From Candidatus Peregrinibacteria bacterium UBA1369 (GTDB taxonomy: Bacteria > Patescibacteriota > Gracilibacteria > UBA1369), in contig DBRL01000014.1 in the NCBI GenBank assembly GCA_002305925.1, positions 34,402-98,401 of the forward strand: a stretch of DNA of 64,000 nucleotides, written 5' to 3'. This document shows, one piece after another, positions 1-64,000 of the stretch. Position 1 is the first letter of the stretch; every line of letters begins with the position of its first letter. Under the pieces are notes generated by a model. That model saw nothing but the letters and a program-made list of their open reading frames with translations, was not told where the DNA came from and ran no database searches. The translations under genes and the position numbers were made by a program.

Positions 1-847
1 AAAATATCCGGAAGAATATCGGCTGGCAGCGCAAATTTTCCGCGACGGCCATGAATTGGGTCTGGATCGGACCGACAACCCGGATCCGAAAGTGCAGGAC
101 CGCGTCAACGGCAATATGTTCCAGGCCAAACACAACGGCGACAATATAAAATTGCGCAAAGACAACGGCCAGTATCATATAGTACTGGAGGCCGTGTTTG
201 GAATTTTTGAGGGAAAATCCTTTAAAGAAGCCCTGCAGACGCTTGATTCCACCAAAGCCCCGTCCAATAATGCGGAGGGGAACCTGGCGGGAAACCCTGA
301 CTTGACGCAGAGGTCAACCTCCGGCGGTATTGATGAAATTACCGACAACCCCTCTGAGGAGTCTTCGGTTCCACCCGAGACCGCTCCCACATCAACATTT
401 TTACAAAACAGTATTGGTGGAAGTAATTCCGGCGGCCACGGAGTGTCCCGGGAGGCGAGAAAAATTTTCTCGCAACGTCCTGACACCAGTGAGATTGACG
501 CCGAATGGCAGGAACTGTTCGAAAAACAGGACTTGCTCAAGGCCGAGCGCAAAACCCTGGAAAAGGAACAGTTGATGGATTTGACAGTGCCGGTGGGACT
601 CAAACCGAGTGAACTGCATGGCATTCTACCTGCCGCAGTCGGCGAAAAACTGGCCGAACTATATCCGCAGGCCGACCGTGAAAAGGTGATTGGCATAGTC
701 AAACGCTACGGTTTCATCGGCTTCCGGCTGGTCAGCTCCGACCGTGAGAACGGCCGCTACCGCGTGCAGTTTTTCAAAAACACTTTCCGCATTATCAAGG
801 AAGTGCTGGCCAAAAAGGCCGTCAAAAAAGCGGACCGGCTGTCTTGA
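1..847 (+). CDS. hypothetical protein, 5'-truncated by the window edge
   Basis: The frame is open from nt 2 (KYPEEYRLAAQIFRDGHELG...) into tracked ORF 56..847, so the TTG at 56 is probably internal. No recognisable motif. Ser/Pro/Glu-rich middle and basic C-terminus. Confidence 0.5.
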   Translation, partial: KYPEEYRLAAQIFRDGHELGLDRTDNPDPKVQDRVNGNMFQAKHNGDNIKLRKDNGQYHIVLEAVFGIFEGKSFKEALQTLDSTKAPSNNAEGNLAGNPDLTQRSTSGGIDEITDNPSEESSVPPETAPTSTFLQNSIGGSNSGGHGVSREARKIFSQRPDTSEIDAEWQELFEKQDLLKAERKTLEKEQLMDLTVPVGLKPSELHGILPAAVGEKLAELYPQADREKVIGIVKRYGFIGFRLVSSDRENGRYRVQFFKNTFRIIKEVLAKKAVKKADRLS

Positions 848-937
848 CCGGGGCGACCAATTTACAGTAGCAGACAAGTGGGATAGACTGCCGTTGAAAG
901 GGACGACAGTCTTTTTCTTAAATTCAACCCCATTAAC

Positions 938-1384
938 ATGACACTCAAAGAACAAATTCAGCAGGATTTTATCGAGGCGATGAAAGCCCGCCAGGAAGAC
1001 CGTAAAAATGCCCTGGCCATGCTCAAGGCCGCCATTATGCGCTGGGAAACGGACGGTGAAAAGAAGGTGGCTGGTGATGAGGCGGTACTGGCCATAATAC
1101 AGAAAGAAGTAAAACAGCGCCGTGATGCCGCGGAAGGTTTCCGCAGCGGTGGCAAGGAAGACATGGCCCTGAAGGAGGAGGCCGAGATGAAAGTACTGCA
1201 GGCCTATCTGCCCGAGCAACTGAGTGAGGAAAAGGTGCGCGCCGTGATCAGCGAGACGCTGACGGAGGCCGGAATCAGCAGCAAGGCCGAGATGGGCCGG
1301 GCGATGGGGCTGGTAATGGGAAAGCTGAAAGGCAAAGCCGATGGCGGGATGATCAACCGTGTCGTGGCTTCATTACTCCAATAG
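938..1384 (+). CDS. GatB/YqeY-domain protein
   Basis: 148 aa. Full-length resemblance to YqeY-like proteins (LKEQIQQDFIEAMKARQ...LAMLKAAI...EVKQRRDAAEGF...AEMGRAMGLVMGKLKGKADGGMINRVV). Confidence 0.85.
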   Translation: MTLKEQIQQDFIEAMKARQEDRKNALAMLKAAIMRWETDGEKKVAGDEAVLAIIQKEVKQRRDAAEGFRSGGKEDMALKEEAEMKVLQAYLPEQLSEEKVRAVISETLTEAGISSKAEMGRAMGLVMGKLKGKADGGMINRVVASLLQ

Positions 1385-1444
1385 TCCGCCGTCAGGCCGA
1401 CGGGCAGTCGTGCCATTGTGATAGTGATTTAATCAAAATAACCG

Positions 1445-3346
1445 ATGGAGAAAAAAATCAACAATCTGAGCTGGATGATCGGCGGGGAAGCCGGTGTGGG
1501 CATACAGAGCGCTGGACATTTTTTGGCCCTGCTCTGCTCGCGTGCCGGACTATATGTCTTTGGCAATGCCGAGTACCCTTCACTGATTCGCGGCGGGCAT
1601 AATTCCAATTTGATTCGTGTCGCCGATCAGGAAGTATCGATTCATACCGAGACTGTTAACCTGTTATTGGCGATGAATAAAGAAACCCTGGACCTGCATG
1701 TGGGGGAAATATCAACGGGGGGCGGCGTGATTTATGATGGAGAAACAATTAAGGATTATGATTTTACCGGCCTACGACAAGCTGCCGGGAAGACCGTCGA
1801 GGATATCACAATATTTAACGTACCGCTGAAAAAGTTAGCGATGGAAAAGGGCCAGGGTGAGATCACTCGAAATACGGTGGGGTTGGGGGCCAGTCTGGCT
1901 TTGGTCGGGCTGGATATCAAATATTTGCTGGAGGTTTTGAAAGGCGCTTTTGCCCGCAAGGGAGAGGCAGTGGTGGCACAGAATCTGGCGGCGGCGCAAG
2001 CCGGCTATGATTATATAATAGACAATTTTGGCGGGGAGACGGTGGGGGCTGTGCCTGGCAGCGTTGATTTTGCCTATAAATTAGTACCGGTTGAGCGGCA
2101 ATCAAAACGTATAATTTTGACAGGTAATGAGGCTGTGTGTCTGGGGGCTCTGAAGGCCGGGGTGAAATTTGTGGCCGAATATCCGATGACACCGTCCTCG
2201 ACGGTGCTGCATTTCATGGCCGCGCGGGCCAGGGATTTCAATATAATAGTCAAACATACCGAGGACGAGCTGGCGGCAATAAATATGGTAGTTGGAGCGG
2301 CCTGGGCCGGCGCCCGGGCGATAACCGCGACCTCCGGCGGGGGGTTCGCGCTGATGAGCGAGGCCCTGGGCATGGCCGGGATGATTGAGGCGCCGGCCGT
2401 GATCTACGAAGCGCAGCGCGGAGGGCCGTCCACCGGCCTGCCGACGCGCACCGAACAGAGCGATCTGCGATTTGCCATGCATGCCTCACAGGGCGAGTTT
2501 CCGCGCCTGGTGGTGGCGCCCGGGGATTACCGCGAACTTTTTTACAAAACATTTGAGGCTTTCAATATCGCCGATAAATTTCAGATGCCGGCGGTGATTT
2601 TGAGCGACAAGCACCTGGGGGAAAGCCTGAAAAATATCGAGCCTTTTGAGACGGACGGGCTGCGGGTGGAGCGGGGGAAGCTGGTGACCGACCGGGCCGA
2701 GCTGGAGCGTCTCCTGAAAAACGGTTACGCGACCCCCGATGGCGGATTTCTACGCTATAAAATTGAGAAGGATGGTGTGTCTCCGCGCACATTGCCGGGG
2801 ATGAAAGGCGGTCGGCACCGCGCCTCCACCGATGAACATGACGAGACTGGTGACCTGACCGAAACCCCCGAAAACCGTACCGCCATGCATGCCAAGCGAA
2901 TGCGCAAACTGGAAAGCTGTCTGGCCGCGCTGCCGGCGCCGGAGCTGGTGGGGCCAGGGCTGGAGGGGGCGTACACAGCCGGGCCGGCCTTCGGAGTGGC
3001 CGACGGGCCGGAGGAGAGGAGAGATCCCGCCGACATCACTTTTGTCACCTGGGGATCACCGAAAGACGCTGTACTGGAGGCGATGCAAAAATTGCTGTCG
3101 GAAGGCGTGCGGGCCAACATGTTGCAGATAGTATATTTCGTGCCTTTCCATGCCGATGCCGTGCGGGGAGCGCTGGAGGGTGCACGGGTGAAGGTGGGCG
3201 TGGAAATGAATTATGAAGCGCAGATGGCCGCTTATATTCGTGAAAAAACAGGTGTCGCGCTCGATGCCAATATTCTCAATTGGAGCGGGCGGCAGATGAC
3301 GGCCGAAGAGATTTTGCGGAAGACGGGTGAGATTTTGCGGCGATAA
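1445..3346 (+). CDS. korA: 2-oxoacid:ferredoxin oxidoreductase, alpha subunit (gamma-like domain fused at the N-terminus)
   Basis: 633 aa. N-terminal gamma-type segment (GGEAGVGIQSAGHFLA) followed by an alpha domain (LTGNEAVCLGALKAGVKFVAEYPMTPSS; ATSGGGFALMSEALGMAGMIEAP). Substrate specificity cannot be read from the sequence. Confidence 0.85.
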   Translation: MEKKINNLSWMIGGEAGVGIQSAGHFLALLCSRAGLYVFGNAEYPSLIRGGHNSNLIRVADQEVSIHTETVNLLLAMNKETLDLHVGEISTGGGVIYDGETIKDYDFTGLRQAAGKTVEDITIFNVPLKKLAMEKGQGEITRNTVGLGASLALVGLDIKYLLEVLKGAFARKGEAVVAQNLAAAQAGYDYIIDNFGGETVGAVPGSVDFAYKLVPVERQSKRIILTGNEAVCLGALKAGVKFVAEYPMTPSSTVLHFMAARARDFNIIVKHTEDELAAINMVVGAAWAGARAITATSGGGFALMSEALGMAGMIEAPAVIYEAQRGGPSTGLPTRTEQSDLRFAMHASQGEFPRLVVAPGDYRELFYKTFEAFNIADKFQMPAVILSDKHLGESLKNIEPFETDGLRVERGKLVTDRAELERLLKNGYATPDGGFLRYKIEKDGVSPRTLPGMKGGRHRASTDEHDETGDLTETPENRTAMHAKRMRKLESCLAALPAPELVGPGLEGAYTAGPAFGVADGPEERRDPADITFVTWGSPKDAVLEAMQKLLSEGVRANMLQIVYFVPFHADAVRGALEGARVKVGVEMNYEAQMAAYIREKTGVALDANILNWSGRQMTAEEILRKTGEILRR

Positions 3347-3359
3347 AGTAGTAACAAAG

Positions 3360-3380
3360 AGTCTGCGCGTGCAGACTTTT
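3360..3380 (+). terminator. candidate intrinsic terminator after korA
   Basis: Hairpin AGTCTGC-gcgt-GCAGACT (7 bp stem) followed by TTTT, 14 nt after the korA stop. Confidence 0.45.
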
Positions 3381-3388
3381 GTGCACGG
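3373..3388 (+). repeat. left copy of an imperfect direct repeat flanking the nrd cassette (AGACTTTTGTGCACGG)
   Basis: Matches AGACTTTTGCACGG at 6822-6835 except for a 2-nt TG indel. The two copies lie in the intergenic spacers just after korA and just before korB. Confidence 0.5.
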
Positions 3389-3702
3389 TTTGTGTCTTCT
3401 GTAAGCCGTTTGGGGTCGTTCAAATTGTGCACGTGCACAGAAATAAGCGCCTGGGATTGATTTGCAAGAAGGCGGGGCGCGGGCCGGACAGTGGGATTGT
3501 TTCAAAGTAAAAAAAGCAGGTTTGACTACCCGCGCGCGAACCAAGGCACAATACAAAACCACCATCTGTGAAGAAAAATCACAGGCGGCATTATTCTTCC
3601 GTTTTAGTCAAAAGCTGTTCCAATTTTTTGTTCGCGGCCACAAGCCATTCAAATAGAAAAGAGTAATGGCAGAAATTATTTTATCCTGTTGGTCAAAAGA
3701 AA

Positions 3703-3748
3703 ATACTATACCTAGTATTGCCTGAACTTCCAACATACTAGATAATGT
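3703..3748. promoter_or_regulatory. two candidate NrdR-box-like palindromes upstream of nrdD
   Basis: ATACTATACCTAGTAT (3703-3718) and ACATACTAGATAATGT (3733-3748). Each matches about 12/16 positions of the NrdR-box consensus as I recall it (acaCwAtATaTwGtgt). Tandem, 30 bp start to start, 45-90 nt upstream of the nrdD ATG. Confidence 0.4.
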
Positions 3749-3792
3749 GGTCATTGGCAGTGGATTTAGCTTATTTATTAACCTTTTGAGTC

Positions 3793-5610
3793 ATGGCGAT
3801 CGAGGCAAGAGAGACTCTGGAGGAGTATCTCTCAAAGTCGGATTGGCGCGTCAATGCCAATTCGAACCAGGGCTACTCCCTGGGGGGGATGATACTTAAT
3901 ACTTCGGGTAAGGTCACCGCCAATTACTGGCTCTCCTATATATATCCGGAAGAGGTAGGCACGGCCCATCGCGAAGGTGACGTGCACGTGCATGATTTGG
4001 ACATGTTTTCCGGCTACTGTGCCGGCTGGTCGCTGCGTCAGCTCCTGGAGGAAGGCTTCAACGGTATTCCCAATAAAATCGACTCGACCCCGCCCAGAAA
4101 TCTGAACGGGGCAATTGGACAAATGGTCAATTTTCTGGGCACTCTGCAGAACGAGTGGGCTGGGGCCCAGGCCTTTTCTTCCTTCGACACCTATCTGGCC
4201 CCATATGTGCGCAAGTTTTCCGAGGAAATGCGCGAGGAGCTGAAAGACATGGTAATGGATCCGGCCGCCATGGAGCATTATATTGAACAGAAAACCTATA
4301 AATACGTCTACGACTCCATTCAGACCTTTGTTTTCAATTTGAACGTTCCCTCACGCTGGGGCACACAAACGCCTTTTACCAATATTACCCTGGACTGGAC
4401 CTGCCCGCCCGACCTGAAAGAACGCCGGCTGCTCCTGGGAGGGAAACCTTTTAAATACACTTTTGGCGAACTGGAAAAGGAAATGCAGATTATCAACAAA
4501 GCCTATATTGAGGTGATGCTGAAAGGCGACGCCAAGGGCCGCGTTTTTACTTTTCCGATTCCCACCTACAATATCACTCCGGAGTTTGACTGGCACGGGC
4601 CAAATACGGATGTGCTTTTCGAAATGACGGCCAAATACGGCCTGCCCTACTTCCAGAACTTTTTAAATTCCGACCTGAAACCGCAACACGTTCGCTCAAT
4701 GTGCTGCCGCCTGCAGCTGGACCTCAATGAGCTGCTAAAAAGAGGCAACGGCCTCTTTGGTTCAGCAGAAATGACCGGTAGCGTTGGCGTAGTTACGGTC
4801 AACATGGCCCGTTTGGGCTACCTGTTCAAGGGGAATAAAGTAGGCTTTTTTGCCCGCCTGGAGAAGCTGATGGAGCTGGCGAAAATTTCGCTGGAGCTGA
4901 AGAGAAAGGAGATTCAGAAATGGATGGATTTGGGCCTCTACCCCTTTACCAAGCGTTATCTGGGACATCTGAACAATCATTTCTCGACCATTGGATTGAA
5001 CGGTGTCAATGAGGCGATCAAAAACTTCACCGGCGGCGAGGAAGACATTACCACCCAGTTCGGCGGCGATTTCGCAGAAGAAATCCTACTGTTCATGAGA
5101 CAGAAACTGATTCAGTTCCAGGAGGAAACCGGCAATCTCTACAATCTGGAGGCGACGCCGGCGGAGGGGACCACCTATCGCTTCGCCAAAGAGGACAAAA
5201 AGCGCTTTCCCGACATTATTCAATCGGGTTCGCCGGATTATCCCTATTACACCAATTCGACACAGCTGCCGGTGGAATATACCGATGATGTATTTGAAGC
5301 GCTGCAAATGCAGGACCGTTTCCAGACCAAATACACCGGCGGAACCGTGCTGCACCTCTATCTGGGTGAACGCCTGCAGGATGCCGAGAGCTGCCGCCAA
5401 CTGGTGAAGAGGGCCCTGAGCAATTTCCGTCTGCCCTACATCACCATTTCACCAACCTTTTCTATCTGCCCCAAACACGGTTACATCGCCGGGGAACATG
5501 ATTTCTGCCCCCTCTGCGACAAGGAAATCGGCTACCAGGGCGCGGAAAAGATGGATACGGAAACCCGCTCCAAATATATGTCAAAACAAAAAGCCCTATC
5601 ACTTAACTAA
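3793..5610 (+). CDS. nrdD: anaerobic (class III) ribonucleoside-triphosphate reductase, main body, ending at an in-frame TAA before the glycyl-radical motif
   Basis: 605 aa. NrdD hallmarks: YWLSYIYPEEV, HVHDLD, SMCCRLQLD thiyl-radical loop, YYTNSTQLPV, and the first CxxC (CPLC) of the C-terminal Zn ribbon. The RVxGY glycyl-radical motif is missing from this ORF. Confidence 0.9.
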   Translation: MAIEARETLEEYLSKSDWRVNANSNQGYSLGGMILNTSGKVTANYWLSYIYPEEVGTAHREGDVHVHDLDMFSGYCAGWSLRQLLEEGFNGIPNKIDSTPPRNLNGAIGQMVNFLGTLQNEWAGAQAFSSFDTYLAPYVRKFSEEMREELKDMVMDPAAMEHYIEQKTYKYVYDSIQTFVFNLNVPSRWGTQTPFTNITLDWTCPPDLKERRLLLGGKPFKYTFGELEKEMQIINKAYIEVMLKGDAKGRVFTFPIPTYNITPEFDWHGPNTDVLFEMTAKYGLPYFQNFLNSDLKPQHVRSMCCRLQLDLNELLKRGNGLFGSAEMTGSVGVVTVNMARLGYLFKGNKVGFFARLEKLMELAKISLELKRKEIQKWMDLGLYPFTKRYLGHLNNHFSTIGLNGVNEAIKNFTGGEEDITTQFGGDFAEEILLFMRQKLIQFQEETGNLYNLEATPAEGTTYRFAKEDKKRFPDIIQSGSPDYPYYTNSTQLPVEYTDDVFEALQMQDRFQTKYTGGTVLHLYLGERLQDAESCRQLVKRALSNFRLPYITISPTFSICPKHGYIAGEHDFCPLCDKEIGYQGAEKMDTETRSKYMSKQKALSLN

Positions 5611-5619
5611 CAAAAAAAC

Positions 5620-6087
5620 ATGGAACTTTGCGCCAACACCAATTCAGTTTCCAATGAAAACCGCACCAGGTGTGAAATCTGGACCCGCGTGATGGGGTAT
5701 CACCGTCCGGTCAGCCAGTACAATTTCGGTAAAAAATCCGAATTTTATTCGCGCGTCTATTTCCGCGCCACCAACGATGAAAACTCCAAGCTGATCAACC
5801 GCTATGGCGGCTCCCTCTCCGCTACCGCCCCGGCCAAACCGAAACTGCTTCTTTTCACCACCAACACCTGCCCCAAATGCCCTGCTGTTAAATCCTGGAT
5901 GCAGGAAAACCAGGTGGAGTATTTCGGCATCGACAATACCATGCTAAATTTCTGGGAAATTGCCGACAAATACAATGTGCGCAGCGTTCCAACCCTGTTG
6001 GCGGTAGACGAACAGGGTAAGGAAATCTGGCGTGCCAGCGAACTGTCCGAGATTCAGCAGAAGGAGATCGAGCATAAAAACGCCTGA
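5620..6087 (+). CDS. NrdD C-terminal glycyl-radical segment fused to a thioredoxin/NrdH-like domain (same frame as nrdD, 9 nt after its TAA)
   Basis: CEIWTRVMGYHRPVSQYNFGKKSEFYSRVYF is the canonical class III RNR glycyl-radical motif. The C-terminal half has a Trx fold signature (KLLLFTTNTCPKCPAVKSW ... VRSVPTLL). Confidence 0.8.
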   Translation: MELCANTNSVSNENRTRCEIWTRVMGYHRPVSQYNFGKKSEFYSRVYFRATNDENSKLINRYGGSLSATAPAKPKLLLFTTNTCPKCPAVKSWMQENQVEYFGIDNTMLNFWEIADKYNVRSVPTLLAVDEQGKEIWRASELSEIQQKEIEHKNA

Positions 6088-6803
6088 TGATAATCACAGC
6101 CCTGACCAAATTTACGGCGATCGACTTTCCCGGTCGGCTGGCCTGTATTCTTTTTACCGGGGGCTGTAATTTCCGCTGCGGCTTCTGTCACAATGCCGAG
6201 TTTGTGCTGCCGGAAAGGCTGAAAGAATTGACCAATACCATTCCTTTTGAGACGGTGCTAAATTTTCTTTCGGAGCGGCGGGGACTTCTGGACGGGGTCT
6301 CGATTTGCGGCGGGGAGCCGACCATCAATGTCGATCTGCCCGAGAAAATGCGGGAGATCAAAAATCTGGGCTTTCAAATCAAACTGGATACCAATGGCAG
6401 CAATCCGGCGATGCTGGAGAAAATCATTGAGGGCGGGCTGGTGGACTATCTGGCCATGGACATCAAGGACGCGCTGCCCTATCGTAGCGAGTTGGTGGGC
6501 GTGGAAGTGGGGGAGGTTACCCTACGCCAAAGTATCGGGCTGATCAAAAAGGCGGGCGTGGAAAAGGGTATCGAATACGAATTTCGCTCGACCATTCTGC
6601 CGGGTTTTCACGATCTGGAGACCGTGCGAAAAATGGGAGACTCAATTGCCGGTGCCAAAAAGTGGGTGTTGCAGGGGTTTCGTGGTGGCAAGACATTGTC
6701 CGATAGTTTTCGCGATATGCCCAGTTTCTCCACTGATGAACTGAAAGAGATGTCTCAATATCTGACGGTCTATGCCGATAAAGTAGAATTCAGGCCGGCT
6801 TGA
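6087..6803 (+). CDS. nrdG: anaerobic RNR activating protein (radical SAM)
   Basis: 238 aa. CNFRCGFCHN (CX3CX2C) and ICGGEPT. 1-nt TGATG overlap with the preceding ORF. Confidence 0.9.
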   Translation: MIITALTKFTAIDFPGRLACILFTGGCNFRCGFCHNAEFVLPERLKELTNTIPFETVLNFLSERRGLLDGVSICGGEPTINVDLPEKMREIKNLGFQIKLDTNGSNPAMLEKIIEGGLVDYLAMDIKDALPYRSELVGVEVGEVTLRQSIGLIKKAGVEKGIEYEFRSTILPGFHDLETVRKMGDSIAGAKKWVLQGFRGGKTLSDSFRDMPSFSTDELKEMSQYLTVYADKVEFRPA

Positions 6804-6821
6804 GGTGAGGCCGGTGGTGTA

Positions 6822-6835
6822 AGACTTTTGCACGG
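6822..6835 (+). repeat. right copy of the direct repeat flanking the nrd cassette (AGACTTTTGCACGG)
   Basis: See the left copy at 3373-3388. Confidence 0.5.
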
Positions 6836-6937
6836 GCTGCGCACAACGGAAGCGCGAGAGGAATGGCGCTGCGGGTGTTGCTCCCAATCTTTTAATGTAT
6901 AATGACCACGATAATTCGACTCTAAAATAAATCTACC

Positions 6938-7798
6938 ATGGTTCAGGATGAAAAAAATTTCAATACGGTTGCCCAGCCCGACTGGTGTCCGGGCTGCGGG
7001 AATTTCGGCATACAGGTGGCGATGAAAAAAGCCTTTACCAATCTGGACCTTGATCCCGACAGCATCGCCGTGATCTCGGATATTGGCTGTAGCGGTAAAA
7101 TGCCGCATTGGCTTAACACCTACGGCCTACACAGTCTGCATGGGCGGGCGGTGGCCGCGGCCAGCGGCGTCAAATTTGCCAATCGAGACCTGCGGGTGCT
7201 GGTGTCGATAGGGGATGGGGGAGCCTATGGGATTGGACTAAATCACCTGCTGCAGGCGATCCGCCGCAATATCGACATGACCGTGCTGGTGCACAATAAT
7301 ATGGTTTATGGCCTGACCAAGGGGCAAATGACGCCGACATCCCGCAAGGGATTCAAAACTCCCTCCTCACCCTTTGGGGCGGTGGAGGAGCCACTGAATC
7401 CAGTGACCATGGCGCTGGCGGCGGGAGGGAGTTTTGTGGCGCGCGGCTACGCGGGAGACGTGCCGCATCTGACCATGCTGATCGAGGAGGGAATCAAACA
7501 TAGTGGTTTTTCGCTAATCGATATTTTTCAACCCTGCGTGACTTTCAACAAAGAGCAGACCTATGCCTATTACCTGAAACAGCTCTATAAGCTTGAAGAA
7601 GAACAGGGCTATGATCGCGGCAACTGGGAGACGGCCATGCAAAAAGCCCGCCAGAATGACCGCTGGCCGGTGGGAATTTTTTATCAGGCCGGACGGCCGA
7701 CCTATGAGGAGGAAGATCCCGGGCGTGCGGAAGTGCCGGCGGTGAAGCTGCCTGTCGAAAATATCGATATTAAGGCCGTGATGGAGCGGTATTTTTAG
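6938..7798 (+). CDS. korB: 2-oxoacid:ferredoxin oxidoreductase, beta (TPP-binding) subunit
   Basis: 286 aa. WCPGCGNFGI and the GDGGAYGIGLNH TPP motif. Confidence 0.9.
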   Translation: MVQDEKNFNTVAQPDWCPGCGNFGIQVAMKKAFTNLDLDPDSIAVISDIGCSGKMPHWLNTYGLHSLHGRAVAAASGVKFANRDLRVLVSIGDGGAYGIGLNHLLQAIRRNIDMTVLVHNNMVYGLTKGQMTPTSRKGFKTPSSPFGAVEEPLNPVTMALAAGGSFVARGYAGDVPHLTMLIEEGIKHSGFSLIDIFQPCVTFNKEQTYAYYLKQLYKLEEEQGYDRGNWETAMQKARQNDRWPVGIFYQAGRPTYEEEDPGRAEVPAVKLPVENIDIKAVMERYF

Positions 7799-8799
7799 GC
7801 GCTGGCCCTGGCGTCGCCATAATGAAAAATCCTGCAGTTCAAGCCGCTGCCTTGAAGAGTTTTGTGCAAACGCCGTTCAAAATTTGGCCACTCCGGCCGT
7901 GAACGCAAATCTCCTTTGATGACCAAGTCGAACGGCACTCTGAGAGCTGGTCGAAATATTTGCGGGCGATTCTGCCGCCCACCCTGACGCAACCAGAGTT
8001 TTTCCGCGGGAGGGTGTTGAAAGCGTAAAACCAGGTCTCCACGCAGGTTTTCGGGGCTGAAGGAGCAGGGGACGGATTCCAGGCCCGGTAAATTGTCAAG
8101 CGTGGCTACGGCGGAAAAGCCCGCCCGGGCGATTTTTGGCAATTGTGAAAGATAAAAGTCGGGCCCGGGCGGCGCGGGCAGGGTAGCGCGGCCGGATAAA
8201 TCGGTGCTCATGCCCTCGTCCAGACCGTAATAAAGGTTGCCGTCCGCCGGCGGCTGGATTTCCCGAAAGCCGTGATGACTGAGAAATCTGGCTAAGGCCT
8301 CGCGCGCCTCCGCGCTTTGGTCCAGACTGCCATAGGCACGCCGTGCCAGAGCATAGCGGCTTTCCGCGCAGACGGCGGAAAGCAGGCGCCGTATTTCCGT
8401 TCGGGCTTGTTGGAGTCGTTCATCGCCGCAGCTCTCCCGAAGGGAATATAAATCCTCCAGGGTTAGCGCGGACAACTGCTCCGGCTCCAGACAGTCCTCC
8501 TTGAGGGGCTGGAGATGTCCTTCGCGCAGTGGGGCCAACAACCCTACTACCCGCAGACGAAAAGTAAGGGCAATTTTATTGATACTGGTCTTGAAAATCG
8601 GATTAAGGCCTGGCGCGCAGGTCAATCTATTCAATTCAGTCAGGTCATCAAAAAGCTCACTTTCGGTTGTCCGCGGGGCGGAAGAATTTGCCAGTAGAGG
8701 GGCCAGTTCCACTATTTGAGCCATTTCTTCTGGTGGAGGCAAGGCTGTCACGATTATTGATACGAGAGTGAATCTTACAAGCTTTCTGCATATTTGCAA
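7795..8799 (-). CDS. hypothetical protein
   Basis: Long ORF convergent with korB. No recognisable motif. A more likely start is Met26 (MAQIVELAP) at 8724. Confidence 0.5.
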   Translation of the reverse strand: MQICRKLVRFTLVSIIVTALPPPEEMAQIVELAPLLANSSAPRTTESELFDDLTELNRLTCAPGLNPIFKTSINKIALTFRLRVVGLLAPLREGHLQPLKEDCLEPEQLSALTLEDLYSLRESCGDERLQQARTEIRRLLSAVCAESRYALARRAYGSLDQSAEAREALARFLSHHGFREIQPPADGNLYYGLDEGMSTDLSGRATLPAPPGPDFYLSQLPKIARAGFSAVATLDNLPGLESVPCSFSPENLRGDLVLRFQHPPAEKLWLRQGGRQNRPQIFRPALRVPFDLVIKGDLRSRPEWPNFERRLHKTLQGSGLNCRIFHYGDARASA

Positions 8800-8878
8800 G
8801 AGCTGTTTTTGCTCTTTGGACAGAGCCGATTTGAGCGTATTCTGAAAAAGAGTAAATTAATCTTTTTTGGGTCAAGAC

Positions 8879-9628
8879 ATGCTTTTTAAAATCAATACTA
8901 TTGTCGGTCACCGCGGCTGTGCGCTGGTCGATCAGAACAACACGGTGGAAGCCTTTCTGAAAGCGGTTCAATGCGGGGCTGAAATGGTGGAAATGGACGT
9001 GCGTCGCACGCGCGACGGAGTGATCGTGGTTTTCCATGACGCCGAAGTGGACGGCCTGCGGCTGCGCGGCTACAACTATGAGGAATTGGTCGAGCGGGCC
9101 AATGCTGCCGGACTGGTCCTGCCCACCCTCGACCATGTGCTGGAAAGTCTGGAGGGGAAAGTGCAGCTGGACGTGGAATTAAAAGAAGCAGGCTACGAAA
9201 AGGAAGTGGTGGGCAAAATCCTACAGCGCTTCACGCCGGCGGAATTTGTGATGACCAGCTTTCTCGACCGCTCCATACTGACGGTCAAAAGACACTTTCC
9301 CACGGTAAAAGCCGGTCTGATTTTGGGCGTGAGCCATCTGGACGGGGAGTTTAGCTGGGGCGGGCTGCGAAAAATTTCACAGAGAATAAGTGAATTCTTT
9401 CCCTGGCGCCGGATGAAAGCCTGTGCCGCTGATTTTCTGGCTGTAAACAAACGGAATCTGCTCTTCGGACTGTTGCGCGGCGCCAAAAAAAGACATGTTC
9501 CCGTGCTGGTCTGGACGGTCAATGACCCTGTGGAAATGCACAAACTGCTGGAAACACGCCTGGTGGCCGGTCTGGCCACTGACAGGCCGGATCTGGCCGT
9601 GCGGCAGAGAAACCTTCTCGCCAGATAG
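8879..9628 (+). CDS. glycerophosphodiester phosphodiesterase family protein
   Basis: GHRG...NTVEAF...GAEMVEMDVRRTRDGVIVVFHD is the GDPD catalytic signature. The ATG at 8879 is preferred over the tracked TTG at 8867. Confidence 0.85.
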   Translation: MLFKINTIVGHRGCALVDQNNTVEAFLKAVQCGAEMVEMDVRRTRDGVIVVFHDAEVDGLRLRGYNYEELVERANAAGLVLPTLDHVLESLEGKVQLDVELKEAGYEKEVVGKILQRFTPAEFVMTSFLDRSILTVKRHFPTVKAGLILGVSHLDGEFSWGGLRKISQRISEFFPWRRMKACAADFLAVNKRNLLFGLLRGAKKRHVPVLVWTVNDPVEMHKLLETRLVAGLATDRPDLAVRQRNLLAR

Positions 9629-9727
9629 ATTGCAGCTATCCGCCGGGGTAGTCAGCAGCCAGCGTGCTGCTTTGCCTTTTGTGCTTTTTATGCTATAATA
9701 ATATGATTATTATTTTTGGGCTGACTG

Positions 9728-11743
9728 ATGCTGCGAAAACTAACACAAAGTCTGCTGCTGACCGCCACCGTTTCTCTGCTGGCCGTCAATTCTACCGGCG
9801 CGCTGTCACTTACCCCGTCATTGTCCCCCCTCCTGCAAACCGCTCCAACCACGCAGATCTCTCCGTCGGTGGTGGATCAGCTAAAAACCCTCACACCCAC
9901 GGATACGCTGCAAGGCTGTTCCGGCGCGGTGGTTTCGACCGGCCCGTTGTCCAACAATCAGTACACCTTTGATGTGCAGTGGCTGGTCAAACATGATCTG
10001 GCCCAGGTTTTTTATTACCTTTACATCAATGATGACCAGAAAGTGGTTAGTCAGCGGCATGAAGGCTTGGCCGGTGGCATCAAAAGCCCTCATACCGTCG
10101 CCGCGAAGTACTCCCTGCCCGCCAAAGACAAATCCAAGACCATCAAATTGACTGTGTATGTAACCGATATCTGGAATACGATAGTCAAACAGCCCGTAAC
10201 CTGCCAAGTGACGCTGACCAACCCCAATCAGGTCGACGTAATGTTGCAGACAGACTGGCAAAGACTTCCTCTGTTTAGCAGTTCAGGAACTTCCACGCCG
10301 TCCGAGCCCGAACCGGCGCAGGAAACGGAGGACGCGTCTTCCGGCAGCGGCACTACCCAAAACGGGATTGTGACCGAAACTTCCATATCCAGCGGACAGT
10401 CAGGCAGTGGAACATCTTCCACCGGCAGCTCCAGCGGTTCGGTTGGGGGCACCTCTTCAGCCGTCAATACCGGTGCTACGGCTGGCAGCAGTGGAACCGC
10501 TTCCTCCGCTCCATCCGCCAGCGCTACCAGTACGGGGACTTCCACTGGCGCAGACGAGGCCCCCCAGCTGATGCGCAGTCCGGACATTTTGACCTGCAAA
10601 GGTACGGCCCAAACACTTTATTTTGAGAATGACCTGCCGGCTTTCGACTGGATGGGGGCAAATTGCGTACTGAGTATCAATGCCCTGGTGCAGGCCGGTA
10701 TTTACGCCGAAGCCTATGACCCAAAGGCCGAAGATAACTCTGGTAACCTGATTAAAGCCCTTTCATTGGAAGAACTGAAAAAAAGTGGCCGTCTGTATTA
10801 CAGCTGGAAAGGCTATGACGACTATGATCAGCCAACCGAGCCCGGTAAATACAAGCTGGTGGTGGAGGCCCGGCCCGGTACCGCCTTCTCACCTGATATT
10901 TCGATACATACTTTTGTAATTGAAAATTCACCCGAGGCGGCGCCGCAGGCGGCCGAAGCAACGGCAGGGGTTGGCGCGGCCAACGGAACAGCGGGGACAG
11001 CTGCGGCCGGCGCGACGGCCGGTACAGCCAGCGGAGAAAATCTGCGCGGCGCCGCCGAGGAGGAGCCCTCACCCGGTCTGCTGGAACAGTTGAATCAGGC
11101 AGTTTTTGGCGAAGGAGAGGCGAATAAAGCCCAAGAAACAGTCCAGTCCCGGGTGGCCAGCAAATGCCCGAACACTTTTTATCCGACCGATATTGCCGGA
11201 CATCCTTTTGAAACACTGATCAAAAAAGCCTATGACGAATGTCTGGTGCGAGGCTATACCGATGGAACTTTTCGGGCCGACCAAGGACTGACCCGTGCCG
11301 AAGCCACCAAAATTATTGTGCTGGCCTCCGGCAAGGTGGCCAAGCAGGGCTGTTATGACGCCGACTGCGGCAGCCCCTTTGACGACCTGGAGATGTGGCA
11401 GGGGCCCTGGGTCAGGGCGGCCTGGGACCTGAAAATCGTCTCTGGAATAGGAAAAAACGTCTTTGCGCCCAACCGTGCTTTGACCCGCGCCGAAGCGGCC
11501 GCCCTGACCATGAAGGCCTTTAATATTCCGCTTCATTACGGTTGTTACAACGCCCATTGCGGAGCCGGTCTGCCCGATGATCCGTTTAACGACATTGTCC
11601 AGATGTGGCAGGGGCCCTATCTGCGTGCGCTCTGGGACAAAGGAGTACTGCACACACTGACACCGGGCCGTTTCTATCCGGATCAGCCGATTACCCGCGG
11701 ACAGTTTATTGAACTGACTTATCTGGTCAAGAGTCTTAAATAA
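9728..11743 (+). CDS. secreted surface protein with Ser/Gly/Thr-rich linkers and three C-terminal SLH-like repeats
   Basis: Signal-like N-terminus (LLLTATVSLLAVNS). Low-complexity SGT tract at about aa 180-280. Three repeats of the type F.D.....W....I..A...GI..G......F.P...LTRAEAA (e.g. FYPTDIAGHPFETLIKKAYDECLVRGYTDGTFRADQGLTRAEATKIIV). Confidence 0.7.
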   Translation: MLRKLTQSLLLTATVSLLAVNSTGALSLTPSLSPLLQTAPTTQISPSVVDQLKTLTPTDTLQGCSGAVVSTGPLSNNQYTFDVQWLVKHDLAQVFYYLYINDDQKVVSQRHEGLAGGIKSPHTVAAKYSLPAKDKSKTIKLTVYVTDIWNTIVKQPVTCQVTLTNPNQVDVMLQTDWQRLPLFSSSGTSTPSEPEPAQETEDASSGSGTTQNGIVTETSISSGQSGSGTSSTGSSSGSVGGTSSAVNTGATAGSSGTASSAPSASATSTGTSTGADEAPQLMRSPDILTCKGTAQTLYFENDLPAFDWMGANCVLSINALVQAGIYAEAYDPKAEDNSGNLIKALSLEELKKSGRLYYSWKGYDDYDQPTEPGKYKLVVEARPGTAFSPDISIHTFVIENSPEAAPQAAEATAGVGAANGTAGTAAAGATAGTASGENLRGAAEEEPSPGLLEQLNQAVFGEGEANKAQETVQSRVASKCPNTFYPTDIAGHPFETLIKKAYDECLVRGYTDGTFRADQGLTRAEATKIIVLASGKVAKQGCYDADCGSPFDDLEMWQGPWVRAAWDLKIVSGIGKNVFAPNRALTRAEAAALTMKAFNIPLHYGCYNAHCGAGLPDDPFNDIVQMWQGPYLRALWDKGVLHTLTPGRFYPDQPITRGQFIELTYLVKSLK

Positions 11744-12837
11744 TCTGCGGCGATAGTGCGTAAACGGGGGTTGTCATCGGTGGCGGCGATTTTTTCGATC
11801 AGTGGCAGCAGCAGCGGGCGAAAATTTTCCGGCTGTTCCCGGATAGCGTTGGCAGCTGCATTGAGAGCATTTTTGATCATTCCTTCCCGCTTTGGGCGCA
11901 TCAGCGGTGAGCCGGCGAATCGCTCCAGGAATTGACGGTCGTCGGAGATTTGCAGAATTTCCTCCAGTGGAATCGCATCGCCGGCGATTGGGCGGGCAGT
12001 AAATTCGCGATGGCTGGCCGGCCGGGCATGGGCGAGATTGTAGGGACACACCTCCTGGCAAATATCACAGCCCATGATCAAATTGCCGCAGGCACGGGAA
12101 AATTCTGCCGGTATGGCAGCCCTGTTTTCGATAGTCAGGTAGCTGATGCAGCGGCGTGCGTCCATGCGGCCGGGGGCGATGAGCGCGGCGGTCGGGCAGG
12201 CGTCCAGGCAGCGGGTGCAGGTCCCGCAGCCGGGAGTGCGAGCACCTGACACTGCAGAGGTCGCAGTGGAGGACGAAGGCGATGCTGTGTCTGTTGCCGG
12301 CCAGGTTAGCGGCGCCAGTTCCAGAGTAGTCAGGACTTCTCCGAGCAGGAAAAAAGAGCCGAGCTGAGAATTGATTAAAACCCCGTTTTTGCCATAAAAC
12401 CCCAGCCCGGCCCGCCGGGCATAGACTTTTTCCATTAGGGGGGCCGAATCGACACAGAGGCGATGACCGTGTCCGGGATAGTTTTCTTCCAGGTAGGTGA
12501 TCAGCCGCCGCAGAATTTTTTGAAAAATTTTGTGATAATCCCGGCCCCAGGCGTAGCGCGCCACCCGTCCCTGTCCCGCCGGAGTGGGCAGTTTGGGTCG
12601 GTAATAATTGATACCGAGTACAAGCACTGATTGAACACCGGGTAGAAGCCCCGCCGGGTCACTGCGCAACTTATGATTTTCCAGATAATGCATCTCTCCC
12701 TGCAGTCCCTCTGACGTGAATTGACGCAAATTTTCAGCGGCAGGCAGGTCAATTTCGGCGCTACAAATGCCAAACAGATCGGCGCCCAGTTCGCCGATAA
12801 CAAATTCACGGAGCTGGCGGGATGTTTCCGGCGGCAT
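11719..12837 (-). CDS. queG: tRNA epoxyqueuosine(34) reductase
   Basis: Two ferredoxin-type clusters (CGTCTRCLDACPT; CDICQEVCPYN) and a HEAT-like C-terminus. Start placed at Met20 (MPPETSRQL), which overlaps the upstream stop as TGATG. The tracked ORF runs to 12894. Confidence 0.85.
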   Translation of the reverse strand: MPPETSRQLREFVIGELGADLFGICSAEIDLPAAENLRQFTSEGLQGEMHYLENHKLRSDPAGLLPGVQSVLVLGINYYRPKLPTPAGQGRVARYAWGRDYHKIFQKILRRLITYLEENYPGHGHRLCVDSAPLMEKVYARRAGLGFYGKNGVLINSQLGSFFLLGEVLTTLELAPLTWPATDTASPSSSTATSAVSGARTPGCGTCTRCLDACPTAALIAPGRMDARRCISYLTIENRAAIPAEFSRACGNLIMGCDICQEVCPYNLAHARPASHREFTARPIAGDAIPLEEILQISDDRQFLERFAGSPLMRPKREGMIKNALNAAANAIREQPENFRPLLLPLIEKIAATDDNPRLRTIAADYLRLLTR

Positions 12838-13376
12838 CAGAGCACGACCAGGTTGACCCTCTGTTCCGTATTCAGCTGATTGATGATTTGACATTCGGCC
12901 GGTTGATCCAGGGTAAATTCAACGGTTTCTCCGCCGGGAATTTCGATGGTCGCACCCAGTAGCGGGCAGACCTCCGCCCCTCCGGCAGTTGTGTAGAGGT
13001 CGACCTGCCGATCGAGCGAGTTGTAAATCATCAGAGTGTCGCCAGCGGTCGCGGCCAGGTCGGCCGGTAGCATACCGTTGGCGTCAATCACCACTCCCTT
13101 TTTTCCGGCTAATGCAGTCGGTTCATTAGCGTTTTGCAGCAACATACTGTCGCCGGCGACTGGCCCCGTCACCTGCAAACCGCCCAGGTCGACCGTGACA
13201 TCTTCAGCGGTTTCATTTTCACCAACGGTAATTTTGACCTGCGAGGAGGAACTGGCCTTGTCCACTTCAGCAAGTTTTTCTTCTTCCGGAGCCACTTCTT
13301 TGACACCGGCAGGTTCACTCTGACAGGCGGAAAGAATCAGTAGCGCGGGCAGAAGAATCATTAGCATTTTTTTCAT
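12837..13376 (-). CDS. lipoprotein, function unknown
   Basis: Lipobox MKKMLMILLPALLILSAC. No other motif recognised. Confidence 0.6.
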   Translation of the reverse strand: MKKMLMILLPALLILSACQSEPAGVKEVAPEEEKLAEVDKASSSSQVKITVGENETAEDVTVDLGGLQVTGPVAGDSMLLQNANEPTALAGKKGVVIDANGMLPADLAATAGDTLMIYNSLDRQVDLYTTAGGAEVCPLLGATIEIPGGETVEFTLDQPAECQIINQLNTEQRVNLVVL

Positions 13377-13388
13377 CTGACATGGGGG

Positions 13389-13808
13389 TTATGGTGTATA
13401 TGGACAGCCGCTCCAGACGGCCAGAGACTCCAGGCGCTGCACTCCCACCAAGGGGGTCGAGCCCGGCTTCTGCCAGGTGGGGTAGGCTTCTATGCCTGCA
13501 GCAATGCACGCATCGGGGTTACCGTTGGAACCTCCGGCATCACATTCGACATAATTCAAATTAACCAGCCCGTCGCCAAACATGGCCTTTTGACTGTTGC
13601 AATGCGAGCACCAGTAGGCCCCGTAAAGCTTGGCGCCCTTGTCGCTGAGACAGGCGGCTAATTCGGCGGTGGGAGCGGGCGACTGGATGGAGGCGGGAAT
13701 GGCAGCCGGGGGCATTGCAGCAGTTGGCGGCATGGCAGCCGGCGCTTGCTGGAAGCCCAGGAAGAGACCAAAAAATGCGACTAAATAAGTGATGACTCCT
13801 GTGGACAT
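13389..13808 (-). CDS. membrane-anchored thioredoxin-like oxidoreductase (VKOR-partner type)
   Basis: Start at MSTGVITYLVAFFGLFLGF (TM anchor). LYGAYWCSHCNSQKAMFG...YVECD...CIAAGIEAYPTW resembles the Trx-like domain that is fused to VKOR in other bacteria. Confidence 0.7.
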   Translation of the reverse strand: MSTGVITYLVAFFGLFLGFQQAPAAMPPTAAMPPAAIPASIQSPAPTAELAACLSDKGAKLYGAYWCSHCNSQKAMFGDGLVNLNYVECDAGGSNGNPDACIAAGIEAYPTWQKPGSTPLVGVQRLESLAVWSGCPYTP

Positions 13809-13821
13809 AATAGGCTGTGGT

Positions 13822-14415
13822 TTATTGATTATCGGCTGGCTGACTGTCCGTGGCGACGCTGTCGGAGGGGACGGTTCTGCCGACCGGCTCGGGCTGTCCG
13901 GTTTCTCCCGGTAGAAGTTCCCTGGCAGGATCGGAAGAGGTTTCTCCGCTGGCGGCAGTATCAATCATGCTCTGTCCGGACGCCTCCAGAGCTTCCTCGG
14001 CCTGTCGAAGCTGTTCGAGATCCTCTGCCGGAAGCTGATCCTGGCAGTTAGCCAGCTTGGCTATGACAAAAATCGGGTTGCGGCCGATCAGATTTCCCTG
14101 GCCGGGGAAAAACCAGGTGGGAAAGCTGCTGACTCCGGCGTCCAGACAGGCCTTGCGATCACCGTTGGGGCCGTTGTCGTCGCATTCGACATAGGTAATA
14201 AACTGTGAATCGCTGCCAAAATCCTGGCGCTGGGCCTGGCAATGGGGGCACCAATAGGCGCCATAGAGAATTACACCCTTTTCAGTCAGACACTGGGCCA
14301 CTCCGGCATATTTCCCAGGTGGCTGGGGGCCGCCGCCACTGCAGGCAGTCAGGACAACTGCCGTAATAAGTAAGAGGGGCACGGCTTTAAAATGTTGTAA
14401 AAAACTCTTGTTCAT
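13822..14415 (-). CDS. thioredoxin-like lipoprotein, paralog of the downstream gene
   Basis: Lipobox LLITAVVLTAC. LYGAYWCPHCQAQRQDFG...YVECDDNGPNGDRKACLDAGVSSFPTW. Acidic, Pro-rich C-terminal tail. Confidence 0.7.
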   Translation of the reverse strand: MNKSFLQHFKAVPLLLITAVVLTACSGGGPQPPGKYAGVAQCLTEKGVILYGAYWCPHCQAQRQDFGSDSQFITYVECDDNGPNGDRKACLDAGVSSFPTWFFPGQGNLIGRNPIFVIAKLANCQDQLPAEDLEQLRQAEEALEASGQSMIDTAASGETSSDPARELLPGETGQPEPVGRTVPSDSVATDSQPADNQ

Positions 14416-14523
14416 AGTAGAATTTGAAACTTATAGTTAGGTTCTGGTTGCCTTTTTCGCTATGACATTATACACAGATTGACTGGTTTGGGAATTTAAT
14501 TTGGCAATAACCACAACAATACG

Positions 14524-14979
14524 ATGGGTGGGGAAACAGGAAAAAAGAACGGCGTTGATTACAATGATGTTTTTCAGGTGGTCGAAATGATCCTGGACGA
14601 ACTCGACTGTAAAAACCATTTTACCCGTTCACGGGTATTCATTCTGGCCAATCAGGTTTTGGCACACGGCAAGATGTCTTTGGGAGAACTGGCACTATTT
14701 CTGCGCTTTCATGGCGCGGACGACTTCTGTATGCGTCTGGGGGACTCGACGGACGATATACCAACTACTCCCGCTATTCCGGCGGCCAAGGAACTGCATC
14801 ACTCACCTACAAAAATCGGGCTGCCGGCCGTGGACCCAAACAGGAGCCTGCTGTCGAACATCCAGGAAATTTCCGGCAACATTTCACGGGCGCTGGATTC
14901 CGCAAACAGCAGCTCCTCGCTGCCGGCCATAACCGATGAAGCCTCGGCACCTTCCTCGCGGCGGTGGGCCAGGGAGTAG
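14524..14979 (+). CDS. hypothetical protein
   Basis: 151-aa ORF occupying an otherwise empty interval. No motif recognised. Confidence 0.35.
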   Translation: MGGETGKKNGVDYNDVFQVVEMILDELDCKNHFTRSRVFILANQVLAHGKMSLGELALFLRFHGADDFCMRLGDSTDDIPTTPAIPAAKELHHSPTKIGLPAVDPNRSLLSNIQEISGNISRALDSANSSSSLPAITDEASAPSSRRWARE

Positions 14980-15092
14980 GCCTGGTGATGGCAAACTTAG
15001 ATTTTTTGTGATAATAAAAAGTAAGTCGGTAAGTCGCCCGCAGCCAACCGATTGCCGCCGCGCATCTTTTAGCCCTTTCCCCGCGCACAGCC

Positions 15093-15719
15093 ATGACCTC
15101 GTTTTTACCGGATTCAATTGAAAAAGTTATTGATGAATTCTCCCGTCTGCCGGGTATTGGCCCCAAGTCCGCCCAGCGACTGGCCATGCACCTGCTGCAT
15201 TCCCCGGAAATGCGGGTGGACGCACTGGCCTCTGCCGTGGCCGGTATGAAGAAGGGCCTGCGTTTTTGTGAAAAATGTTTCAATATATCCAACGGCGAAC
15301 TCTGTAATTTTTGCGCCGATCCACTGCGGCAACAGGAGCTGATTTGTGTGGTGGAAGATATTCTCGACGTAATCGCCCTGGAACGGACGGGACAATTCAA
15401 GGGTTTGTATCATGTGCTGCACGGTGTTTTGTCGCCGGTGGACGGTATCGGGCCGGAACAAATCAAAGCCGGGGATCTGAAAAGCCGGATTGAAGAAATG
15501 TTGTCCGGCGGGGTAACCGCTGCCAGCATGGAGATCATTGTCGCCACCAATCCTTCACTGGAAGGCGAAACAACCGCATTGTACCTAACCAAACTGCTAA
15601 AACCGCTGGGCGTGCGGGTGACCCGAATCGGTCGCGGCCTGCCGGCCGGGGGCGATCTGGACTATGCCGACGAAGTAACGCTGACCCGGGCTTTGCAGGG
15701 CCGGCTGGAGTATATATAG
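15093..15719 (+). CDS. recR: recombination protein RecR
   Basis: LPGIGPKSAQRLAMHLL (HhH), the CEKCFNISNGELCNFC zinc finger, and a Toprim segment. Confidence 0.95.
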   Translation: MTSFLPDSIEKVIDEFSRLPGIGPKSAQRLAMHLLHSPEMRVDALASAVAGMKKGLRFCEKCFNISNGELCNFCADPLRQQELICVVEDILDVIALERTGQFKGLYHVLHGVLSPVDGIGPEQIKAGDLKSRIEEMLSGGVTAASMEIIVATNPSLEGETTALYLTKLLKPLGVRVTRIGRGLPAGGDLDYADEVTLTRALQGRLEYI

Positions 15720-15749
15720 GTCTAAAAAGATCTTGATCAGGGAAGTGCC

Positions 15750-15780
15750 GGACAGGCCCGCCCGCAGGGCGGGCCTGTCC
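15750..15780. terminator. 14-bp perfect hairpin between convergent recR and the M23 peptidase gene
   Basis: GGACAGGCCCGCCC-gca-GGGCGGGCCTGTCC. No strong U-tract on either side, so the call as a bidirectional terminator is tentative. Confidence 0.5.
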
Positions 15781-15796
15781 TGATGTGTTCGTGCGG

Positions 15797-17827
15797 TTAC
15801 TCACACTGCCGGTAGACAGTGGTGATGCCGCTATAGTAGGTGCAGGCCGGGGAGGCGCACCCCGTGGGGGAGTGGACTTCCACGATCAGCCCGGCACCGT
15901 TGATGGGGCCATTTTGAGTGAGGTAACTGAAGTCGGCGTTGCGCCAGACCGTGCAGGAAGCCCCGTAGTCCTGCAGGAACGGTCCGCCGAAATGGTGGGA
16001 GAGATGGTTCTGGTCAAGCAGCTGGTAGCTGATCTGGTTCTGAAAAGTTCCGCTTTGCTTGCAAAGGCGCCAGCTTGCAGTGCCGCCGCCTGGCGAACCG
16101 AGTTCCAGGCAGAGGGTGGGGGAGCCGGAGGACTGGGTGTTTTGGTGGCAGCTGGCGCCGGAGGGGCTGGCGTAGTAGTTGACCGTACAGCCCCCGGTGC
16201 CGCCCACGCCGCTTTCGGCAGACCCTCCCGCGCCTCCGTCCGGCGGGCTGACCCCAGCGTCAGTTCCGCCGGCACCGGCGGAGCCTGCGTCGTTGCCGGC
16301 ACTGTCGGGCGGGCCGGCGTCGGCGTTTCCAGGCAGCACATAGCCACCCCCGAGGGGACAGGCTTCCCCGTCCTGCGGCACGCAGGCCGGCAGAGGTTGG
16401 CAGGTTTGGCTGGCCTGTGCGCAGTAATAACCGCCCGCGCAATTGATGTCCCGGCACGCGTCTTCGCCAGTGCCCCAGAGTTTCTGATGGGCAAGAACCA
16501 GCCATTTGGCCAGTTCGGCGCGATGAACGGGGCTGGCGGGGTAGAATTTGCGGCTGGGGGTTTCCTCTATGAGCCCCTGCTGCCAGGCCACATAAAGATA
16601 AGGAGTGTACCAGGCATGAGGAGCAACGTCCGTAAAGCGCGAGAGCGTATTACTGGCCAGAGGCGCGGCCACGCGCCAGACCCAGTTGTCGTAGAATTCG
16701 AGAAACTCACTGGTAAAGAAGGCGGCCACAACCATTTTGACGGCCTCGGCCCGCGTGACGTCGCGATCCGGGCAGAAATTGTGGCCGTTTTCCGTACAGG
16801 AATTGCCCGCGCCGATGACCGGCAGAACAACCGGTCTGCGGCAAAGCGTGTTGACGTATGGGAAATCGGCATCATGGGGCGGCAGATCATAAAAATAATC
16901 CGGCCAGCCCTGCGTGACGGTTTCAATGCGCGCGGCCACCTTGACCAGCCGCGCCGCCTCCCGCCGCTTGACGACGGTGTCAACTCCAAAGCGCCCGTCA
17001 TACTCTCCGAAATGCCAGCCTTGCCGGCGCGTTTCGCGCGCGTAGGGCCAGCTCCATTGCCAGATCGGGTAGGCGGCGTTGTCCACCGCATACTCGGCGA
17101 AGTAATCAAAGAGCAGCCCCTGAGGGTCGAGGTGCCGTATCAGCTGTGAGCTATTGCCGTAGACGTAACCGTTTCCGTAGACGGCCAGATCATAGATTTT
17201 CAACGTGTTGAGCAGCTCCGTGGCGTTGGCCCAGCGCTTCACCGACAAGTGCAGGTGGGTCGGCCAATTGGGAGTACCTCCTTCCAGCGCCAGGACATCA
17301 CCCGCGGCAACCGTTTCGCAGGCATTGAACCGCCGCGAAGTCGTGTCGTGGTGACGGTCGAAAAAGAGGTGATGGTAGTGGAAAGTGATGATCTCCTCCG
17401 AGTAGGCGTTTGGCCGCGTGGCCAGAATCATCGACTCGCCCCAGCCCTTGGTCGAATTGCCGTTTTCGGAGGCGATGACCAGGCCGTCCTGGATGGACAA
17501 GATTTCGTGTTCTCCCGCCTTGGCGCCCTGCGGATGCAGATCGAGCCCGTCATGCCCATAATAGATTTTTTTACCCTGACAGGCCTGACTGTGGGCGGGG
17601 GGCTGACCGCCACCACTCTGACACCAGCCCTCCGAGTGTGAATTGTTGTAGTTTTGCGTCACGCGCATTTCTGCCATCGGCATCTGCAGGTCGGCAAAAT
17701 CGCCGACCGGCACGTCCGCCGTGGTAAAATCCAGACAGCGCGAGCTGACGATGTCTTCGGCAAGAGCCAGACGGCTCACTGCCGCCAGACAAAGCAGTAC
17801 CAGCAGTGCGTAGTAATAGCGCAGCAT
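15797..17827 (-). CDS. secreted M23-family metallopeptidase with SLH-like repeats and a Cys/Gly-rich C-terminus
   Basis: Signal peptide (LLVLLCLAAVSRLALA). M23 motifs HDGLDL ... THLHLSV. SLH-like segments (FCPDRDVTRAEAVKMVVAAF; FYPASPVHRAELAKWLVLA). Confidence 0.75.
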   Translation of the reverse strand: MLRYYYALLVLLCLAAVSRLALAEDIVSSRCLDFTTADVPVGDFADLQMPMAEMRVTQNYNNSHSEGWCQSGGGQPPAHSQACQGKKIYYGHDGLDLHPQGAKAGEHEILSIQDGLVIASENGNSTKGWGESMILATRPNAYSEEIITFHYHHLFFDRHHDTTSRRFNACETVAAGDVLALEGGTPNWPTHLHLSVKRWANATELLNTLKIYDLAVYGNGYVYGNSSQLIRHLDPQGLLFDYFAEYAVDNAAYPIWQWSWPYARETRRQGWHFGEYDGRFGVDTVVKRREAARLVKVAARIETVTQGWPDYFYDLPPHDADFPYVNTLCRRPVVLPVIGAGNSCTENGHNFCPDRDVTRAEAVKMVVAAFFTSEFLEFYDNWVWRVAAPLASNTLSRFTDVAPHAWYTPYLYVAWQQGLIEETPSRKFYPASPVHRAELAKWLVLAHQKLWGTGEDACRDINCAGGYYCAQASQTCQPLPACVPQDGEACPLGGGYVLPGNADAGPPDSAGNDAGSAGAGGTDAGVSPPDGGAGGSAESGVGGTGGCTVNYYASPSGASCHQNTQSSGSPTLCLELGSPGGGTASWRLCKQSGTFQNQISYQLLDQNHLSHHFGGPFLQDYGASCTVWRNADFSYLTQNGPINGAGLIVEVHSPTGCASPACTYYSGITTVYRQCE

Positions 17828-17857
17828 GTTGTCTTTCTCCTCTCCGTGGCGGCAAGT

Positions 17858-18517
17858 CTAGAGTCCGCCCACTTCTCCGTATTCGGGTTCCGGTTCAAAA
17901 ATTTCGTAGCGGAATTCCAGAGTGGCGATGATTGTTTTCACCACTTCACGGTCGGCGTCGGTGCCGCCGTCCAGCGTGATCATGCGGGTGCGGTCCTGAT
18001 GGCGAAAGAAATACTCTTCCACCCGGCGGTTCTCGTCCATCCAATGCCCCCAGTAACGGAGGAAATAGACGGTCTGCCCGGCCACTTCCAATTCACCCGT
18101 TTCGGCCGGACGGGAACAGTTGAGCCAACTGGTCCAGGGCATTCTTTGTGCCGACTGACAGTCCGCCTGTGCGGCCTGCGTATCACGGGCTTCGCGGGGC
18201 GGAGTCTCCGGCGGCAGATAGAGCGACAAGCTGATAAAAGGCCAGTCATCCCTACCCAGCCCGCTGCCCCTGAGCGCCCCCCGATCCGAGGGGCTGACCT
18301 CCCATCCCACCGGCACCTCGAAGTAAGGCACCCAGGTAGGTTTGGAAGGATCATAAATATTGTCCGGCAAAGGCCGCTCTTCTTTCGCGCGGCCGGCGTC
18401 GGTTTCCAACACCGGCACCGTCGGCCCGCGAAACGGGCCGACGGGTGAATCTTCCGTCTGGCAGCCGGCCGTGGCCAGGCCCAGCAGGATCAATGCAAAT
18501 ACTTGTGATTGGCGCAT
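17858..18517 (-). CDS. lipoprotein, function unknown
   Basis: Lipobox LILLGLATAGC. Confidence 0.55.
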   Translation of the reverse strand: MRQSQVFALILLGLATAGCQTEDSPVGPFRGPTVPVLETDAGRAKEERPLPDNIYDPSKPTWVPYFEVPVGWEVSPSDRGALRGSGLGRDDWPFISLSLYLPPETPPREARDTQAAQADCQSAQRMPWTSWLNCSRPAETGELEVAGQTVYFLRYWGHWMDENRRVEEYFFRHQDRTRMITLDGGTDADREVVKTIIATLEFRYEIFEPEPEYGEVGGL

Positions 18518-18711
18518 GTGTGTTTCTCCTTGATGTTGCTATCAACGAACGGACCTCTTGTTGGTCCGCAGTCACATTATAATCCACCGCTGACAGGAAG
18601 ATTAAAAATTTGCGGTTTTTTTCCTATGCTTACGCCATTTTATTGACAGGGGACCTAAATTACATATATATTCATGCCCGACTTTGTGTCTCCGTCAAAG
18701 GAGGGTCCGGG

Positions 18712-19272
18712 ATTTGGGGTTCCGGAGAAAAGTCAGCCATATTTCTTTATCCAAAAGCTATCAGTAAGAACAACCGCATCAACTCCCAGATTCGCGCGCC
18801 GATCGTCCGTTTGATCGACGAGAACGATGAACAGCTGGGGGAACTGTCCGTTGAGGAGGCCCTTAGAATGGCACAGGAACGGGAACTGGATCTGGTGGAA
18901 GTGGCCCCGTTGGCCAAACCGCCGGTCTGCAAAATTCTGGATTACGGCAAATTTCTGTACAGACAAAGAAAGATTGAGCAGAAACACAAGAGATTGCAGA
19001 AAAAGACCGAACAGAAAACCATCCGTTTGAGCCTGCGCATCGACGAACATGATCTGGAAGTGAAAGCTGGCCGGGCCAGGGAATTCCTGGAGGACGGCAA
19101 CAGCGTACGTGTCATGCTGATGTTTAAGGGCAGAGAAAACGCCCACGAAGAGCTGGGCAGACAAAAAGTCGATCTTTTCCTTGAGAAAATCAAGGATGTG
19201 GCCGCCGTTGAAGCCCCGGCGAAAAAACAGGGCAATTCGATTACCATGGTATTAATTCCATCAAAAAACTAA
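18712..19272 (+). CDS. infC: translation initiation factor IF-3, probable AUU start
   Basis: NRINSQIRAPIVRLIDENDEQLGELSVEEALRMAQERELDLVEVAPLAKPPVCKILDYGKFLY is canonical IF-3. AAGGAGG (18698-18704) lies 7 nt upstream of ATT 18712. The tracked start at 18610 adds an implausible 34-aa leader. Confidence 0.85.
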   Translation: MWGSGEKSAIFLYPKAISKNNRINSQIRAPIVRLIDENDEQLGELSVEEALRMAQERELDLVEVAPLAKPPVCKILDYGKFLYRQRKIEQKHKRLQKKTEQKTIRLSLRIDEHDLEVKAGRAREFLEDGNSVRVMLMFKGRENAHEELGRQKVDLFLEKIKDVAAVEAPAKKQGNSITMVLIPSKN

Positions 19273-19276
19273 CCAT

Positions 19277-19465
19277 ATGAAGAAGAAAAGTATCAGCGGG
19301 TTGAAAAAACGCATCAAGCTGACCGGCACCGGTAAGGTTATGTTCAGAAAATCCGCCAAGAAACATCTGCTGACCAACAAGTCCAAAAGGCAGAAAAGAT
19401 TGAACAAATCAGGTAAACTGGCTTCGGCCAGTGATACCAAATGGATCAAGAAACTCCTTCCTTAG
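19277..19465 (+). CDS. rpmI: 50S ribosomal protein L35
   Basis: 62 aa, basic (KKRIKLTGTGKVMFRKSAKKHLL). Lies in the conserved infC-rpmI-rplT order. Confidence 0.9.
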   Translation: MKKKSISGLKKRIKLTGTGKVMFRKSAKKHLLTNKSKRQKRLNKSGKLASASDTKWIKKLLP

Positions 19466-19486
19466 TAATTTTAATCCCAACCAAAC

Positions 19487-19840
19487 ATGACACGCGTAAA
19501 GAGGGGCGTAGCCACCAAGAAAAGACACAATAAACTGCGCGGCCTGGCAAAGGGTTACTCCAAAGTTGCCACATCCCGCATCAAATGGGCCAAAAACTTC
19601 GTTGCCAAGGCCGGACAGAACAGCTATCGGGGCCGCAAACTGAAAAAGCGTCAATTCCGCAGCCTCTGGATCACCCGCATCAATGCCGGCTGCAGGGCCG
19701 AGGGAATCAGTTATTCGAGACTGATAGCCGGTCTGCTGAAGGCAAAAATCGCCATCGACCGCAAGATCCTCTCCGAATTGGCCACCAGCAATCCGGAAGT
19801 GTTCAGCCAGATTGTCGCCAAAGCCAAGGCCGAACTGTAA
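19487..19840 (+). CDS. rplT: 50S ribosomal protein L20
   Basis: MTRVKRGVATKKRHNKLRGLAKGY... Confidence 0.95.
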   Translation: MTRVKRGVATKKRHNKLRGLAKGYSKVATSRIKWAKNFVAKAGQNSYRGRKLKKRQFRSLWITRINAGCRAEGISYSRLIAGLLKAKIAIDRKILSELATSNPEVFSQIVAKAKAEL

Positions 19841-19860
19841 AATTTACCAATATTGATTGA

Positions 19861-19900
19861 ACAGGCGGGCGCGAGTACGCGCCCGCCTGTTCTGTTTGTT
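19861..19900 (+). terminator. intrinsic terminator of the infC-rpmI-rplT operon
   Basis: 13-bp GC-rich stem ACAGGCGGGCGCG-agta-CGCGCCCGCCTGT followed by TCTGTTTGTTTT. Confidence 0.8.
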
Positions 19901-20032
19901 TTCCGGCCTTTATTTTTGAAAATCTGTTTTGTTTGCCAGGCCCGGCAAAGCTTGGTTTTGGTGTTGTTTTGTAGACCAGTAATTTGGTCTATGTATTACT
20001 TTTTAATGCAGTGTTCACGCTCTGGCAATTAC

Positions 20033-20064
20033 ACAAAAACGGGCTTTTGGATAGTCCAGCCCGT
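20033..20064 (-). terminator. intrinsic terminator of the cyclophilin gene
   Basis: On the minus strand: ACGGGCT-12 nt loop-AGCCCGT followed by TTTTTGT, about 70 nt past the stop at 20132. Confidence 0.55.
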
Positions 20065-20131
20065 CTGAGTGTTGAAGGGCAGCCGAGCAGACGTGACGGA
20101 GTTTTTCGGTTGCCCTAATTGTTCAATTATT

Positions 20132-20782
20132 TTAGAGAGTGGAAATGGTGACTTTCTTGATGGTGACGGGCTCGAGTGGTATGTCCATGGCATTGCGGGG
20201 GAGCCGAGAAATGGTTTCGGCGACGTCCATTCCTTCATAGACCTGCCCAAAGACGCTGTGGCGGTTGTCCAGCCAGGGCGTTCCATCGGCCGCAGTGACG
20301 ATAAAAAACTGGCTGCCGTTTGTGTTCGGGCCACTGTTGGCCATGGAAACGGCGCCAAACAGATTTTTCAGATTGGGAGTGAATTCGTCGGCAATGGTGG
20401 TGTCGGGCCCCAGATAGCTGTGTCCGCCCCGTCCGTCACCGCGGGTAAAATCTCCCGTCTGAATCATAAAGCCGTCAATCACCCGATGGAAAGGCACGCC
20501 GTCGTATTTGCCACCGCGAGCGAGCTCGATAAAGTTTTTGGTGGTTTCCGGTACCTGATCGACAAAAAGTTTAAATTTGATCTCCCCCTTGTCGGTATCA
20601 AGTATGGCCACCGTATCGCCCGCAACCGGAGAAGATCCCTGAAGATTGTTCATTGTATTGGCTTGGTTATTGTTGATTGAGTCGTTGGAGCCGGCGGGTG
20701 TGGAAGGAGCCGGTTCGGACTGACAGGCAGACAAGAGGAGAGACGCCGTCAGTAAAATGCCCAAAAAATATTTTTTTTCCAT
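20132..20782 (-). CDS. cyclophilin-type peptidyl-prolyl isomerase, lipoprotein
   Basis: Start at MEKKYFLGILLTASLLLSAC (lipobox). FKLFVDQVPETTKNFIELARGGKYDGVPFHRVIDGFMIQTGD. Confidence 0.9.
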   Translation of the reverse strand: MEKKYFLGILLTASLLLSACQSEPAPSTPAGSNDSINNNQANTMNNLQGSSPVAGDTVAILDTDKGEIKFKLFVDQVPETTKNFIELARGGKYDGVPFHRVIDGFMIQTGDFTRGDGRGGHSYLGPDTTIADEFTPNLKNLFGAVSMANSGPNTNGSQFFIVTAADGTPWLDNRHSVFGQVYEGMDVAETISRLPRNAMDIPLEPVTIKKVTISTL

Positions 20783-20872
20783 AACTTTTTGTTTAGTGAT
20801 TTGTGGCAGAATTGTGCGCCAAGGTGCCTTTTTTTTCAAGTGACTTTTACCCGTGCCCAGTATACACTGGCC

Positions 20873-21817
20873 ATGTCATATTTCCGCATGTCCAACTACT
20901 TCAAAAACATTATCGGCCATCAGAAAGCTCTTCAGCTTTTAAGCTCCGACCTGGAAAGCGACAATCTCGCTCATGCCTATTTGCTGGCGGGACCGGCCGA
21001 CCTGGGCAAGCTCACGGTGGCTAAACTGTTTGCCAAGGCCGTGCAAACCCATCACCTCGATGAGGAAAAGGCTTTTCAGATTTCCGCATTGATAGACCGT
21101 GGCATCCATGCCGATACGATTTTTTTCCAGCGCGATCCCGATGCTGAAACAATCAAGATTGAGGAGGTGAGGCGCCTGCTCAACAATCTGCAGATGACCG
21201 GTGAAAGCTGGAAGCGCATTCTGGTGATTGAGGATCTGGACCGGCTGACCGTGGAAGCGGCCAATGCCATGCTGAAAATGATCGAGGAGCCGCCGCAAAA
21301 AGTGCTTTACATTTTTACCAGTTCCAACCCTAAAAAAGTTTTGGAGACTATTCATTCGCGGGTGCGCAGGGTGGATTTCCAGCTTATGCCCACAGACGCG
21401 CTGCGCCATTCGCTGCACCTGCGCTACCGGCTGGAAAACGAAGAAAAAATCGCCAGAGTGGCTGAACTTTCTCTGGGACGGATTGCCAAGGCGATTCGTC
21501 TGCTGGAAAACGCCGAACATCTGGAGGCCTATGAAGACGTCTGCCGGCAAATTCGTGATTTTCTGGCAAGGCGCGATGTTGCCGCGGCCTTCAGTTTTGT
21601 CGGACAAATACACAATGATCAGTTGTTGACACAGGTGTTTCTGGAAACCGCCCTGCTGGTACTGCGAAACGACTTGCGTGATGCCGCGCGCGCAGGTGAT
21701 TACCGGGCTCTGGAAACCTCAACCATGCGGCTGCAGCAACTGTTTCAGACCCGCGCTCTTTCCGAAACCAACACCAACAACCGGCTGCTGCTGGAGAATT
21801 TTATTTTAAGCCTATGA
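20873..21817 (+). CDS. holB: DNA polymerase III delta-prime subunit
   Basis: IIGHQKALQLLSSDLESDNLAHAYLLAGPADLGKLTVAKLFAKAV. The tracked ORF starts at 20789; the ATG at 20873 (or 20888) is more plausible. Confidence 0.8.
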   Translation: MSYFRMSNYFKNIIGHQKALQLLSSDLESDNLAHAYLLAGPADLGKLTVAKLFAKAVQTHHLDEEKAFQISALIDRGIHADTIFFQRDPDAETIKIEEVRRLLNNLQMTGESWKRILVIEDLDRLTVEAANAMLKMIEEPPQKVLYIFTSSNPKKVLETIHSRVRRVDFQLMPTDALRHSLHLRYRLENEEKIARVAELSLGRIAKAIRLLENAEHLEAYEDVCRQIRDFLARRDVAAAFSFVGQIHNDQLLTQVFLETALLVLRNDLRDAARAGDYRALETSTMRLQQLFQTRALSETNTNNRLLLENFILSL

Positions 21818-22623
21818 TTGACCTTTTACTTGCCCTGTTCAGTTTACTTGTTTTGCTGCTGATCTTTTCCAGACGCTGGTATCTGCTGGAAAAGACCAGT
21901 CTCTTCGGCAAAATGGTGCTAAAAAAAGGCCTGAAGCTTCAGGGCAGATTGACCAGGGAAGACGTGGAAGTGACCGCCAAGGAAATGATTCCGGACCCCT
22001 CCACGGTCGATCCAAAACTGAGGGTGAAAGGGGAAAATTTTTTTAAGAAAGCCGAGCTGGAATTAAAAAAAGGCAATCTGGCCGAGGCGGAAAAACTTTT
22101 TATCAAGGCGATTGCCATGGACCCCTCACATCTGCAGGCCCATGCCAGACTGGGCGCGGTGTATTTGAACCAGGAGCAGTTTGCCAAAGCGGAACTTTTT
22201 TACCGCAAACTGGTACTGGCGGTAGCTGACGATCCGGTTTATTTCAGCAATTTGGCCCTCTCGCTTTTTCATCAGGAGAAATATCTGGAGGCAAAGGAGT
22301 TTTATGAAAAAGCTCTGGAACTGGACTCTTCCAGGCCGGGGCGCTTTTACAGTCTGGCCCGGGTTAATTATTTACTGGCCGATGCCGACTCTGCTTTTGC
22401 CAATATTGAAAAAGCTCTCAGCCTGGACCCCGACAATGTCGATTACGGTCTAACCCTGGCGGCCTGGCAGATTGAAAAAAATATGCATAAGGAAGCACGT
22501 GAAGTACTGCAGACAATTCTTTCACATTGGCCGGAAAACGGCGAGGCTGCTGAAATGCTCAAACAGCTCGACGCGGCTGCTCATGATGATAACCAAACCA
22601 AAGGGGAGACGGCCGAACAATAA
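21814..22623 (+). CDS. membrane-anchored TPR-repeat protein
   Basis: N-terminal TM helix (LLLALFSLLVLLLIF). TPR repeats (AEKLFIKAIAMDPSHLQAHARLGAVYLNQEQFAKAELFYRKLV...). Confidence 0.7.
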   Translation: MIDLLLALFSLLVLLLIFSRRWYLLEKTSLFGKMVLKKGLKLQGRLTREDVEVTAKEMIPDPSTVDPKLRVKGENFFKKAELELKKGNLAEAEKLFIKAIAMDPSHLQAHARLGAVYLNQEQFAKAELFYRKLVLAVADDPVYFSNLALSLFHQEKYLEAKEFYEKALELDSSRPGRFYSLARVNYLLADADSAFANIEKALSLDPDNVDYGLTLAAWQIEKNMHKEAREVLQTILSHWPENGEAAEMLKQLDAAAHDDNQTKGETAEQ

Positions 22624-22670
22624 TTTGCCCCTCGGAGCCAGGTGTCGGGACAGGCTGGCGAATTGCCCCA

Positions 22671-24761
22671 TTACTCCTGTCCCACCAGGATGCGGTTAGA
22701 GGTGGCGCGGTAGACGCTGTAAATTTTTTCGACCGTTTCCACGCCGTCCCTGACGATGATTCTGTCCCAGCTGGCATCAAACCCACCATGGGCCGATTCA
22801 ATCTGTTTGCGGGCTCCGGGCGGGAGAGTGGTGGTGGGAATGAGCTGCGTGCCGCCGGCTCCGCGATAATTGCCGCGCCAGTAGTTTTCCAGACGGACCT
22901 GGCGGCCGTCACTACTGCCAAAAAAGTTGATATAGGCCTGGTCGCCCTCGACAAAGGTCTGGATCAACATGTGTGCCGGCGTGTCATTGGTAAATTTGAG
23001 GTCTTTGACCCCCGGATAGATAGTCGAGTCCAGTCCATAGCCGTCCACCTGGGCATAGTAGCCGACGGCGTAGGAATGAGGAGAGCGCTCGACGATGGGC
23101 AGTCCGCTAAAAAGGGCGGCCTTGAACATGGTGGAAGAGACCTGACAGATCCCACCGCCGTATTCCGGCACGGTACCCTCGGCCTTGATCACCAGTTCCA
23201 GCTTGTAGCCCGTGGAACCGTCAACTTCTCCCAAATTGTCATTGAAAGAAAAAGTCGCCCCGGGCGGTATGAGCAGGCCGTTAAATTTGGCCATGCCGGT
23301 GGCAATGTTGTGGCGGCGATTGGAGGGTGACCCGGCAAAGGCCGTGTGCCCCGTACCAATCAGTTCACGGATACCCAAGGTCTGCAGGCGTTCGTCCACC
23401 TCAACCTCCGCCCGCTGCTCCTCGACCAAAAGTTCCACTTCGTTGTCCAGTGAATTGACTGCCATTTCCAGATCGTTGATGAATTTTTCCACATTGACCG
23501 CGTCACCGTTCAAAGCCTTGCCCTCAAAAATAATTTTGTCCTGTTCATCATAGAAAATTTTCAGATGTGAAACCGGTTTTTCCACCTGGCCAAACACTTC
23601 GCCGCGGAAATATTCCTCGATCAGAGCCGGGGTCATGGTGATGACAATCTGGTCATTCTGTTTGCGGAAGGTGATCTGCCCAAGGTGATCGAGAGGTCTG
23701 AACTGCCAGTTTTTGCCGGCATGTTTGATTTCGATGCGGTTTTCCAGCTTCAGCTGCAGATCGGGCAGCTGTTTTTCCAAATCGGCCGCCGTCACTTCCG
23801 GCAATTCACGCAATGTTTCCAAAACCAGCGGCGCCGAATCAAAAGTGGTTAGTCGTCCGGCCAGCTGTTCCTGCAAATCAGCCTGATCAACAACTATGCC
23901 CTCACGTTCGGGAATAATGGTCAGGACGCCCTCTTCATCCAGCAGCAGAGCAGCCGATTGGGCCCGGGCGGAATTGAGTTCCAGTTTCCTCTCGACCAGG
24001 TCGAAAATATGGCGGTCATCTTTTTTGAAAATGGGCCGCAGTTCCGCACCCCAGGCCGCAGCCAAGAGCAGGTCAATCGTTCCGTACTGGCGAAAGCGGA
24101 AATAGGGGAGGGAATCCAGCGTGGCCTGATGATCGTATTGTACTGACAATTCGGCAAGTGGAATTTCCACCGACTTTTCGCCGAAGACAAAGTTTAATGC
24201 CCCGGTTTCAAATTCCCGAAGTGACTTCTCAACATGGTCACGCGCCCGCGAAATTTCATATAACCCGTAATCCACACCGGCCAAAGCCACGCGCGGAAAG
24301 ACGCGGTCGTGTGCGAAGGCCTCCATTCCGACCAGCCCCGCCGCCAAAAGCAGCAGCACCAGCATAATTATGACAAATTTTTTCAATCCCGCCCGCAAGT
24401 GCCTACAAAAACTTTTCCAGCGCCTGGTCAGATAATTGGCAGGAGCAGCCAATAAAATGACTTTACCGCCGAAGAGTTTCTTTTTTTCCTCGGACTGGGC
24501 AATTACCTCCTCAAGCTTGGAGGAGAAAGTTGTTACTACCGGTTTTTCTTCAGCCGTTTCCCCGGCCACGACAACGGGCAGTTTCTGATCGGCGGACTCG
24601 GGTCGGCCTTTGGCCTGTGGCTTGTTCTTTTGTACGCCCTTCTTGCCACGAGGGTGTTTCTTGCCGGGCTGAGAGGACTTCCTCTTGGCGCGAAGCTTTT
24701 CCTGGGAGTGTCTTCCCGCCCGGCCGGTCTTTTTTTTGTTGCGCTTGTTTTTCCTGCCCAT
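22671..24761 (-). CDS. VanW-family protein with a basic N-terminus and a TM anchor
   Basis: Lys/Arg-rich N-terminus, one TM helix, and a VanW core (GGGICQVSSTMFKAALFSGLPIVERSPHSY). Confidence 0.75.
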   Translation of the reverse strand: MGRKNKRNKKKTGRAGRHSQEKLRAKRKSSQPGKKHPRGKKGVQKNKPQAKGRPESADQKLPVVVAGETAEEKPVVTTFSSKLEEVIAQSEEKKKLFGGKVILLAAPANYLTRRWKSFCRHLRAGLKKFVIIMLVLLLLAAGLVGMEAFAHDRVFPRVALAGVDYGLYEISRARDHVEKSLREFETGALNFVFGEKSVEIPLAELSVQYDHQATLDSLPYFRFRQYGTIDLLLAAAWGAELRPIFKKDDRHIFDLVERKLELNSARAQSAALLLDEEGVLTIIPEREGIVVDQADLQEQLAGRLTTFDSAPLVLETLRELPEVTAADLEKQLPDLQLKLENRIEIKHAGKNWQFRPLDHLGQITFRKQNDQIVITMTPALIEEYFRGEVFGQVEKPVSHLKIFYDEQDKIIFEGKALNGDAVNVEKFINDLEMAVNSLDNEVELLVEEQRAEVEVDERLQTLGIRELIGTGHTAFAGSPSNRRHNIATGMAKFNGLLIPPGATFSFNDNLGEVDGSTGYKLELVIKAEGTVPEYGGGICQVSSTMFKAALFSGLPIVERSPHSYAVGYYAQVDGYGLDSTIYPGVKDLKFTNDTPAHMLIQTFVEGDQAYINFFGSSDGRQVRLENYWRGNYRGAGGTQLIPTTTLPPGARKQIESAHGGFDASWDRIIVRDGVETVEKIYSVYRATSNRILVGQE

Positions 24762-24775
24762 GTGAGACTAAAAAA

Positions 24776-25087
24776 TTATTTTTCCTCCGGAATCGATTTG
24801 CCGGCATAGTGGCCGCGGTTGGCCGACCCGATGGCGTCAACCTGACTGATGTGAGTTTTCTTTTTTGATCCGATCAGGCCGGAGGTCGCCCTGTCCAGCA
24901 TCTTTTTGGCTCCGCGCAGCGCTTTGCCAGTTTGCCGCCCGACTTCCTTTCTGGTTTCACTGCCTTTCTTTGGTGCCAGCCCCACGCCCAAAACCGAGCC
25001 GATGGCGCCGCCGACGATGACCCCCATCAGAATTTTGTCCAGGTGGCCCTGTTTTTTTTCCTGCTTTTTTTTACCGAATCCAAACAT
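24776..25087 (-). CDS. YtxH-like small membrane protein
   Basis: ILMGVIVGGAIGSVLGVGLAPKKGSETRKEV. Start moved to MFGFGKK so that it no longer overlaps trxB. Confidence 0.6.
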   Translation of the reverse strand: MFGFGKKKQEKKQGHLDKILMGVIVGGAIGSVLGVGLAPKKGSETRKEVGRQTGKALRGAKKMLDRATSGLIGSKKKTHISQVDAIGSANRGHYAGKSIPEEK

Positions 25088-25103
25088 GGGAAAAGATTTA
25101 TGA

Positions 25104-26036
25104 CTAATTATATTGAGTGTAGGCATCGACGCCACGCAACAATTTTATGGCACTGAGCGCGGCGACGCAACCACTGCCGACGCTGACCGCCACCTGGGCG
25201 GGGGAGCCGGTACAGTCGCCGGCCGCAAAAAGTCCTGGCAGACTGGTGCGCCCTTCACGGTCAATCTTGATCGAGTTGCCCTCCATTTCCAGGCCCAGTT
25301 TTTGTGAAAAAGAATTGGCACCGGCCATGCCGACGGCCATAAAAGCCCCCTCGGCAGACATTTCAACCGTGCCATCGGTAAGCGGCTCGCTGAAAACAAC
25401 TTTTTCCAGTTTATCCTCCCCGCCAAAAGAGGCGATGCGGGGAGTAGTCAGAACGGCAATGCCGGCCTGCCGCAATTTTTCTGCGAAATTAGGCGAAAAA
25501 ACGGGGGGCTTGCCGTGACTCAAAATAGTGACGTTTTTGGTATAGGCAAGCAGTTCGAGGGCTTCGGCCGCGGCGTAATCGGAACTGCCGACAACAACGA
25601 CGGGGCGGTTTTTGAAGAAGAAGCCGTCACAAGTCACGCAATAGGAGACGCCGCGGCCGGTGAATTCTTTTTCTCCGGTAATTCCGGCCAACAGATAACT
25701 CTGGCCGGTGGCAATGATCACCGTCCGGGCCTGCCAGTCCCCCCCGCTATTGTCCTTCAACTCAAACGTGCCGTCCCCGCCGGCGGTCAGGCCGACGATT
25801 TCTTCGGAGCGATGCTCTCCCTTCAGTTCGATCAACTGTTGCTCCGCCGTCTCCAGCAAGGACGAGCCTGAAGGATTGCCGGCAACGCCAAAATAATTGC
25901 CAATCAGATGGGCTTTGTAGAGATTGCCTTTTTCGGCTTGCCCAAAGAGCAATGTTGACAACCCGGCCCTGGCCGTATAAATGGCCGCCGAGTAGCCGGC
26001 GGGCCCAGCCCCGACTATGACAACCTCATAGATCAT
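25104..26036 (-). CDS. trxB: thioredoxin-disulfide reductase
   Basis: VVIVGAGPAGYSAAIYTARAG, redox-active CVTCDG, and a second GxGxxA fold. Confidence 0.9.
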   Translation of the reverse strand: MIYEVVIVGAGPAGYSAAIYTARAGLSTLLFGQAEKGNLYKAHLIGNYFGVAGNPSGSSLLETAEQQLIELKGEHRSEEIVGLTAGGDGTFELKDNSGGDWQARTVIIATGQSYLLAGITGEKEFTGRGVSYCVTCDGFFFKNRPVVVVGSSDYAAAEALELLAYTKNVTILSHGKPPVFSPNFAEKLRQAGIAVLTTPRIASFGGEDKLEKVVFSEPLTDGTVEMSAEGAFMAVGMAGANSFSQKLGLEMEGNSIKIDREGRTSLPGLFAAGDCTGSPAQVAVSVGSGCVAALSAIKLLRGVDAYTQYN

Positions 26037-27595
26037 GCTTTGGCTTTTTTAGTTTTATCTTTGATGGTGCGGTTGTGCTGCACCCGTCTGATTACGTTGA
26101 CCTTGATTTGTCCGGGGTAGGCGACGCTGGCTTCAATTTCGTGGGCGATCTCTCCGGCCAGCTCGGGCAGGTTATCGTCATTGAGGCGCTTGGGATCCAC
26201 CAGTACCCGCAGCTCCCTTCCTCCGGAAATGGCATAGGTTTTGTTGACGCCCTCATAGGAATTGGCGATGGTTTCGATGGCCATCACCCGGGCCAGATAT
26301 TTTTCAATGGTCTCCTGTCTGGCCCCCGGCCGACCCGCGGAAATGGCATCGCCGGCCTTGACCAGCAACGCTTCGGCCGTCTCGATCGGCACGGAATCAT
26401 GATGTGTCCAGGCGGCGTGAATTTCCTCCCAGGAAAAAATCCCGAATTGCTCCATAATTTCTTTGGTCAGCACATCATGGGGGCGTCCGTCCTGCTGGTC
26501 GATGGCCTTGCCCAGATCATGGAAAAAGCCGCCAATTTTGCATATTTCTTCATTTAAACCCAGCTCATTGCCCAAAAGCAGCGTAAAATATCCGACTTCA
26601 AAGCAATGTTTGAGAATGTTCTGCCCGTAGCTGGTGCGATATTTAAGCCGGCCCAGGATGCGTTTGAAGTCGTCCGGAAACTGACGATATTCCAGATTGA
26701 GTTTTTGGACGATACGGTTGCCGATATCCAGAAGCAGCTGTTCGCTTTCGGCGCGGGCCTCCTCCAACCTCTGCCTGGCGCGGTCCAAATCGACCACGCG
26801 GTCTTTGATAAGCTTGAGAATGGTCTCGCGGGCAATATGTTTTTTGACCAGCTCAAAATGTGAAACGACCAGGCCCGGCTTATCCTCCTCAAAGAGGATA
26901 TCGACCCCCAGCTCCTGCTCCAGGAAACTGATGATTTCACAGTTTTTGCCGATGATTTTGGCCTTGGTTTCGTTGCGATTGATCGGAATGAGCAAGCTTT
27001 TTTTCTCCACTGATGTGGGCGCGCTATAGCGATGAATTGCTTCTATTAACAGGTTTTTAGCGATCAGTTGTGACTGCTCGCGCGTGTAGTCGAGGAGTTT
27101 GGTCAAACGTGTTTCGTTGGCCATTTCCAGGTCCTGGTTCAGATTAGCCAGCAGTCTCTGCTTGACCCGCTCCGGATCTTCGGCAGCGATTTTGGCGAGC
27201 AGTGGGGTTTTTTGCTTTTGCAGGCCCTCATTTTCCGTTTGCAGGCGCAGGGCCTCAAGTTGTTCCCGGTCGAACTCCTCCTGAACCCTACGCCCCTCCT
27301 GCTCGCGCAGGCGCAGACGTTCCTCGAGCAGGAAGAGGGTCTTTTCCTCCTTTTGAGCCAGCTGTTCCGTGCGCCTTTCCAGCTCGTTGAAAAGGGCCTT
27401 GAAACGCTCAACCTGCTCAAGAGTGCGGCTCTTCAGACCCAGCCTTTCACTTTCGGCCTCGGCCAGCATTTTTTTTGCCCTGTGCTCCGCCTCGGAAAGG
27501 TTGACTCGCGCGCGGGGCTGAAAGAAATAAAAGGTTGCGCCCAGGGCCAGAAGAAAGGCGCCGGAGGCAATGAGAATAATTGTGGGAAATGGCAT
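26033..27595 (-). CDS. rny: ribonuclease Y
   Basis: N-terminal TM helix, coiled coil, KH region and HD domain (GGFFHDLGKAID). Confidence 0.9.
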   Translation of the reverse strand: MPFPTIILIASGAFLLALGATFYFFQPRARVNLSEAEHRAKKMLAEAESERLGLKSRTLEQVERFKALFNELERRTEQLAQKEEKTLFLLEERLRLREQEGRRVQEEFDREQLEALRLQTENEGLQKQKTPLLAKIAAEDPERVKQRLLANLNQDLEMANETRLTKLLDYTREQSQLIAKNLLIEAIHRYSAPTSVEKKSLLIPINRNETKAKIIGKNCEIISFLEQELGVDILFEEDKPGLVVSHFELVKKHIARETILKLIKDRVVDLDRARQRLEEARAESEQLLLDIGNRIVQKLNLEYRQFPDDFKRILGRLKYRTSYGQNILKHCFEVGYFTLLLGNELGLNEEICKIGGFFHDLGKAIDQQDGRPHDVLTKEIMEQFGIFSWEEIHAAWTHHDSVPIETAEALLVKAGDAISAGRPGARQETIEKYLARVMAIETIANSYEGVNKTYAISGGRELRVLVDPKRLNDDNLPELAGEIAHEIEASVAYPGQIKVNVIRRVQHNRTIKDKTKKAKA

Positions 27596-28242
27596 TAGTT
27601 CAATTCGGTAATTTGATATCCCTGAGGAAGATCAAATTCACTGTCCGCAATTGGCTGGTTGAGTTCAACCATGGTAGCTACGGTGGTGGTTTCAACGCCA
27701 TAGTCGGGGAGCGAAGCGACGGTTCTCAGGGGAATGCCCTGCCAGAGGCAGGTTTCCAGATTGCCCAGGCGGTAGAGACTGCAGGTTTGCCCGGCGATGT
27801 TTTCGGTGCTTTCAGGAGAGAGGGGGGACGCTGCCTGTTCTTCGGGGGTACGATTGTCGCGCAAGGCGTCATGGATGATTCGGGTAGCCCGTTCGGCAGG
27901 AGAAAGATTCTGCAGCTCAGAATAGAGGGGGGAGGATAGTCGGGAGCCGGTCTTGCTCTTGGCATCGAGCGTGTAGAGCCGTGAGCCGTCCTGGATGAAA
28001 ATATTGTCCATTTCCACCGTTTCACCGTTGACCATAGTCTGGGTAATTCTGTTGTGGACAAACTTCTTTTCACCCTTGATCAGGACTTCACTGGTACCGG
28101 TACTGCTGCCGCTAATCTGATAGCTGATCTTTGCCGTTTCAAATTCATAGCCATAGAGATTGCCGTTGCCGCCGTCGCCCTGACAGCCCGTCACGACCAA
28201 ACCCGCCAGCAGAATCAAAGAAAGGGTCAGTTTGGAAGACAT
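27595..28242 (-). CDS. lipoprotein, function unknown
   Basis: Lipobox LILLAGLVVTGC. Confidence 0.55.
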   Translation of the reverse strand: MSSKLTLSLILLAGLVVTGCQGDGGNGNLYGYEFETAKISYQISGSSTGTSEVLIKGEKKFVHNRITQTMVNGETVEMDNIFIQDGSRLYTLDAKSKTGSRLSSPLYSELQNLSPAERATRIIHDALRDNRTPEEQAASPLSPESTENIAGQTCSLYRLGNLETCLWQGIPLRTVASLPDYGVETTTVATMVELNQPIADSEFDLPQGYQITELN

Positions 28243-28272
28243 TTGTTTGGTGTTAATTGTAGTTTTTAGCCC

Positions 28273-29238
28273 CTACAAGTTAACATTTCGGCCCTTTTTG
28301 TTCAATATTTTCTTTTTTACTGCAATCAAACGGCGCAGCGCGGGATAATGCCGGTCAAAAATTTTCTCGCCGATCTGAACCAGCCCGGAGATTTTGGAAA
28401 ACTCAAACAGACCGATTTTTTCAATATCAATATTGATCATCAGGTCGGGCGCGGATTCGGCCAGGCGATAATTCCAGACCTCCTGGCGAAGTATGTCCAA
28501 CGACCGCATGATGATGGCCCCCAGGAGAGTCATGTCGTCCTTGATGTTTTGGATTTTTTGGCTTAAAAAATGACCCTGCTGGCGACGTTTGTAGAACTTT
28601 TTATAAATGTAGCCGGAAATTACCTGTCGGTTTTTGTCATCATGGATATTCACCCCGACGATCAGATCACAGTTGCCATGCTGGCGCAGCGAGTAGACCG
28701 GACAGTTTTCGAGCAGTCCACCATCGACCAGATAGCGGCCTTCCATCAAGACCGGCTCAAAAATACCGGGTATCGAGGTGGAGGCCCTGATGGCAGATAC
28801 CAATGGGCCTTTGTTGAGCAGCACCGAGGTGCCGGATTCCAGGTCGACCGCCGTGACGGCGAAAGGGATTTTGCAGTCCTCAAAGGTGAAATCGGCAAAA
28901 AGTTCGTTGAGTAGCTGTTCCGTCAGATTTTTTTTGTAAAGACTTTCATGCAGAATGTTGAAATTGGTGATGTTATTCAGGTTGCCGAATTCCGCATAGT
29001 GAAAAATTTTCTCCAGAGCCAGCTCATAATCCAGGCCGAGGGCGTAAACCGCTCCAATCAGAGCGCCCATGCTGGAACCCATGACATAGCTGACGGGAAT
29101 ATTCTCCTCGCGCAGACGCTTGAGCAGGCCGAGCTGGCAAACCGCCCGTGCCGCGCCAGATCCCAGCGCCAGCCCGATGCGTGGGTAAGTCTGTCCATCC
29201 AGTACCGGCCTGGTTGTGGAGAGGGCTTTGGCCGTCAT
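28273..29238 (-). CDS. patatin-like phospholipase
   Basis: GLALGSGAARA (oxyanion GxGxxG), GSSMG (GxSxG) and DGG. Confidence 0.85.
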   Translation of the reverse strand: MTAKALSTTRPVLDGQTYPRIGLALGSGAARAVCQLGLLKRLREENIPVSYVMGSSMGALIGAVYALGLDYELALEKIFHYAEFGNLNNITNFNILHESLYKKNLTEQLLNELFADFTFEDCKIPFAVTAVDLESGTSVLLNKGPLVSAIRASTSIPGIFEPVLMEGRYLVDGGLLENCPVYSLRQHGNCDLIVGVNIHDDKNRQVISGYIYKKFYKRRQQGHFLSQKIQNIKDDMTLLGAIIMRSLDILRQEVWNYRLAESAPDLMINIDIEKIGLFEFSKISGLVQIGEKIFDRHYPALRRLIAVKKKILNKKGRNVNL

Positions 29239-30245
29239 TATTTTTCGAGATTGATTTTGTCGAGCGCTTCCTGCAACACCAGCGGGCTGGACGGAGCTCC
29301 GTGGGTCTCAAAGGTGCCCCATACCGCGCCATTGTTGATAGCAAAAGCCACTGTTCCCGTGTTTCCACCGGTAAACAAACCATCGCTTTGACGCAGGCCC
29401 CCGTCTGCCGCCAATTGACCGAATTTAAATTGTCTCTTTTGCTTTTCTATTTCTATGTGCTGTGGAGACAGGGGGCCGGTTTCCTCTTTCTCTTTACCAC
29501 TGACCGGCAGTTTTTTTTGCCGATCATGCAAATGTGCCGCGAAATAAACCATGTTGGTAAACCGTGCCAGTTTTTCCAGCAGCTGTCCTTCGGCAAGAGA
29601 GGCCAATGACAGGCGCAGCCGCAGATTGGTCAGTCCCAGACTGTTGTCGCCCTGTTCACCCATGTCCACCTCTATGTCCAGACTGATTTGTTCTGGACGC
29701 GTCTTGCCTTTGAGCACGTTTTGCCGAATTTTGTCCGGGTCCAGGGCCAATTGCTGTGAGTGGTCAAAAAGTCCACGCATATAGGCGCGCTGACTAACCG
29801 GCCGGCCAAAATCATCCAGAGCGACGCTTTGATACTCAAACGGTTTTTGCCTGGCGATGTTCTCCCTGGCGGCATCAAAGAGGGCGAGAAATTTTGGCAG
29901 ATCGACGGTGGAATGATGTTCTTTTTTTTCCGCAGGGCGGCCGGGGGGTTCGGGATTGGACAGCTTTTGTTCCATTTCTCGGGCGGCCAGCGCTTTTTCC
30001 TGCTCTTCTGCCTCCGGCGAAAGGGCCGGTTTTTTGGCCGTGTCTTGATCAAAACTCCCGTACCCGAGGTCGGCCCGCAATTTTTGCCGTGACTGTTCAA
30101 AAGCCTTTTTTTCCTCGGCTAAAATTTTCTGCTGTTCTTCCGGGCTGAGGCGGGCAAACTCCTCCGCGCGTTCGGCGCGGATGATTGCCTCCTTTCTTTC
30201 CCAAGATTCAAGGGATTTCGGATCGGGATTGGCCTGAGTGCTCAT
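29238..30245 (-). CDS. hypothetical protein (charged, coiled-coil-like N-terminal half)
   Basis: 335-aa ORF. 1-nt overlap with the patatin start. No motif recognised. Confidence 0.5.
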   Translation of the reverse strand: MSTQANPDPKSLESWERKEAIIRAERAEEFARLSPEEQQKILAEEKKAFEQSRQKLRADLGYGSFDQDTAKKPALSPEAEEQEKALAAREMEQKLSNPEPPGRPAEKKEHHSTVDLPKFLALFDAARENIARQKPFEYQSVALDDFGRPVSQRAYMRGLFDHSQQLALDPDKIRQNVLKGKTRPEQISLDIEVDMGEQGDNSLGLTNLRLRLSLASLAEGQLLEKLARFTNMVYFAAHLHDRQKKLPVSGKEKEETGPLSPQHIEIEKQKRQFKFGQLAADGGLRQSDGLFTGGNTGTVAFAINNGAVWGTFETHGAPSSPLVLQEALDKINLEK

Positions 30246-30906
30246 TTTTGGTTTTGATTAGTGCCCAGAGTGAGAGGGCGAAAATTATAACAATCAGTAT
30301 TTGCTGGGTGAAACAATAGACACAGATGGCCTGGAGGACGAAAAGCTCTATATCAGTCAAGTATAGCGAAAAACCGACTCCAAATAAAGCCAATACGGTG
30401 ACAGTGGCACCAATTTCAACGGTGCGGTTGTTCGCGCCGCGGGCGAACCGGTAAATCCAGATATATAATAGTGTCATCAAAAGGAGACGGATCAGCGCCG
30501 CCCCGATGTTGGCGTTCAAAAGGGTGAATTCGAATATCGTCAGACCAAAACCGGCCAGCAGGGAGAGCAGGGTGGCGGCGCGAAGCAGGAAGGTGGCCCC
30601 GCCGAAGCGGCGGGCCAGGCCAGCCAGGTTGTAATTTTTCCAGAGGGCGAAAAAGGCCGAGGAAAGAAAGAGATAGTAAAAAAAGCCCAAAATTGCCACT
30701 GGAATACCCAGAAATACGGCGAAGTTGCTTTTGTTGACCCGGTCACAATTCCAATAATCATCGATATTGCAAAAATTACCGGCGGCAGGGTTTTCATAAT
30801 GGGCCATAATCAACAAAACTGTCACAAACACGGCGGTCAGCGATAAAAGCAGGGAAAAGAGATGTGTCTTGGAAAGCCCGCCAGGCCGCTGTGCAGAAAT
30901 ATTCAT
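30208..30906 (-). CDS. vitamin K epoxide reductase (VKOR) family membrane protein
   Basis: Loop cysteines (FCNIDDYWNCDRV) and the active-site CVYC in a TM helix. Polytopic. Confidence 0.8.
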   Translation of the reverse strand: MNISAQRPGGLSKTHLFSLLLSLTAVFVTVLLIMAHYENPAAGNFCNIDDYWNCDRVNKSNFAVFLGIPVAILGFFYYLFLSSAFFALWKNYNLAGLARRFGGATFLLRAATLLSLLAGFGLTIFEFTLLNANIGAALIRLLLMTLLYIWIYRFARGANNRTVEIGATVTVLALFGVGFSLYLTDIELFVLQAICVYCFTQQILIVIIFALSLWALIKTKNEHSGQSRSEIP

Positions 30907-31192
30907 CTTTTTGAAGGTTATTGGAACATGTTGTGCCCGAATTTTAAACTATTTATGCACTAAAGTTCAAACCTTACACAGTAGAACAACCGTTTGCCGG
31001 TAAGGGTGGTTTTGCCTTGAAGTCACAAAAAAGTTTTGAACAGGTTACCCAGAAGTTTTGCACCGTAAAGACCATTGTGTTTAAAAAAAGTAAAGGGCTT
31101 TCTATTACTGGATAAATAAATTAAGGGTAAAGAGATAAATCTATTAACAGGAAGTTTGTGCATGTTGAAAAGTGCAAATCTGGGGAGGGGAC

Positions 31193-31220
31193 TTGAAAGG
31201 GGCTGAAGTCTGTTTATAAT
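31193..31220 (+). promoter_or_regulatory. candidate sigma70-type promoter for dnaN
   Basis: TTGAAA-N16-TATAAT, with the -10 element ending 34 nt before the dnaN ATG. Confidence 0.4.
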
Positions 31221-31254
31221 GGGCGGGATAAATCAGACTCTTTAAGAAACCCCC

Positions 31255-32367
31255 ATGAAACTTGTATGCACACAGGCCGATCTGGACGCCGCTCTGAACA
31301 TTGTCGGCAAAGCCATTAATCAGAACACTACCCTGCCGGTTCTGAACAACGTACTTTTGAAGGCTGAGGGCGGGCGGCTCAATTTCGCCGGTACCAATCT
31401 GGAGATTGCCATACAGTGTTTCGTCAGCGCAGAGATCAAGGCGGAGGGCGCGATTACTGTTCCGGCCAAACTCCTGGTAAGTTATATTTCGCTATTGAAG
31501 GACGAATCGGTGGAATTATCGGTCGATGAAAGCAACACTTTGTTGATCAAGGCCGCCAGTTCCCAGACCAAAATCAAAGGCATTTCCGCCGAGGAATTTC
31601 CAATAATTCCGACTGTCAGTAAAGATCAGGTTTTCCGGGTGGCGAGAAAGGATCTAGATCTGGCCATTAGTCAGACGGTTTTCGCAGCGGCCACCAACAC
31701 CGCCAGGCCGGTACTCTCCGGTATTCTTTTTGACCTGAAGAAAGACTCTTTCAAAATGGTGGCCACGGACAGTTATCGTCTGGCTGAAAAATCAGTGAAG
31801 CCGCTGGAAGCGGTGGATTTTGATCTGCAGGCTATTGTGCCGGCCAGAACAGTGGGTGAATTGGGCAAGATCATCGGTAAATCCAGCGCAGATTCGGTAG
31901 AGATTACGGTTTCGAAAAACCAGATTCTCTTTGTGGTAGGTGATACGCGGATGATTTCCCGGCTGATTGAGGGCAAGTTCCCGGATTATGAGAAAATCAT
32001 TCCTCATGGCAGCAAGACAACCATCGACGTGAAAACCGACGAATTGTCGCTGGTGGTTCGGAGGGTGGCGCTTTTTGCCCGTGAAAACAACAATAATATC
32101 AAATGTTCGGTCACCAATGACGGCAAACTGACGGTCTCCACCGATGAAACAAAAGTTGGTGAGGAAAAGGCGGAAATTAGTGGCAACGTGACCGGTGAAA
32201 ACAACAAGATCGCCCTTAACGCACAGTATTTGCTGGACGTGCTCAATTTTATCCAATCCGAAGAAATCACTATTGAGCTTGACGACAAGCTTTCGCCTGC
32301 TGTAATTAGGATAAGCAAAGAGTCTGAAAAGACTTATATGTACATCATCATGCCGCTCAAGATTTAG
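31255..32367 (+). CDS. dnaN: DNA polymerase III beta sliding clamp
   Basis: 370 aa. LPVLNNVLLKAEGGRLNFAGTNLEIAI; full-length clamp pattern. Confidence 0.95.
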   Translation: MKLVCTQADLDAALNIVGKAINQNTTLPVLNNVLLKAEGGRLNFAGTNLEIAIQCFVSAEIKAEGAITVPAKLLVSYISLLKDESVELSVDESNTLLIKAASSQTKIKGISAEEFPIIPTVSKDQVFRVARKDLDLAISQTVFAAATNTARPVLSGILFDLKKDSFKMVATDSYRLAEKSVKPLEAVDFDLQAIVPARTVGELGKIIGKSSADSVEITVSKNQILFVVGDTRMISRLIEGKFPDYEKIIPHGSKTTIDVKTDELSLVVRRVALFARENNNNIKCSVTNDGKLTVSTDETKVGEEKAEISGNVTGENNKIALNAQYLLDVLNFIQSEEITIELDDKLSPAVIRISKESEKTYMYIIMPLKI

Positions 32368-32407
32368 CCTTTTTGGGCTTACGGGGGGGGTTTAGAGAAG
32401 TTTGGTC

Positions 32408-35400
32408 ATGAGCAAAACAGCAAACCTGATCCGCTTTTTGCCGACCGTGCTCAATGCACGTGTTTTGGATATGTTTGAGCGGAAAAAAACTTTTAGCGTC
32501 TCGGGGTCGGCCAATCATTCGTCGAAGGTTTTTACCGTTGTGGACGCTTTGAAAGACCAGAAAAAGATTATTGGTGGAGTCTGGATTGTCAACAATCTTC
32601 AGGAGGCTGATCAGGTTGGTAAAAATTTGCGTTTGTGGGGCAAGTACGATGTGCAGGGGTTTGATTCACGGCTGGAACAGACTGTTCCCAGCCGGGTCGA
32701 CAGATTGCGCAAAATGAAGACGATGGAGCTCTTGGCCCTGCTGCGCAGTGAGGAAAAGAGGTTTCTGATTCTGCCCTATTTTGAACTGCTGAAAAGGTCT
32801 CCCGATCCGGAATGGGTCGACAAAACGATGCTTAAGCTGGAAAAGGGTAAAACGATAAATCTGATGGCTTTTTATGAAAGCCTGATTGCCATGGGTTATG
32901 AGATTTCTGAGGACGTGCATTTACAAAAAGGAACATATTTTCGCAGTGGCGACGTTTTGACTGTTTTTCCAGTTAATTCTACTGTGCCGTTGCGCCTTTC
33001 GCTGGGATTTGAGACCGTGGAAAGTCTGGAGTATTTTGACCAGGACAGTGTTGATAAGGACGTTCTTCTGGACGTATCCAGCGCCACAGTTTGGCCGATT
33101 TTTTTCGAAGAATCGGAGCGGATGCTGACCGACGTTTTTCGCAAGGACAACCTGGTGGTAGAGGACGATCTGGAGATTTTTGACGAATTTTATGAGGACT
33201 GGAACGCCAGCTTCAACGAGGTTTACAACCGGAACCAGGTACTGAGTTTTGTGACTTTCAACGAGGACGAATCGAACCATTTGCACCTGCATTATCTTTC
33301 GGTTTTGCGCTATCGCGGAGCTTATGACCTGGTCAATGATTTTAAAGAAAAAACCAAAGACGCCTGGAACATCATCTTCTTTACCAAGAAAAAGGCCGAG
33401 CTGCAGGAAATTTTCAATGACAACAAGCTGATTTACAATGAAGACCTGTCGCAATTCGGTTATGGGCATTACCGGATCTTTTTGGTGGAAATGGAAAAAG
33501 AAGGTTTTTTTCCACAGGCTTTTCAGAACCCGGAAAGCAGGCTGATGGTTCTTTCGGACCGCGATATTTCCTCCTTGCAGGAAGAGAAAAAACGGGCCGC
33601 CAACCAGAAGGTTTTCATGGATTTTCTGGCTTCCCTGAAGGTTAACGATTATGTGGTGCATGTCGATCATGGTATCGGTCTTTTTCTAGGGCTGGAGCAG
33701 AGGAAAATCGACGAATTGACCAAGGAATATCTGAAAATTGGCTATGCTGAGAACGACAAATTGTTTGTGCCGATCGATCAGGCCGACAAAATCAACAAAT
33801 TTATCGGTGCTGACGAGAATCCCCCCAAACTGACGCGGCTCGGGTCGGCGGAATGGAACTCCATCACCAAAAAGGTCAAAAAGGAAACTGAACAGATTGC
33901 CAAGGAGCTGCTGGGTATTTATGCCGAGCGTAAGAGCGCCAGCGGATTTGCTTTTAAATATTTTGAAAAGCAGATGCGGGCTTTTGAAGAAAGCTTTGAG
34001 TATGAGGATACGCCAGGGCAGATGAAATCCGCCAAGGACGTGCTGGATGATATGTGTCGCGATATTCCGATGGACAGGCTGGTTTGCGGGGACGTGGGGT
34101 TTGGCAAGACCGAGGTGGCGATGCGGGCGGCTTTTTTGTCTTTTTTGAACAAAAAACAAACCGCTTTGGTGGCGCCTATCACCATTCTCGCAGATCAGCA
34201 TTACCGTTCTTTTGTGAAGCGCATGGCTGCTTTCAAGGTGCGGGTGGAAATGCTGTCGCGTTTTCGTTCCCCGGCCGAGCAGAAACGTATTGTCGATAAA
34301 CTGGCCAAAGGAGAGATTGATATTATTATCGGGACGCACCGTTTGTTGCAGAAGGATATCAAGTTCAAAGATTTGGGACTGGTGATTGTCGATGAGGAAC
34401 AGCGTTTCGGGGTGAAACAAAAGGAGGTTTTCAAAAAAATCAAGGCTGATGTAGATTTTCTGACCCTGACTGCCACGCCGATTCCGCGCACGCTTAATAT
34501 TGCCTTAAATAAACTGCGGGACATTTCGACGATAGTTACTCCGCCGCCAGGACGTTTGCCGATTATAACGGAAGTGAGACGCTTCTCGTTGGGACTGGTG
34601 CGCGAGGCCATACTGAACGAAGTGAAGAGGCAGGGGCAGGTTTATTTTTTACATAACCGCGTGCAAACTATTGACAGTTTGGCCGATAAGTTGCGTGTGC
34701 TGGTGCCGGAGGCCAAATTTGGCGTTGCTCATGGGCAGCTTGGTTCCGGCGATCTGGAGGAAAGGATTGTTGCCTTTAAGGATCATCAGTTTGACGTGCT
34801 GGTTTCCTCGACCATTATTGAAAACGGCATCGACCTTTCCAATGCCAACACTCTGGTGGTTAACAATGCAGAAAAGTTTGGTCTGGCACAGCTCTATCAG
34901 TTGCGCGGGCGCGTGGGACGTAGTAAGCGGCAGGCCTATGCCTATTTTATGTATCACGGACAGCGTCTGAAGCTGGATGCCAAGAAGCGCCTGAAGGCTA
35001 TCGTTGAGGCTTCTGAGCTCGGTTCGGGATTTCAGATTGCCATGAAGGATCTGGAAATCCGTGGGGCCGGCGATATTCTTGGAGCCAAGCAGCATGGCGT
35101 GATTAATGTGGTTGGTGTCAGTCATTTTATACGGATGCTGAACAAGGCTGTGGAGGACCTGAAGGCTGGCCGGGTGATGCGCGAAGAGGAGCCGGAAGAT
35201 ATCGCGGTGGAATTGCCGATCAGTGCTTTTATTCCCGATCAATACATTACCAATACCAAGGAAAAGGTGGCCGTCTATCAGAAGCTGTCTGCCGCGGACA
35301 CGGTTGATTATTTGCAATCGGTGCGTGAGGAACTGGTTTCCGACTATGGTGCTTTGCCGCTGGAGGTGATTAATTTTCTCAAGGTGATTGAAATGAAGAT

Positions 35401-35650
35401 CCTGGCCAAGCAGGCCGGCATTGTCGGAGTGAAAGCAGAAAGCGTTTATCTGACCAAAGACAAGGAAATACTCTTGCAGATGAGCAATCTGGTCAAACCG
35501 GAAAACATTATGAATCTGCTGGACTACAACAATAAATGGATGATTTCCGGGAACAAGTTGAAAATTAAAATTGAGGATTTGGGATTTCAGTGGGTTGACG
35601 AGCTGAACAGTTGTCTTAAAAGACTTGCGGAGAAGGTGAAAGTGGCGTGA
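32408..35650 (+). CDS. mfd: transcription-repair coupling factor
   Basis: About 1080 aa. CarD-like segment (YVVHVDHGIG), helicase motifs GDVGFGKTEVAMRAAF, DEEQRFG and TATPIPRTL, and a TRCF C-terminus. Confidence 0.9.
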   Translation: MSKTANLIRFLPTVLNARVLDMFERKKTFSVSGSANHSSKVFTVVDALKDQKKIIGGVWIVNNLQEADQVGKNLRLWGKYDVQGFDSRLEQTVPSRVDRLRKMKTMELLALLRSEEKRFLILPYFELLKRSPDPEWVDKTMLKLEKGKTINLMAFYESLIAMGYEISEDVHLQKGTYFRSGDVLTVFPVNSTVPLRLSLGFETVESLEYFDQDSVDKDVLLDVSSATVWPIFFEESERMLTDVFRKDNLVVEDDLEIFDEFYEDWNASFNEVYNRNQVLSFVTFNEDESNHLHLHYLSVLRYRGAYDLVNDFKEKTKDAWNIIFFTKKKAELQEIFNDNKLIYNEDLSQFGYGHYRIFLVEMEKEGFFPQAFQNPESRLMVLSDRDISSLQEEKKRAANQKVFMDFLASLKVNDYVVHVDHGIGLFLGLEQRKIDELTKEYLKIGYAENDKLFVPIDQADKINKFIGADENPPKLTRLGSAEWNSITKKVKKETEQIAKELLGIYAERKSASGFAFKYFEKQMRAFEESFEYEDTPGQMKSAKDVLDDMCRDIPMDRLVCGDVGFGKTEVAMRAAFLSFLNKKQTALVAPITILADQHYRSFVKRMAAFKVRVEMLSRFRSPAEQKRIVDKLAKGEIDIIIGTHRLLQKDIKFKDLGLVIVDEEQRFGVKQKEVFKKIKADVDFLTLTATPIPRTLNIALNKLRDISTIVTPPPGRLPIITEVRRFSLGLVREAILNEVKRQGQVYFLHNRVQTIDSLADKLRVLVPEAKFGVAHGQLGSGDLEERIVAFKDHQFDVLVSSTIIENGIDLSNANTLVVNNAEKFGLAQLYQLRGRVGRSKRQAYAYFMYHGQRLKLDAKKRLKAIVEASELGSGFQIAMKDLEIRGAGDILGAKQHGVINVVGVSHFIRMLNKAVEDLKAGRVMREEEPEDIAVELPISAFIPDQYITNTKEKVAVYQKLSAADTVDYLQSVREELVSDYGALPLEVINFLKVIEMKILAKQAGIVGVKAESVYLTKDKEILLQMSNLVKPENIMNLLDYNNKWMISGNKLKIKIEDLGFQWVDELNSCLKRLAEKVKVA

Positions 35651-35752
35651 AGTTTGTGGAAAAGTAGGTGCAAAAGTGGAAATATCGGTGGATAAGTGTT
35701 GGCTGTTTGTGCAAAATGCGATACATCTTGGTGCAGAAAGTCAGATTTTTTC

Positions 35753-37132
35753 ATGGTGGCCATGAATTTACCAGACAGGACAAACAGGACGGTCAAAGTG
35801 GAGGAGCTGCGGTCGTCGATGAATGGAAAGGGTGATTTGCCCGGGAAGCTGATTGTATGCGGCAGGGTGGTTGGAATTATCGATCATGGTGAGGAGACCG
35901 GTTATATTTTGCAGGACGATACCGGCAGGTTGGTGGTGCGCGACTATCAGTACCCAAAAGTGGGTTCTCTGATCGAGCAACAGCTGGTAATGGATGAAAA
36001 GGGGCAGTTTTTTCCAGTAGGGGCTGCACGTTTGCTGGCTGACTGTGAGGATTTTTATATTTCCCAGAACAGTTCGCCCAATTACAAAAAAATGGTGATT
36101 GATGAAAATTTGCGTGAAAAACTGCTTTTGCGCGGGAAGGTGGTGGCGGCGATCAGGGATTTTTTCCTGGCCCGCGATTTTCTGGAAACCGATACGCCCT
36201 GTCTGGTGCGGTTGCCGGGGATGGAGCCTTATCTGGACGTTTTTCGGACGCGTTTGGAGGCGCAGTTGGCCGGGGAGCAGCAGTTGTCAGAGGATATGTA
36301 TCTGATCACTTCTCCCGAGTATGCGATGAAAAAATTGCTGGCCGGAGGCCTGGAAAAGATTTTCCAGCTGACCAGGTCTTTTCGCAACAAGGAAACTTTT
36401 AGTGAGCGGCACAATCCTGAATTTACCATTTTGGAGTGGTATCGGGCCTATGCCAGCTATCTGGAAATCATGGATGATACCGAGGCGCTGGTGAAATATC
36501 TCTGGTCGCGTCTGGGGCCGAAAAACCCTGACGGGACGGTCGCGCCCCTGCAGTGGAACGGATCTACCATCGACATGACCGCTGCCTGGCGTCGAATTTC
36601 GGTGCTTCAGGCTTTCCGCGAATATGCGCGGGTGGATGAGCAAACCTTTTTTGATCAGGAAAAGCTGCGGAACGTGGTGAAAGATCGTGGTTATTCATGT
36701 AATGAGGCGACAGGTTATGACGATCTCTTTTATACGATTTTTTTGAATGAAATTGAGCCGGTTTTGGGCAAGGAGGTGCCGGTAATTCTCTATGATTATC
36801 CATTGTCCATGGCTGCTTTGTCCAAACCCTCGCAGAGTGACGGACGACTGGCGGAGCGGTTTGAGGCCTATATTGGAGGTTTGGAGCTCTGCAACGCTTT
36901 CAGTGAACTGAACGATCCGCAGGAGCAGGAAAAACGGTTGACTGAAGAGAGAGAACAGCGTCGTCGCTTGGGAAAAGAGCTCTATGCCGTTGATTCAACT
37001 TTCATTGAGGCTCTCAAATTCGGTATGCCGCCGGCCGGCGGCAATGCATTGGGGGTGGACAGACTGATTATGCTACTGGCCGGGGAGAAGGATATCAACA
37101 ATGTTCTTTTTTTTCCGCAGCGAGATTTATAG
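35753..37132 (+). CDS. epmA: EpmA/GenX-like EF-P lysine ligase paralog of class II LysRS, with an extra N-terminal OB-like domain
   Basis: The core aligns by eye to EpmA (ETDTPCL, ITSPEYAMKKLL, FQLTRSFRNKE, HNPEFTILEWYR, ERFEAYIGGLELCNAFSELND, IEALKFGMPPAGGNALGVDRLIML). The N-terminal ~150 aa contain an OB-type strand pattern (VCGRVVGIIDHGEETGYILQDDTGRLVV). Sits next to efp. Confidence 0.7.
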   Translation: MVAMNLPDRTNRTVKVEELRSSMNGKGDLPGKLIVCGRVVGIIDHGEETGYILQDDTGRLVVRDYQYPKVGSLIEQQLVMDEKGQFFPVGAARLLADCEDFYISQNSSPNYKKMVIDENLREKLLLRGKVVAAIRDFFLARDFLETDTPCLVRLPGMEPYLDVFRTRLEAQLAGEQQLSEDMYLITSPEYAMKKLLAGGLEKIFQLTRSFRNKETFSERHNPEFTILEWYRAYASYLEIMDDTEALVKYLWSRLGPKNPDGTVAPLQWNGSTIDMTAAWRRISVLQAFREYARVDEQTFFDQEKLRNVVKDRGYSCNEATGYDDLFYTIFLNEIEPVLGKEVPVILYDYPLSMAALSKPSQSDGRLAERFEAYIGGLELCNAFSELNDPQEQEKRLTEEREQRRRLGKELYAVDSTFIEALKFGMPPAGGNALGVDRLIMLLAGEKDINNVLFFPQRDL

Positions 37133-37182
37133 AGGCGCCTTTTATAAGGCACCGTGGAGGTGTGCCGGGAGGCGATTTCGTT

Positions 37183-37211
37183 TTGACTAGCGCCGCAAAG
37201 TTGACTAGTAT
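37183..37211 (+). promoter_or_regulatory. candidate promoter for efp
   Basis: TTGACT-N17-TAGTAT. TTGACTAG occurs twice, 18 bp apart. Confidence 0.3.
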
Positions 37212-37240
37212 AGCCGCGCGTAAGGCTTAAGAACAACAAC

Positions 37241-37801
37241 ATGAACACATCCGACTTCAAAAAGGGTGCCGCCATCAAATATAATGGTGAGACCTGCATT
37301 ATTCTGAGTTATCAGTTTGTCAATCCCGGCAAGGGATCGGCCTTTACCCGCACCAAGCTGAAAAACGCCAAATCGGGTAAAATTTTTGAGGTCAGTTTTC
37401 GCAGCGGTGAGAGCATTGATGAGGCCAACGTGGAATACCGCAATTGCCAGTATCTCTACAATGATGGCAAGGACATGACTTTTATGGACAGTTCGACTTA
37501 TGAGCAGTTCATTTTGCCGCTGGAAAATGTCGGGGATATGCAAAATTATATTGTGGACGGCAGCGAGGTGATTGTCGTTTTTATCGACGGCGCACCTTTT
37601 ACCATACAGCTTCCGCCAAAGATGAACTTCCGCGTGATCGAGGCTCCGCCCGGAGACAAGGGCGATACCGCTACCGGCGGCTCGAAGCAGGTGGTGTTGG
37701 AAACCGGAGTGAAGGTTAATGTGCCTCTTTTTATCAAGGAGGGGGACACTGTGAAAGTGAACACCGATACCGGTGAATACGTGGAAAGGGTCAGCCAGTA
37801 G
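37241..37801 (+). CDS. efp: elongation factor P
   Basis: 186 aa. The loop VNPGKGSAFTRTKLKN carries the modifiable Lys. Confidence 0.95.
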   Translation: MNTSDFKKGAAIKYNGETCIILSYQFVNPGKGSAFTRTKLKNAKSGKIFEVSFRSGESIDEANVEYRNCQYLYNDGKDMTFMDSSTYEQFILPLENVGDMQNYIVDGSEVIVVFIDGAPFTIQLPPKMNFRVIEAPPGDKGDTATGGSKQVVLETGVKVNVPLFIKEGDTVKVNTDTGEYVERVSQ

Positions 37802-37803
37802 AA

Positions 37804-38976
37804 TCAGGGCACGGCGGCGATGGCTTCGACGATGGCCGGGATCAGATGGGGGTTGAAGATGTCCGGCAGGATGGCGTCTTTTTGGGGTTGGACGGTGGAG
37901 GCCAGGCCGCGGGCGGCGGCGTATTTCATGGCCGGGGTGATGCGCGGGCGGCGCTGCTCAACCGCCGCTTTGAAAATGCCCGGGAAGACGAGGGCATTGT
38001 TGATCTGGTTGGGGAGATCGGAGCGGCCGGTGCCGCAGACGGCGGCGCCGGCCGCGTAGGCATCGTCCGGGAAAATTTCCGGCATGGGGTTGGCCATGGC
38101 AAAAATAATCGGGTCCGGCGCCATCAGACGGACCAGGTCAGGAGTGAGGGCGCCCGCCACCGAGACGCCGATAAACACATCTGCTCCCTGGAGGGCCTCG
38201 CTGAGATGACCATGCAGATTTTCACGGTTAGCCAGTTCGAGCAGGGCCAGTTTGTAGGGATTGAGGTCGGGGCGGTCGCGGTGAATGATTCCCCGTGAAT
38301 CACAGATAATCAGGTCTTTGACCCGTTCATTGCCGGTGTGGTCGGCGTCCAGAAGCATGCGGGACGTGGCCAGACCGGCCGCGCCGGCACCGTTGACCAC
38401 CACTTTCAGTTCGTCCAGCTTTTTCCCCACTACGGCCGCGGCATTTTTTAACGCGGCATAGACGACGATAGCGGTTCCATGCTGGTCGTCGTGCATGACC
38501 GGTATACCCAGATCCTGCAATGCCGCCTCCACTTCAAAGCAGGCCGGCGCGGCGATGTCTTCCAGATTGATGGCGGCAAAACCAGGTGAAATGGCTTTGA
38601 TAACTGATACAATTGACGCACTGTCGTGTACGTCCAGCACAATCGGCCAGGCGTCCAGTCCGGCAAAATGCTTGAAAAGTACGGCTTTTCCCTCCATCAC
38701 CGGCAGGGCTCCCAGCGGGCCGATATTGCCCAAACCGAGTACGGCCGTGCCGTCGCTGATTACAGCCACGGTATGGCCTTTGATGCTATGGCTCCAGGCC
38801 TTTTGCGGATCTGCGGCGATGGCGCTGCAAACCGCTCCGACACCCGGTGTATAGGCCAGGGACAGGTCGTGGCGGTCGGACAGGGGTACGGTGGGACAGC
38901 TTTCCAGTTTGCCGGCGTGGGTGAGGTGCAGTTCCAGGGATTCACTGCCAAGCATTTGGCTGTTGTTTTCAGTCAT
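37804..38976 (-). CDS. NAD(P)-dependent malic enzyme (short form)
   Basis: LSLAYTPGVGAVC...VAVISDGTAVLGLGNIGPLGALPVMEGKAVLFKHFAGLDA and VVNGAGAAG. Confidence 0.9.
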   Translation of the reverse strand: MTENNSQMLGSESLELHLTHAGKLESCPTVPLSDRHDLSLAYTPGVGAVCSAIAADPQKAWSHSIKGHTVAVISDGTAVLGLGNIGPLGALPVMEGKAVLFKHFAGLDAWPIVLDVHDSASIVSVIKAISPGFAAINLEDIAAPACFEVEAALQDLGIPVMHDDQHGTAIVVYAALKNAAAVVGKKLDELKVVVNGAGAAGLATSRMLLDADHTGNERVKDLIICDSRGIIHRDRPDLNPYKLALLELANRENLHGHLSEALQGADVFIGVSVAGALTPDLVRLMAPDPIIFAMANPMPEIFPDDAYAAGAAVCGTGRSDLPNQINNALVFPGIFKAAVEQRRPRITPAMKYAAARGLASTVQPQKDAILPDIFNPHLIPAIVEAIAAVP

Positions 38977-39029
38977 GTGTCGGGGGTCAAGGTGTTTATA
39001 TTTTAGCGGTTTATTGATATAATGGAAGG

Positions 39030-41276
39030 ATGATAAAAAGCAACAGCTATCCGCTGAAAAAAATAATTTTTGGAACGACGGTTTTTGTGGCGCTGTTTAG
39101 TGCCGAGGCAGCGTTTGTCTATGCTACCAGCCGTTTTTTGTCGCAGGGGTTGATTGACCAGTTGCCGGCCTTGCTGGTGCTGGTGAGTGTGGCGATTATC
39201 GTCAATTACCTGTTGAATTTGCTTCTGTCCTCGCGCTTCACCGCCTTGGGGAGCATGGCGGTGTCGCTGATTTTAATTATGACTCTGGCGGCAGGTGCTC
39301 TGCAGCTTGGTTTTGAGCCGATGTTTTTTGTTTTTGCCGCTTTGCTGATTGCCCGTCTGACCGTGGTGATCTATGACACTTCGCTGATCAATCTGGCCAG
39401 TACCTATGTCAATCAGCGTCAGGCAAAATCTTTTTTGCCGTTGATTCGCGGTTTGATGGATCTGGCTGTTCTGGCCGCCAGCGTGTTTGTCTATGTGGCC
39501 ACCCTGGAAAACTTTGAAATTGAGCCTCTGTGGCTGATTATGGGCGGGGCTGTGGCCGTGGCAATCGGTCTGATTGTGATCAACCGTGTTTGTGCGCCGG
39601 TCGGGGGAGAAGCCCGTCCGGAAATACCGCTTTCCATAGGCGAGCAAACCAAAAAAAGCTGGGTCTTTGTGACCCGGGACTCCCGTCTTTATGGTCTTTT
39701 TCTGCTGCTGTTTCTGGTTTTTGGCGGTATTCTGGTTACTTTTGCCTATGTTTACAACAGCGTCTTTGCAGAAAATTTAAGTGGCGCTGAGTTGACCAGG
39801 TTTTTGGCGCTGGTAAATTTTGTTGCCGTGCTTCTTCGTACCGTGCTGAATCTGAAATTTCTCAGTCCGCTGATTAACCGACTGGGACTGGCCAACCTCC
39901 TGCTGATCTATCCCTGGGGCCTCTTTATGCTTGCCTTTATGGTGATGGTTTTTCCCCATAGTCTTTATTTGGCGGCGGCGCTTTTTATTTTTCACACCTT
40001 TTCTTTTTATTCCTATGTCACGGTCGCCGGACAGGCCATGCTGGGATTGGTACCGAAATCGCTCAGCCAAAATGTTTTTTTCCTGATCAGGGGACTTTCG
40101 CCCTCATTGGCGGCTCTGGTGGTATCTCTGCTGATGGCTGTGATGCTCGCTTTTTGTTCCAACAATCCCCTGAGCGTCGAATTTACGTTGTTTATACTGG
40201 CGGCATTGACGCTGGCGATTACTTTGCGCATCAAGAAAGAATATCAAAAGGAGGTTTTGCGATCGCTCGGCATCGATGACATCTATCTGAAGAGCAATGC
40301 TGTCGAGCTGATGGGTGAAGCTGTACAGATGGAGCAGGGGGAAAGAGTTTTGAGAACCATGTTGCTGGACAGTCGAGAGAGTCCTTTGCTGCGGCAGAAA
40401 ATTCTGGCCAGTCTGGTGGAAATTAACAATCCCAATTCAATTCGTGAACTGCTGCTGGTGGTGGAAAAGGACCCCAATATGCGTTTGCGTTACTATGCCA
40501 TGCAGGCGATTAACCGTTTGTTTCAGACCATGGACAGGCGGCGATTTGGCTCGATGAGCGTAACAAAACTTTTGCTGATTGATGTGATTAACCGTGTCTA
40601 TGAAGAAGATTTGCCCCTGCCGATGAAGCTGGAAGTCAACAAGGCTTTGCCGATGTATGGGTTTGAGGTGCTGCTCAATTTTTATAAAACTCATTTTGCC
40701 AACAGTCCCGACTTTGTAAAATCTAGTATTATTGAGGCGATGGCCGTGTCGAATGACCGGGGCCTGATTACTCTGCTGGAGCCTTATCTGAGCCATGAAA
40801 ATCTGCAGATCAGGGCGGCGGCCATCGCAGCTCTGTGGCCTTTCGAAGAAATGCGGGAAAGGCTGATGGGTCTGGTAATCAGCATTCTTGCCTGCAAGGA
40901 AGATGTTTGCCGAATGGCTGCCTTGAGGCTGATCAGTTCCCTGAAGCTGAAAAAGATGGAAGATTATGTGCTGGATCTGGTGGCGATGCCCGACAAGGAG
41001 CTTTCGACCATGGCTGTGATTACGGCGGTATCACTGGGCAGGCGCAGTGCCCTGAAGGTTTTGATGCGCAAGCTGAATCGCTATGCCATGCTGGGGGATA
41101 CGATGATGGTTGAATTTATCTTTCGCAAGATAACCATGTTTTCCGATACCTGCGGACATTGCGTGGTCAATGAGCTGCGCGGTCTGGATACGGCCAGTTT
41201 CAACAGACTGAAGGAAATATTTAATCATTCCAACCAGTTTTTTGATATTTCTTTGGCCGAGTTGTTTACAAACTAG
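39030..41276 (+). CDS. polytopic membrane (transporter-like) protein with a C-terminal HEAT-repeat domain
   Basis: About 11-12 hydrophobic helices in aa 1-400. The remainder has HEAT/PBS-lyase-like repeats (e.g. LLEPYLSHENLQIRAAAIAALWPF; NMRLRYYAMQAINRL). Confidence 0.5.
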   Translation: MIKSNSYPLKKIIFGTTVFVALFSAEAAFVYATSRFLSQGLIDQLPALLVLVSVAIIVNYLLNLLLSSRFTALGSMAVSLILIMTLAAGALQLGFEPMFFVFAALLIARLTVVIYDTSLINLASTYVNQRQAKSFLPLIRGLMDLAVLAASVFVYVATLENFEIEPLWLIMGGAVAVAIGLIVINRVCAPVGGEARPEIPLSIGEQTKKSWVFVTRDSRLYGLFLLLFLVFGGILVTFAYVYNSVFAENLSGAELTRFLALVNFVAVLLRTVLNLKFLSPLINRLGLANLLLIYPWGLFMLAFMVMVFPHSLYLAAALFIFHTFSFYSYVTVAGQAMLGLVPKSLSQNVFFLIRGLSPSLAALVVSLLMAVMLAFCSNNPLSVEFTLFILAALTLAITLRIKKEYQKEVLRSLGIDDIYLKSNAVELMGEAVQMEQGERVLRTMLLDSRESPLLRQKILASLVEINNPNSIRELLLVVEKDPNMRLRYYAMQAINRLFQTMDRRRFGSMSVTKLLLIDVINRVYEEDLPLPMKLEVNKALPMYGFEVLLNFYKTHFANSPDFVKSSIIEAMAVSNDRGLITLLEPYLSHENLQIRAAAIAALWPFEEMRERLMGLVISILACKEDVCRMAALRLISSLKLKKMEDYVLDLVAMPDKELSTMAVITAVSLGRRSALKVLMRKLNRYAMLGDTMMVEFIFRKITMFSDTCGHCVVNELRGLDTASFNRLKEIFNHSNQFFDISLAELFTN

Positions 41277-41302
41277 CTTTTCTGTTGTAGAGTATAGGGC
41301 GA

Positions 41303-41726
41303 GGGGATGTTACGGCATTCGACACGGATGTTCTTTTACAAACTGCAATCACGGGATGGTACCGTCTCCCGTCAGATCCGCCGGTACAACAATAGATGCA
41401 AATTCTATTAAGATGGCGATGTTGGGTGAGGCCATGAATTTGGCCCCTTCCTACGCTCGGGCAACCGCCTAGAGCTAGCCGATATCCCCGGACCACAAAC
41501 TCCGGGGTCGCAAGCCGACTGACTCCGCTGGGTCGGGCCTTGTGTCATTAGCGGGACGTCACCGGACGGTTTGGAGTTTTGAGACCGGCTGGCGTTACAC
41601 CAAAACCAGGCGAAAGGAGCTTTTGGTCGCGTCCTTATTCCTTTGGCCCAAACAGACGTGACTATGATTGTAGATGTTTGTACCAGTCGTTCGTGGACCC
41701 GGGTTCGACTCCCGGCATCTCCACCA
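41303..41726 (+). ncRNA. ssrA: tmRNA (SsrA)
   Basis: 5' GGGGATGTTACGGCATTCGACACGGATG closely resembles the Bacillus-type ssrA 5' end. 3' GGACCCGGGTTCGACTCCCGGCATCTCCACCA is the T-arm plus acceptor plus CCA. The acceptor stem has a G3:U pair (Ala identity). An internal tag-like ORF ends with tandem in-frame TAG codons. Confidence 0.85.
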
Positions 41727-41786
41727 AAAATCCATCCTGCATTTGCCAGCGGCAAACGGATCGTGCTATGAATCATGTGGTCAAAT

Positions 41787-41863
41787 GGGGCTGTAGCTCA
41801 GTTGGCTAGAGCGCTACATTCGCATTGTAGAGGTCGGGAGTTCGACTCTCCTCAGCTCCACCA
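41787..41863 (+). tRNA. tRNA-Ala (anticodon CGC), CCA encoded
   Basis: Cloverleaf folded by hand: acceptor GGGGCTG/CAGCTCC with G3:U70; D stem GCTC/GAGC; anticodon stem CTACA/TGTAG with loop TTCGCAT; T arm GGGAG-TTCGACT-CTCCT. Confidence 0.9.
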
Positions 41864-43443
41864 TAAAGAACTTCTCCCGATTTGGAGGAGTTTTTTAATT
41901 TTCCAGATATCACTTTATCCGCTGTAGGAAAGGCTTTTTTGATGGGGTCACCACCATTTGGTTCGTGGTTCAAGAGCAGTTTTTGACCTTGAATCAAATA
42001 ATTCGCAGCTTTCAGTTTTTCTATCGCAGGAATGGCTTGAATTAGGGCAAATTGACCTTTTAGCTCGCGGTTCGAACTTAAAACATTCAAAACCTTTCTT
42101 TTGACCAAAGGATTCAATTCTCGGTAGCGATAAGGAAGGAAATCGAAGATTTGGATCAGCTCTAAAGTGAGCGCCCAAAGAACATCCTCCTTCATATCCT
42201 CCTTTTCGCCGATTTGAGCGCGCAACGTGTGACGTTGATCAATAAGCTCGTTCTTGCGAGCAAGCCCCTCCTCCGAAGTGAAATAGCCGTCCAGAACAGC
42301 CTTGTTGAGTTTTTCAAGCTGTTGATCGATTTGATTGAGCTTCAAGTCCAAAGCCTTGCGTTTCGCCGCATTGTCGACGCGGATATTCGATGAGAGGCGC
42401 TCGATGGCTTCCTTGGCGTAAGGAATAAACTCATCAGCCAGCTCATACTTAGCAAGAAACGCAACAATTTGGTCTTCAAGACGATCCTCACGGATTGTTT
42501 GGCGGCAATCAGGATTATGACATTCAAGATAAATATGAGTCTTGTGATAAGAAGAGACCATGTAACGACCGCACTCGCATTTAAACATCTTTGAGTAAGT
42601 GAAGTCGTGCTGCATTTTGTTTTTCTGGGTGCGACCGTCCAGAATCTCCTGAACCTGATCAAAAAGCTTCTTCGTGATAAGAGGCTCGTGATTACCCTCG
42701 TAGAATAGTGGCTCATCAGAACCCTTCTTTCTCCACATCATCAGGCCGTGATAAAACGGATTTCTGAGCATTTTATAAAACATGCTTTTGCGGATCGGAT
42801 TACCACTTCCATTAGTCATGCCGCGTTTTCGCATGTACTCACAAAGCGTCATGGCCGAATAATTGCCAGACGCGAACAATTTGAAACTTTCCTTCACAAA
42901 CGGGGCGACTTTCGGGTCGACCTGTTTCTTTTTATGATCGTCATCGACACCCTTGATGCCACTGCGGTAACCAATTGGCGGCGGCGCTGGGAAATAACCC
43001 TTCAAGAGAACTTCCTCCATCTTGGTGCTCACCTCTTCCGAGAGGTTTTCTGAGTACCAGACGGCCATGTTACAAAAATTGCGGAATGCCAAACGGCCAG
43101 CCGCGCGACTAGTATCGAATTCACCCTCAATAACGACCATTTTCTTTTTATGCTGAGTGACCAGCTGGTCGAGCAAAGCAAAATCTGCGACGTTACGGGA
43201 ACTGCGATCTAATTTATGAAAAACAACCCCTTCGATTTCAGGGGATGTTAAACGTTGCAACATTTTGTGAAACTCCGTGCGCTTTCCCTTGAAGCCAGAC
43301 TTGGCTTCGGAAAACCAATCGACTATTTCAAACTCCTTGCGCTGAGCGTACTCAGTGATGATGCGTTTTTGAGCAGGCAGCGAATTGTCCATGTCGGCCT
43401 GCGCTTTTGTTGATACACGGCAATAAGCTACATACTTTTTCAT
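41806..43443 (-). CDS. large serine recombinase (phage integrase)
   Basis: Resolvase catalytic domain (YCRVSTKAQ...SLPAQ), recombinase domain, zinc ribbon (CECGRYMVSSYHKTHIYLECHNPDC) and coiled coil. The last ~19 codons are antisense to tRNA-Ala. Confidence 0.9.
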   Translation of the reverse strand: MKKYVAYCRVSTKAQADMDNSLPAQKRIITEYAQRKEFEIVDWFSEAKSGFKGKRTEFHKMLQRLTSPEIEGVVFHKLDRSSRNVADFALLDQLVTQHKKKMVVIEGEFDTSRAAGRLAFRNFCNMAVWYSENLSEEVSTKMEEVLLKGYFPAPPPIGYRSGIKGVDDDHKKKQVDPKVAPFVKESFKLFASGNYSAMTLCEYMRKRGMTNGSGNPIRKSMFYKMLRNPFYHGLMMWRKKGSDEPLFYEGNHEPLITKKLFDQVQEILDGRTQKNKMQHDFTYSKMFKCECGRYMVSSYHKTHIYLECHNPDCRQTIREDRLEDQIVAFLAKYELADEFIPYAKEAIERLSSNIRVDNAAKRKALDLKLNQIDQQLEKLNKAVLDGYFTSEEGLARKNELIDQRHTLRAQIGEKEDMKEDVLWALTLELIQIFDFLPYRYRELNPLVKRKVLNVLSSNRELKGQFALIQAIPAIEKLKAANYLIQGQKLLLNHEPNGGDPIKKAFPTADKVISGKLKNSSKSGEVLYGGAEESRTPDLYNANVAL

Positions 43444-43448
43444 AGGCT

Positions 43449-43997
43449 TTATTCTGATTTAGAAGGTGGCAACTTTTTCTTACCCTTTGAAGAATCCTCG
43501 TCTTCATCGTATTTCTTGCCCTTATTGATAACCGAGTACAACTCAAGGAGCTTTTCCTTTTCGTCCTTTTCAAGCTCAAGGATTCGGAGAATCATTTCGC
43601 GCTCCTCTTTGTCTTTTTGCATGATTTCCTCGATCAGACGCTTCGTATCGGGATTTACCACGATGTGGTTCTGGTGACCATTGACGACTACGTTGGAATC
43701 ACCACCGCCCGCCAAAATCCCGCTGGCCTGAATAAGAGAGGAAAGCTCGTCGAACTTCTTTGCCTTCTCGGCGTACTCGGTCAATTCAGGATTGTCTTCG
43801 CCGAAAAAATAAGAAAGGGGCTTTTTGAGAGCCTTGGAAATATCGGGCACGTATTTCTCAGGATTCTTAATAAAACCGCTTTCGACCTTTTGGATTGTGT
43901 TGGAAACCGCACCGATCTTGCGAGAGAGCTCCATCTGGGACATCCCAGCCTCCTCTCGCGCCCGAATAATACGATTAACGATGGCTTTTGAAGACAT
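43449..43997 (-). CDS. XRE-family HTH repressor (CI-like), no S24 peptidase domain
   Basis: IIRAREEAGMSQMELSRKIGAVSNTIQKVESG. Divergent from the early operon and upstream of the integrase. Confidence 0.8.
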   Translation of the reverse strand: MSSKAIVNRIIRAREEAGMSQMELSRKIGAVSNTIQKVESGFIKNPEKYVPDISKALKKPLSYFFGEDNPELTEYAEKAKKFDELSSLIQASGILAGGGDSNVVVNGHQNHIVVNPDTKRLIEEIMQKDKEEREMILRILELEKDEKEKLLELYSVINKGKKYDEDEDSSKGKKKLPPSKSE

Positions 43998-44124
43998 GTG
44001 ATTAGAAGTTAAAAATTAATGATAATTGCGGGACTGTTCCCGTTCTGTATTGAAGTATAGGAAATATCGGAATAATAGTCAAGACTAATAACTGAATCTT
44101 ATCCACAAACCATACCGAATTTTC

Positions 44125-44152
44125 TTGACAATCTATTCCAAAAGAGTATGAT
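44125..44152 (+). promoter_or_regulatory. candidate early rightward promoter in the CI/Cro intergenic region
   Basis: TTGACA-N16-TATGAT. Flanked by repeated ACTGTTCC / GGAACGGGA motifs at 44039-44053, 44163-44171 and 44200-44214 (candidate operators). Confidence 0.5.
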
Positions 44153-44240
44153 GAATAGTGAAGGAACGGGATTGTGGCTTAAATACTATATATTTTTTAC
44201 CCGCAACTGTTCCGAAATAGAATAACTAACTTGTAAGAAA

Positions 44241-44471
44241 ATGGGTAGACCCTACGCTACAACCGCAGAAACAAGACAAAAAATGTGGGCGCTTTGGCTC
44301 AAGGGCTACACGTTTATTGAGATTGCTCGCCAATTTAAAACTTACCGTCAAAAGACAAGGTCGATTGTCCTTGCCTTCGATCCTACGTTTGAACAATTCA
44401 AACAACACGACGAAAACCGTCGGATCAGGCAAATGGCGGAGAAGCTTTCTCCTAACAGTCTAACTCCATGA
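44241..44471 (+). CDS. small HTH DNA-binding protein (Cro-like, or excisionase/RDF candidate)
   Basis: 76 aa. LWLKGYTFIEIARQFKTYRQKTRSIV is helix-turn-helix-like. First gene of the rightward operon. Confidence 0.55.
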   Translation: MGRPYATTAETRQKMWALWLKGYTFIEIARQFKTYRQKTRSIVLAFDPTFEQFKQHDENRRIRQMAEKLSPNSLTP

Positions 44472-44474
44472 GGT

Positions 44475-44654
44475 ATGTCCAATACAACACAGCAAAAATG
44501 GACTCCTCAAGAAGAGGAGATTATCGGGTTCTTCATGGAGTTAATACCAGTGCTTCAGGAAGTAAAGGCGGACTTAGAGTCGAAAGGCCTCCTTAACAAA
44601 AATTTATGCGTGAGTGGCGGAGTCTCGTCTGCTCCGCAACCCACTAATTCTTAA
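44475..44654 (+). CDS. hypothetical small phage protein (59 aa, below the ORF-track cutoff)
   Basis: ATG 4 nt after the preceding stop, preceded by GAGG. MSNTTQQKWTPQEEEIIGFFMELIPVLQEVKADLESKGLL... Confidence 0.4.
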   Translation: MSNTTQQKWTPQEEEIIGFFMELIPVLQEVKADLESKGLLNKNLCVSGGVSSAPQPTNS

Positions 44655-44658
44655 CCCT

Positions 44659-44997
44659 ATGCAAATACAAGTTTTCTCAGACGAGTGGTGGTTCCAGCTA
44701 ACCTTCATGCTCATCTTTATCAGCGGATTCGCCCTTACGCTCTGCATCATGGAACTCGCGGTCTGCATATGGGCTGAGCTCCGAGGCAAGCAGACGGATC
44801 TGCCAACACAAGAAAGCGTGCACCGATTCTTCCTGAGGATCAGGCGCATACGGGCAAGACGAAAATTCAGGAATCAATCAATTAATCACTTTAATCACAA
44901 GCCTTATGACAAAAGCATTAGCCATATCGGCACAAGACGCGGCAGCAATCTGGCAAGAACAGACCAAGCTCGCCGAGGTCAAAAAAATCTACGGTAA
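44659..44997 (+). CDS. hypothetical small membrane protein
   Basis: MQIQVFSDEWWFQLTFMLIFISGFALTLCIMELAVCIW (one TM helix) followed by a basic tail. Overlaps the recT-like start by about 90 nt, so the 3' extent is uncertain. Confidence 0.35.
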   Translation: MQIQVFSDEWWFQLTFMLIFISGFALTLCIMELAVCIWAELRGKQTDLPTQESVHRFFLRIRRIRARRKFRNQSINHFNHKPYDKSISHIGTRRGSNLARTDQARRGQKNLR

Positions 44998-45826
44998 AGA
45001 CCTGACGGACTCGGAATTCTCAATCCTCGTCCAGATCGGGCAAGCTACACACCTAAATCCATTCTTGCGGGAAATCTGGGCGGTGAAATACGGAACTAAC
45101 CCAGCGCAAATCTTTATCGGACGCGACGGCTACCGCAAAGCAGCCCAAGCGAATCCAGACTACGACTACCACTTGGTGGACGCGGTCTACCAAAACGACG
45201 ACTTCAAGATCGAAGACGGCGAGGTTCGCCATACCTATTCGGGAAAGGATCGCGGAGCGCTGGTTGGAGCCTACTGCGTGGTCAAGCGCAAAAGCTCGAC
45301 CAAAACCATGTTCAACTTCGTCGATCTGAAGGAATACACAACTGGCAAAAGCCTCTGGATCGGCAAGCCCGCGACCATGATCAAGAAGGTCGCCGAAGCA
45401 CAGGGTCTTCGCATGGCCTTCCAATCACTCTTCGCTGGAACTTATGACGAAACCGAAGCATGGGAAGAACCAGCAAAGCCATTGCCTCAACCAAAAGAAG
45501 AAAAACGCATTCAGCCTAAGACTGGCGAAGCACTCTTCGCGGCATGGAATGAACTCTGGGATTTGTACATGGAGAAATATGCAGGCGAGCGCACAGAGAC
45601 GGGCGAACTGAAATTCTCTCCCGAGAAATCCGAGGCCACCCGCAAGATGACCTTCCTCAAAAACTACAACAAGGAAAGCTCTACCGAACTCACCGAAAAG
45701 GAAGCCAAGGACTTCATCAAGCGCTGCGAAGAAAAAATCGCGGAACTAAAGAAACTTCCCGAACCGACTAAAGCGCAGGAAGTTTCCGTGAAGCAGATGA
45801 AGAAATCACCTGCCTTAGCAGGATAG
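44906..45826 (+). CDS. RecT/Bet-family single-strand annealing protein
   Basis: LTDSEFSILVQIGQATHLNPFLREIWAVKYG...IFIGRDGYRKAA...ATMIKKVAEAQGLRMAF. Has an extra ~120-aa charged C-terminal tail. Confidence 0.75.
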   Translation: MTKALAISAQDAAAIWQEQTKLAEVKKIYGKDLTDSEFSILVQIGQATHLNPFLREIWAVKYGTNPAQIFIGRDGYRKAAQANPDYDYHLVDAVYQNDDFKIEDGEVRHTYSGKDRGALVGAYCVVKRKSSTKTMFNFVDLKEYTTGKSLWIGKPATMIKKVAEAQGLRMAFQSLFAGTYDETEAWEEPAKPLPQPKEEKRIQPKTGEALFAAWNELWDLYMEKYAGERTETGELKFSPEKSEATRKMTFLKNYNKESSTELTEKEAKDFIKRCEEKIAELKKLPEPTKAQEVSVKQMKKSPALAG

Positions 45827-45847
45827 CAATAATTAACGAATCCTACT

Positions 45848-46267
45848 ATGAAAAAACTTCACATTCGCCCAGTCGAGGCGAGCAACAACGGCAAAAAAGA
45901 ACGTTGGTGGGCTGTCCAAGAAAAGGACGGAAACGGCAATTTTGTGACGCTCACGAACGGAATATTCTCGCACGCATATCCTCGGCGCGAGATGGCGGTG
46001 GAAGCCCGCGAGATGCTTCTCAAAAAAGCGGAAAAGCAACCGCGAAGTGTCTTCACTCACCGCTATTACGAGGAAGAAGATTACAGCTACTTGAGCCAAA
46101 AGGGATACTCCGACGAAGAGATCGTTGAAATATTCAATCGCGATATCAAACACGACATCGTCTCAAACCTGCTTTGGCTGGAAGTAAACGAACCTGAGGT
46201 GGCGAAAGACGTGCTCGCCGAGTACGAGCGCCTCAGAACAAACAATCCTTATAAATCTAACTCTTAA
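45848..46267 (+). CDS. hypothetical phage protein
   Basis: 139-aa ORF, tightly packed. No motif recognised. Confidence 0.5.
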   Translation: MKKLHIRPVEASNNGKKERWWAVQEKDGNGNFVTLTNGIFSHAYPRREMAVEAREMLLKKAEKQPRSVFTHRYYEEEDYSYLSQKGYSDEEIVEIFNRDIKHDIVSNLLWLEVNEPEVAKDVLAEYERLRTNNPYKSNS

Positions 46268-46271
46268 AACT

Positions 46272-47234
46272 ATGCAACGAACCGCTGAAAGCGTTAGCCC
46301 AATGCATCCCGACAAAATGTGCGACAGAATATCGGACGCGATTCTTGACGCCTATCTCAAGGAAGACAGGAACTCGCGCTGCGCCATTGAAGTCATGGGC
46401 GGACACGAACTCATCCAAGTGATGGGCGAAGTCACATCAACCGCAAAACCAAATATCCGAGAAATCGTCCGCAGGATCGCTGGCAACCTCGAATGCAATA
46501 TTCACCTTGTCACGCAATCTCCTGAAATAGCAAAAGGCGTCGACGAGGGCGGAGCTGGCGACCAAGGAATCATGGTCGGCTACGCCTGCAATGAAAATGA
46601 AGCGCTTATCCCGCAAGAACAATATCTCGCGCGAAGCCTTTGCAAGCACCTGTACGAACTGCACCCAGACGACGGCAAAACCCAGATCACCTTAGCTGAT
46701 GATGGCAAAGTCGCGGTGGTCATAGCATCTTGGCGCAATATCACTTCGGCTAAGCTCTACAAGGAAATCATGCTCTGGGTGGAAAAAGAAAAAATCACTT
46801 TCGTGAAGAACGCGCAGATCACGATGAATTCAGCTGGCGACTGGGAGAAAGGAGGCTTTGAAGCCGATACTGGGCTAACAGGCCGAAAGATCGTAGTCGA
46901 TGCCTATGGAAGCCGCGTGCCAGTTGGCGGCGGAGCCTTCTCGGGCAAAGACGCCACAAAGGTCGACCGTTCAGGAGCTTATAAAGCCAGACAGGAAGCT
47001 GTAAGGCTCCTCAAGGAAAGGAGCGCCAAAGAAGTAACCGTGTTCGTCGCCTACGCGATTGGACAGGAAAAACCAGTGCAAGCGACCGCGATTATCGACG
47101 GTAAAGAGGAAGAGCTCGACTTAGAGCGATTCACACCGCAAGCGATCATCGAGGTTCTTGAGCTTAATCAGCCCATCTATGAGCAAACCGCCGAATGGGG
47201 TCATTTCGGCAACGGCTTTAGGTGGGATTATTAA
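46272..47234 (+). CDS. metK: compact S-adenosylmethionine synthetase (phage-encoded)
   Basis: 320 aa. MHPDKMCDRISDAILDA, GAGDQGIMVGYA, GLTGRKIVVDAYG and GGGAFSGKDATKVDRSGAY retain all MetK signature blocks. Confidence 0.85.
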   Translation: MQRTAESVSPMHPDKMCDRISDAILDAYLKEDRNSRCAIEVMGGHELIQVMGEVTSTAKPNIREIVRRIAGNLECNIHLVTQSPEIAKGVDEGGAGDQGIMVGYACNENEALIPQEQYLARSLCKHLYELHPDDGKTQITLADDGKVAVVIASWRNITSAKLYKEIMLWVEKEKITFVKNAQITMNSAGDWEKGGFEADTGLTGRKIVVDAYGSRVPVGGGAFSGKDATKVDRSGAYKARQEAVRLLKERSAKEVTVFVAYAIGQEKPVQATAIIDGKEEELDLERFTPQAIIEVLELNQPIYEQTAEWGHFGNGFRWDY

Positions 47235-47253
47235 TTTTTTACCAATCTTAACG

Positions 47254-48213
47254 ATGAAAAATATGAAAACTTTAATCACTAAAACGCAGCTCGCGAACTT
47301 CCCAGTACCGTATCTGTCGATGTCCGCGATCCGTACCTATCTCACCGATAGGCAGTCGTTCTTCAGACGCTACGTGCGCCTTGAATTCGACGAAAAAGAA
47401 AGTCCTGCACTGCTGGAAGGTAAAGCGCTGCATGCCATTATCGAAGCGTATTGGAAATCCGTACAGTCAGGAACGCTTAACTTTGCTTGGGAAGACGCGA
47501 CATTCCTTGCCTTAACCGAATTTGGAAATAAGGATACCGCTGGAGCTATCGACTGGGGAAAGACAGGAAGTTTTGAGAAATCTGCCGCAAGCGTGAAGCA
47601 AGCAGTGGAGTTTTACCGAGCTGCTCTCCCTGCCTACGAAGAGATTGTGGCCGTGGAAAAGAAATTCGTCTCAGACTTTGAAGACCTCGACGGCAAAAGT
47701 ATGCCGATAGCTCTGAAAGGATTCTGCGACCTAATCGTGAAGGACGGCGAGGACTATATCATAGTCGATCATAAAATGGTGACCGTAGTGAAAGAACAAA
47801 GCGAACTTGCTCCAGCTTTCGAGATGCAAGCAGCAGCCTACTGGTTCTTGATCCGAAAGGAATTCGGAGTGAACCCGAAACGAATGGTCTTCGACCAGAT
47901 CAAGAAAACGAAATGTCGAGACGGATCGCCGCAAATCGTGCCTTATGTGGTCGAATACACGCCGATGATCCTGCAGCGCTTCCTCGAGATTTATAGCCGC
48001 GTGGTGCGCGAACTCGCAGGTCAACCGCTCATCGATGAAGAGACGGGCATCGTGCAATTCCTGCCAAACCCCTTCGCTTCATTCGGCTGGGAGGAATCTT
48101 GGCAGGACTTCTGCGAAGAGGTCGATACGCAGAGGAAATGGACGCTCGGAGAAATCAAGACGATCCAGCAAAACCGCTACTCGGACAAAGGAGTGGAGGC
48201 TTTGGATATCTAG
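47254..48213 (+). CDS. PD-(D/E)XK (RecB/Cas4-like) exonuclease
   Basis: LSMSAIRTYLTDRQSFFRRYV ... GFCDLIVKDGEDYIIVDHKM (D...D-x-K). Partner of the annealase. Confidence 0.7.
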   Translation: MKNMKTLITKTQLANFPVPYLSMSAIRTYLTDRQSFFRRYVRLEFDEKESPALLEGKALHAIIEAYWKSVQSGTLNFAWEDATFLALTEFGNKDTAGAIDWGKTGSFEKSAASVKQAVEFYRAALPAYEEIVAVEKKFVSDFEDLDGKSMPIALKGFCDLIVKDGEDYIIVDHKMVTVVKEQSELAPAFEMQAAAYWFLIRKEFGVNPKRMVFDQIKKTKCRDGSPQIVPYVVEYTPMILQRFLEIYSRVVRELAGQPLIDEETGIVQFLPNPFASFGWEESWQDFCEEVDTQRKWTLGEIKTIQQNRYSDKGVEALDI

Positions 48214-48234
48214 CAATTATCAATATGTAAAACT

Positions 48235-49032
48235 ATGGCGAGACCAGAAAAGAACACAGTCGATTATTTTCCTCACTATGTGAACAGCGGTAAAACGCTG
48301 TTTACGGTTGAGCAGCGTTTTGGCAACGACGGCTATGCTTTTCTGTTCAAAATTTTGGAAATTCTCGGCAAAAGCGAAAACCATTTTATTGACTGCAGAA
48401 ACCCCGCTGACTTCGAGTATCTGATTTCAATAACAAAGTTAAACAAGGAAAAGGCCGAGGAAATCATGGCACTCTTAACCCTCCTCGGAACCTTTGATGC
48501 AGATTTATGGGGGCATCGGATTATTTACAGCGAGAACTTCGTCAAAAACCTGCAAGGCGTTTACGAGAGACGAAAAAGAAAAACGCTGACGAAACAGGAT
48601 TTATGTAAACAATTATCCGTTAAATGCAAACAGAAACCCGCCTCAAAAACATTACCGTCCGCCGAAACACCACAAAGTAAAGTAAAGGAGAGTAAAGAAA
48701 AGAAAAGTATAGGAGAGGAAGTAGAGAGTGCAGAAATTTCTGGCGAAATTTCTCCCGCCCAAAAGGCACGCGAATTTTTCAAAAAAATTGAGCAGGAAAA
48801 CTTGGATGAAAACGACGAGCGGAAAAAATTTTACAACTATTGGACTGAGAAAAATAAATCGGGCACAAAGCAACGCTGGGAGCTCGAAAGAACATTCGAC
48901 GTCGATCGGCGACTGGCCACATGGTTCAGAAATGCCGAGCAATTTAATTCACAAAAGTATGGAAAAAATCAGCGAAATCATCAAGGAAACGGGCACGTTT
49001 CCACCGAAGGACGCGCCGACTTGGTCGTGTAG
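48235..49032 (+). CDS. phage replication initiation/organiser protein (DUF4373-like N-terminus)
   Basis: VDYFPHYVNSGKTLFTVEQRFGNDGYAFLFKILEILG matches my memory of the Lin1244/DUF4373 N-terminal domain. Sits directly before the helicase loader. Confidence 0.55.
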   Translation: MARPEKNTVDYFPHYVNSGKTLFTVEQRFGNDGYAFLFKILEILGKSENHFIDCRNPADFEYLISITKLNKEKAEEIMALLTLLGTFDADLWGHRIIYSENFVKNLQGVYERRKRKTLTKQDLCKQLSVKCKQKPASKTLPSAETPQSKVKESKEKKSIGEEVESAEISGEISPAQKAREFFKKIEQENLDENDERKKFYNYWTEKNKSGTKQRWELERTFDVDRRLATWFRNAEQFNSQKYGKNQRNHQGNGHVSTEGRADLVV

Positions 49033-49777
49033 GGACTGCCGAGATCAGGGGTTCACCGAAAATTCCGTGAGCTACCAATGCTACGGTATGAGCGACAAGC
49101 ACTTCTGCCCTGAATGCGAGAAAGGCAGAGCCATGTACGACGAATGGAAAAACCGACCTGAGCAGCAAGCAAATATCCGTGCGTGGAAACAAGACAGAAT
49201 CGACCGTGCGCTGCGAATATCAGGTATTGAGGGATTCTTCCGAAGCAAACGACTCAACGACCTTAAAGGAAATCACAAGCTGCATGACGAAATCACGAAG
49301 TTTCTCGGCAATTGGAAAGCCATGAAGCACAACGGTTATGGCTTCTACTTCTGGGGAAATGTGGGCGCTGGCAAAACTCACGCAGCGATCGTGTTGGCCA
49401 ATGAACTCATGGAACGCGAGATGGTCGAAGTGCTGTTCCTGAACATGCCCGAAGCAATCACGAGAGTAAAAAACACATTTGATACGGAAGTGAAAAATGA
49501 AGACGCGAAGCTCTTCGAGCGCATGAAAGAAATGGAACTCTTGGTGCTCGATGACATGGGTGTTGAAAAGTATTCGGACTGGATGGCTGATCAGCTCTAC
49601 CAGATTATCGACCACCGCTGGAAGAACCGAAAGCCGATGATTATCACCTCCAATCTCTCCTTGGAAGACCTCGCGAAGAGCTACAAACCGCAAATCGCTT
49701 CAAGAATCACTGGATGCTGCAAGCCGATACGATTCACGGATAAAGACCGCCGTTACCAGCCCGCTCCTCTTTTCTAA
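48959..49777 (+). CDS. DnaC/IstB-like AAA+ helicase loader with an N-terminal zinc ribbon
   Basis: CRDCRDQG...CPECEKG, Walker A GNVGAGKTHAA, Walker B LLVLDDMG. The start is uncertain (the tracked ORF begins at 48728 inside the previous gene). Confidence 0.75.
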   Translation: MEKISEIIKETGTFPPKDAPTWSCRDCRDQGFTENSVSYQCYGMSDKHFCPECEKGRAMYDEWKNRPEQQANIRAWKQDRIDRALRISGIEGFFRSKRLNDLKGNHKLHDEITKFLGNWKAMKHNGYGFYFWGNVGAGKTHAAIVLANELMEREMVEVLFLNMPEAITRVKNTFDTEVKNEDAKLFERMKEMELLVLDDMGVEKYSDWMADQLYQIIDHRWKNRKPMIITSNLSLEDLAKSYKPQIASRITGCCKPIRFTDKDRRYQPAPLF

Positions 49778-49785
49778 CAAATACC

Positions 49786-50148
49786 ATGAGACATTTTTAC
49801 CGCCACAATTCGAACAAATTCGGAAACCGCAAAACAACGGTCGACGGTATCGAATTTGCGAGCGCCAAGGAGGCGCGAAGGTACATGGAGCTGAAGCTCT
49901 TGCAGCGCACTGGCGAGATCAAACAACTGAAAGTACAGCCCCGCTTCGAACTGATGCCTTCCTTCAAACACGAAGGCCGAGTGCAAAGGAAAATCGAGTA
50001 TGTGGCCGACTTCAGCTACATAAACAAAGACGGAGAAAAAATCGTCGAGGATGTGAAATCCGAAATCACGAAAAACCATCCCGTCTACCGCCTCAAGAAG
50101 AAATTACTTCTCTACAGGCACAAGGATTTTACATTTTTGGAAACTTAA
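49786..50148 (+). CDS. DUF1064-family phage protein (nuclease-fold)
   Basis: NKFGNRKTTVDGIEFASAKEARRYMELKLLQRTGEIKQLKVQPRFEL...EYVADFSY...VEDVKS. Confidence 0.7.
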   Translation: MRHFYRHNSNKFGNRKTTVDGIEFASAKEARRYMELKLLQRTGEIKQLKVQPRFELMPSFKHEGRVQRKIEYVADFSYINKDGEKIVEDVKSEITKNHPVYRLKKKLLLYRHKDFTFLET

Positions 50149-50152
50149 AGTT

Positions 50153-50356
50153 ATGGAAAACATCCCTATCAAAACAGCGCGCGGCAACTACATACTCTTC
50201 AAATACCTCATAAAAGAAGGGTTTCCGCTCATAGAAATCAAAGACCGAAACAAAAAATTTTGGTATTATAAATTCGAGAACGGAGAGTTTAAAGTAGTGA
50301 CCGTCACATCAAAGTCCCTCTTTGAGGAACTTCCCGAATTGCTTGAGGATTCGTAG
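50153..50356 (+). CDS. hypothetical phage protein
   Basis: 67-aa ORF, tightly packed. Confidence 0.4.
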   Translation: MENIPIKTARGNYILFKYLIKEGFPLIEIKDRNKKFWYYKFENGEFKVVTVTSKSLFEELPELLEDS

Positions 50357-50399
50357 GCTAAGCCTATAATCAAGCAAATATCGGAAACCAAAGTCTTAA

Positions 50400-50442
50400 A
50401 GACCATTTGCCCGCAAAAACGGGCGTCGCATGGTCTTTTTTT
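50400..50442 (+). terminator. intrinsic terminator separating the replication and methylase/packaging modules
   Basis: AGACCAT...(inner GCCCG-caaaaa-CGGGC)...ATGGTCT followed by T7. Confidence 0.7.
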
Positions 50443-50454
50443 AATTTTATCCCT

Positions 50455-51711
50455 ATGAAAATCGAACAAGTAAACATCGAACAACTCATCTTCGCGGACT
50501 ACAACCCGCGAGCCTCAACCGAAAAGGAAGAGCAAGAACTCAAGAAATCCATTGAGCGCTTTGGCTTCGTGGAGCCAGTTATCGTAAACAGCGCCGAGAA
50601 CCGTAAGAACATTATTATCGGCGGACACTTCCGTGTGCGCATGGCAAAGAAAATGGGCATCAACGAAGTGCCCGTGCATTACATCAAAATAACAGACGTT
50701 CAAAAGGAGAAAGAACTCAACCTACGTCTCAATAAAAACTTGGGACACTGGGATATGGATTTACTCGCAAACTTCGACGAAGAGATGCTTCTCGACGTCG
50801 GTTTTGATTCTTCCGAGATAGATGCGCTTTTCCTGAACCTTGATCCAGACGACAAAGACGACGAAGTGCCCGAACTCCCAGACACCGCAGTATCAAAACA
50901 CGGTGAAATTTATCTGCTCGGCGAACATCGGCTCATGTGCGGAGACGCTACGAGCAAAGACGATGTTGCCAAACTCATGAACAACCAGAAAGCCGACATG
51001 GTATTTACCGATCCGCCTTACAACGTGAACTACAAAGGCACGGGCGAAAAGACTAAAAACCACATCAAGAACGACAACATGAGCGATGATGCCTTCATGG
51101 ATTTTTTAACAAAATCATTCCAGCGTTACCGCGAGTCAATGAAAGGCGGAGCTGGCATGTATGTCTTCCATAGCTCATCAACGCAAAGACAATTCGAGGG
51201 CTCACTTGAGAAAGCAGGCTTTGAAGTGAAAAACCAACTCATCTGGAATAAGCCATCAAGCGCGCTCGGTTGGGGTGATTATCGCTGGAAGCACGAACCG
51301 TTCTTCTACACGGGACTCAAGGGCGAAAAGATTCAGTTTTACGGCGACCGCTCCCACTCCACCGTCTGGGACTTCCAGAAATCGGAAAAGGAATTGCTCG
51401 CATGGGCTCAGCGCATGAAGCGGTATGAGCAGCAAGGAAAAACAACGGTGTGGAGTATGTCGCGCAGCAATGTGCAGGAATACGTTCACCCGACACAAAA
51501 ACCCGTGGAGCTCGTCTCTTACGCCATCGTAAATAGCAGCAAGTCAGGTGATATCGTGCTCGACCTGTTTATGGGCTCGGGCTCGGCTCTGATTGCCTGC
51601 GAGAAAACACACCGCGTGTCTTACGGCATGGAACTCGACCCGAAATACGTCGACGTGATCGTAAAACGCTGGGAAGACTTCACTGGCAAAAAGGCCAAAA
51701 AATGCCCCTAA
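50455..51711 (+). CDS. ParB-like nuclease domain fused to a beta-class N6/N4 DNA methyltransferase
   Basis: N-terminal ParB/Srx pattern (ADYNPR...PVIVN...IIGGHFR). Methylase motifs VFTDPPYNVNY and LDLFMGSGSALIACE. Confidence 0.85.
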   Translation: MKIEQVNIEQLIFADYNPRASTEKEEQELKKSIERFGFVEPVIVNSAENRKNIIIGGHFRVRMAKKMGINEVPVHYIKITDVQKEKELNLRLNKNLGHWDMDLLANFDEEMLLDVGFDSSEIDALFLNLDPDDKDDEVPELPDTAVSKHGEIYLLGEHRLMCGDATSKDDVAKLMNNQKADMVFTDPPYNVNYKGTGEKTKNHIKNDNMSDDAFMDFLTKSFQRYRESMKGGAGMYVFHSSSTQRQFEGSLEKAGFEVKNQLIWNKPSSALGWGDYRWKHEPFFYTGLKGEKIQFYGDRSHSTVWDFQKSEKELLAWAQRMKRYEQQGKTTVWSMSRSNVQEYVHPTQKPVELVSYAIVNSSKSGDIVLDLFMGSGSALIACEKTHRVSYGMELDPKYVDVIVKRWEDFTGKKAKKCP

Positions 51712-51758
51712 CCTGTGACACTTGTTACACGGACGGGGGTGCTTACTAACTCACTTTT

Positions 51759-52109
51759 ATGCAAGGCAAGAAAACCACAATTCGAGACAAAAAACGGTTC
51801 CTTGAGGCGCTGCAACGCCGCAAAGGGATCGTTACGCTTGCCTGCAAGGAAGTGGGCATAAGCTCGATGACCTTTTACCGATGGCAAAAGGACGATCCTG
51901 ATTTTTACGAGAAGTCTGAGGAAATCCGATACGTCGAAATCGGAATTATCGCCGAAGACAGATTAGCGGAAGCCATCATCGTAAACAAAGACATGAACAT
52001 GGTGCGTTTCTACCTGCAGACCAGAAACCACAAATACATGATGAAGCAGCAACTCCAGTTTGAAGACCCGACTGCAGAACTCGCCAAACTCTTATCACAA
52101 GAAGAATGA
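51759..52109 (+). CDS. terminase small subunit (HTH)
   Basis: 116 aa. LACKEVGISSMTFYRWQKDDPDF. Overlaps the large subunit start. Confidence 0.65.
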   Translation: MQGKKTTIRDKKRFLEALQRRKGIVTLACKEVGISSMTFYRWQKDDPDFYEKSEEIRYVEIGIIAEDRLAEAIIVNKDMNMVRFYLQTRNHKYMMKQQLQFEDPTAELAKLLSQEE

Positions 52110-53488
52110 TCATAGACCTGCCAAAAACATATCGCGGGCTGAACTTGTTTGGGGAGAAATACTTCAAACGGCCGTTCACGGAATACCAACGGACAATCGC
52201 CGAGCAGATTCTCCGCACTGTTTTTGTTGGCGGCGGTGAAGAGGTATTTATCGAAGTATCAAGGCAAGCAGGAAAAACAACCGCTGTCGTGGACGCGATC
52301 GCATATCTCATGACGTTCGCACACCACTTCTTCCCAACACCCTTATCCATCGGCATATTCGCTCCTCAAAAAGAACAGGCGAAGACGGACTTCGACAGAC
52401 TCAAAGATAACCTGAGAATCCTGAAAGAAGTCTTCCGTCTCGACTTCGAAGAATCAAATGGGACAACGCTAAAACTTGGAAACGGCAATGTCATTTACTG
52501 TTTCTCGCTGGCTCCAACCTCGCACCTTGAAAGTAAATCGCTCCATTTGGCCGTGATTGAAGAGGCTCAAAAGATTGATGACGAGAAAGCCAAAAATGAA
52601 GTATTTCCAATGCTCGCTTCAACCAATGGCAGCAAGATATTCATCGGCTCTGGCGGATATCAGCTGTGCAATTTTTACCGAGGAATCGAGAACAACAAAA
52701 ACGTCTTCAAGTACGACTACAAGCGAGTGATTGCCGATAAAGAAAAACTGCATGCAAAAACCAAGAATCCGCTGCACCTCAAATACAAGGACTTCATCGA
52801 AGGCGAAAAGGAACGCTACCGCGAAGACAGCGACTACTTCCAGACACAGTATGCGCTGGAATGGAAGATCGGACGCGGAATGCTCGTGACCAAGACGGAA
52901 CTGGAAAAACTGGGACGCAAATACATCGTCAAGCTGCCATACGAAAATCCAGTCTATGTCGGCTGGGACGTGGCCAAGGAGCAGGACGAAAGCGTGGTCA
53001 CGGTGATCGGCTGGGATGAAGAACTGAAAAAGTACAAGGTGCTGTGCTGGCTTGCGATGAAGGGTGACGACTATACCGAACAGGTGGAAATCGTGGCGAA
53101 GGAACTTACTAAATTTAAGCACGTCATGAAGGTGTGCATCGATGCGACAGGCGTCGGCGATCCCGTGGTCGACAACTTCAAAAAACAGACCAGATACAAC
53201 ACCGAACCCGTGAAATTCAGTCTGCAAAACAAGGACACGCTCTACAAGAACCTTATCAAAGTCCTGCGCGACGAAGAACTCGCGTACCAAGAAGACCACA
53301 AATACACACCGAAATTCGAAAACCAAATGCTTGAAATGATCAAGGAATACAAGGGCGAATTCCTGTCCTGCCATCACCCAGACAAAGCGGGGGCGCATGA
53401 CGACTTTCCCGACTCACTCGCCCTCGCACTGTACAAGGCAAGAAAAATCACCGACGTGAACCTCAACCGTCACGATCTCGGACTTTAA
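52106..53488 (+). CDS. terminase large subunit
   Basis: Walker A VSRQAGKTTAV, Walker B LAVIEEAQ, and C-terminal RNase-H-like acidic residues (GWDVAKEQDESV; CIDATGVGD; AHDDFPDSL). Confidence 0.8.
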   Translation: MIIDLPKTYRGLNLFGEKYFKRPFTEYQRTIAEQILRTVFVGGGEEVFIEVSRQAGKTTAVVDAIAYLMTFAHHFFPTPLSIGIFAPQKEQAKTDFDRLKDNLRILKEVFRLDFEESNGTTLKLGNGNVIYCFSLAPTSHLESKSLHLAVIEEAQKIDDEKAKNEVFPMLASTNGSKIFIGSGGYQLCNFYRGIENNKNVFKYDYKRVIADKEKLHAKTKNPLHLKYKDFIEGEKERYREDSDYFQTQYALEWKIGRGMLVTKTELEKLGRKYIVKLPYENPVYVGWDVAKEQDESVVTVIGWDEELKKYKVLCWLAMKGDDYTEQVEIVAKELTKFKHVMKVCIDATGVGDPVVDNFKKQTRYNTEPVKFSLQNKDTLYKNLIKVLRDEELAYQEDHKYTPKFENQMLEMIKEYKGEFLSCHHPDKAGAHDDFPDSLALALYKARKITDVNLNRHDLGL

Positions 53489-53506
53489 TCACTTAATTAA
53501 AATCAT

Positions 53507-54922
53507 ATGAGCGACATCACAATGCAATTTCCGACCAACGAAGACTTCAACCGCGTGGCCAAACTGAACAATTACTACAACGTGTTCAAAGGGCTGCACA
53601 GCAAGGTTTTCAAACTCAAAAGCTACTTCGAGGAAGACAGTAAGAAAAAGACGCTGCTTTATCTCGCATACAATGTCGGCCAGATCATATCGCTGACAGC
53701 TGCTGATTTCCTCTTCGGAGAGCAATTGAAAATCAAAACCAACGAATCGGAAGACCAAAAGCCGACGGAAGACAAAATCAATGCCATTATTCAAAACAAT
53801 TACCTCGACGAAAAGCTATACCAAAGCGCCGTAATGCAGGACGTGGCTGGATTCACAGTCTTTGCAGTGCGACAAAAGGATAAGACGGCTGTAATTGAGG
53901 AAATACCATACGACAACTACTACCCAGACTTCACAGGTGTACGGCTTGGCGAAGAGCCGCGCCAGATCGTGATAGCTTCCTACGTTGACCTCGTGAATCC
54001 GAAGAACCAAAAGAAAGAAACCTTCCTCTACAAGCAAATTCACAAACTGGAAAACAGCAAAGGCAAAATTATGCATGAACTTTGGACGACAAGTCCAGAA
54101 ATGAAGCAATCGGAAAAAACCGAACTTTCGCTCTTCAGCACCGAACTGCCAGAGGAAGAAACGACGGAACTCAATTATCTCCCGATTTTCCAGATCGATA
54201 ACTTTAAGACCGTAAAGGAACGCTTTGGCATCTCGACCTATGAAAGCGTGATGAACTTGTTTGAGGAAATAAACGACCGCATCACGCAAATCTCGGTGCA
54301 ACTCATTAAGCACCTGAATTCAAAGGTTGCCGTCGGCGAGGGCGTGCTCAGCAAGAAGGGCGAAATGGATAGCTCACAGGACATCTTCCTCGTTGAAAAA
54401 GGCGACATCGTGCCGCAGTACATCACCAATTCCAACCCGTTGATCGAAGAAGGATTCAAGCAGATTGAAGGGCTTATAAGGCAAATTTGCACGGTTACGC
54501 AAACACCCGTGTCATTCTTGGGACTGGAAGATAAAGGCGGAGTGGAAAAGGTCGAAACAGCCAAACTCCGCATGGCTGCGTTTCTCAAAAAGATCAAGCG
54601 CAAGCAACGTGCTTATGAAGCAAAGCTGATCGATATTTTGAAGACAGCATTGTTCTTCGAGGGTGCAAAGAAATTCCCAGACAGCCTAGATATCACGTTC
54701 ACTTGGGATTTGGGATTGCCTCGCGATTTATTCACTGAAGCCCAAACGCATCAGATCATGGTCGAGAGCGGAATTGAGAGCAAAGAGACAGCCATTCGTG
54801 AACTTAAAGGAATTGATGGACAGACTTTGCAAAACGAACTTGAAAAGATTGCAAAGCAGGATGAGATGTCTGGTTATCAGATGGATCAATCCCGCAAACA
54901 GGTTCCTGATATCAGTATTTAA
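53507..54922 (+). CDS. portal protein (SPP1 gp6-like by size and position)
   Basis: 471 aa, directly after TerL and before the MuF-like gene. Confidence 0.65.
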   Translation: MSDITMQFPTNEDFNRVAKLNNYYNVFKGLHSKVFKLKSYFEEDSKKKTLLYLAYNVGQIISLTAADFLFGEQLKIKTNESEDQKPTEDKINAIIQNNYLDEKLYQSAVMQDVAGFTVFAVRQKDKTAVIEEIPYDNYYPDFTGVRLGEEPRQIVIASYVDLVNPKNQKKETFLYKQIHKLENSKGKIMHELWTTSPEMKQSEKTELSLFSTELPEEETTELNYLPIFQIDNFKTVKERFGISTYESVMNLFEEINDRITQISVQLIKHLNSKVAVGEGVLSKKGEMDSSQDIFLVEKGDIVPQYITNSNPLIEEGFKQIEGLIRQICTVTQTPVSFLGLEDKGGVEKVETAKLRMAAFLKKIKRKQRAYEAKLIDILKTALFFEGAKKFPDSLDITFTWDLGLPRDLFTEAQTHQIMVESGIESKETAIRELKGIDGQTLQNELEKIAKQDEMSGYQMDQSRKQVPDISI

Positions 54923-54933
54923 CCCGATACCAT

Positions 54934-55125
54934 ATGAGCTACAACACCTATCCTAACCCTTACCAGAAACACCTCTCTTCCGAAGAGGTGCTGCAGAAAC
55001 GCCTCGAGAATATCGACCGCAACTGGCTGAAATACGCAAAGGTCGCATTAATTTTCCATGCGCTGCTGCTGATATTTTTATTCACGGTCATCGTTACCGT
55101 GAGATTCGCATTCCTAATTTTTTAA
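54934..55125 (+). CDS. small membrane protein
   Basis: 63 aa with one C-terminal TM helix (VALIFHALLLIFLFTVIVTV). Confidence 0.4.
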   Translation: MSYNTYPNPYQKHLSSEEVLQKRLENIDRNWLKYAKVALIFHALLLIFLFTVIVTVRFAFLIF

Positions 55126-55127
55126 TT

Positions 55128-55898
55128 ATGGCCAACGAAACAAAACTCATAAACATTTACCGCCGAGCAGCGCAGCAGCTGAGAACAACCGTCAGACGTG
55201 CTGATCCGAGAAAGCCAATCATCCTGATTCGGAAAGTGATTATGGGAGACATCAACAAAATTGCCTCTGATTTGGAACGCGAGACAAAGAATTGGCTCGT
55301 GGTCGAGATTCCGCAGGAATACAAGCGTGGCAGTCAGCAAGCGGTAGCGGATGCGAGCAAACTTGGGCTAACACTTGATAAAACAGGTTTCGGGCAAGTC
55401 CACAAAGAAGCTATTCAAGCATTGACCGAAGATGCCTACCTCGACTTTGCCGCTGGTATTGAAGGAGTACGGCGTGCAGGCCGTGGATTTGTAAGCGAGA
55501 TTGTGAAAAAGAAAATCAATGAGCGGATTGTTTCGGGACAGCTCGAAGGAAAAGCACTCGAAACGGTAAAGAAAGAAGTAAAACAGCTCGTGGATGACAC
55601 GGGATTTACTGCACTGGTGGATCGAGGCGGAAAACACTGGAGTATCGACAGCTATGCAGAAATGCTTGTACGCACCCATGTAATCAAGGCAAACGGTGAA
55701 GGCACGAAGAATAGACTGCTTTCCAATCAAGTCGATCTAGTCGAAATATCCCAGCACAATTCGTCGTGCCCGATTTGCCAACCATACGAAGGCCAAGTTT
55801 ACAGCCTTACTGGAAAAACTGAGGGCTACGATAAGGCTCCAGAATTACCGATTCATCCAAACTGCAGGCATACATATTTACCGTACATTGAGGACTAA
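55128..55898 (+). CDS. head morphogenesis protein (Mu F / SPP1 gp7 family)
   Basis: C-terminal CPICQPYEGQVY...LPIHPNCRHTYLPY is the family signature. Confidence 0.8.
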   Translation: MANETKLINIYRRAAQQLRTTVRRADPRKPIILIRKVIMGDINKIASDLERETKNWLVVEIPQEYKRGSQQAVADASKLGLTLDKTGFGQVHKEAIQALTEDAYLDFAAGIEGVRRAGRGFVSEIVKKKINERIVSGQLEGKALETVKKEVKQLVDDTGFTALVDRGGKHWSIDSYAEMLVRTHVIKANGEGTKNRLLSNQVDLVEISQHNSSCPICQPYEGQVYSLTGKTEGYDKAPELPIHPNCRHTYLPYIED

Positions 55899-55989
55899 TT
55901 TCGGGGTTATTGGTCTTGTAAAAAAATACCAATTTGGTACAATCAACATAGAAAGTTTTGATTATAATTAATTGCCAACCAAATCAGGT

Positions 55990-56898
55990 ATGTTTTACAA
56001 AATTAATAACTCCCAGCTCGAGGAGATCGGCAAACGGGAAATACTCGAAAGAGACGTTCAACGGCTCGTTGAGAGTAACCTAGATTTGCTGTTCGGGCTT
56101 CGTTTTGTCGCAAGCGAATTATCAATCGAGAATGTTCGTTTTGATACGCTGGCATTCGATGAGGAAAACAATGCGCCAGTGATCATTGAATTCAAGAAAA
56201 CCTTTGAAAAGAGCCTTTTTGACCAAGGTTTGGAGTATTTGAATATCCTTTTTTCAAGAAAAGCAGATTTTTCCATTACACTTCATAAAAAAATTGGCAT
56301 TACACCTGATCCAGAAAAAATATCGTGGGAAAATGCCAGAGTAATTTTCGTCGGCAATCGTTTTTCGGAACGCCAAAAGAGAGCCGTCTCATTTCAAGGT
56401 CTACCAATTGAATTATGGAGTTTTGAATGGCTCGAAAACGACTTCTTCAAGCTCGATAGAGAGACTTTAATTAAAGAAGCCAGCCTTTCAGAATTTGCGA
56501 AATCAATTGGCAGTGAATCAGTTGCTATCGAAAAAGTCAGCCGAGAGATCAAGGACTATGAGCGCGATTATCATAAGGACGACGCAAATCCAAAAATCTG
56601 GGAACTTTTTGAAAAACTCGAAAGCTTAATAAAAGACTTGGGAGAATTTGAGACGCGTTATCGCAAGCTATATATTGGATTTTACGGCAAACAATCTTTT
56701 TGTGTCGTCAAGCTATTGAAATCAAAGCTGCAGGTTGAATTTGGAAAAGAAAAAGACGAAGGAGTATTTAAGGGTATGAATGGCGTGCACGATATCACTT
56801 CCAAAAAATGGAACCATGCATTCATGTTTGAGGTTGAATCCGAGAAGGATTTGGACAACCTAATGCTGATATTAAAGAAAGCCGCAGAGCTTCTTTAA
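55990..56898 (+). CDS. NucS-like PD-(D/E)XK nuclease domain plus DUF5655-like C-terminal domain
   Basis: ERDVQRLVESNLDLLF...VRFDTLAFDEENNAPVIIEFKK (D...ExK, NucS/DUF91-like). The C-terminus KLYIGFYGKQSFCVVKLLKSKLQVEF...VESEKDLDNLMLILKKA resembles DUF5655. Confidence 0.5.
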   Translation: MFYKINNSQLEEIGKREILERDVQRLVESNLDLLFGLRFVASELSIENVRFDTLAFDEENNAPVIIEFKKTFEKSLFDQGLEYLNILFSRKADFSITLHKKIGITPDPEKISWENARVIFVGNRFSERQKRAVSFQGLPIELWSFEWLENDFFKLDRETLIKEASLSEFAKSIGSESVAIEKVSREIKDYERDYHKDDANPKIWELFEKLESLIKDLGEFETRYRKLYIGFYGKQSFCVVKLLKSKLQVEFGKEKDEGVFKGMNGVHDITSKKWNHAFMFEVESEKDLDNLMLILKKAAELL

Positions 56899-56913
56899 TA
56901 GATTTGTAATCTA
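56899..56913. promoter_or_regulatory. palindrome TAGATTtgtAATCTA upstream of the XRE controller gene (candidate C-box/operator, or a weak terminator)
   Basis: Perfect 6-bp arms, 14 nt before ATG 56927 and immediately after the upstream stop. Confidence 0.35.
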
Positions 56914-56926
56914 TTACTTTTTATTT

Positions 56927-57145
56927 ATGGCCAGTCAAAAAAACGAACCCACAATCGGGCAAAAAATAAGAAAGCTTCGCTTGGCTAAAGAAATGACACA
57001 GGAAGCCTTGGCCAGAAAAGCTGATATTCCTTATACCACCCTCGTGAAAATCGAGAGTGACGCCGTTAAAAATCCTTCCATCGAAACAGTTTCTAAATTG
57101 GCAGCTGGATTGGAAATAACGGTAGATGAACTTATTAACTCGTAA
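56927..57145 (+). CDS. XRE-family HTH protein, probable R-M controller (C) protein
   Basis: 72 aa. IGQKIRKLRLAKEMTQEALARKADIPYTTLVKIESD. The stop is 3 nt before the mod ATG. Confidence 0.7.
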   Translation: MASQKNEPTIGQKIRKLRLAKEMTQEALARKADIPYTTLVKIESDAVKNPSIETVSKLAAGLEITVDELINS

Positions 57146-57148
57146 TTT

Positions 57149-58666
57149 ATGCCTACACTCAATTGGATCGGAAAAGAAGCAGTAGTGAACCACGATAAGG
57201 AGGTTCCTTTTCGCCTTCTCCGTAAAGTGAAGTCTGCTTCTGTAGGCGACAACTCTCAAAATCTCATCATTCACGGGGACAATCTTGAGGCGCTCAAAGC
57301 GTTGATGCCGTACTACGGTGGCAAAGTGAAATGCATCTATATTGATCCTCCGTACAACACGGGAAATGAAAACTGGGTTTACAACGACAAGGTAAACTCA
57401 CCAAAGATCAAGAAGTGGCTTGGGAAAGTGGTTGGTCGTGAGTCGGAAGACCTCTGTCGTCATGATAAGTGGCTCTGCATGATGTATCCGAGATTAAAAA
57501 TGTTGCATGATCTTTTGAGTGAAGATGGAGTGCTGATGATGAGCATTGATGATTTTGAGATTACCCACCTGAGGAATATCGCTGATGAGGTATTTGGGGA
57601 ACAAAATTTCCTTACTCAAGTTATCTGGCACAGAAAGCGCGGAAAAGATAATTCGGCTAAGTTTTTTAGCAGAGTTCACGAATATATTGTTATCTACGCA
57701 AAGGACATATCTAAAGTATCCATTAATAGGATCGAACTCGAGGAAAGAACAAAGAAAGCCTATACAAATCCTGATAATGATCCTAGGGGTGCATACCGAA
57801 AATTGGGAGCGTGGGCACGCGGAACTCAAGGGGGTTCTCGCTACGCTTTTACATCTAAAGATGGCCGCAATTTCCCTGAACGACTCTGGCTGGTCAATAA
57901 GGAAACGATGCTTAAGTACGATCAAGAAAATCGTCTTTGTTTTGTTGGAGATAAGGTTTATAGGAAGCTCTTTCTTTCAGAGCATAGTGGTGCGATACCA
58001 GAAACTATTTGGTTGGATGCTTCAAATGTAGCCAATGCATCAGATGAAATAAAATCCATTTTTGGTAACCAGATATTTGAAACCCCCAAACCTATTCCAC
58101 TTATCAAAAGGCTGATTCAGATTTCAACAACTGATAGCGATATAGTTCTTGATTCTTTTGCAGGTTCAGGCACTACAGGTCACGCTGTTCTTGATCTTAA
58201 CAAAGAAGATGGTGGCAGCCGTAAATTCATTCTTATTGAAATGGAAGACAAGGTTGCAAAGGATGTGACAGCTGAAAGGGTCAAGCGTGCAATAAAAACC
58301 AATGAGTACAACGACGGTTTCGAGTATTGCGAGCTCTCAAAGCCACTCTTCAACGAAGAGGGGCACATTGAAGAAGAGTGCGACTTCAATCAGTTCGCTA
58401 CTTATATTTACTTTACCGAGACGCAAACAAACATTGATCCAAAAGGAATTGATGGCAATTTTATCGGTGAAAAGACAGACACCGAGTATTACTTGATTTA
58501 TAAGGAGAAAGGCAAAAACGTTTTGGATAAATCATTCCTCAAAAAGGTGCGCAAGAGTGATGCCAAAAAAATCGTCTATGCAGATTTTTGCGAATTGGAC
58601 GAAAAAATCCTCGAAGATACTGGCATTGTCTTCAAGCAAATCCCTTACGAGGTCAAAGTTTACTAA
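57149..58666 (+). CDS. mod: Type III restriction-modification methyltransferase (Mod)
   Basis: Beta-class motif order: IYIDPPYNTGNENWVYND (motif IV) near the N-terminus, a variable middle region, then VLDSFAGSGTTGHAV (motif I). Followed by res. Confidence 0.85.
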   Translation: MPTLNWIGKEAVVNHDKEVPFRLLRKVKSASVGDNSQNLIIHGDNLEALKALMPYYGGKVKCIYIDPPYNTGNENWVYNDKVNSPKIKKWLGKVVGRESEDLCRHDKWLCMMYPRLKMLHDLLSEDGVLMMSIDDFEITHLRNIADEVFGEQNFLTQVIWHRKRGKDNSAKFFSRVHEYIVIYAKDISKVSINRIELEERTKKAYTNPDNDPRGAYRKLGAWARGTQGGSRYAFTSKDGRNFPERLWLVNKETMLKYDQENRLCFVGDKVYRKLFLSEHSGAIPETIWLDASNVANASDEIKSIFGNQIFETPKPIPLIKRLIQISTTDSDIVLDSFAGSGTTGHAVLDLNKEDGGSRKFILIEMEDKVAKDVTAERVKRAIKTNEYNDGFEYCELSKPLFNEEGHIEEECDFNQFATYIYFTETQTNIDPKGIDGNFIGEKTDTEYYLIYKEKGKNVLDKSFLKKVRKSDAKKIVYADFCELDEKILEDTGIVFKQIPYEVKVY

Positions 58667-58677
58667 CTCTTACCACT

Positions 58678-60942
58678 ATGAATTTAAAACGCTATCAACA
58701 AAAAGCACTCGATACCTTGAAGGATTACCTCAAGGAATCAGGTCGTGTCGGCGGCAAGTACGCCTACATGGGCATTACCAACCAGCCATATAATTCGGAC
58801 TTCTTCGGTGAGATTCCGTTCGTATGCATGAAAATCCCAACGGGCGGTGGTAAGACGCTGGTGGGATGCAGTGCTGTTGCGGAAATTATGAATACTGCTC
58901 TTCAGCACAAAATGGAGCGTGGCATTGTCATGTGGTTTGTACCATCCGAAGCGATCAAGACGCAGACACTCAAGAAGTTCAAAGACCGCAATGACTGGCA
59001 TCGCCAAGTGCTCGATGAAGCATTCCAGAACGGTGTTCGTATTTTTTCCAACGAAGAAGCTCTTCGCATTCGCAAGGAGGACGTAGAAGACAATCTTTGC
59101 ATTATCGTTTCCAGCCTTGATGCTTTCCGCAAAGAAAAGACTTTGCAGAACAAGTATAAGGTATATCAGGAAAACGGGTCACTCCTCTCTCACTTTGAAA
59201 ACCTTGGTGACGTTAGCGGGCTTGAGCTGGACGAACACAAAACCATCATCAACTCGTTGGCCAACGTGGTACGTATTAGCAATCCGCTCGTGGTGATCGA
59301 TGAAGGTCACAAGACGAAGACACAGCTCTCCATCGACTTCCTCAAGGAACTCAATCCGTCGTTCATCATTGAATACACCGCCACTCCACGTAGCGGTAGC
59401 AATATCTTGGTGGACATTTCCGCCGCCGAACTTAAAGAGGAAGAAATGGTAAAGATTCCGCTAGTACTGGAAAGTGCCGTGCAGTGGAACAATTCCGTGG
59501 CTCGCGGTATTGAAAAGCGCGATGAACTGGAAAAGGAAGCGAAGAAGCTCAAGGGTGAATATATCCGACCCATTGCTTTGATTCAGGCACAGCCAAAAAG
59601 CAAGACCAACCCAAATATTACCGTTGAACAGATCAAGGAATACCTGCTTGCGGCAAAGATTTCGGAAGATGAAATTGCTATTAAGACTTCCGAACTCAAC
59701 GAACTTGAGGGCGTGGATTTGTTCAGCAAGAAGTGCAAAATCCGCTATATCATCACCGTGAGTGCTTTGGCGGAAGGCTGGGACTGCTCCTTTGCCTATG
59801 TGCTAGTGTCCGTGGCAAATGTCGGTGCGAAAATTGCCGTTGAACAGATCATCGGCCGAATCATTCGCATGCCGTATGCGAAACGGAAAGAAAATGAGCA
59901 TCTCAATCGCTGCTATATCTTCGCATCGGCTAAGAATTTTAATGAAGCAGCTGGGCAAATCATTTCTGGATTGGAAACCAACGGTTACAGCCGTGCTGAC
60001 TTGTTGAACGCATCGCAAAAGGAACAAAAATACGAATTGGAAATTGGGCGTGCCGTGAAGAAAGACTTTGCTGCTCCAATGGTTGCTCTTGATGGCGAGA
60101 AACTTTCCTTTGAGGACTTGATCAGCGGCGGTTTTGACCTTTCCAAGGAAGACCCCGCCTTTGATTTTGAGATTCACTATGACAATGACGGTCGCGCTGT
60201 TATTGATATTAAAGATGACAAGTGGATCAAGGGGGCGCAGCAGATGCTCCGACTCACCTACAAGGACAAGAATTTTACCAAGGAAGAATTGGTGCAGTGG
60301 CTGGATCGCAAAATGAGATTCATCATTATTCCGAAGGCGGACAAGGTCGCGTTCATTCAGAAAGCCCTTGACCTTCAGTTGAAGAAACATACTCTCGCAG
60401 AACTATGCGTGAACCGCTATTTGCTGTTATCGAGGATTGATGAAGTGATCAATGACCGCATGCAGGCGTATGCCAAAAAGCGGTTTGATCAGTACATGAA
60501 AAAGGGAGAGATTGGCGTGAAAGCGTTTGATATCTTCCCCGAAACGATCACCATCGGACAGGAAACTCCGCAGGACTTCAACAAGAATTACTATGAGAAA
60601 ATCGATAAGCTGAACAAGGAGGAGCTTTCATTCGTGGAACGCTTAGACTTGGAGACCTTGCCCAATATTGAGTTCTGGATCAGAAATCGTGAGAAGAAAG
60701 ACCCTTTCTACCTTCAAGGCTGGAAAAAGGGTAAGTTCTACCCTGACTTCATCGCTATAACTAAAAAGGGTGCTGTCATTGCATTGGAATGGAAAGGTGA
60801 AGACCGTATCAGCAATGAGGATACCGAGTACAAGGTGGAGGTTGGTGATCTTTGGGCAAACCTTGGCAAGGGCAATCTCCACTTTTTCCTCGTTCATAAC
60901 GGGAATGTGGAGAGCGTGTTAAGTGCCCTTAAAAATCTATGA
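58678..60942 (+). CDS. res: Type III restriction enzyme Res subunit (SF2 helicase plus C-terminal PD-(D/E)XK)
   Basis: MKIPTGGGKTLVG, VVIDEGHK, EYTATPR, GWDCSFAYVL and QIIGRIIRMP. C-terminal YPDFIAI...ALEWKG nuclease motif. ATG 58678 is preferred over the tracked start at 58588. Confidence 0.85.
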   Translation: MNLKRYQQKALDTLKDYLKESGRVGGKYAYMGITNQPYNSDFFGEIPFVCMKIPTGGGKTLVGCSAVAEIMNTALQHKMERGIVMWFVPSEAIKTQTLKKFKDRNDWHRQVLDEAFQNGVRIFSNEEALRIRKEDVEDNLCIIVSSLDAFRKEKTLQNKYKVYQENGSLLSHFENLGDVSGLELDEHKTIINSLANVVRISNPLVVIDEGHKTKTQLSIDFLKELNPSFIIEYTATPRSGSNILVDISAAELKEEEMVKIPLVLESAVQWNNSVARGIEKRDELEKEAKKLKGEYIRPIALIQAQPKSKTNPNITVEQIKEYLLAAKISEDEIAIKTSELNELEGVDLFSKKCKIRYIITVSALAEGWDCSFAYVLVSVANVGAKIAVEQIIGRIIRMPYAKRKENEHLNRCYIFASAKNFNEAAGQIISGLETNGYSRADLLNASQKEQKYELEIGRAVKKDFAAPMVALDGEKLSFEDLISGGFDLSKEDPAFDFEIHYDNDGRAVIDIKDDKWIKGAQQMLRLTYKDKNFTKEELVQWLDRKMRFIIIPKADKVAFIQKALDLQLKKHTLAELCVNRYLLLSRIDEVINDRMQAYAKKRFDQYMKKGEIGVKAFDIFPETITIGQETPQDFNKNYYEKIDKLNKEELSFVERLDLETLPNIEFWIRNREKKDPFYLQGWKKGKFYPDFIAITKKGAVIALEWKGEDRISNEDTEYKVEVGDLWANLGKGNLHFFLVHNGNVESVLSALKNL

Positions 60943-63900
60943 TGAATATGACTCCGACTGATCACAATTATCTACGAATTCAATTTCGTTTGAAAATCCA
61001 TGAAAAAAGTGGGTCGGAGTTTCAGTCGTTCTTTGAATCTATCGCCGAGAAAGCGATTACAGGGTTTCAAAAAATCCGTCCATATGGCAATCAGGGTGAT
61101 GGAGGCAATGATGGCTATGTTCAAAGTGAAGGATCATATTACCAAGCATACGCACCATCCTATCCACAAGAGAAAGATGCTGACGCTGCAAGAAAGATGA
61201 AGGATGATTTTACAAAACTTCAAGCATCTGGATGGGATCAGATATCAAGCATCAAGAAGTACAGCTTTGTTTTTAATGACAAAGGAAATGGCGTTTCAAT
61301 AGAGATCGAGAAAGCCCTCGCTGAACTTAGAAGTGCCAATTCTACTATTGAGTTCTCGCTTCTTCTGCCGAAAGATTTAGAGGTGTTGTTTTTCACCCTA
61401 GATCAGGCCACGGTTTTGTCTCTTGGATTTGATATCAATGCCACCAAAGCTATCGACATTGCCCATGAGCTTCTTAATAAATTAGAGATAGAGATTGATC
61501 GAGATAACGGCAGAAATGTTTTGAAAAGTCTTGAAAGCTTAGCAACCATTATTTCCGATCTAAGCGATGATGGAGTAACCATTCTGTATGGCTTGCTAGA
61601 GGCAAGAGCGTTGCAAAAAGTAGAGAGGTTCGCTGAAGCCAAAAGTAAGTTTGAAGGTCTCGCGACGAAATATCCCAAAGACCCCCGTGCCACCCTGTAT
61701 TTGGCCGAACACTATTTGAATAATGAAGACTTCGAAAAAAATAAAGAACTACTAGAAAAGGCAGAAAAGATTGACTCTGCGCACTGGCTTCTGGCTCTCG
61801 AAAAACTAATTCGTACATACAGGTTGGGAGAAAGTATTGATATCTCCAAGATTGATGAGAACTCATTTCCTTCCGATCCTCGTATCAAATCGAATTTCTA
61901 TCGCCTTCACGCTTTTTTTTACGACAGAGCAAATGACTATAAGATGGCGGATAGCTTTATTGAAAAAGCAATCTCCTCCAACCCAGATAAATTTAACAAC
62001 TACAACGCAAAAATTTCATTGCTAATTTCACGTGCACATAGAGAAAAAGACCGAGAAACTGTTGCCAAGCAATTGAATAATGTACTGAAAGAATTTGAAA
62101 TTCTTGAGCAGAAAGTGCTTGAATGGGGTGGTCTCAGCGATCGAAATAGAGCGGTACTGAATGTAAAAAAACTGCACATTTGCTTTGCGACGGATGAAGC
62201 CAGTGAAATTGAACGCATCGCTCCTCAGACTTTTGAATTGTTGATGAGTTGCTACTTTGATTCGGTAATTGATGAGCTGATGGCTGAACTCCTCATACCG
62301 ATTTCACTCCCCGATAATGATTTCAGTAGACTGTTGGAATATTTAAAAAAAGCTGACAATTCGTATTCAAGCGATTTGGGCAACGTACTTTTTGTTCAGT
62401 TTTTATACCGCGATAAGTTATTTACCGATGGCCTTTCGTTCTTCACGGAAACAAAACATCAAGAATTGACTGATTTGGTGAACAATATTCAGAATAAACA
62501 ACATGATGCCGTACTTTCATACTTGAAAGATCATATTCGTTTTGCTGTGGGTTTAGCAAATACCGCCAAAGATTTCCCAGAACTAAGAAAGAAAATCATC
62601 GAGTCGTTGCCAAGCGATGGAACAATTGAAAAAGAAAAACTGTTATTACTCTTAAATTATGACCAAAAACAAACGGATGAAGCCTTCTCCATTATCCAAC
62701 AGATGGATTTGTCGCACCTAGGTTATTTTGAATGCAAGCCTATTTTGCGGGTTGCCAAAGAAAAGGAAGCTTGGGATTTTGTAATTGTAATCCTTCAGAG
62801 ATTGATGAGTTTTGAGAAGGACAAGAAAGCCTTATTGCAACTAAAGTTGGATTTGTTCAATGCCTATCTTCACCTCGAGAAATTTCCAGAACTGATTGAA
62901 CTTGGTGAGAGAATTTTAGATGAAGAAAATGATCGAGGACTGTTAGAGGATCAAGGCTGGGAATGGTTGATTGGTCAGACTGCCAATGCATGTCTTAAGC
63001 GGAATGAACAAGCGAGAGCTCTTGCGTTGATAGAGAAACATAAGAAGCTTTCTAAAACGTTTGAATATAAAGCTTTTGTTGAAGCTCCTGTGTACATAGG
63101 AAATAAGGATGCAAATAAGGCATTGGAATCAATAGTAGAAGGTATAAAGACTCTAAAAAATCCTTCACCAGAACAATATGGTCGCCTTTTTTGGTCATTC
63201 CATGAAATCAGTAATTTAATTGATTTAAAACTTGATTCTTTTAAAGAAGTAGCAGATGGATATTTTGTAAAACTTAGAGATCAGGAGAGGTGGTATTACT
63301 TAGGGAGTGGCGATGAACTTGATGCAACAAAAATTGGGGTTAGCGATTCTCGATACAATCAACTTCTAGGAAAAAAAGTTGGGGACAAAATTACATTTGA
63401 AAACAAATACAGTTCTTCATCTCCTGAATACACAGTCGAAGCAATTTTCCCAATCGGGCATTATATACATTGGCAATGCTGGCATCACGCGAACAAACTC
63501 TCCATTGAGAATCGATGGGATGTCATGAGGGTAATTGAAGTCCCAACAACGGGTGAAGCCTCTGACTTTCGTTTTATCACTGCATTTTTAGAAGACGAAC
63601 ACAAAAAGCGTGCTGATTTTTTTGAAATGTACTGCAAGGACAACCTTCCATTTGCGATGCTTGCAGTCAACGAAGGTGGAACAACAAATGCTTTGGGGAT
63701 TATTGCAGCGGAAGGCCGCGGATACGTAAAATTTAGCACTGGCGCTCAGATTGAAATTGATGAGCAAAAGAAGATAGCCGAAGGAATTATCAACGGCGAT
63801 TTATTTTACATCGACGGAGTATCAGCTCTAGTTCTTTCTGAAACTGGATTATTAGAGCAAATATACAGCTATCTTCCAAACATAAAAATTCCACAATCAG

Positions 63901-64000
63901 TTATTAGCTTTTTGTGGGAAGTGAAAGATAAGTTCGCTTATAAATCTGGCCAAAATGGTAGTCTTGGTTTTGCTCAAGGGAAACTTCGTTACTCCAGTAT
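60939..64000 (+). CDS. giant multidomain protein, 3'-truncated by the window edge: Mrr-like N-terminal motif, TPR-like array, GreA/GreB C-terminal-like segment, start of a PIN-like domain
   Basis: All 1020 codons were hand-translated with no stop. Absent from the ORF track because it is open-ended. The ATG overlaps the res TGA (ATGA). Motifs: RPYGNQGDGGNDGY...YYQAY; TPR-like helices; IGVSDSRYNQLLGKKVGDKITFENKY...YTVEAIFPI; GDLFYIDGVSALVLSETGLL. Confidence 0.8.
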   Translation, partial: MMNMTPTDHNYLRIQFRLKIHEKSGSEFQSFFESIAEKAITGFQKIRPYGNQGDGGNDGYVQSEGSYYQAYAPSYPQEKDADAARKMKDDFTKLQASGWDQISSIKKYSFVFNDKGNGVSIEIEKALAELRSANSTIEFSLLLPKDLEVLFFTLDQATVLSLGFDINATKAIDIAHELLNKLEIEIDRDNGRNVLKSLESLATIISDLSDDGVTILYGLLEARALQKVERFAEAKSKFEGLATKYPKDPRATLYLAEHYLNNEDFEKNKELLEKAEKIDSAHWLLALEKLIRTYRLGESIDISKIDENSFPSDPRIKSNFYRLHAFFYDRANDYKMADSFIEKAISSNPDKFNNYNAKISLLISRAHREKDRETVAKQLNNVLKEFEILEQKVLEWGGLSDRNRAVLNVKKLHICFATDEASEIERIAPQTFELLMSCYFDSVIDELMAELLIPISLPDNDFSRLLEYLKKADNSYSSDLGNVLFVQFLYRDKLFTDGLSFFTETKHQELTDLVNNIQNKQHDAVLSYLKDHIRFAVGLANTAKDFPELRKKIIESLPSDGTIEKEKLLLLLNYDQKQTDEAFSIIQQMDLSHLGYFECKPILRVAKEKEAWDFVIVILQRLMSFEKDKKALLQLKLDLFNAYLHLEKFPELIELGERILDEENDRGLLEDQGWEWLIGQTANACLKRNEQARALALIEKHKKLSKTFEYKAFVEAPVYIGNKDANKALESIVEGIKTLKNPSPEQYGRLFWSFHEISNLIDLKLDSFKEVADGYFVKLRDQERWYYLGSGDELDATKIGVSDSRYNQLLGKKVGDKITFENKYSSSSPEYTVEAIFPIGHYIHWQCWHHANKLSIENRWDVMRVIEVPTTGEASDFRFITAFLEDEHKKRADFFEMYCKDNLPFAMLAVNEGGTTNALGIIAAEGRGYVKFSTGAQIEIDEQKKIAEGIINGDLFYIDGVSALVLSETGLLEQIYSYLPNIKIPQSVISFLWEVKDKFAYKSGQNGSLGFAQGKLRYSS

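Follow-up and report, generated by a model that had tools for sequence, protein, structure and literature searches.

The nrdD gene of this Peregrinibacteria genome is not broken; its two-gene arrangement is common to thousands of other bacteria and, judged from sequence, very probably encodes a heteromeric class III (anaerobic) ribonucleotide reductase (RNR). Within the window, i.e. the whole stretch of 64,000 nucleotides that was analysed, the large subunit or "body" (605 aa) is encoded at positions 3793–5610 and the small subunit (155 aa) at 5620–6087 (ATG 5620, TGA 6085–6087), both on the forward strand. They are followed on the same strand by nrdG (6087–6803), which codes for a radical-SAM activase of the NrdG2 type (TIGR02495, 181 bits against a cut-off of 131) and whose ATG overlaps the small-subunit TGA by 1 nt. 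ORF reading confirmed the layout given in the first-pass annotation, with the body stopping at TAA 5608–5610 and the small ORF starting in the same frame after a spacer of 9 nt. The junction itself (CACTTAACTAACAAAAAAAC, 5596–5619, forward strand) forms a leader rich in A and poor in G that contains a TAA/TTAAC motif.

The nrd cluster is bracketed by a 2-oxoacid:ferredoxin oxidoreductase alpha/gamma gene (1445–3346, forward strand; from the called genes and Pfam families) and korB (6938–7798), and the synteny of the oxidoreductase genes around it is kept in relatives (L003, L088 and L089). A terminator-like hairpin lies after korA (3368–3387) and a weak sigma-70-like promoter is predicted upstream of nrdD from a consensus match (3718–3746, forward strand), while no terminator was found between the body and small-subunit genes. 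Shine-Dalgarno-like motifs precede 3 of 45 genes in this genome (16% at random), and TAA precedes 30 of 45 (14% at random); the leader of the small ORF fits this typical non-Shine-Dalgarno pattern of the initiation region. The small subunit is translationally coupled to both the upstream body and the downstream nrdG. Neither a second nrdD within the window nor, in an Rfam search over its whole length, any element at the junction was found.

The body matches Pfam NRDD (PF13597) over positions 2–529 of 562 with 578 bits, NCBIfam PRK08270 over positions 99–652 of 684 with 982 bits (cut-off 548), and TIGR02487 with 449 bits (cut-off 326). It holds the catalytic barrel and the Zn ribbon, and the 605 residues contain neither an ATP-cone nor a glycyl-radical loop, the RVxGY glycyl-radical motif residing on the separate 155-aa ORF instead of at the C-terminus of the body chain. 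Catalytic residues were assigned by alignment with Thermotoga maritima NrdD. Cys76 (4018–4020), a conserved beta-A cysteine, aligns with Cys125, whose role is taken from PMC4493059; the finger loop M303-C304-C305-R306 (4699–4710), of the double-cysteine type in the motif classes of PMC9669993, aligns with SCCR 328–331; and Glu453 (5149–5151) aligns with Glu495 (residue 495 of Q9WYL6), the proposed proton donor of the redoxin-dependent NrdD (PMC9669993), all three on the forward strand. A third active-site cysteine beside the radical cysteine (C304–C305) and Glu453 are thus the features of NrdD2, as defined second-hand from the classification of Wei et al. summarised in PMC4493059 and from PMC9669993. 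The thioredoxin-type chemistry that the first-pass annotation had proposed is consistent with the joint presence of the MCCR finger loop, Glu453 and Cys76. Assignment of the reductant is nevertheless indirect, because Met303 of the MCCR motif is also compatible with the use of formate (PMC9669993).

The putative Zn ligands, in the knuckles C559-P-K-H562 and C572-P-L-C575 (5467–5517, forward strand), all belong to the body and are invariant in 58 aligned bodies (alignment A3). Their spacing, Cx2Hx9Cx2C, differs from the CxxxHx6CxxC of T. maritima NrdD (PMC4493059), but the ligand set Cys/His/Cys/Cys is the same. Since all four precede the stop, the metal site is probably contained in the body alone, contrary to the earlier suggestion that it would have to assemble across the break. 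The two downstream cysteines invoked for that purpose are present, yet only Cys18 (RCEIW; 5671–5673, forward strand) is conserved among small-ORF homologues, whereas Cys4 is not. Cys18 was likewise considered as a Zn ligand and judged unlikely, as it is missing in Spirochaetia-type tails (TEVYTRIVGYYR) and in some phage tails. The body ends 30 residues past the Zn ribbon with a clade-specific C-terminal extension (aa 576–605, DKEIGYQGAEKMDTETRSKYMSKQKALSLN; 5518–5607, forward strand), delineated from the C-termini of 117 split bodies, in which the pattern D.E[IL]G[YF].G...D.E.R.K[HY].S is conserved. This extension is missing in P0087, a fused relative with a short linker.

The small subunit comprises a variable leader (aa 1–14), the glycyl-radical tail (aa 15–48), a helix/linker (aa 39–72) and a thioredoxin-fold domain (aa 73–155; 5836–6084, forward strand). 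The tail matches NRDD positions 529–562 (RVMGYHRPVSQYNFGKKSEFYSRVYF, aa 23–48) and carries the radical-bearing glycine, Gly26, in RVMGY (5695–5697, forward strand). Residues 72–136 match the Glutaredoxin, Thioredoxin_2 and Thioredoxin_3 families (PF00462, PF13098 and PF13192), all three above their cut-offs with modest scores of 23.9–29.1 bits. Both the glycyl-radical motif and the CPKC-bearing thioredoxin-like domain had been recognised on this ORF previously, and the Pfam matches bear this out. The CPKC motif (aa 84–87) is encoded at 5869–5880 and the cis-Pro motif SVPT at 5983–5994, both on the forward strand, and C84, C87, P124 and T125 are invariant in the small-subunit family. AlphaFold2 (AF2) modelled aa 73–155 with a pLDDT of ~85, and Foldseek matched this model with a probability of 1.00 to thioredoxins, BC3987 and cGrx1. 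Against NCBIfam, no equivalog was matched; the best hits, to YruB-type (26.8 bits) and MJ0307-type (20.4 bits) proteins, fall far below their cut-offs, the NrdH model is absent among the matches, and the motif is CPKC and not of the CVQC type. The domain is accordingly classed, on its predicted fold and motifs, as a generic dithiol redoxin of the thioredoxin fold (beta-alpha-beta-alpha-beta-beta-alpha), in which the CxxC is N-terminal and a cis-Pro loop is present. The closest small-ORF homologues (about 40) are all 129–163 aa long and share this architecture of tail plus redoxin.

Among GTDB species genomes and metagenomes, the break lies just after the Zn ribbon in all 77 scorable related loci. 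Frames were scored by tblastn with manual reading; a count of the amino acids upstream in the ORF was dropped because it misleads at high GC, which keeps wrong frames open. Eleven high-GC loci lacked an automatic start, and the two of them read by hand are split, with Shine-Dalgarno sites. The stop codon at the break is TAA in 47 loci, TGA in 25 and TAG in 5, the median spacer is 26 nt with ATGA overlaps in several loci, and the frame relation of the two ORFs (0/1/2) is uniform at 22/27/28. Among Peregrinibacteria relatives, the spacers measure 1, 5, 19 and 39 nt and the frames vary. The ORFs are at +2 in L089 (91% body identity) and at +1 in L001 and L003. The in-frame position of the TAA in the window is a coincidence of spacing. 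The idea, also raised at first pass, that programmed readthrough or recoding at TAA-CAAAAAAAC joins the ORFs into a 763-residue chain draws on their shared frame with no further stop, on an A-rich stop context and on fused forms whose linker tolerates continuity. It is very improbable given that the frame relation is not kept even at 91% body identity, that several loci have ATGA overlaps, that all three stop codons occur and that Rfam detects no element at the junction. A trace of readthrough product may arise from the locus in the window, because the ORFs are in frame here. An alternative code with TGA read as Gly (code 25) was tried and rejected: the body stops at TAA, and code 11 closes the ORFs of relatives properly.

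The same survey bears on the option, likewise raised at first pass, that one nrdD-trx fusion gene was turned into a pseudogene or artefact by a recent nonsense mutation or by an error of sequencing or assembly, as the single in-frame TAA and the existence of rare fused relatives (P0308, P0355 and P0373) could suggest. However, the identical small protein was found on 20 contigs, the junction is identical in L088, which comes from an independent sample, and all examined related loci are split with varying spacers and frames. The small ORF further starts at an ATG of its own behind a leader typical of the genome, and dN/dS values against L088 are 0.011 for the body and 0.032 for the small subunit at a dS of about 1. 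These values mark strong purifying selection on both genes, and the probability left to mutation or error is negligible.

Among the 120 best body homologues (70–91% identity), 117 are without the glycine motif and end 19–55 aa past the Zn knuckle, and three are the fused proteins just named, in which the extension and leader persist as one continuous linker. These three show that the enzyme can also work as one chain and that the split may be close to neutral under selection instead of adaptive. AF2 of the naturally fused P0308, run with alignment A3, returned a confident body, while the linker and tail (712–776) had a pLDDT below 50; a mixed alignment of bodies and short tails (A2) was discarded, MAFFT having placed the tails inside the barrel. 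The fused homologues, with extension and leader retained, also speak against the halves being ligated by protein trans-splicing through a split intein, or their RNA being spliced. RNR genes are classic sites of inteins and group I introns (PMC3653736), and the break does fall at a domain boundary; still, the extension (about 20–55 aa) and leader (about 8–50 aa) are short, variable and free of intein domain matches, the 9-nt spacer is too short to hold an intron, and the Rfam search was negative. Splicing at either level is thus extremely improbable.

What had been taken for the oddity of one gene is instead a widespread architecture. A profile of short tails retrieved at least 8000 clusters (90% identity) of tail-only proteins of 50–110 aa. 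Cultured Halomonas, Pseudomonas mangrovi and Duganella have split bodies with small subunits of 50–110 aa, whose ORFs are preceded by Shine-Dalgarno sites and are named "anaerobic ribonucleoside-triphosphate reductase" (NrdD) in RefSeq. The two-piece enzyme with a separate glycyl-radical subunit, one of the options first considered, is strongly supported by this conserved split. Comparison of orthologous loci, proposed at the same time, upheld conservation of the break in 77/77 loci but not of the thioredoxin fusion: in the nearest relatives (L018, L059 and L047), the body and tail are followed by a separate TCPKCP redoxin of 81–88 aa and then by nrdG, and the thioredoxin domain on the small subunit is, from these gene orders, a lineage-specific fusion. 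In Spirochaetia MAGs, nrdR precedes body, tail-Trx and nrdG, and the tail is of another type; unsplit NrdD-Trx fusions exist too.

Granting a real two-subunit enzyme, the thioredoxin-fold domain might serve not as the turnover reductant but to sense redox state or oxygen, to assist radical installation as a chaperone or to dock NrdG. The fit of MCCR, with its Met, to formate-dependent reduction (PMC9669993), the modest family scores and the operons without a redoxin in most split systems of Proteobacteria would be in keeping with such a role. It is unlikely in view of the CxxC and cis-Pro being invariant in the family, of the third Cys and Glu for redoxin-dependent chemistry being present, and of homologous TCPxCP redoxins recurring with nrdD in three forms, namely encoded by a gene of their own in the operon, fused to the C-terminus of full-length NrdD, and fused to the small subunit.

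In the heteromeric enzyme that we favour, the tail of the small subunit would insert non-covalently into the barrel of the large subunit, like the C-terminal loop of a single-chain NrdD. The small subunit would receive its radical from NrdG, possibly in its free form, as GrcA does from PFL-AE. After each turnover, the CPKC domain, tethered by helix and linker, would re-reduce an active-site disulfide formed by Cys76 with Cys304 or Cys305, and would itself be re-reduced by an enzyme of the thioredoxin-reductase type. A candidate for this last step, inferred from family matches, is the thioredoxin-reductase-like flavoprotein encoded at 25104–26036 on the reverse strand (PF07992, 143 bits), which matches TIGR01292 over its full length with 246 bits, below the equivalog cut-off of 343. 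A 17-kDa part cleaved by oxygen could then be replaced without remaking the 70-kDa body.

Viral contigs were also seen to carry orphan small-subunit genes; with a phage-type tail as query, tblastn found nothing in the genomes of isolate phages. Such orphans argue that the tail works in trans. A bolder reading, which we put forward tentatively and at somewhat less than even probability, sees in the small subunit a radical carrier that can diffuse and be exchanged. It would be charged by NrdG off the enzyme, dock into the barrel of the radical-less NrdD and be swapped out after oxygen cleavage, thus acting as a replaceable protein cofactor. Phage orphans might exploit this exchange to re-arm or take over the host large subunit during infection, and in Peregrinibacteria the fused redoxin of the carrier might also deliver reducing equivalents.

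In existing descriptions, glycyl radical enzymes are single-chain proteins, the C-terminal domain of which must swing out to the activase. The present enzyme shares its family (PF13597, TIGR02487 and PRK08270) with the single-chain NrdD that works with NrdG in phage T4, E. coli, T. maritima (4COI/4U3E) and N. bacilliformis, including the beta-A and finger-loop cysteines, the Zn ribbon, the RVxGY motif and an adjacent radical-SAM activase, with MCCR and Glu of the NrdD2 type. It differs in that a separate polypeptide, initiated at a start codon of its own, holds the glycine loop, that the body has the 30-aa clade-specific extension, that a redoxin follows the glycine loop, and that the lineage has no ATP-cone. 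To our knowledge, a separate radical domain is known only for pyruvate formate-lyase (PFL), and there only as a repair part. Like those spare parts, GrcA/YfiD and phage T4 Y06I, the small subunit is a stand-alone protein consisting, redoxin aside, of only the C-terminal radical domain, presumably charged by the cognate activase and working in trans, and phage-encoded copies exist. Unlike GrcA, which rescues a full-length PFL with its own radical domain, the small protein here is obligatory because the large subunit has none; moreover, it is an NrdD tail, a Pfam scan at E ≤ 0.01 having returned only NRDD and thioredoxin-fold families and no PF01228.

Split RNRs, cited in PMC9669993 (its ref. 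43) and PMC3653736, include the class II NrdJa/NrdJb of Pseudomonas aeruginosa and NrdA-a/NrdA-b of Aeromonas phage Aeh1, in which the catalytic subunit likewise occupies two consecutive ORFs and requires non-covalent assembly; these, however, belong to other RNR classes with other break points, and their split does not isolate the radical-bearing element. Methanosarcina barkeri has an NrdD3 with an operon-encoded NrdH-like redoxin, which resembles the present system in pairing a class III RNR with a dedicated small redoxin from the same cluster. NrdD3 has a QCCR motif and no Glu (PMC9669993), in contrast to the MCCR and Glu described here. It is also unsplit. Redoxin fusions to RNRs comprise the Grx-ATP-cone-NrdB of Facklamia ignava and one grx::nrdD fusion in Lachnospiraceae TWA4; Grx fused to NrdD also turned up in the RefSeq search of PMC6187632. 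These also place a dedicated thioredoxin-fold reductant covalently on an RNR subunit, but here the redoxin has CPKC in a minimal thioredoxin fold and sits on the detached glycyl-radical subunit.

Literature searches turned up no account of a cellular NrdD that is split, and a 2026 review lists spare parts for formate lyases only (PMC13450708). The split has consequences for annotation, as bodies of about 600–720 aa are called complete NrdD and their partners of 50–160 aa are often "hypothetical". A large natural class III RNR family with a detached radical loop offers a ready system in which installation of the radical, docking and damage by oxygen can be studied in trans, and bears directly on the question, left open in that review, of whether spare-part proteins exist beyond PFL; if the small subunit is indeed an exchangeable carrier, this would be the first such system outside that enzyme. 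Orphan small subunits suggest a new class of phage auxiliary genes, and the redoxin fusion in Peregrinibacteria would join radical supply and electron supply in one small protein.

The nrdD body occupies positions 3793–5610 of the window and encodes 605 residues, with its TAA stop at 5608–5610. The small ORF starts with an ATG at 5620, 9 nt past this stop and in the same frame, encodes 155 residues and ends with a TGA at 6085–6087, whose A doubles as the A of the nrdG start codon. nrdG (6087–6803; 238 residues) was identified by model match as an NrdG2-type activase. This arrangement of the two ORFs is as described in the first-pass annotation. NrdD models cover the whole barrel of the body and end at positions 529 of 562 (Pfam) and 652 of 684 (PRK08270), and NRDD positions 529–562, which are missing from the body, are supplied exactly by the small ORF (RVMGYHRPVSQYNFGKKSEFYSRVYF). 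The glycine tail is followed in the small ORF by a Glutaredoxin/Thioredoxin-type domain that carries CPKC. By the names of its closest homologues, the organism belongs to the Candidatus Peregrinibacteria (CPR). The catalytic residues and the Zn ribbon are found on one cistron and the radical glycine and a dithiol redoxin on the other, with the activase gene coupled downstream of the small gene.

A 2-oxoacid:ferredoxin oxidoreductase is encoded by two genes that bracket the nrd cluster (alpha/gamma, 1445–3346; beta subunit, 6938–7798), and this synteny is kept in relatives; the order YqeY-korA-nrdD-small-nrdG-korB-GDPD is conserved in the close relatives L088 and L089. The placement may link ferredoxin reduction to RNR electron supply or may simply be a conserved insertion. 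A thioredoxin-reductase-like gene (25104–26036) was recognized by model matches.

A nonsense mutation, an assembly error or a decaying pseudogene, as first considered for the break, is refuted by several observations. The identical small protein is carried by 20 contigs, and L088, an independent assembly, has the same junction as the window. Purifying constraint was evident from dN/dS of the body and the small gene, which was 0.011 and 0.032, respectively, against L088 (dS ~1), and 0.030 and 0.107 against L089. Close homologues of the small ORF (~40, 46–94% identity) all span 129–163 residues, start a few residues ahead of the conserved R-T-K/R-C-E-I-W-T-R-V-M-G-Y and each lie, in their contigs, between an NrdD body of ~605 residues and nrdG. 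A tail scan covering one genome for each GTDB species yielded 80 loci, all but two of which had an NrdD body directly upstream (tblastn; 60–81% identity to the window body).

The split is thus kept in relatives, but the stop codon, the spacer and the frame vary. The body TAA is followed by 19 nt in L001 and 1 nt in L003 (both frame +1), by 5 nt in L089 (frame +2; body identity 91%) and by 39 nt in L005 (in frame). Across 77 loci, comprising the automatically parsed GTDB genome loci, metagenome relatives and the window itself, the stop codons were TAA (47), TGA (25) and TAG (5), the frame relations 0/1/2 were distributed 22/27/28, and the spacer had a median of 26 nt, with several junctions being ATGA overlaps. 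Such a uniform frame distribution is the pattern of independent neighbouring cistrons and is incompatible with a recent nonsense mutation or with readthrough; the use of all three stop codons and the overlaps likewise speak against recoding. The two-piece enzyme with a separate glycyl-radical part is strongly supported; both cistrons are conserved and constrained.

Initiation signals were inspected across the window. Only 3 of its 45 genes are preceded by a Shine-Dalgarno motif (16% by chance); the leaders are A-rich and G-poor (12% G), with a TAA/TTAAC motif ~8–15 nt upstream of the starts (e.g. 1445, 3793, 5620, 6938 and 27595) and TAA in 30 of 45 vs 14% at random. The leader of the small ORF, CACTTAACTAACAAAAAAAC, matches this pattern, the body stop codon being part of it. 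The TAAC motif was likewise observed in many CPR relatives of the junction table. No terminator-like site was found between the nrdD body, the small gene and nrdG, and no Rfam family matched the nrdD/small-ORF junction.

Cultured isolates, read by eye, are split likewise: in Halomonas socia (complete genome), H. halodenitrificans, Pseudomonas mangrovi and Duganella margarita, the body ends 10–25 residues past the CPKC knuckle and is followed by a Shine-Dalgarno site and an ORF of 49–58 residues with the pattern M...ERQRCE[IV]WTRVMGYHRPVS.FN.GK..EH.ER..F, named 'anaerobic ribonucleoside-triphosphate reductase' in RefSeq. Among the best 120 body homologues, 117 lack the glycine motif and end 19–55 residues past the Zn knuckle. 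The three fused ones fall into two groups whose nearest neighbours are split, and in them the extension runs on into the small-subunit leader as an unbroken linker; the two states thus appear to interconvert without removal of the linker. A short-tail profile search gave at least 8000 clusters of 50–110-residue proteins, and 50%-identity representatives, searched exhaustively, yielded 835 matches below 1e-10, the best 150 of which were almost all short proteins.

The Peregrinibacteria bodies (P0275–P0297; 78–91% identity, ~605 residues) have lost the N-terminal ATP-cone, which is retained in the next-closest split bodies (P0298 onward; 70–75% identity, ~705–720 residues). In a Spirochaetia MAG (L171, 4120–4300), the body extension EQEDMLKSRIAALEKEKAELQAVNA and the small-subunit leader VEAIDREIAECKEELTNVKG look like amphipathic helices and might pair as a coiled coil tethering both subunits; no such appearance is seen in the extension and leader of the window's proteins.

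Alignment of the body with T. maritima NrdD placed Cys76 on Cys125, M303-C-C-R306 on SCCR 328–331 and Glu453 on Glu495. The residues of the thioredoxin-dependent subtype raised in the first-pass annotation are therefore present, namely the defining 'third Cys plus Glu' signature of redoxin-dependent NrdD2 (PMC4493059), together with the finger-loop Met, which would also permit formate use according to Burnim et al. (PMC9669993). A metal site assembled across the break, as had been proposed, is unlikely: the equivalent of the T. maritima Zn site (CxxxHx6CxxC; PMC4493059), C559-x2-H562-x9-C572-x2-C575, is invariant in 58 aligned bodies, which puts all four putative ligands ahead of the stop. As for the two cysteines beyond it, Cys4 is not conserved, and Cys18 is conserved within the window's clade but missing in other split lineages and in some phage copies.

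Modelled alone (AF2), the small subunit showed a helix at residues 39–62, a disordered glycine loop and a confident minimal thioredoxin fold at residues 73–155, which matched thioredoxins and small Trx-like proteins (Foldseek). Its CxxC and cis-Pro loop are invariant among small-ORF homologues; an assignment as NrdH was rejected by model and by motif. The fusion is conserved in the ~40 closest homologues but not in the nearest outgroups (L018, L059 and L047; 71–72% body identity), whose operons encode the body, a small subunit of 58–76 residues, a separate TCPKCP redoxin of 81–88 residues and nrdG. By this comparison, the window's small protein is most simply explained by two adjacent genes having fused. 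Redoxins of this type also occur C-terminally on unsplit NrdDs (P0170, P0176 and P0179) and joined to small subunits with another type of tail, TEVYTRIVGYYR, for example in Spirochaetia MAGs, where the cluster comprises nrdR, a 703-residue body, a 168-residue tail-Trx protein and nrdG. A further protein from the representative search (P0200, 255 residues) carries the tail, a Trx-like domain and an NrdG-like N-terminal CxxxCxxC region in one chain, and could represent a fusion of substrate and activase or, the contig being short, an artefact of gene calling.

Orphan genes for NrdD glycyl-radical small subunits, of 49–110 residues, were also observed on viral contigs (L006, 5001–5270; L007, 5001–5261; L091–L170 from IMG/VR), with the pattern M..ER[TQ][RKP]CE[IV]WTRVMGYHRPVS.FN.GK... 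The IMG/VR scan gave 263 viral stretches with such a gene; for 79 of the best 80 loci, neither an NrdD body nor nrdG lies within 6 kb, and in 59 of these 79 the upstream sequence extends for at least 2.5 kb. Terminase, portal and capsid genes are among the neighbours of the orphans, and some copies are extended by a Cys-rich N-terminus or bear a CC patch at the C-terminus. No orphan small-subunit genes were found in isolate phage genomes. The viral orphans might be 'spare parts' that phages carry for hosts whose enzyme is split. The window itself contains a prophage-like element (41303–64000), an integrated phage in a CPR genome, adjoining a tmRNA (41303–41726) and a tRNA (41787–41860), with a serine recombinase (41806–43443, minus strand), a large terminase (52106–53488), RecT, a MetK-like SAM synthetase, a PD-(D/E)XK nuclease, a ParB-N6 methylase, a second methylase and a ResIII helicase; in this region, GC falls from ~0.54 to 0.40–0.47 and AT skew reaches 0.2–0.25.

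Known split RNRs comprise class II NrdJa/b (ref. 43 in PMC9669993) and phage RNR genes broken up by introns, inteins or homing endonucleases (PMC3653736); fusions of Grx to RNR components are also known, one of them being grx::nrdD (PMC6187632). A June 2026 review reports spare-part proteins only for formate lyases and calls their existence for other glycyl radical enzymes undetermined (PMC13450708). No description of a cellular NrdD with the glycine loop as a separate gene was found in the literature covered, mostly outside subscription journals, nor is there an NCBIfam model for the small subunit; an earlier mention of a split NrdD in print is possible, and the proteins themselves are already in RefSeq.

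By analogy with single-chain NrdD structures and the GrcA precedent, the small-subunit tail would dock non-covalently into the body barrel, NrdG would activate the small subunit, the tethered redoxin would reduce a Cys76–Cys304/305 disulfide, and a damaged small subunit could be replaced. The window locus thus belongs, as a typical case, to a large two-subunit form of class III RNR that seems to be undescribed; what is specific to its lineage is the redoxin fused to the radical subunit.

What the first reader, a model, noticed from the sequence alone, without database searches (positions are those of the whole stretch)
55899..64000. AT-rich five-gene defence cassette sitting where scaffold and capsid genes are expected in the prophage head module
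TerS-TerL-portal-small TM-MuF (51759-55898) is the standard start of a head module and is normally followed by scaffold and major capsid genes. Here the next 8 kb or more encode a NucS-like/DUF5655-like nuclease, an XRE controller, Type III Mod and Res, and the giant TPR/PIN-like protein.

The genes are separated by 3-28 nt or overlap. They are preceded by a 73-nt AT-rich spacer with TGgTACAAT (55935-55943) and TATAAT (55963-55968) promoter-like elements.

Spot counts of single 60-nt lines give 23/60 G+C at 57601 and 62401, against 24-32/60 in phage lines 45001, 49801 and 53701, and 30-42/60 in host lines 2281, 20401 and 31501. The cassette is therefore at or below the low end of the phage composition. 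It looks like moron-type cargo, i.e. a prophage-borne superinfection-exclusion island.
Basis: partly seen in the sequence, partly recalled or inferred. Interest (0 to 1): 0.6.

Follow-up and report, generated by a model that had tools for sequence, protein, structure and literature searches.

The report
Defence cargo island in CPR prophage
A prophage of a tiny candidate-phyla-radiation bacterium carries a 9-kb imported block of anti-phage genes in a fixed "cargo slot" between its packaging and capsid genes. Every related phage fills that slot with different cargo, so this is a clear but not unprecedented case of a phage-borne defence hotspot.

Summary
I read 20 kb past the window end. The fifth gene ends at 64772 (1277 aa). 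After a 255-nt spacer, the scaffold, SU10-type major capsid, adaptor, neck, tail and tape-measure genes resume.

The block has 40.9% G+C, against 47-48% for the phage backbone and 51.3% for the host. It has no transposase and no flanking repeats.

It holds three independent modules:
- PDC-S18, an untested PADLOC candidate: a PD-(D/E)xK nuclease with DUF5655.
- An XRE regulator followed by an intact Type III Mod and Res.
- A nuclease-fold/TPR/GreA/B-C/PIN ("TGP") protein, a predicted family with one tested relative, Bab/Agp.

About 17 distinct relatives of this phage, mostly labelled as Peribacteria, Peregrinibacteria and Gracilibacteria, all carry different low-GC cargo at the same MuF-scaffold junction. 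The cargo includes Type I, II, IIS and III restriction-modification (R-M) systems, CBASS, PARIS and PDC-S06, and also copper resistance and a two-component system. No relative has an empty slot.

The slot lies between two late operons. A conserved promoter-leader-terminator element precedes each operon. Defence activity and expression in the lysogen are inferred, not shown. This is a new member of a known kind.

The parts
50392..50442 (+). First copy of the conserved late-operon leader: AGTCTTAAAGACC, a variable inner hairpin, then GGTCTTTTTTT. A promoter-like TAGGCTAAGCCTATAAT lies upstream. It sits directly before the ParB-MTase/TerS operon. Context, not cargo.
   Evidence: It folds as a hairpin of -19.3 kcal/mol, z -4.4, followed by a U-tract.
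51759..55898 (+). Backbone packaging operon: TerS, TerL, portal, a 63-aa membrane protein and MuF/minor capsid protein (256 aa). MuF is full length for this lineage.
   Evidence: PHROGs and Pfam. MuF is 256-261 aa and ends ...PYIE in all relatives.
55916..55943 (+). Sigma-70-like promoter at the left edge of the slot: TTGTAA, 16 nt, then TGgTACAAT (extended -10). A remnant of an upstream terminator hairpin lies at 55899-55915.
   Evidence: The same motif (TCTTGwAAA...TTTGGTAnnAT) occurs in 8 distinct junction types, all headed by XRE or PDC-S18. This is a consensus match only; no transcription data.
55990..56898 (+). PDC-S18 candidate defence gene (302 aa). N-terminal PD-(D/E)xK motif (FDTLAFD...IIEFKK); C-terminal DUF5655.
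   Evidence: PADLOC PDLC04945, E 1.3e-66, full length. PF18899, 40.4 bits against a cut-off of 24. Sequence.
56896..56916 (.). Perfect 9+9 palindrome TAATAGATT-TGT-AATCTATTA, 10 nt upstream of the XRE start. Candidate operator (C-box-like).
   Evidence: 1 match, 0.01 expected by chance. A related palindrome, GTAATAGA..TCTATTAC, lies before the XRE of L012.
56927..57145 (+). 72-aa XRE-family helix-turn-helix regulator, in the position of an R-M controller protein.
   Evidence: PF01381, E 1.7e-14. PADLOC Control_protein, E 1.4e-10. Weak match to C.Esp1396I (3clc), E 8.5e-4.
57149..58666 (+). Type III methyltransferase Mod (505 aa). DPPY at residues 66-69, FAGSGTT at 337-343, target-recognition domain between them.
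   Evidence: PADLOC MTase_III, E 1e-171, full length. The domain swap relative to L022 is shown.
58678..60942 (+). Type III restriction subunit Res (754 aa). Helicase motifs GGGKT, DEGH, TATP and QIIGRIIR; C-terminal nuclease motif YPDF...LEWKG.
   Evidence: PADLOC REase_III, E 7e-88. PF04851. Sequence. 94% identical to the 754-aa gene in L022.
60939..64000 (+). TGP protein (1277 aa). It continues to 64772, beyond the window. Domains: N-terminal restriction-endonuclease-fold domain (about 1-165), TPR array (about 215-750), GreA/B-C domain (about 775-840), PIN domain (957-1091). Its start overlaps the Res stop (ATGA). The cargo ends at about 64845. It is followed by a conserved promoter, then leader AGTCTTAAAGACC (64921) with its terminator (to about 64978), then the scaffold gene at 65027.
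   Evidence: PF20698, 30.1 bits against a cut-off of 27.8. AlphaFold models and Foldseek. 110 uniform-length homologues. Downstream genes. Right boundary.

Best explanation
The region from about 55,900 to about 64,850 is an 8.9-kb block of horizontally exchanged defence genes. It runs about 850 nt past the window end. It occupies a lineage-conserved cargo slot of a temperate siphovirus of about 42 kb. That phage is integrated next to tRNA-Ala in a Peribacteria-type CPR bacterium. The slot lies between two late transcription units: ParB-MTase/TerS/TerL/portal/MuF, and scaffold/capsid/tail.

The cargo holds three separable modules:
1. PDC-S18, a PD-(D/E)xK + DUF5655 candidate nuclease.
2. An XRE regulator followed by a complete Type III R-M system. 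Mod methylates the lysogen and prophage DNA; Res cuts unmethylated incoming DNA.
3. A single-gene TGP protein. [quoted passage not shown]

Inferred expression logic: a sigma-70-like promoter just after MuF drives the cassette in the lysogen. The strong, conserved leader terminator before the scaffold gene stops read-through into the capsid genes.

Inferred origin: cargo is exchanged by recombination between conserved flanks and between modules, not by transposition.

Shown: gene content, intact motifs, composition, boundaries, and variability of the slot among relatives. Inferred: expression in the lysogen, anti-phage activity, and how the modules work.
For: - Capsid and tail genes resume after the block.
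- Composition is an outlier against both backbone and host.
- Homology with relatives breaks at the MuF stop and resumes about 180 nt before the scaffold gene.
- Seven complete slots measure 5.1-10.1 kb and none is empty. About 17 distinct junction types carry different cargo.
- Mod, Res and PIN catalytic motifs are intact.
- Mod shows a target-recognition-domain swap against an otherwise 93-100% identical relative, as expected for an R-M system under diversifying use.
- TGP domains are verified by Pfam and by fold.
- TGP homologues are standalone in unrelated genomes, as reported for the family in PMC8195603.
- A TGP protein confers T5 resistance in E. coli (bioRxiv 10.1101/2024.11.07.622273).
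- There are no terminal repeats and no mobility gene in the block.
- The terminators fold strongly.
- The same junctions appear in independent assemblies.
Against: - There are no expression data.
- Promoter calls are consensus matches, and the scan found fewer such sites than in shuffled sequence.
- PDC-S18 is only a candidate. I found no paper naming it.
- In the TGP N-terminal domain the canonical catalytic Lys is a Tyr across the family (QVY), and its fold matches are weak (E 4e-3).
- Res has backbone-like GC3 (0.57), so the block is itself a mosaic.
- Some relatives carry non-defence cargo (metal resistance, kinases), so the slot is not dedicated to defence.
- The genome is a metagenome-assembled genome (91% complete, 3% contamination).
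Confidence: 0.8

Rival explanations
1. The cassette mainly serves the phage rather than the lysogen. As an addiction module, R-M would kill cells that lose the prophage. Alternatively it is a lytic-cycle weapon: Res would degrade host or competitor DNA, and TGP would shut down host transcription.
For: R-M systems can act as post-segregational killers (established for Type II systems). The phage also encodes a ParB-MTase and a SAM synthetase, so it invests in methylation. The cassette lies between late operons and could be read through during lytic growth.
Against: Post-segregational killing is not established for Type III systems. The same slot in relatives holds CBASS, PARIS and PrrC-like genes, and even copper resistance, which benefit the host cell. 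The slot has its own promoter-like site and is closed by a terminator, as expected for lysogen-expressed morons.
Confidence: 0.12
2. The five genes form one integrated system. PDC-S18 and TGP would be accessory subunits of the Type III enzyme, so that none works alone.
For: The genes are tightly spaced on the same strand, and Res and TGP overlap by 4 nt. The Mod-Res-TGP trio recurs in L022 with the same overlap. TGP also follows a Type II R-M system in L012. PDC-S18 followed by XRE recurs before three different R-M types.
Against: TGP homologues of 41-79% identity stand alone with unrelated neighbours. PDC-S18 precedes Type IIS and Type I/IIG-like systems, and in L045 sits with no R-M system. 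PADLOC lists PDC-S18 as a single-gene candidate. The modules differ in identity to L022 (66%, 94% and 80%) and in GC3, which points to separate histories.
Confidence: 0.06
3. The block is an assembly or binning artefact, or the prophage ends at MuF and the R-M genes are host DNA.
For: The genome is a metagenome-assembled genome. The block's composition differs from both flanks.
Against: A single 162-kb contig carries host genes, the tRNA-Ala/serine recombinase end, the cassette, and then 19 kb more of phage structural genes. MuF-PDC-S18-XRE junctions occur in independent assemblies (L026, L028, L043, L044), and Mod-Res-TGP occurs in L022.
Confidence: 0.02

Closest known systems
Phage- and satellite-encoded defence hotspots (P2/P4 hotspots, Rousset et al. 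2022; prophage-mediated defence in mycobacteriophages, Dedrick et al. 2017); lambdoid 'morons'.
   Same: A fixed position between conserved backbone genes holds variable, compositionally foreign cargo, mostly defence genes. The cargo has its own promoter and terminator and differs between close relatives.
   Different: The host lineage is CPR/Patescibacteria. The position is between MuF and the scaffold gene, inside the morphogenesis region. Slots are never empty in the sample. A semi-conserved head (PDC-S18 and/or XRE) is followed by interchangeable R-M types. Some relatives carry metal-resistance or signalling cargo instead.
Type III restriction-modification systems (EcoP15I, EcoP1I)
   Same: Mod-then-Res gene order. 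Mod has motif IV, then the target-recognition domain, then motif I. Res has an SF2 helicase core and a C-terminal PD...ExK nuclease. EcoP1I is likewise prophage-borne (phage P1).
   Different: Res is short: 754 aa, against about 970 aa recalled for EcoP15I. It has no detectable sequence match to any solved structure. An XRE gene precedes mod, and a TGP gene is overlapped onto the res stop.
TPR-GreA/B-C-PIN (TGP) conflict proteins (Kaur et al. 2021, PMC8195603); Agp of the Bab/Agp system (bioRxiv 10.1101/2024.11.07.622273)
   Same: A constant TPR + GreA/B-C + PIN core with a variable N-terminal effector. Restriction-endonuclease-type N-termini are listed among the 13 known variants. The genes are mostly standalone. 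Bab/Agp also sits in prophage defence hotspots.
   Different: This protein has no amyloid motif and no Bell-domain partner; the effector is fused. The family is strikingly uniform in length (1270-1290 aa). The canonical nuclease Lys is replaced by Tyr. No member of this sub-family has been tested.
PADLOC candidate PDC-S18, DUF5655 proteins, and the Shedu SduA nuclease
   Same: Full-length match to the PDC-S18 profile. N-terminal PD-(D/E)xK motif. Found in defence contexts.
   Different: Shedu membership fails: SduA_C scores 22.8 bits, below the cut-off of 27. No experimental evidence for PDC-S18 was found.
Lambda PR'-tR' late leader with Q antitermination (analogy, from my own knowledge)
   Same: A promoter is followed within about 80 nt by a strong intrinsic terminator, directly upstream of late genes.
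   Different: There are two copies per genome, one before each late operon. The 5' box AGTCTTAAAGACC is invariant. No Q-like gene was identified. Function is untested.

Membership tests
Type III R-M system | Mod: N6/N4 methyltransferase with motif IV (DPPY) before the target-recognition domain and motif I (FxGxG) after it | tested here: met
   PF01555, E 7e-42. PADLOC MTase_III, E 1e-171 over residues 1-504. DPPY at 66-69 and FAGSGTT at 337-343, with a variable middle.
Type III R-M system | Res: SF2 helicase-like ATPase plus a C-terminal PD-(D/E)xK nuclease, encoded directly after mod | tested here: met
   PF04851. PADLOC REase_III, E 7e-88. Motifs GGGKT, DEGH, QIIGRIIR and YPDF...LEWKG. The gap after mod is 11 nt.
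Type III R-M system | ATP-dependent cleavage between inversely oriented unmethylated sites; hemimethylation by Mod | not testable with these tools
   Needs biochemistry or a methylome.
R-M controller (C) protein | Small HTH protein encoded at the head of the R-M operon, with a palindromic C-box upstream | tested here: inconclusive
   A 72-aa XRE protein; PADLOC Control_protein, E 1.4e-10; a perfect 9+9 palindrome 10 nt upstream. However, XREs 64-84% identical to this one head Type I, Type IIS and even non-R-M cargo (APH/MFS in L008) in relatives. It may therefore be a regulator of the slot rather than of this enzyme.
TGP (TPR-GreA/B-C-PIN) proteins | TPR array | tested here: met
   TPR_16, TPR_19, TPR_14 and TPR_8, E 1e-5 to 2e-3. 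Each is below its own Pfam cut-off, but they are consistent with one another, and the precomputed TPR families on the homologues agree.
TGP (TPR-GreA/B-C-PIN) proteins | GreA/B C-terminal (FKBP-like) domain before the PIN domain | tested here: met
   Model of residues 761-1277 (pLDDT 89). Foldseek matches to Gfh1, GreA, GreB and Rnk: probability 1.00, 75-84 columns, 17-24% identity.
TGP (TPR-GreA/B-C-PIN) proteins | C-terminal PIN domain of the PF20698 type with acidic catalytic residues | tested here: met
   PF20698, 30.1 bits against 27.8, residues 957-1091. Fold matches to 3ix7, SMG6 and VapC. Invariant D in YIDGTSAL and ED in LTEDF.
TGP (TPR-GreA/B-C-PIN) proteins | Variable N-terminal effector; mostly standalone gene | tested here: met
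   N-terminal model (pLDDT 87) matches restriction-endonuclease folds weakly: EcoT38I E 4e-3, Can2, Shedu, BstEII. There is a LmuA N-domain match, E 5e-9. There is no conserved neighbour in L016-L021.
PADLOC PDC-S18 | Full-length match to the PDC-S18 profile; DUF5655 | tested here: met
   PDLC04945, E 1.3e-66, residues 8-304 on profile positions 3-300 of 302. PF18899, 40.4 bits against a cut-off of 24.
Shedu (SduA) | SduA_C nuclease domain above the Pfam threshold | tested here: not met
   PF14082, 22.8 bits against a cut-off of 27, covering only profile positions 4-70 of 159.
Lamassu | LmuA effector together with the LmuB SMC-like ATPase | tested here: not met
   Only the N-terminal domain of TGP matches LmuA (positions 15-130 of 336). 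There is no SMC-like gene in the cassette.
Prophage cargo hotspot / moron | Conserved flanking backbone genes with different inserts among relatives, and deviant composition | tested here: met
Prophage cargo hotspot / moron | Autonomous expression in the lysogen from its own promoter, ending at its own terminator | tested here: inconclusive
   A conserved promoter-like motif and a strong terminator are present.

The most novel reading that the evidence does not exclude
This CPR phage lineage maintains a purpose-built cargo bay that is insulated by a promoter and a terminator. A portable head (PDC-S18 and/or XRE) accepts any R-M type. Abortive-infection-type genes such as TGP are translationally hitched to the restriction subunit, so that restriction and an RNA-polymerase-sensing backup work as a two-layer unit. 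In genome-reduced CPR hosts, such prophage bays would supply most of the cell's defence repertoire. Here the prophage carries two of the genome's roughly three DNA methyltransferases and its only TGP.
Probability: 0.2. Interest if true: 0.65.

Novelty: new member of a known kind. Interest (0 to 1): 0.45.

Why it matters
CPR/Patescibacteria have very small genomes, mostly lack CRISPR-Cas, and are thought to rely on R-M systems (PMC12455944). How they acquire and exchange defences is poorly known.

This locus shows one concrete route. A temperate phage lineage offers a fixed slot in which R-M systems of every type, CBASS, PARIS, a TGP protein and untested PADLOC candidates are swapped. So are copper-resistance and signalling genes.

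The slot can be used as a discovery device. Unannotated genes found there in relatives (for example the 5-kb cargo of L035, DUF2130, DUF2779 and DUF6119) are candidate defence genes. It also gives natural test material for two untested genes, PDC-S18 and a nuclease-headed TGP.

Tried and rejected
- **Truncated MuF.** Family profiles are longer than this MuF, which suggested the insertion had cut it. Rejected: all relatives have 256-261 aa and the same C-terminus.
- **Transposon or integrative element.** Rejected: no terminal inverted or direct repeats bracket the block, and it contains no mobility gene.
- **att repeat of the prophage.** No exact repeat of 12 nt or more was found between the tRNA-Ala end and 60-110 kb. 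This is uninformative, because the integrase is a serine recombinase.
- **Known RNA family for the leader.** Nothing in Rfam.
- **Covariation in the leader.** RNAalifold on the MAFFT alignment of the leaders gave only a trivial 4-bp stem, because the inner hairpins are misaligned. I folded the variants singly instead.
- **Solved structures.** Sequence searches for Res and PDC-S18 gave nothing usable.
- **Literature.** Searches for 'PDC-S18' and 'TPR-GreAB-C-PIN' returned nothing. One search failed on syntax.
- **Empty slot.** None found in the viral, genome or metagenome collections.

Full report
**Setting.** The window is C12:34402-98401 of a 1.13-Mb, 19-contig genome. The genome is 91% complete with 3% contamination. 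Relatives of the phage described here come mostly from genomes labelled Peregrinibacteria, Peribacteria, Gracilibacteria and Uhrbacteria, so the host is a CPR/Patescibacteria bacterium. I fetched 40 kb beyond the finding and analysed the first 20 kb, L001. L001 coordinate = window coordinate minus 54,000.

**Observation.** All five genes are present at the stated places.
- PDC-S18/DUF5655 runs 55990-56898. The listed ORF starts at TTG 55972, but the PADLOC profile aligns from residue 8, so ATG 55990 is the likely start.
- XRE runs 56927-57145 and Mod runs 57149-58666.
- Res most likely starts at ATG 58678. That gives 754 aa, 11 nt after the mod stop, and matches the gene call in relative L022.
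- The giant ORF starts at 60939, overlapping the res stop as ATGA. It ends at 64772, giving 1277 aa.
- The promoter-like strings are at exactly the positions given.
- Upstream, TerS, TerL, portal, a 63-aa protein with a hydrophobic C-terminus, and MuF are confirmed.

**Composition.**
- The block has 40.9% G+C. The phage backbone has 47.0% on the left and 48.3% on the right. Host 9-kb windows average 51.3% (sd 2.8), and only 0.18% of them are as low as the block.
- GC3 is 0.35-0.43 in four of the five cargo genes, against 0.47-0.66 in backbone genes. Res, at 0.57, looks backbone-like, so the block is itself a mosaic.
- Tetranucleotide distance from block to backbone is 0.274. No 9-kb backbone piece exceeds 0.133.

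**The head module resumes.** After the TGP stop there is a 255-nt spacer. Then follow a 221-aa protein in the scaffold position, an SU10-type major capsid protein (PF17236, E 2e-40), a head-tail adaptor, neck and tail-terminator proteins, a major tail protein and a 789-aa tape measure. G+C and AT skew return to backbone values at once. The left prophage end carries tmRNA, tRNA-Ala and a serine recombinase. Composition suggests the right end lies near window coordinate 84,000. So the R-M genes are inside the prophage, not beyond it.

**Relatives.** I searched with MuF in viral, genome and metagenome collections, and looked up homologues of the cargo proteins. This gave about 30 loci and about 17 distinct junction types.
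- The packaging genes are 58-93% identical to those in the window.
- MuF has the same length and the same C-terminus everywhere, so the insertion has not truncated it.
- DNA homology stops at the MuF stop codon. In the three loci compared (ours, L009 and L012) it resumes about 180 nt before the scaffold gene.
- Seven complete slots measure 5.1, 7.6, 7.8, 9.1 (this one), 9.25, 9.5 and 10.1 kb. None is empty.
- In every relative where it was measured, the cargo has lower G+C than the backbone.

Slot contents differ from one relative to the next:
- L009: two C5 methyltransferases, a BpuJI-like nuclease, a Ppl-like ATPase and a Cas4-like nuclease.
- L012: XRE, M.HpaII and R.HpaII, a TGP homologue (55% identical) and a DUF2779 protein.
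- L013: a Type II R-M system, an EVE-domain protein, PDC-S06 (PrrC-like) and a DUF2779 protein.
- L007: XRE and a Type I R-M system, with a CBASS cyclase, a 1-TM effector and a PARIS AriAB fusion embedded in it.
- L023: XRE, a different Type III system, DUF2130 and an S24 peptidase.
- L043/L044: PDC-S18, XRE, a Type IIS (AlwI-like) R-M system and a 1031-aa AAA_21 protein.
- L042: PDC-S18, XRE, a Type IIG/I-like system, two DUF6119 proteins and Fic.
- Non-defence cargo: CsoR and a copper P-type ATPase (L003, L010); a multicopper oxidase, ArsR and a cation-efflux protein (L025); a histidine kinase and response regulator (L005, L040); an APH-type phosphotransferase, a hydrolase and an MFS transporter (L008).

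**How the block was built.**
- L022 carries Mod-Res-TGP in the same order and with the same 4-nt overlap. It is 79% identical in DNA, and the similarity ends exactly at the TGP stop.
- Protein identities to L022 are uneven: Mod 66%, Res 94%, TGP 80%. Within Mod, residues 1-115 are 100% identical, residues 330-505 about 93%, and the middle target-recognition domain about 30%. This is a typical specificity swap.
- PDC-S18 followed by XRE recurs at 84-86% identity in front of other R-M types. In L045, PDC-S18 sits in another prophage with no R-M system.
- TGP homologues at 41-79% identity stand alone beside unrelated genes.
- The block has no terminal repeats and no mobility gene.

I conclude that the modules are independent and are shuffled by recombination.

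**The modules.**
- *Type III R-M.* Mod has DPPY and FAGSGTT. Res has helicase motifs GGGKT, DEGH, TATP and QIIGRIIR, and a C-terminal YPDF...LEWKG nuclease motif. PADLOC matches are strong. The system looks intact.
- *XRE.* The protein resembles controller proteins. A perfect 9+9 palindrome lies 10 nt upstream of its start. Because similar XREs head cargo of many kinds, I regard it as a regulator of the slot whose target is unproven.
- *The giant protein.* It is a TGP protein. It has TPR matches and a PF20698 PIN domain above the Pfam threshold. A confident model of residues 761-1277 (pLDDT 89) contains a GreA/GreB/Gfh1-type C-terminal domain followed by a PIN fold. The PIN acidic residues are invariant in 37 homologues.
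- *The TGP N-terminus.* Residues 1-215 (pLDDT 87) match restriction-endonuclease folds weakly and match the LmuA N-domain profile. The usual (D/E)xK lysine is a tyrosine in the whole family, with an invariant NDK on the next strand. Nuclease activity is therefore uncertain.
- *What is published on TGP.* Kaur et al. (PMC8195603) described this architecture, including nuclease-type N-termini and standalone genes. They proposed RNA-polymerase docking, transcript cleavage and a backup effector. One TGP protein, Agp, protects E. coli from T5 together with its partner Bab.
- *PDC-S18.* It matches the PADLOC candidate profile over its full length and has a D...EFK nuclease motif. Shedu membership fails the Pfam threshold.

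**Why the site tolerates cargo.** The element AGTCTTAAAGACC, inner hairpin, GGTCTTTTT occurs twice in this phage and in its relatives. One copy lies before the ParB-MTase/TerS operon (50392). The other lies before the scaffold gene (64921). Each is preceded by a promoter-like site. The outer stem is invariant, and the inner stems differ while staying paired. Four variants fold at -19 to -26 kcal/mol (z -4 to -5.8) and are followed by U-tracts. So the late genes form two units, each behind a promoter-proximal terminator. This is reminiscent of lambda PR'-tR', although no antiterminator gene was identified. The cargo lies in the gap between the two units. At the left edge, a conserved promoter-like motif follows the MuF stop in eight junction types, all headed by XRE or PDC-S18. 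The likely logic is lysogen expression from this promoter, ending at the leader terminator. That logic is inferred.

**Genome context.** Beyond the two prophage methyltransferases, the genome has one clear DNA methyltransferase gene and one weak partial match. It has no C5 methyltransferase and only this one TGP. The prophage therefore contributes a large share of the visible defence repertoire.

**Verdict.** Prophage defence hotspots are well known. The TGP family has been described. Type III R-M on a prophage has precedent (phage P1). What is new is the lineage (CPR phages), the position of the slot, its insulation by leader terminators, and the modular head. I rate it a new member of a known kind, of moderate interest.

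Noticed in passing
window 50392-50442, and 64921-64978 (just past the window end; L001:10921-10978): A conserved promoter-leader-terminator element (AGTCTTAAAGACC, variable inner hairpin, GGTCTTTTT) precedes both late operons in this phage and in all relatives examined. The outer stem is invariant and the inner stems differ while staying paired. It may be a regulated (antitermination-type) late switch. It matches no Rfam family.
   Followed up: partly
L003:5849-8967, L010:3348-8075, L025:9899-12663, L005:6724-8575, L008:11114-15372: In some relatives the same slot carries non-defence cargo: CsoR with a copper P-type ATPase; a multicopper oxidase with ArsR and a cation-efflux protein; a histidine kinase with a response regulator; an APH-type phosphotransferase with a hydrolase, an MFS transporter and a methyltransferase.
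   Followed up: partly
L009:17342-18103, L007:19836-20627, L043:18069-18830: A 253-263-aa Cas4-like PD-(D/E)xK gene with backbone-like G+C sits just before the scaffold leader in three close relatives. It is absent from this prophage and from L012.
   Followed up: no
window 60939-61440 (TGP residues 40-120): In the restriction-endonuclease-fold N-terminal domain of the whole TGP sub-family, the canonical (D/E)xK lysine is a tyrosine (GDGGNDG...YYQVY). An invariant N-D-K sits on the next strand. The active site is either relocated or inactive.
   Followed up: partly
window 46272-47234 and 50407-51711; L043:272-1234 and 4442-5698: The phage backbone conserves a SAM synthetase and a ParB-domain N6/N4 methyltransferase, in addition to any cargo methyltransferase. 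This suggests the phage supplies its own methyl donor.
   Followed up: partly
L007-L011 record titles: Near-identical phage modules (81-90% MuF identity) lie in genomes labelled Uhrbacteria, Peregrinibacteria, Francisellaceae and Woesearchaeota. This points to binning or labelling errors in some of these genomes, or to an unusually broad host range.
   Followed up: no
L035:982-6057: A 5-kb slot cargo with no similarity to any cargo protein seen in the other relatives.
   Followed up: no
L045:10001-12950: A 61%-identical PDC-S18 homologue lies between the endolysin and the serine recombinase of a different prophage. That is a second, independent moron position for this gene.
   Followed up: no

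Follow-up and report, generated by a model that had tools for sequence, protein, structure and literature searches.

The window, a stretch of 64,000 nucleotides from a contig of Candidatus Peregrinibacteria bacterium UBA1369, closes on a long plus-strand reading frame which can be assigned by its sequence to the TPR-GreA/B-C-PIN (TGP) proteins. Together with a C-controlled Type III restriction-modification (R-M) system and a DUF5655/PDC-S18 gene, TGP is non-structural cargo of a temperate siphovirus prophage beside tmRNA/tRNA-Ala (Table 1). The slot that holds this cargo is bordered on the right by the scaffold and SU10-type major capsid genes, just past the window. The original prediction had placed the frame within a prophage and at the end of a C-mod-res-X array. 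Both points are borne out, the former by the minor-capsid/scaffold flanks and by the probable prophage end with its recombinase and tmRNA/tRNA-Ala, the latter by domain matches and the gene map. The composition is mosaic, with a GC3 of 0.35 in TGP, 0.57 in res and about 0.6 in the phage backbone. A promoter scan of the cassette performed no better than chance and gave no convincing internal promoter, and no plus-strand terminator-like site was found between the cassette and the capsid genes.

Table 1. Genes and protein domains of the cargo slot and its surroundings (positions in the window; residues of TGP counted from the ATG at 60948).
Feature	Position	Strand	Evidence
Probable prophage end: tmRNA (41303-41726, +), tRNA-Ala (41787-41863, +), large serine recombinase (41806-43458, -)	41303..43458		
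Phage minor capsid (SPP1 gp7-like), left slot border	55128..55898	+	Pfam Phage_min_cap2; L001 gene map; synteny with L015, L073, L077
DUF5655/PADLOC candidate PDC-S18, 302 aa, first cargo gene	55990..56898	+	Weak Shedu SduA_C-like N-terminal match
C protein (controller), 72-aa HTH, ends 3 nt before mod	56927..57145	+	Pfam HTH_3, E 1.7e-14
mod, Type III methyltransferase, 505 aa	57149..58666	+	PADLOC MTase_III, E 1e-171; Pfam N6_N4_Mtase
res, Type III restriction subunit, 754 aa	58678..60942	+	Pfam ResIII; PADLOC REase_III, E 7e-88
TGP ORF	60939..64000, start 60948 (alternatives 60939, 60942)	+	Open frame; P0001; PF20698; >300 homologues
TGP N-terminal effector module, aa 1-165	60948..61442	+	AF2; Foldseek; PADLOC; conserved residues
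TGP TPR/helical repeat region, aa 216-745	61593..63182	+	Pfam TPR at 216-350; rest from the architecture of Kaur et al. 2021
TGP GreA/B C-terminal-like domain, aa 765-840	63240..63467	+	AF2 pLDDT 89; Foldseek vs PDB
TGP PIN start, aa 954-1088 (aa 954-1017 in the window)	63807..64000	+	PF20698; Foldseek; conserved acids

Translation from the ATG at 60939 runs through 1,020 codons without a stop to the last base of the window, as originally claimed; an open run of this length would be expected by chance at about 5e-22 in random sequence of 50% GC. The frame had gone unlisted, as was presumed, because the ORF tool omits frames that run off the window. The junction with res reads ctATGAtgaatATGact, and here the ATG (60939-60941) does overlap the res TGA (60940-60942) in a 4-nt ATGA. 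Further ATGs of this frame lie at 60942 and 60948, of which the latter, 5 nt past the res stop, is the start preferred by gene callers and by the family alignment (MTPTDHNY...). Coupled translation with res is compatible with each of the three starts, and the tight co-directional ATGA junction makes the proposed co-expression plausible. TGA is a true stop here: under code 11 the ORF coverage of the window is 88%, no ORFs fuse when TGA is read as sense, and TGA terminates 11 of the 51 ORFs. Extension beyond the window edge, which had been suggested, recovered the C-terminus. The full product (P0001) has a length of 1,274 aa if the ATG at 60948 is taken as its start. It matches the part encoded in the window with 100% identity and ends about 772 nt past the window, at the window-equivalent position ~64772 (L001 offset +50947). 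More than 300 homologues have a length of ~1,270 aa.

The four domains read by eye along this frame were all recovered by profile and structure searches. The PIN-like start from aa ~950 is supported by PF20698, which matches the full protein above its gathering score (30.1 bits vs 27.8; profile positions 1-134 of 138), and by Foldseek matches to 3ix7 (probability 0.99), SMG6 and VapC (range 0.8-0.99). The first catalytic Asp, D956, lies at 63813-63815, while E1038, D1067 and D1083 lie past the window; D956, E1038 and D1083 are invariant and D1067 is near-invariant. A C-terminal helical domain (aa 1091-1274), also past the window, completes the protein. For the segment at aa ~770-840, the proposed GreA/GreB C-domain fold was confirmed by Foldseek against the PDB, with Gfh1 (3aoi_X), Rnk (3bmb), GreA, GreB (2p4v) and Nitrosomonas GreA/B (2pn0) all at a probability of 1.00 (19-24% identity, rmsd 2.9-3.8 A over 71-77 columns). 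The corresponding E-values are modest (0.02-0.2), as the domain makes up only a small part of a large query, and the full protein gave no Pfam GreA_GreB sequence match. The segment is predicted to be an RNA-polymerase docking domain. The TPR-like repeats hold as well, with matches of Pfam TPR_16, TPR_19, TPR_14 and TPR_8 (E 1e-5 to 1e-3, each under its own gathering score), and the TPR/helical region is presumed to be a scaffold or sensor part of a constant core. That TGP combines such a core with a swappable N-terminus is shown at the level of sequence comparison; a Fluoribacter plasmid protein has aa 275-1273 in common with it (E 1e-63) and bears an unrelated, HNH-like N-terminus. Conservation is highest in the N-terminal effector (61%) and the PIN domain (59%) and lower in the TPR, GreAB-C and C-terminal tail parts (~50%), as expected for catalytic heads and fast-evolving sensing surfaces.

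The N-terminal module is probably a variant of the PD-(D/E)xK-fold (Mrr-like) nucleases with Tyr at the canonical Lys site. Its AF2 model (pLDDT 87) has an alpha-beta-beta-beta-alpha-beta core, and restriction endonucleases are its top fold matches in two libraries. EcoT38I, Shedu nuclease, BstEII and annotated phage restriction endonucleases head the Foldseek results with probabilities of 0.9-1.0 but E-values of only 0.01-0.05. With these weak matches, the Mrr-like GDGG..DG loop of the original prediction, with Tyr for Lys, holds: GDGGNDG...YYQAY is invariant in 48 homologues. D51 (61098-61100), D55, Q66, Y68 (61149-61151), K83 and D87 are kept in fused and free-standing forms of the module at 26-65% overall identity. 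The module counts 978 representative clusters. Its free-standing relatives match the PADLOC models LmuA and PDC-M68A, and LmuA (PDLC03852) is the sole PADLOC model matched by the N-terminus of the window protein (E 1.2e-8). It also recurs fused to the CTD10 of ABC-3C systems, in the effector position ahead of CTD10, and one relative is named 'ABC-three component system protein' by NCBI.

The term nuclease is insecure for this module given that the canonical Lys is absent (Q66-x-Y68), that Pfam Mrr_cat does not match, that sequence profiles find no PDB relative and that no fold match reaches E <= 0.001. The same observations, together with the invariance of Y68 at the Lys site of PD-(D/E)xK enzymes and the presence of adaptors (EAD10, BASS11) instead of enzymes at the N-terminus of some TGP proteins, could indicate that the module is inactive and serves for binding or as an adaptor, comparable to the EAD domains heading other TGP, or that it is an enzyme of another type; PIN would then be the sole nuclease. 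We consider this fairly unlikely, as the six polar residues conserved across fused and free forms suggest a catalytic site, K83 on the next helix could replace the missing Lys, the module occupies the effector position before CTD10 in ABC-3C proteins, and no other part of the protein is as well conserved. A relocated or replaced catalytic Lys is known in BamHI, BglII and Cfr10I-type enzymes.

TGP conflict systems were defined by Kaur, Iyer, Burroughs & Aravind in 2021 (eLife 10:e70394; PMC8195603), who proposed an RNA-polymerase-directed two-stage mechanism and described mostly standalone genes. 'REase+TPR+GreAB-C+PIN' occurs about 450 times in their table (the string is found 906 times, twice in each row). 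The statement in the original prediction that TPR + GreAB-C + PIN architectures had already been catalogued is correct. By its domain matches, the window ORF is a member of this catalogued family of predicted anti-phage proteins (PF20698) and not a new system. That the system is of a kind not yet described is not supported, the family having its own Pfam entry and a relative, Agp, reported to act against T5; the RNAP- or transcript-targeted second-line effector, offered as a hypothesis, is in essence the mechanism published by Kaur et al. A 1,274-aa entry of their table, which may belong to the same subfamily, is labelled 'TM+TM' and not REase, so this head may have gone unrecognised. Agp, from the Bab/Agp system of E. 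coli ECOR25 (Ibarlosa et al., bioRxiv 10.1101/2024.11.07.622273), is the sole experimentally studied TGP relative found. It was reported as an abortive-infection sensor required against T5 and some Drexlerviridae, a GreA/B-C point mutation (S628L) abolishes signalling, with loss of the protection against T5, and the TGP core showed no effector-independent activity.

In phages related to that of the window, TGP is retained, but the R-M system upstream of it varies between Type III, HpaII and HinP1I. The homologous prophage L015 (TerL 79%, MCP 82%) carries C, M.C5, R.HpaII and TGP in the equivalent slot, with a C protein 46% identical to that of the window at the head of its HpaII-type cassette. 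In L073 and L077, M.C5, R.HinP1I, EVE, Vsr and TGP lie behind the equivalent minor capsid gene, and the order mod-res-TGP is repeated in L074 and L078. Here the res gene before TGP is 95% and 84% identical, respectively, to that of the window; the values for TGP and mod in L074 are 79% and 66%. The ATGA overlap with res recurs in L074, and the gap between R-M and TGP measures 13 nt in the HinP1I-type loci (L073, L077) and 27 nt in L015 and L078. In the close clade, R-M genes stand directly upstream of TGP in five of six informative contigs. Across the broad family, they do so on the same strand in 4/38 loci and lie within three genes in 7/38; they are the commonest recognised class among upstream neighbours. 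The partners comprise types III, IIP HpaII, IIP HinP1I, IIG, IIS AlwI and DUF1156/DUF499. Independent same-strand juxtapositions number seven upstream vs one downstream (p 0.07-0.11); the place of TGP as last gene behind R-M operons of varied types is a recurrent, statistically weak tendency. Co-occurrence with R-M is found in the close clade; in the family at large, ~80% of loci are free of R-M genes at a distance of up to three genes. With HpaII and HinP1I systems in the equivalent slot and R-M nearby in only ~10-20% of family loci, TGP is not hard-wired to a Type III enzyme. Most family members occur in non-phage chromosomal or integrative-element settings in many phyla, and a search of 50,697 deposited phage genomes found no full-length relative.

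These neighbourhoods also bear on a distinctly unlikely explanation, in which TGP would be functionally coupled to the upstream R-M system, either as a guard or back-up activated once restriction has been blocked or overwhelmed, or as an accessory using Res translocation or cleavage products as a signal. An analogy exists in PrrC, which is held latent by EcoprrI and freed by a phage anti-restriction peptide, and translational coupling would set the stoichiometry. The ATGA overlaps and short gaps, the prevalence of R-M upstream of TGP in the close clade and the broad set, the seven-to-one asymmetry and the table row RB11367 (1,274 aa) of Kaur et al., which stands behind TRD and REase+SNF2 genes, would all fit. 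However, the R-M partners are of unrelated types, which makes a specific protein-protein guard unlikely, and neither the large share of loci devoid of nearby R-M nor the mostly standalone genes of Kaur et al. would be expected. Moreover, the asymmetry is not significant, chance adjacency is to be expected since in any island no defence genes are commoner than those of R-M, and the differences between res and TGP in GC3 and divergence indicate separate histories.

It is very improbable that TGP serves the phage lytic programme, by late shut-off or degradation of host transcripts (RNAP docking and PIN) or by degradation of host DNA (N-terminal nuclease): its conserved, same-strand position inside the late structural operon, with neither a terminator-like site nor a convincing internal promoter, means that it could be made late in infection, but the family is mostly non-phage and has no full-length relative in deposited phage genomes, the slot also carries R-M and a PADLOC defence candidate like typical moron cargo, the composition of TGP is foreign to the phage backbone, its N-domain is common to ABC-3C/Lamassu-type defence effectors, and Agp is a host defence sensor.

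We favour, with a probability of roughly 0.6, the view that TGP is a single-chain immune protein, carried as prophage cargo, which provides a transcription-linked layer independent of R-M. We infer that it binds RNA polymerase and that its PIN domain and its nuclease-like head are active. In the lysogen, TGP would dock via GreA/B-C at the secondary-channel rim of RNA polymerase, by extension from Kaur et al. 2021 and Bab/Agp, and its TPR/helical parts would restrain it or detect alterations that a phage brings about in the transcription complex. The PIN RNase would then cut transcripts from the hijacked polymerase; to be set against this first step, the TGP core of Bab/Agp showed no effector-independent activity. 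Should infection continue, the N-terminal Mrr-like domain would fire as a terminal, probably abortive nuclease effector. R-M and TGP would most likely act as two independent layers, in which restriction of DNA comes first and TGP follows as a transcription-linked back-up. Their co-transcription, and in the Type III arrangement their translational coupling, would reflect that they travel as one cassette, not that TGP is a subunit of the restriction enzyme. To the published picture, the present analysis adds an N-terminal module common to free-standing ABC-3C/Lamassu-type effectors, a cargo slot for TGP in a temperate siphovirus, with the minor-capsid gene on one side and the scaffold gene on the other, and the retention of TGP while the upstream R-M is exchanged, with R-M nearby in ~10-20% of loci family-wide.

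Compared with the TGP systems of PF20698, named PIN-TPR-GreABC in Pfam, the window protein shows the same order of parts (variable N-effector, TPR array, GreA/B-C, family-specific PIN), one of the commonest architectures of the Kaur et al. table and a family with a similarly wide, patchy phyletic spread. Unlike them, it has a head of the GDxxxDG...QxYxP...K type, common to ABC-3C CTD10 effectors, and its gene closes an R-M cassette within a prophage structural operon. Agp, compared by its published description, is likewise a TGP protein with TPR, GreA/B-C and PIN, but works through a separate executioner, Bab, which targets the membrane and is templated by a short amyloid motif (BASS11) at the N-terminus of Agp. 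The head of the window protein is instead fused and enzyme-like, and no Bab/Bell-domain protein is encoded next to it. ABC-3C/Lamassu-type effectors (LmuA; PDLC03852, PDC-M68A; CTD10 PF20275) are proteins of ~300-350 aa whose N-terminal effector module is homologous to the N-terminal 165 aa of the window protein (E down to 1e-29) and shares all the conserved polar residues; in the window locus, the module is joined to a TGP core, without CTD10 and without a nearby ABC/SMC ATPase or middle component.

With the Mrr-type PD-(D/E)xK nucleases (Mrr_cat PF04471), the head has in common the fold of the core, the G-D-x-G-x-D-G motif and, ~10 residues on, h-h-Q-x-[K] on the next strand, and it differs in the invariant Y68 at the canonical Lys and in the invariant K83 on the following helix. 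The likeness to GreA, GreB, Gfh1 and Rnk lies in the C-terminal globular fold, the part with which these factors bind the beta-prime rim helices of RNA polymerase. Since TGP lacks their N-terminal coiled coil with its acidic tip and keeps SP[IL]A..L.GK only partly, its GreA/B-C domain would be a docking module only and not a cleavage factor. Finally, the P2/P4 prophage and satellite hotspots (Rousset et al. 2022, Cell Host Microbe 30:740) also combine a fixed backbone site with cargo that varies between close relatives. The window, in contrast, holds an SPP1-like siphovirus with its slot inside the late operon, between minor-capsid and scaffold genes, and in slots of this type one cargo gene, TGP, is kept while its R-M partner is swapped.

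The long open frame at the end of the window encodes a member of the TPR-GreA/B-C-PIN (TGP) family. Translation from ATG 60939 on the plus strand gives 1,020 codons that are stop-free to the last base, as the original prediction held, and the computed chance of such an open frame at 50% GC is about 5e-22. The frame is absent from the list of open reading frames because frames leaving the window are unlisted, which also bears out the explanation first offered. Extension of the contig, proposed as a way to recover the C-terminus, yielded the complete protein (P0001) from public assemblies with contigs of 151-162 kb; it is 1,274 aa long and its window part is 100% identical. Intact orthologues of 1,263-1,280 aa are present on five independent contigs. 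At the junction with the preceding restriction gene res (ctATGAtgaatATGact), the first ATG (60939-60941) runs into the TGA that terminates res (60940-60942), exactly as predicted, and additional in-frame ATGs lie at 60942 and 60948. The start favoured by gene callers and by the homologue alignment is 60948 (MTPTDHNY...), 5 nt past the res stop and the origin of the numbering used here, while the orthologue at locus L074, as called, begins at the overlapping ATG. Read from the sequence, coupled translation would be compatible with each of the three candidate starts.

Some Gracilibacteria lineages read TGA as Gly. The occurrence of one relative in a metagenome-assembled genome (MAG) titled Candidatus Gracilibacteria prompted a check of the genetic code. 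Under code 11 the ORF coverage of the window is 88%, 11 of the 51 ORFs end in TGA, and reading TGA as sense merges no ORFs; code 25 (TGA = Gly) was rejected on these grounds, so the TGA of res is a genuine stop. The genes of the homologous prophage L015 align end to end with those of the window without TGA interruptions.

The core of P0001 was read accurately in the original prediction, which had proposed TPR-like repeats, a GreA/B-C segment and a PIN-like start near aa 950. On the full protein, PF20698 ('PIN domain associated with the TPR-GreAB-C-PIN system') matches aa 954-1088 over profile positions 1-134 of 138 with 30.1 bits (E 6.7e-7), above the gathering cut-off of 27.8 bits; the in-window fragment alone scores 17.9 bits, below the cut-off, and the relatives at L002 and L003 reach 40 and 59 bits. 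In Foldseek searches of the PDB with an AlphaFold2 model of aa 741-1274 (pLDDT 89), PIN folds (3ix7 at 0.99, also SMG6 and VapC) are matched separately from the C-terminal domains of Gfh1, Rnk, GreA and GreB, which are recovered at probability 1.00 with 19-24% identity and an rmsd of 2.9-3.8 Å over 71-77 columns. In the model, the GreA/B-C domain (aa 765-840) is placed directly N-terminal of the PIN region, as the TGP family requires. The Pfam GreA_GreB sequence HMM gives no match to P0001 or its window part at E up to 5, so the GreA/B-C assignment is a structural one: the predicted fold was recovered and the sequence match was not. Several TPR family HMMs match aa 216-350 (E 1e-5 to 1e-3, each under its own gathering score), which would place a TPR array N-terminal of GreA/B-C. 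Among 48 homologues, the acidic PIN residues D956, E1038 and D1083 are invariant, and D1067 (near-invariant) and E1082 are at least 90% conserved; the predicted catalytic acidic residues thus appear to be kept in P0001. The PIN region is followed by a helical domain (aa 1091-1274), for which the same model and search returned no informative match. The best conserved parts are the head (aa 1-165; mean identity 61%) and the PIN domain (59%), with the TPR, GreA/B-C and tail parts at 49-52%.

The head carries an invariant motif, G50-D51-G-G53-N54-D55-G56 ... Y64-Y65-Q66-x-Y68-x-P70 in the homologue alignment, and an alpha-beta-beta-beta-alpha-beta core is seen in the AlphaFold2 model of aa 1-215 (pLDDT 87). 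Its best PDB matches in Foldseek are PD-(D/E)xK proteins (EcoT38I, the Shedu nuclease, BstEII, Mus81 and an XisH-like protein), and the best BFVD matches are annotated phage restriction endonucleases, Rpb5-type domains and Vsr. These matches have probabilities of 0.9-1.0, but E values of 0.01-0.05 and TM scores of 0.3-0.45, none reaching E <= 0.001. A profile of the domain gave chance matches only against PDB sequences, with no solved relative. Of the Mrr-like motif with Tyr for Lys that had been predicted, the motif itself holds; a Pfam Mrr_cat match to the window protein or P0001 was found neither at E <= 1 nor at E <= 5. In place of the canonical D...(D/E/Q)-x-K triad with its third-strand Lys, the head has D51/D55 ... 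Q66-x-Y68, and every fused or free form examined keeps this Tyr. Because of the E values, the missing Mrr_cat match and the Tyr-for-Lys exchange, the modelled PD-(D/E)xK fold is likely and the triad is not the canonical one. The same features would suit a head that is not a nuclease at all, a reading that concerns one step only and is compatible with other readings of the protein. The conservation of D51, D55, Q66, Y68, K83 and D87 across fused and free-standing forms argues for an enzyme, and we regard a non-nuclease head as rather unlikely. K83, an invariant residue of the following helix, may stand in for the missing Lys.

Beyond the TGP fusions, the head module matches the PADLOC Lamassu LmuA model PDLC03852 (model positions 15-130 of 336). 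An exhaustive phmmer search with the module returned 978 representative clusters, in every case with the module at the N-terminus, and the proteins fall into two length classes, TGP fusions of about 1,260-1,290 aa and proteins of about 300-350 aa. The short proteins examined, many on viral contigs, mostly carry CTD10 of ABC-three-component (ABC-3C) systems (PF20275) and match PADLOC PDC-M68A; one is named 'ABC-three component system protein' at NCBI. The occurrence of the module in these other, apparently ABC-3C-type architectures is a new point. In a tblastn search of 50,697 phage genomes with full P0001, the N-terminal module only was matched, in Klebsiella P2-like phages. In one such phage, the gene of a free-standing relative (QBQ71558.1) stands alone between virion-morphogenesis and baseplate V genes with no ABC ATPase nearby, another instance of the module as cargo within a structural operon; a closely similar 347-aa protein at L005 has no CTD10 match.

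The position of the gene within a prophage, as predicted, was confirmed, and the surrounding features are collected in the table. After the recombinase, the window encodes a repressor-like HTH protein, RecT, a PD-(D/E)XK exonuclease, a helicase loader and a ParB-methyltransferase, followed by terminase, portal and SPP1 gp7-like minor capsid genes; past TGP, the contig continues with scaffold, SU10-type major capsid, tail, tape-measure and Dit genes. This gene content identifies the element as a temperate siphovirus. About 9.1 kb of cargo separate its minor capsid gene from the scaffold gene, comprising the DUF5655/PDC-S18 gene, a C-protein HTH gene, Type III mod and res, and TGP. The mod and res genes are adjacent and co-directional (PADLOC MTase_III E 1e-171 and REase_III E 7e-88; Pfam N6_N4_Mtase and ResIII), with the HTH controller gene preceding mod; a phmmer search of Res against PDB sequences gave no match. 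The cargo is mosaic and its composition is unlike that of the backbone, with GC3 values of about 0.6 for the backbone, 0.57 for res, 0.43 for mod and 0.35 for TGP.

Features of the window and of related loci (identities are to the window's proteins)
Feature	Location	Remarks
Host genes, e.g. mfd	window, before the tmRNA	
tmRNA	window 41303-41726	tag peptide ANSIKMAMLGEAMNLAPSYARATA
tRNA-Ala(CGC)	window 41787-41863	
Large serine recombinase gene	window 41806-43458 (-)	3' end overlaps the tRNA coordinates on the opposite strand
tmRNA, tRNA-Ala and serine recombinase	window 41303-43458	probably the prophage attachment site and left end
ParB-N-domain + N6/N4 DNA methyltransferase fusion	window 50362-51711 (+)	just upstream of the terminase genes
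DUF5655 protein	window 55990-56898 (+)	302 aa; PADLOC 'phage defence candidate' PDC-S18, full length, E 1e-66
Cassette	L001 (contig record extending past the window) 5043-13825; window 55990 to beyond 64000	mosaic history; res GC3 backbone-like
Tandem 27-nt units (…GACGATAAAA[A/C]GC…)	L001 14139-14215, just past the window	5' part of the scaffold gene
L015, homologous prophage	L015 1-23795 (OY760177.1, Candidatus Gracilibacteria MAG chromosome)	structural proteins 57-82%; TerL 79%, portal 77%, MCP 82%, TGP 56%; cargo in the same slot: C-protein, C5 methyltransferase, R.HpaII, TGP, DUF2779 gene
L015, gene after TGP	L015 13802-15292	DUF2779/RNase H-like protein, 497 aa
L073, L077		TGP 83% and 76%; end of the same minor capsid gene, then M.C5, R.HinP1I, EVE, Vsr, TGP
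L077, gene after TGP	L077 6853-7506	PD-(D/E)XK_1 protein, 218 aa
L074		TGP 79%; mod-res-TGP, res 95%, mod 66%
L078		TGP 63%; mod-res-TGP, res 84%, mod 52%
L076		TGP 71%; integrase element, no R-M visible
QBQ71558.1, free-standing module relative	L081 4977-6020 (Klebsiella phage ST147-VIM1phi7.1, MK416018.1 12668-13711)	347 aa, 'hypothetical protein'

Several features of the element deserve mention in their own right. The DUF5655 gene is the first of the cargo and the third putative defence gene of the slot; its product has an N-terminus weakly matching the C-terminal nuclease domain of Shedu SduA, and the gene is absent from the homologous L015 slot. The ParB-methyltransferase is an orphan methylase and may protect the DNA of the phage; its L015 counterpart is 71% identical, and copies about 40% identical occur in the viral contigs L011 and L012, which also encode a free-standing N-domain protein. 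The low identity of mod to the L074 copy may reflect an exchanged specificity region. The 27-nt units past the window yield a cluster of minus-strand hairpin or 'terminator-like' calls, and most likely encode a short peptide repeat of the scaffold protein, not a regulatory element. Repeats flanking the cassette are short, chance-level matches only. A promoter and terminator scan, which found fewer promoter-like sites than in shuffles and no plus-strand terminator after TGP, was uninformative. Megablast with 55000-64000 as the query gave no match among deposited phage genomes.

The proposal that TGP is hard-wired to a Type III restriction enzyme did not survive comparison with other loci, in which the restriction-modification (R-M) partner differs or is absent. 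The order mod-res-TGP recurs only in a close clade (L074, L078). In other relatives TGP comes after an HpaII, HinP1I, Type IIG or AlwI system or has no R-M system at all, and TGP as a fixed third Type III subunit was rejected. The gene after TGP also differs among related phages, being scaffold on the window's contig and other genes at L077 and L015, so the slot varies on both sides of TGP. The co-occurrence analysis proposed at the outset covered 38 distinct TGP loci from reference genomes and IMG/VR, and R-M genes lie directly upstream on the same strand in only four (L015, HpaII; L020 and L040, Type IIG; L026, AlwI). Methyltransferases occur upstream on the opposite strand in 2/38 and downstream in 1/38, and the remaining loci have housekeeping, toxin-antitoxin, LRR or unknown genes upstream, often with recombinases downstream; large serine recombinases are the commonest downstream neighbours of TGP genes elsewhere (6/104 ORFs). 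At L079, TGP follows a DUF1156/DUF499 methylase-type system. A tblastn search of 40 TGP loci with the window's mod and res recovered the window's contig only and understated the linkage, which emerged only from family-level annotation. Functional coupling of TGP to R-M would fit the upstream bias of R-M genes, which is suggestive but not significant (6 loci upstream vs 1 downstream, Fisher p = 0.11; 7 vs 1 independent co-directional juxtapositions, p = 0.07). With the partner exchanged or missing in so many relatives, we consider such coupling unlikely. Defence hotspots in phages are known (Rousset et al. 2022), and the tendency of TGP to come last behind R-M operons is expected for cassettes assembled in them. 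We read TGP as an autonomous defence gene, kept in the slot of this phage lineage while the R-M partner is exchanged. That it serves the phage's own lytic programme, as its place among structural genes might suggest, is highly improbable for a gene of such foreign composition.

The expectation that TPR, GreAB-C and PIN architectures had been catalogued proved right, and the architecture is that of a described system: in 2021, Kaur, Iyer, Burroughs and Aravind (PMC8195603) defined the 'TPR-GreA/B-C-PIN' conflict system together with its proposed mechanism. Its core of TPR, GreA/B-C and a new version of PIN is constant yet fast-evolving, and in front of it stands EAD10 or an effector domain from a set of 13 that includes REase and HNH DNases. 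[quoted passage not shown] Supplementary file 1 also lists Rhodopirellula baltica RB11367 (CAD79080.1) as 'TM+TM+TPR+GreAB-C+PIN'; with 1,274 aa it has the length of P0001, and the genes upstream of it, 'TRD+TRD' and 'REase+SNF2', give it an R-M-like context. If RB11367 belongs to the P0001 subfamily, its head was read as transmembrane helices in the survey. In the published model, GreA/B-C docks at the secondary channel of virus-hijacked RNA polymerase, on the beta-prime coiled coil, the PIN domain cuts the extruded transcript, and the N-terminal effector fires when transcript cutting fails (PMC8195603). By analogy, P0001 would be expressed in the lysogen, dock on RNA polymerase via GreA/B-C, cleave transcripts with its PIN domain and finally act as a nuclease through its head, forming a second layer independent of restriction. 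We place the probability of this overall account, from TGP anatomy and cargo position to RNA-polymerase-linked defence, at roughly 0.6.

A bolder combination is unlikely, in which TGP is a generic 'restriction back-up', selected in this lineage of phages, and less strongly in the family at large, to be the last translationally coupled gene of whichever R-M operon is present, with a head that is a distinct PD-(D/E)xK variant. If true, a phage escaping restriction would next face a transcription-complex-directed nuclease produced in a fixed ratio to the restriction enzyme. R-M and TGP would then form a two-layer composite cassette spread by temperate phages, including relatives of the prophage in the Candidatus Gracilibacteria MAG, and the Tyr-for-Lys Mrr-like head would be a catalytic variant common to TGP and ABC-3C/Lamassu.

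Among known systems, the closest experimental counterpart is Agp of the Bab/Agp pair from E. coli ECOR25, a TGP protein described in a 2024 preprint (10.1101/2024.11.07.622273). The pair aborts T5 infection, signalling is lost with a point mutation in GreA/B-C of Agp (S628L), and Agp showed no activity independent of the effector. Among TGP relatives, data on RNA polymerase binding or phage protection come from Agp only. A Fluoribacter plasmid protein has a core homologous to aa 275-1273 of P0001 (E 1e-63; sub-threshold PF20698 match, 17.6 bits) and an unrelated head (hhalign probability 0.4%) with a weak HNH_2 match, which directly demonstrates the swappable-head rule. The likeness to Lamassu/ABC-3C is confined to the N-terminal effector module: those systems have a C-terminal coupling domain and genes for an ABC/SMC-like ATPase and middle components, whereas the window locus has neither coupling domain nor ATPase gene, and a Lamassu identity was rejected. 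No new category is opened, as the TGP architecture, Pfam family and RNA-polymerase-directed two-step model date from 2021 and a relative is experimentally supported as an abortive-infection sensor. The additions are modest: an ABC-3C-type head, a prophage slot with constant TGP and variable R-M, and a possible bias in R-M adjacency. They document that an SPP1-like temperate phage has a slot for defence cargo within its head-morphogenesis operon. The value of P0001 is that of a compact, well-defined test case for the Kaur model, since its effector is fused and needs no partner gene, its natural cassette is small with an R-M partner that varies between homologous prophages, providing ready-made comparisons that bear on whether TGP works by itself or together with restriction, and its uncharacterised Mrr-like head links TGP with ABC-3C/Lamassu.
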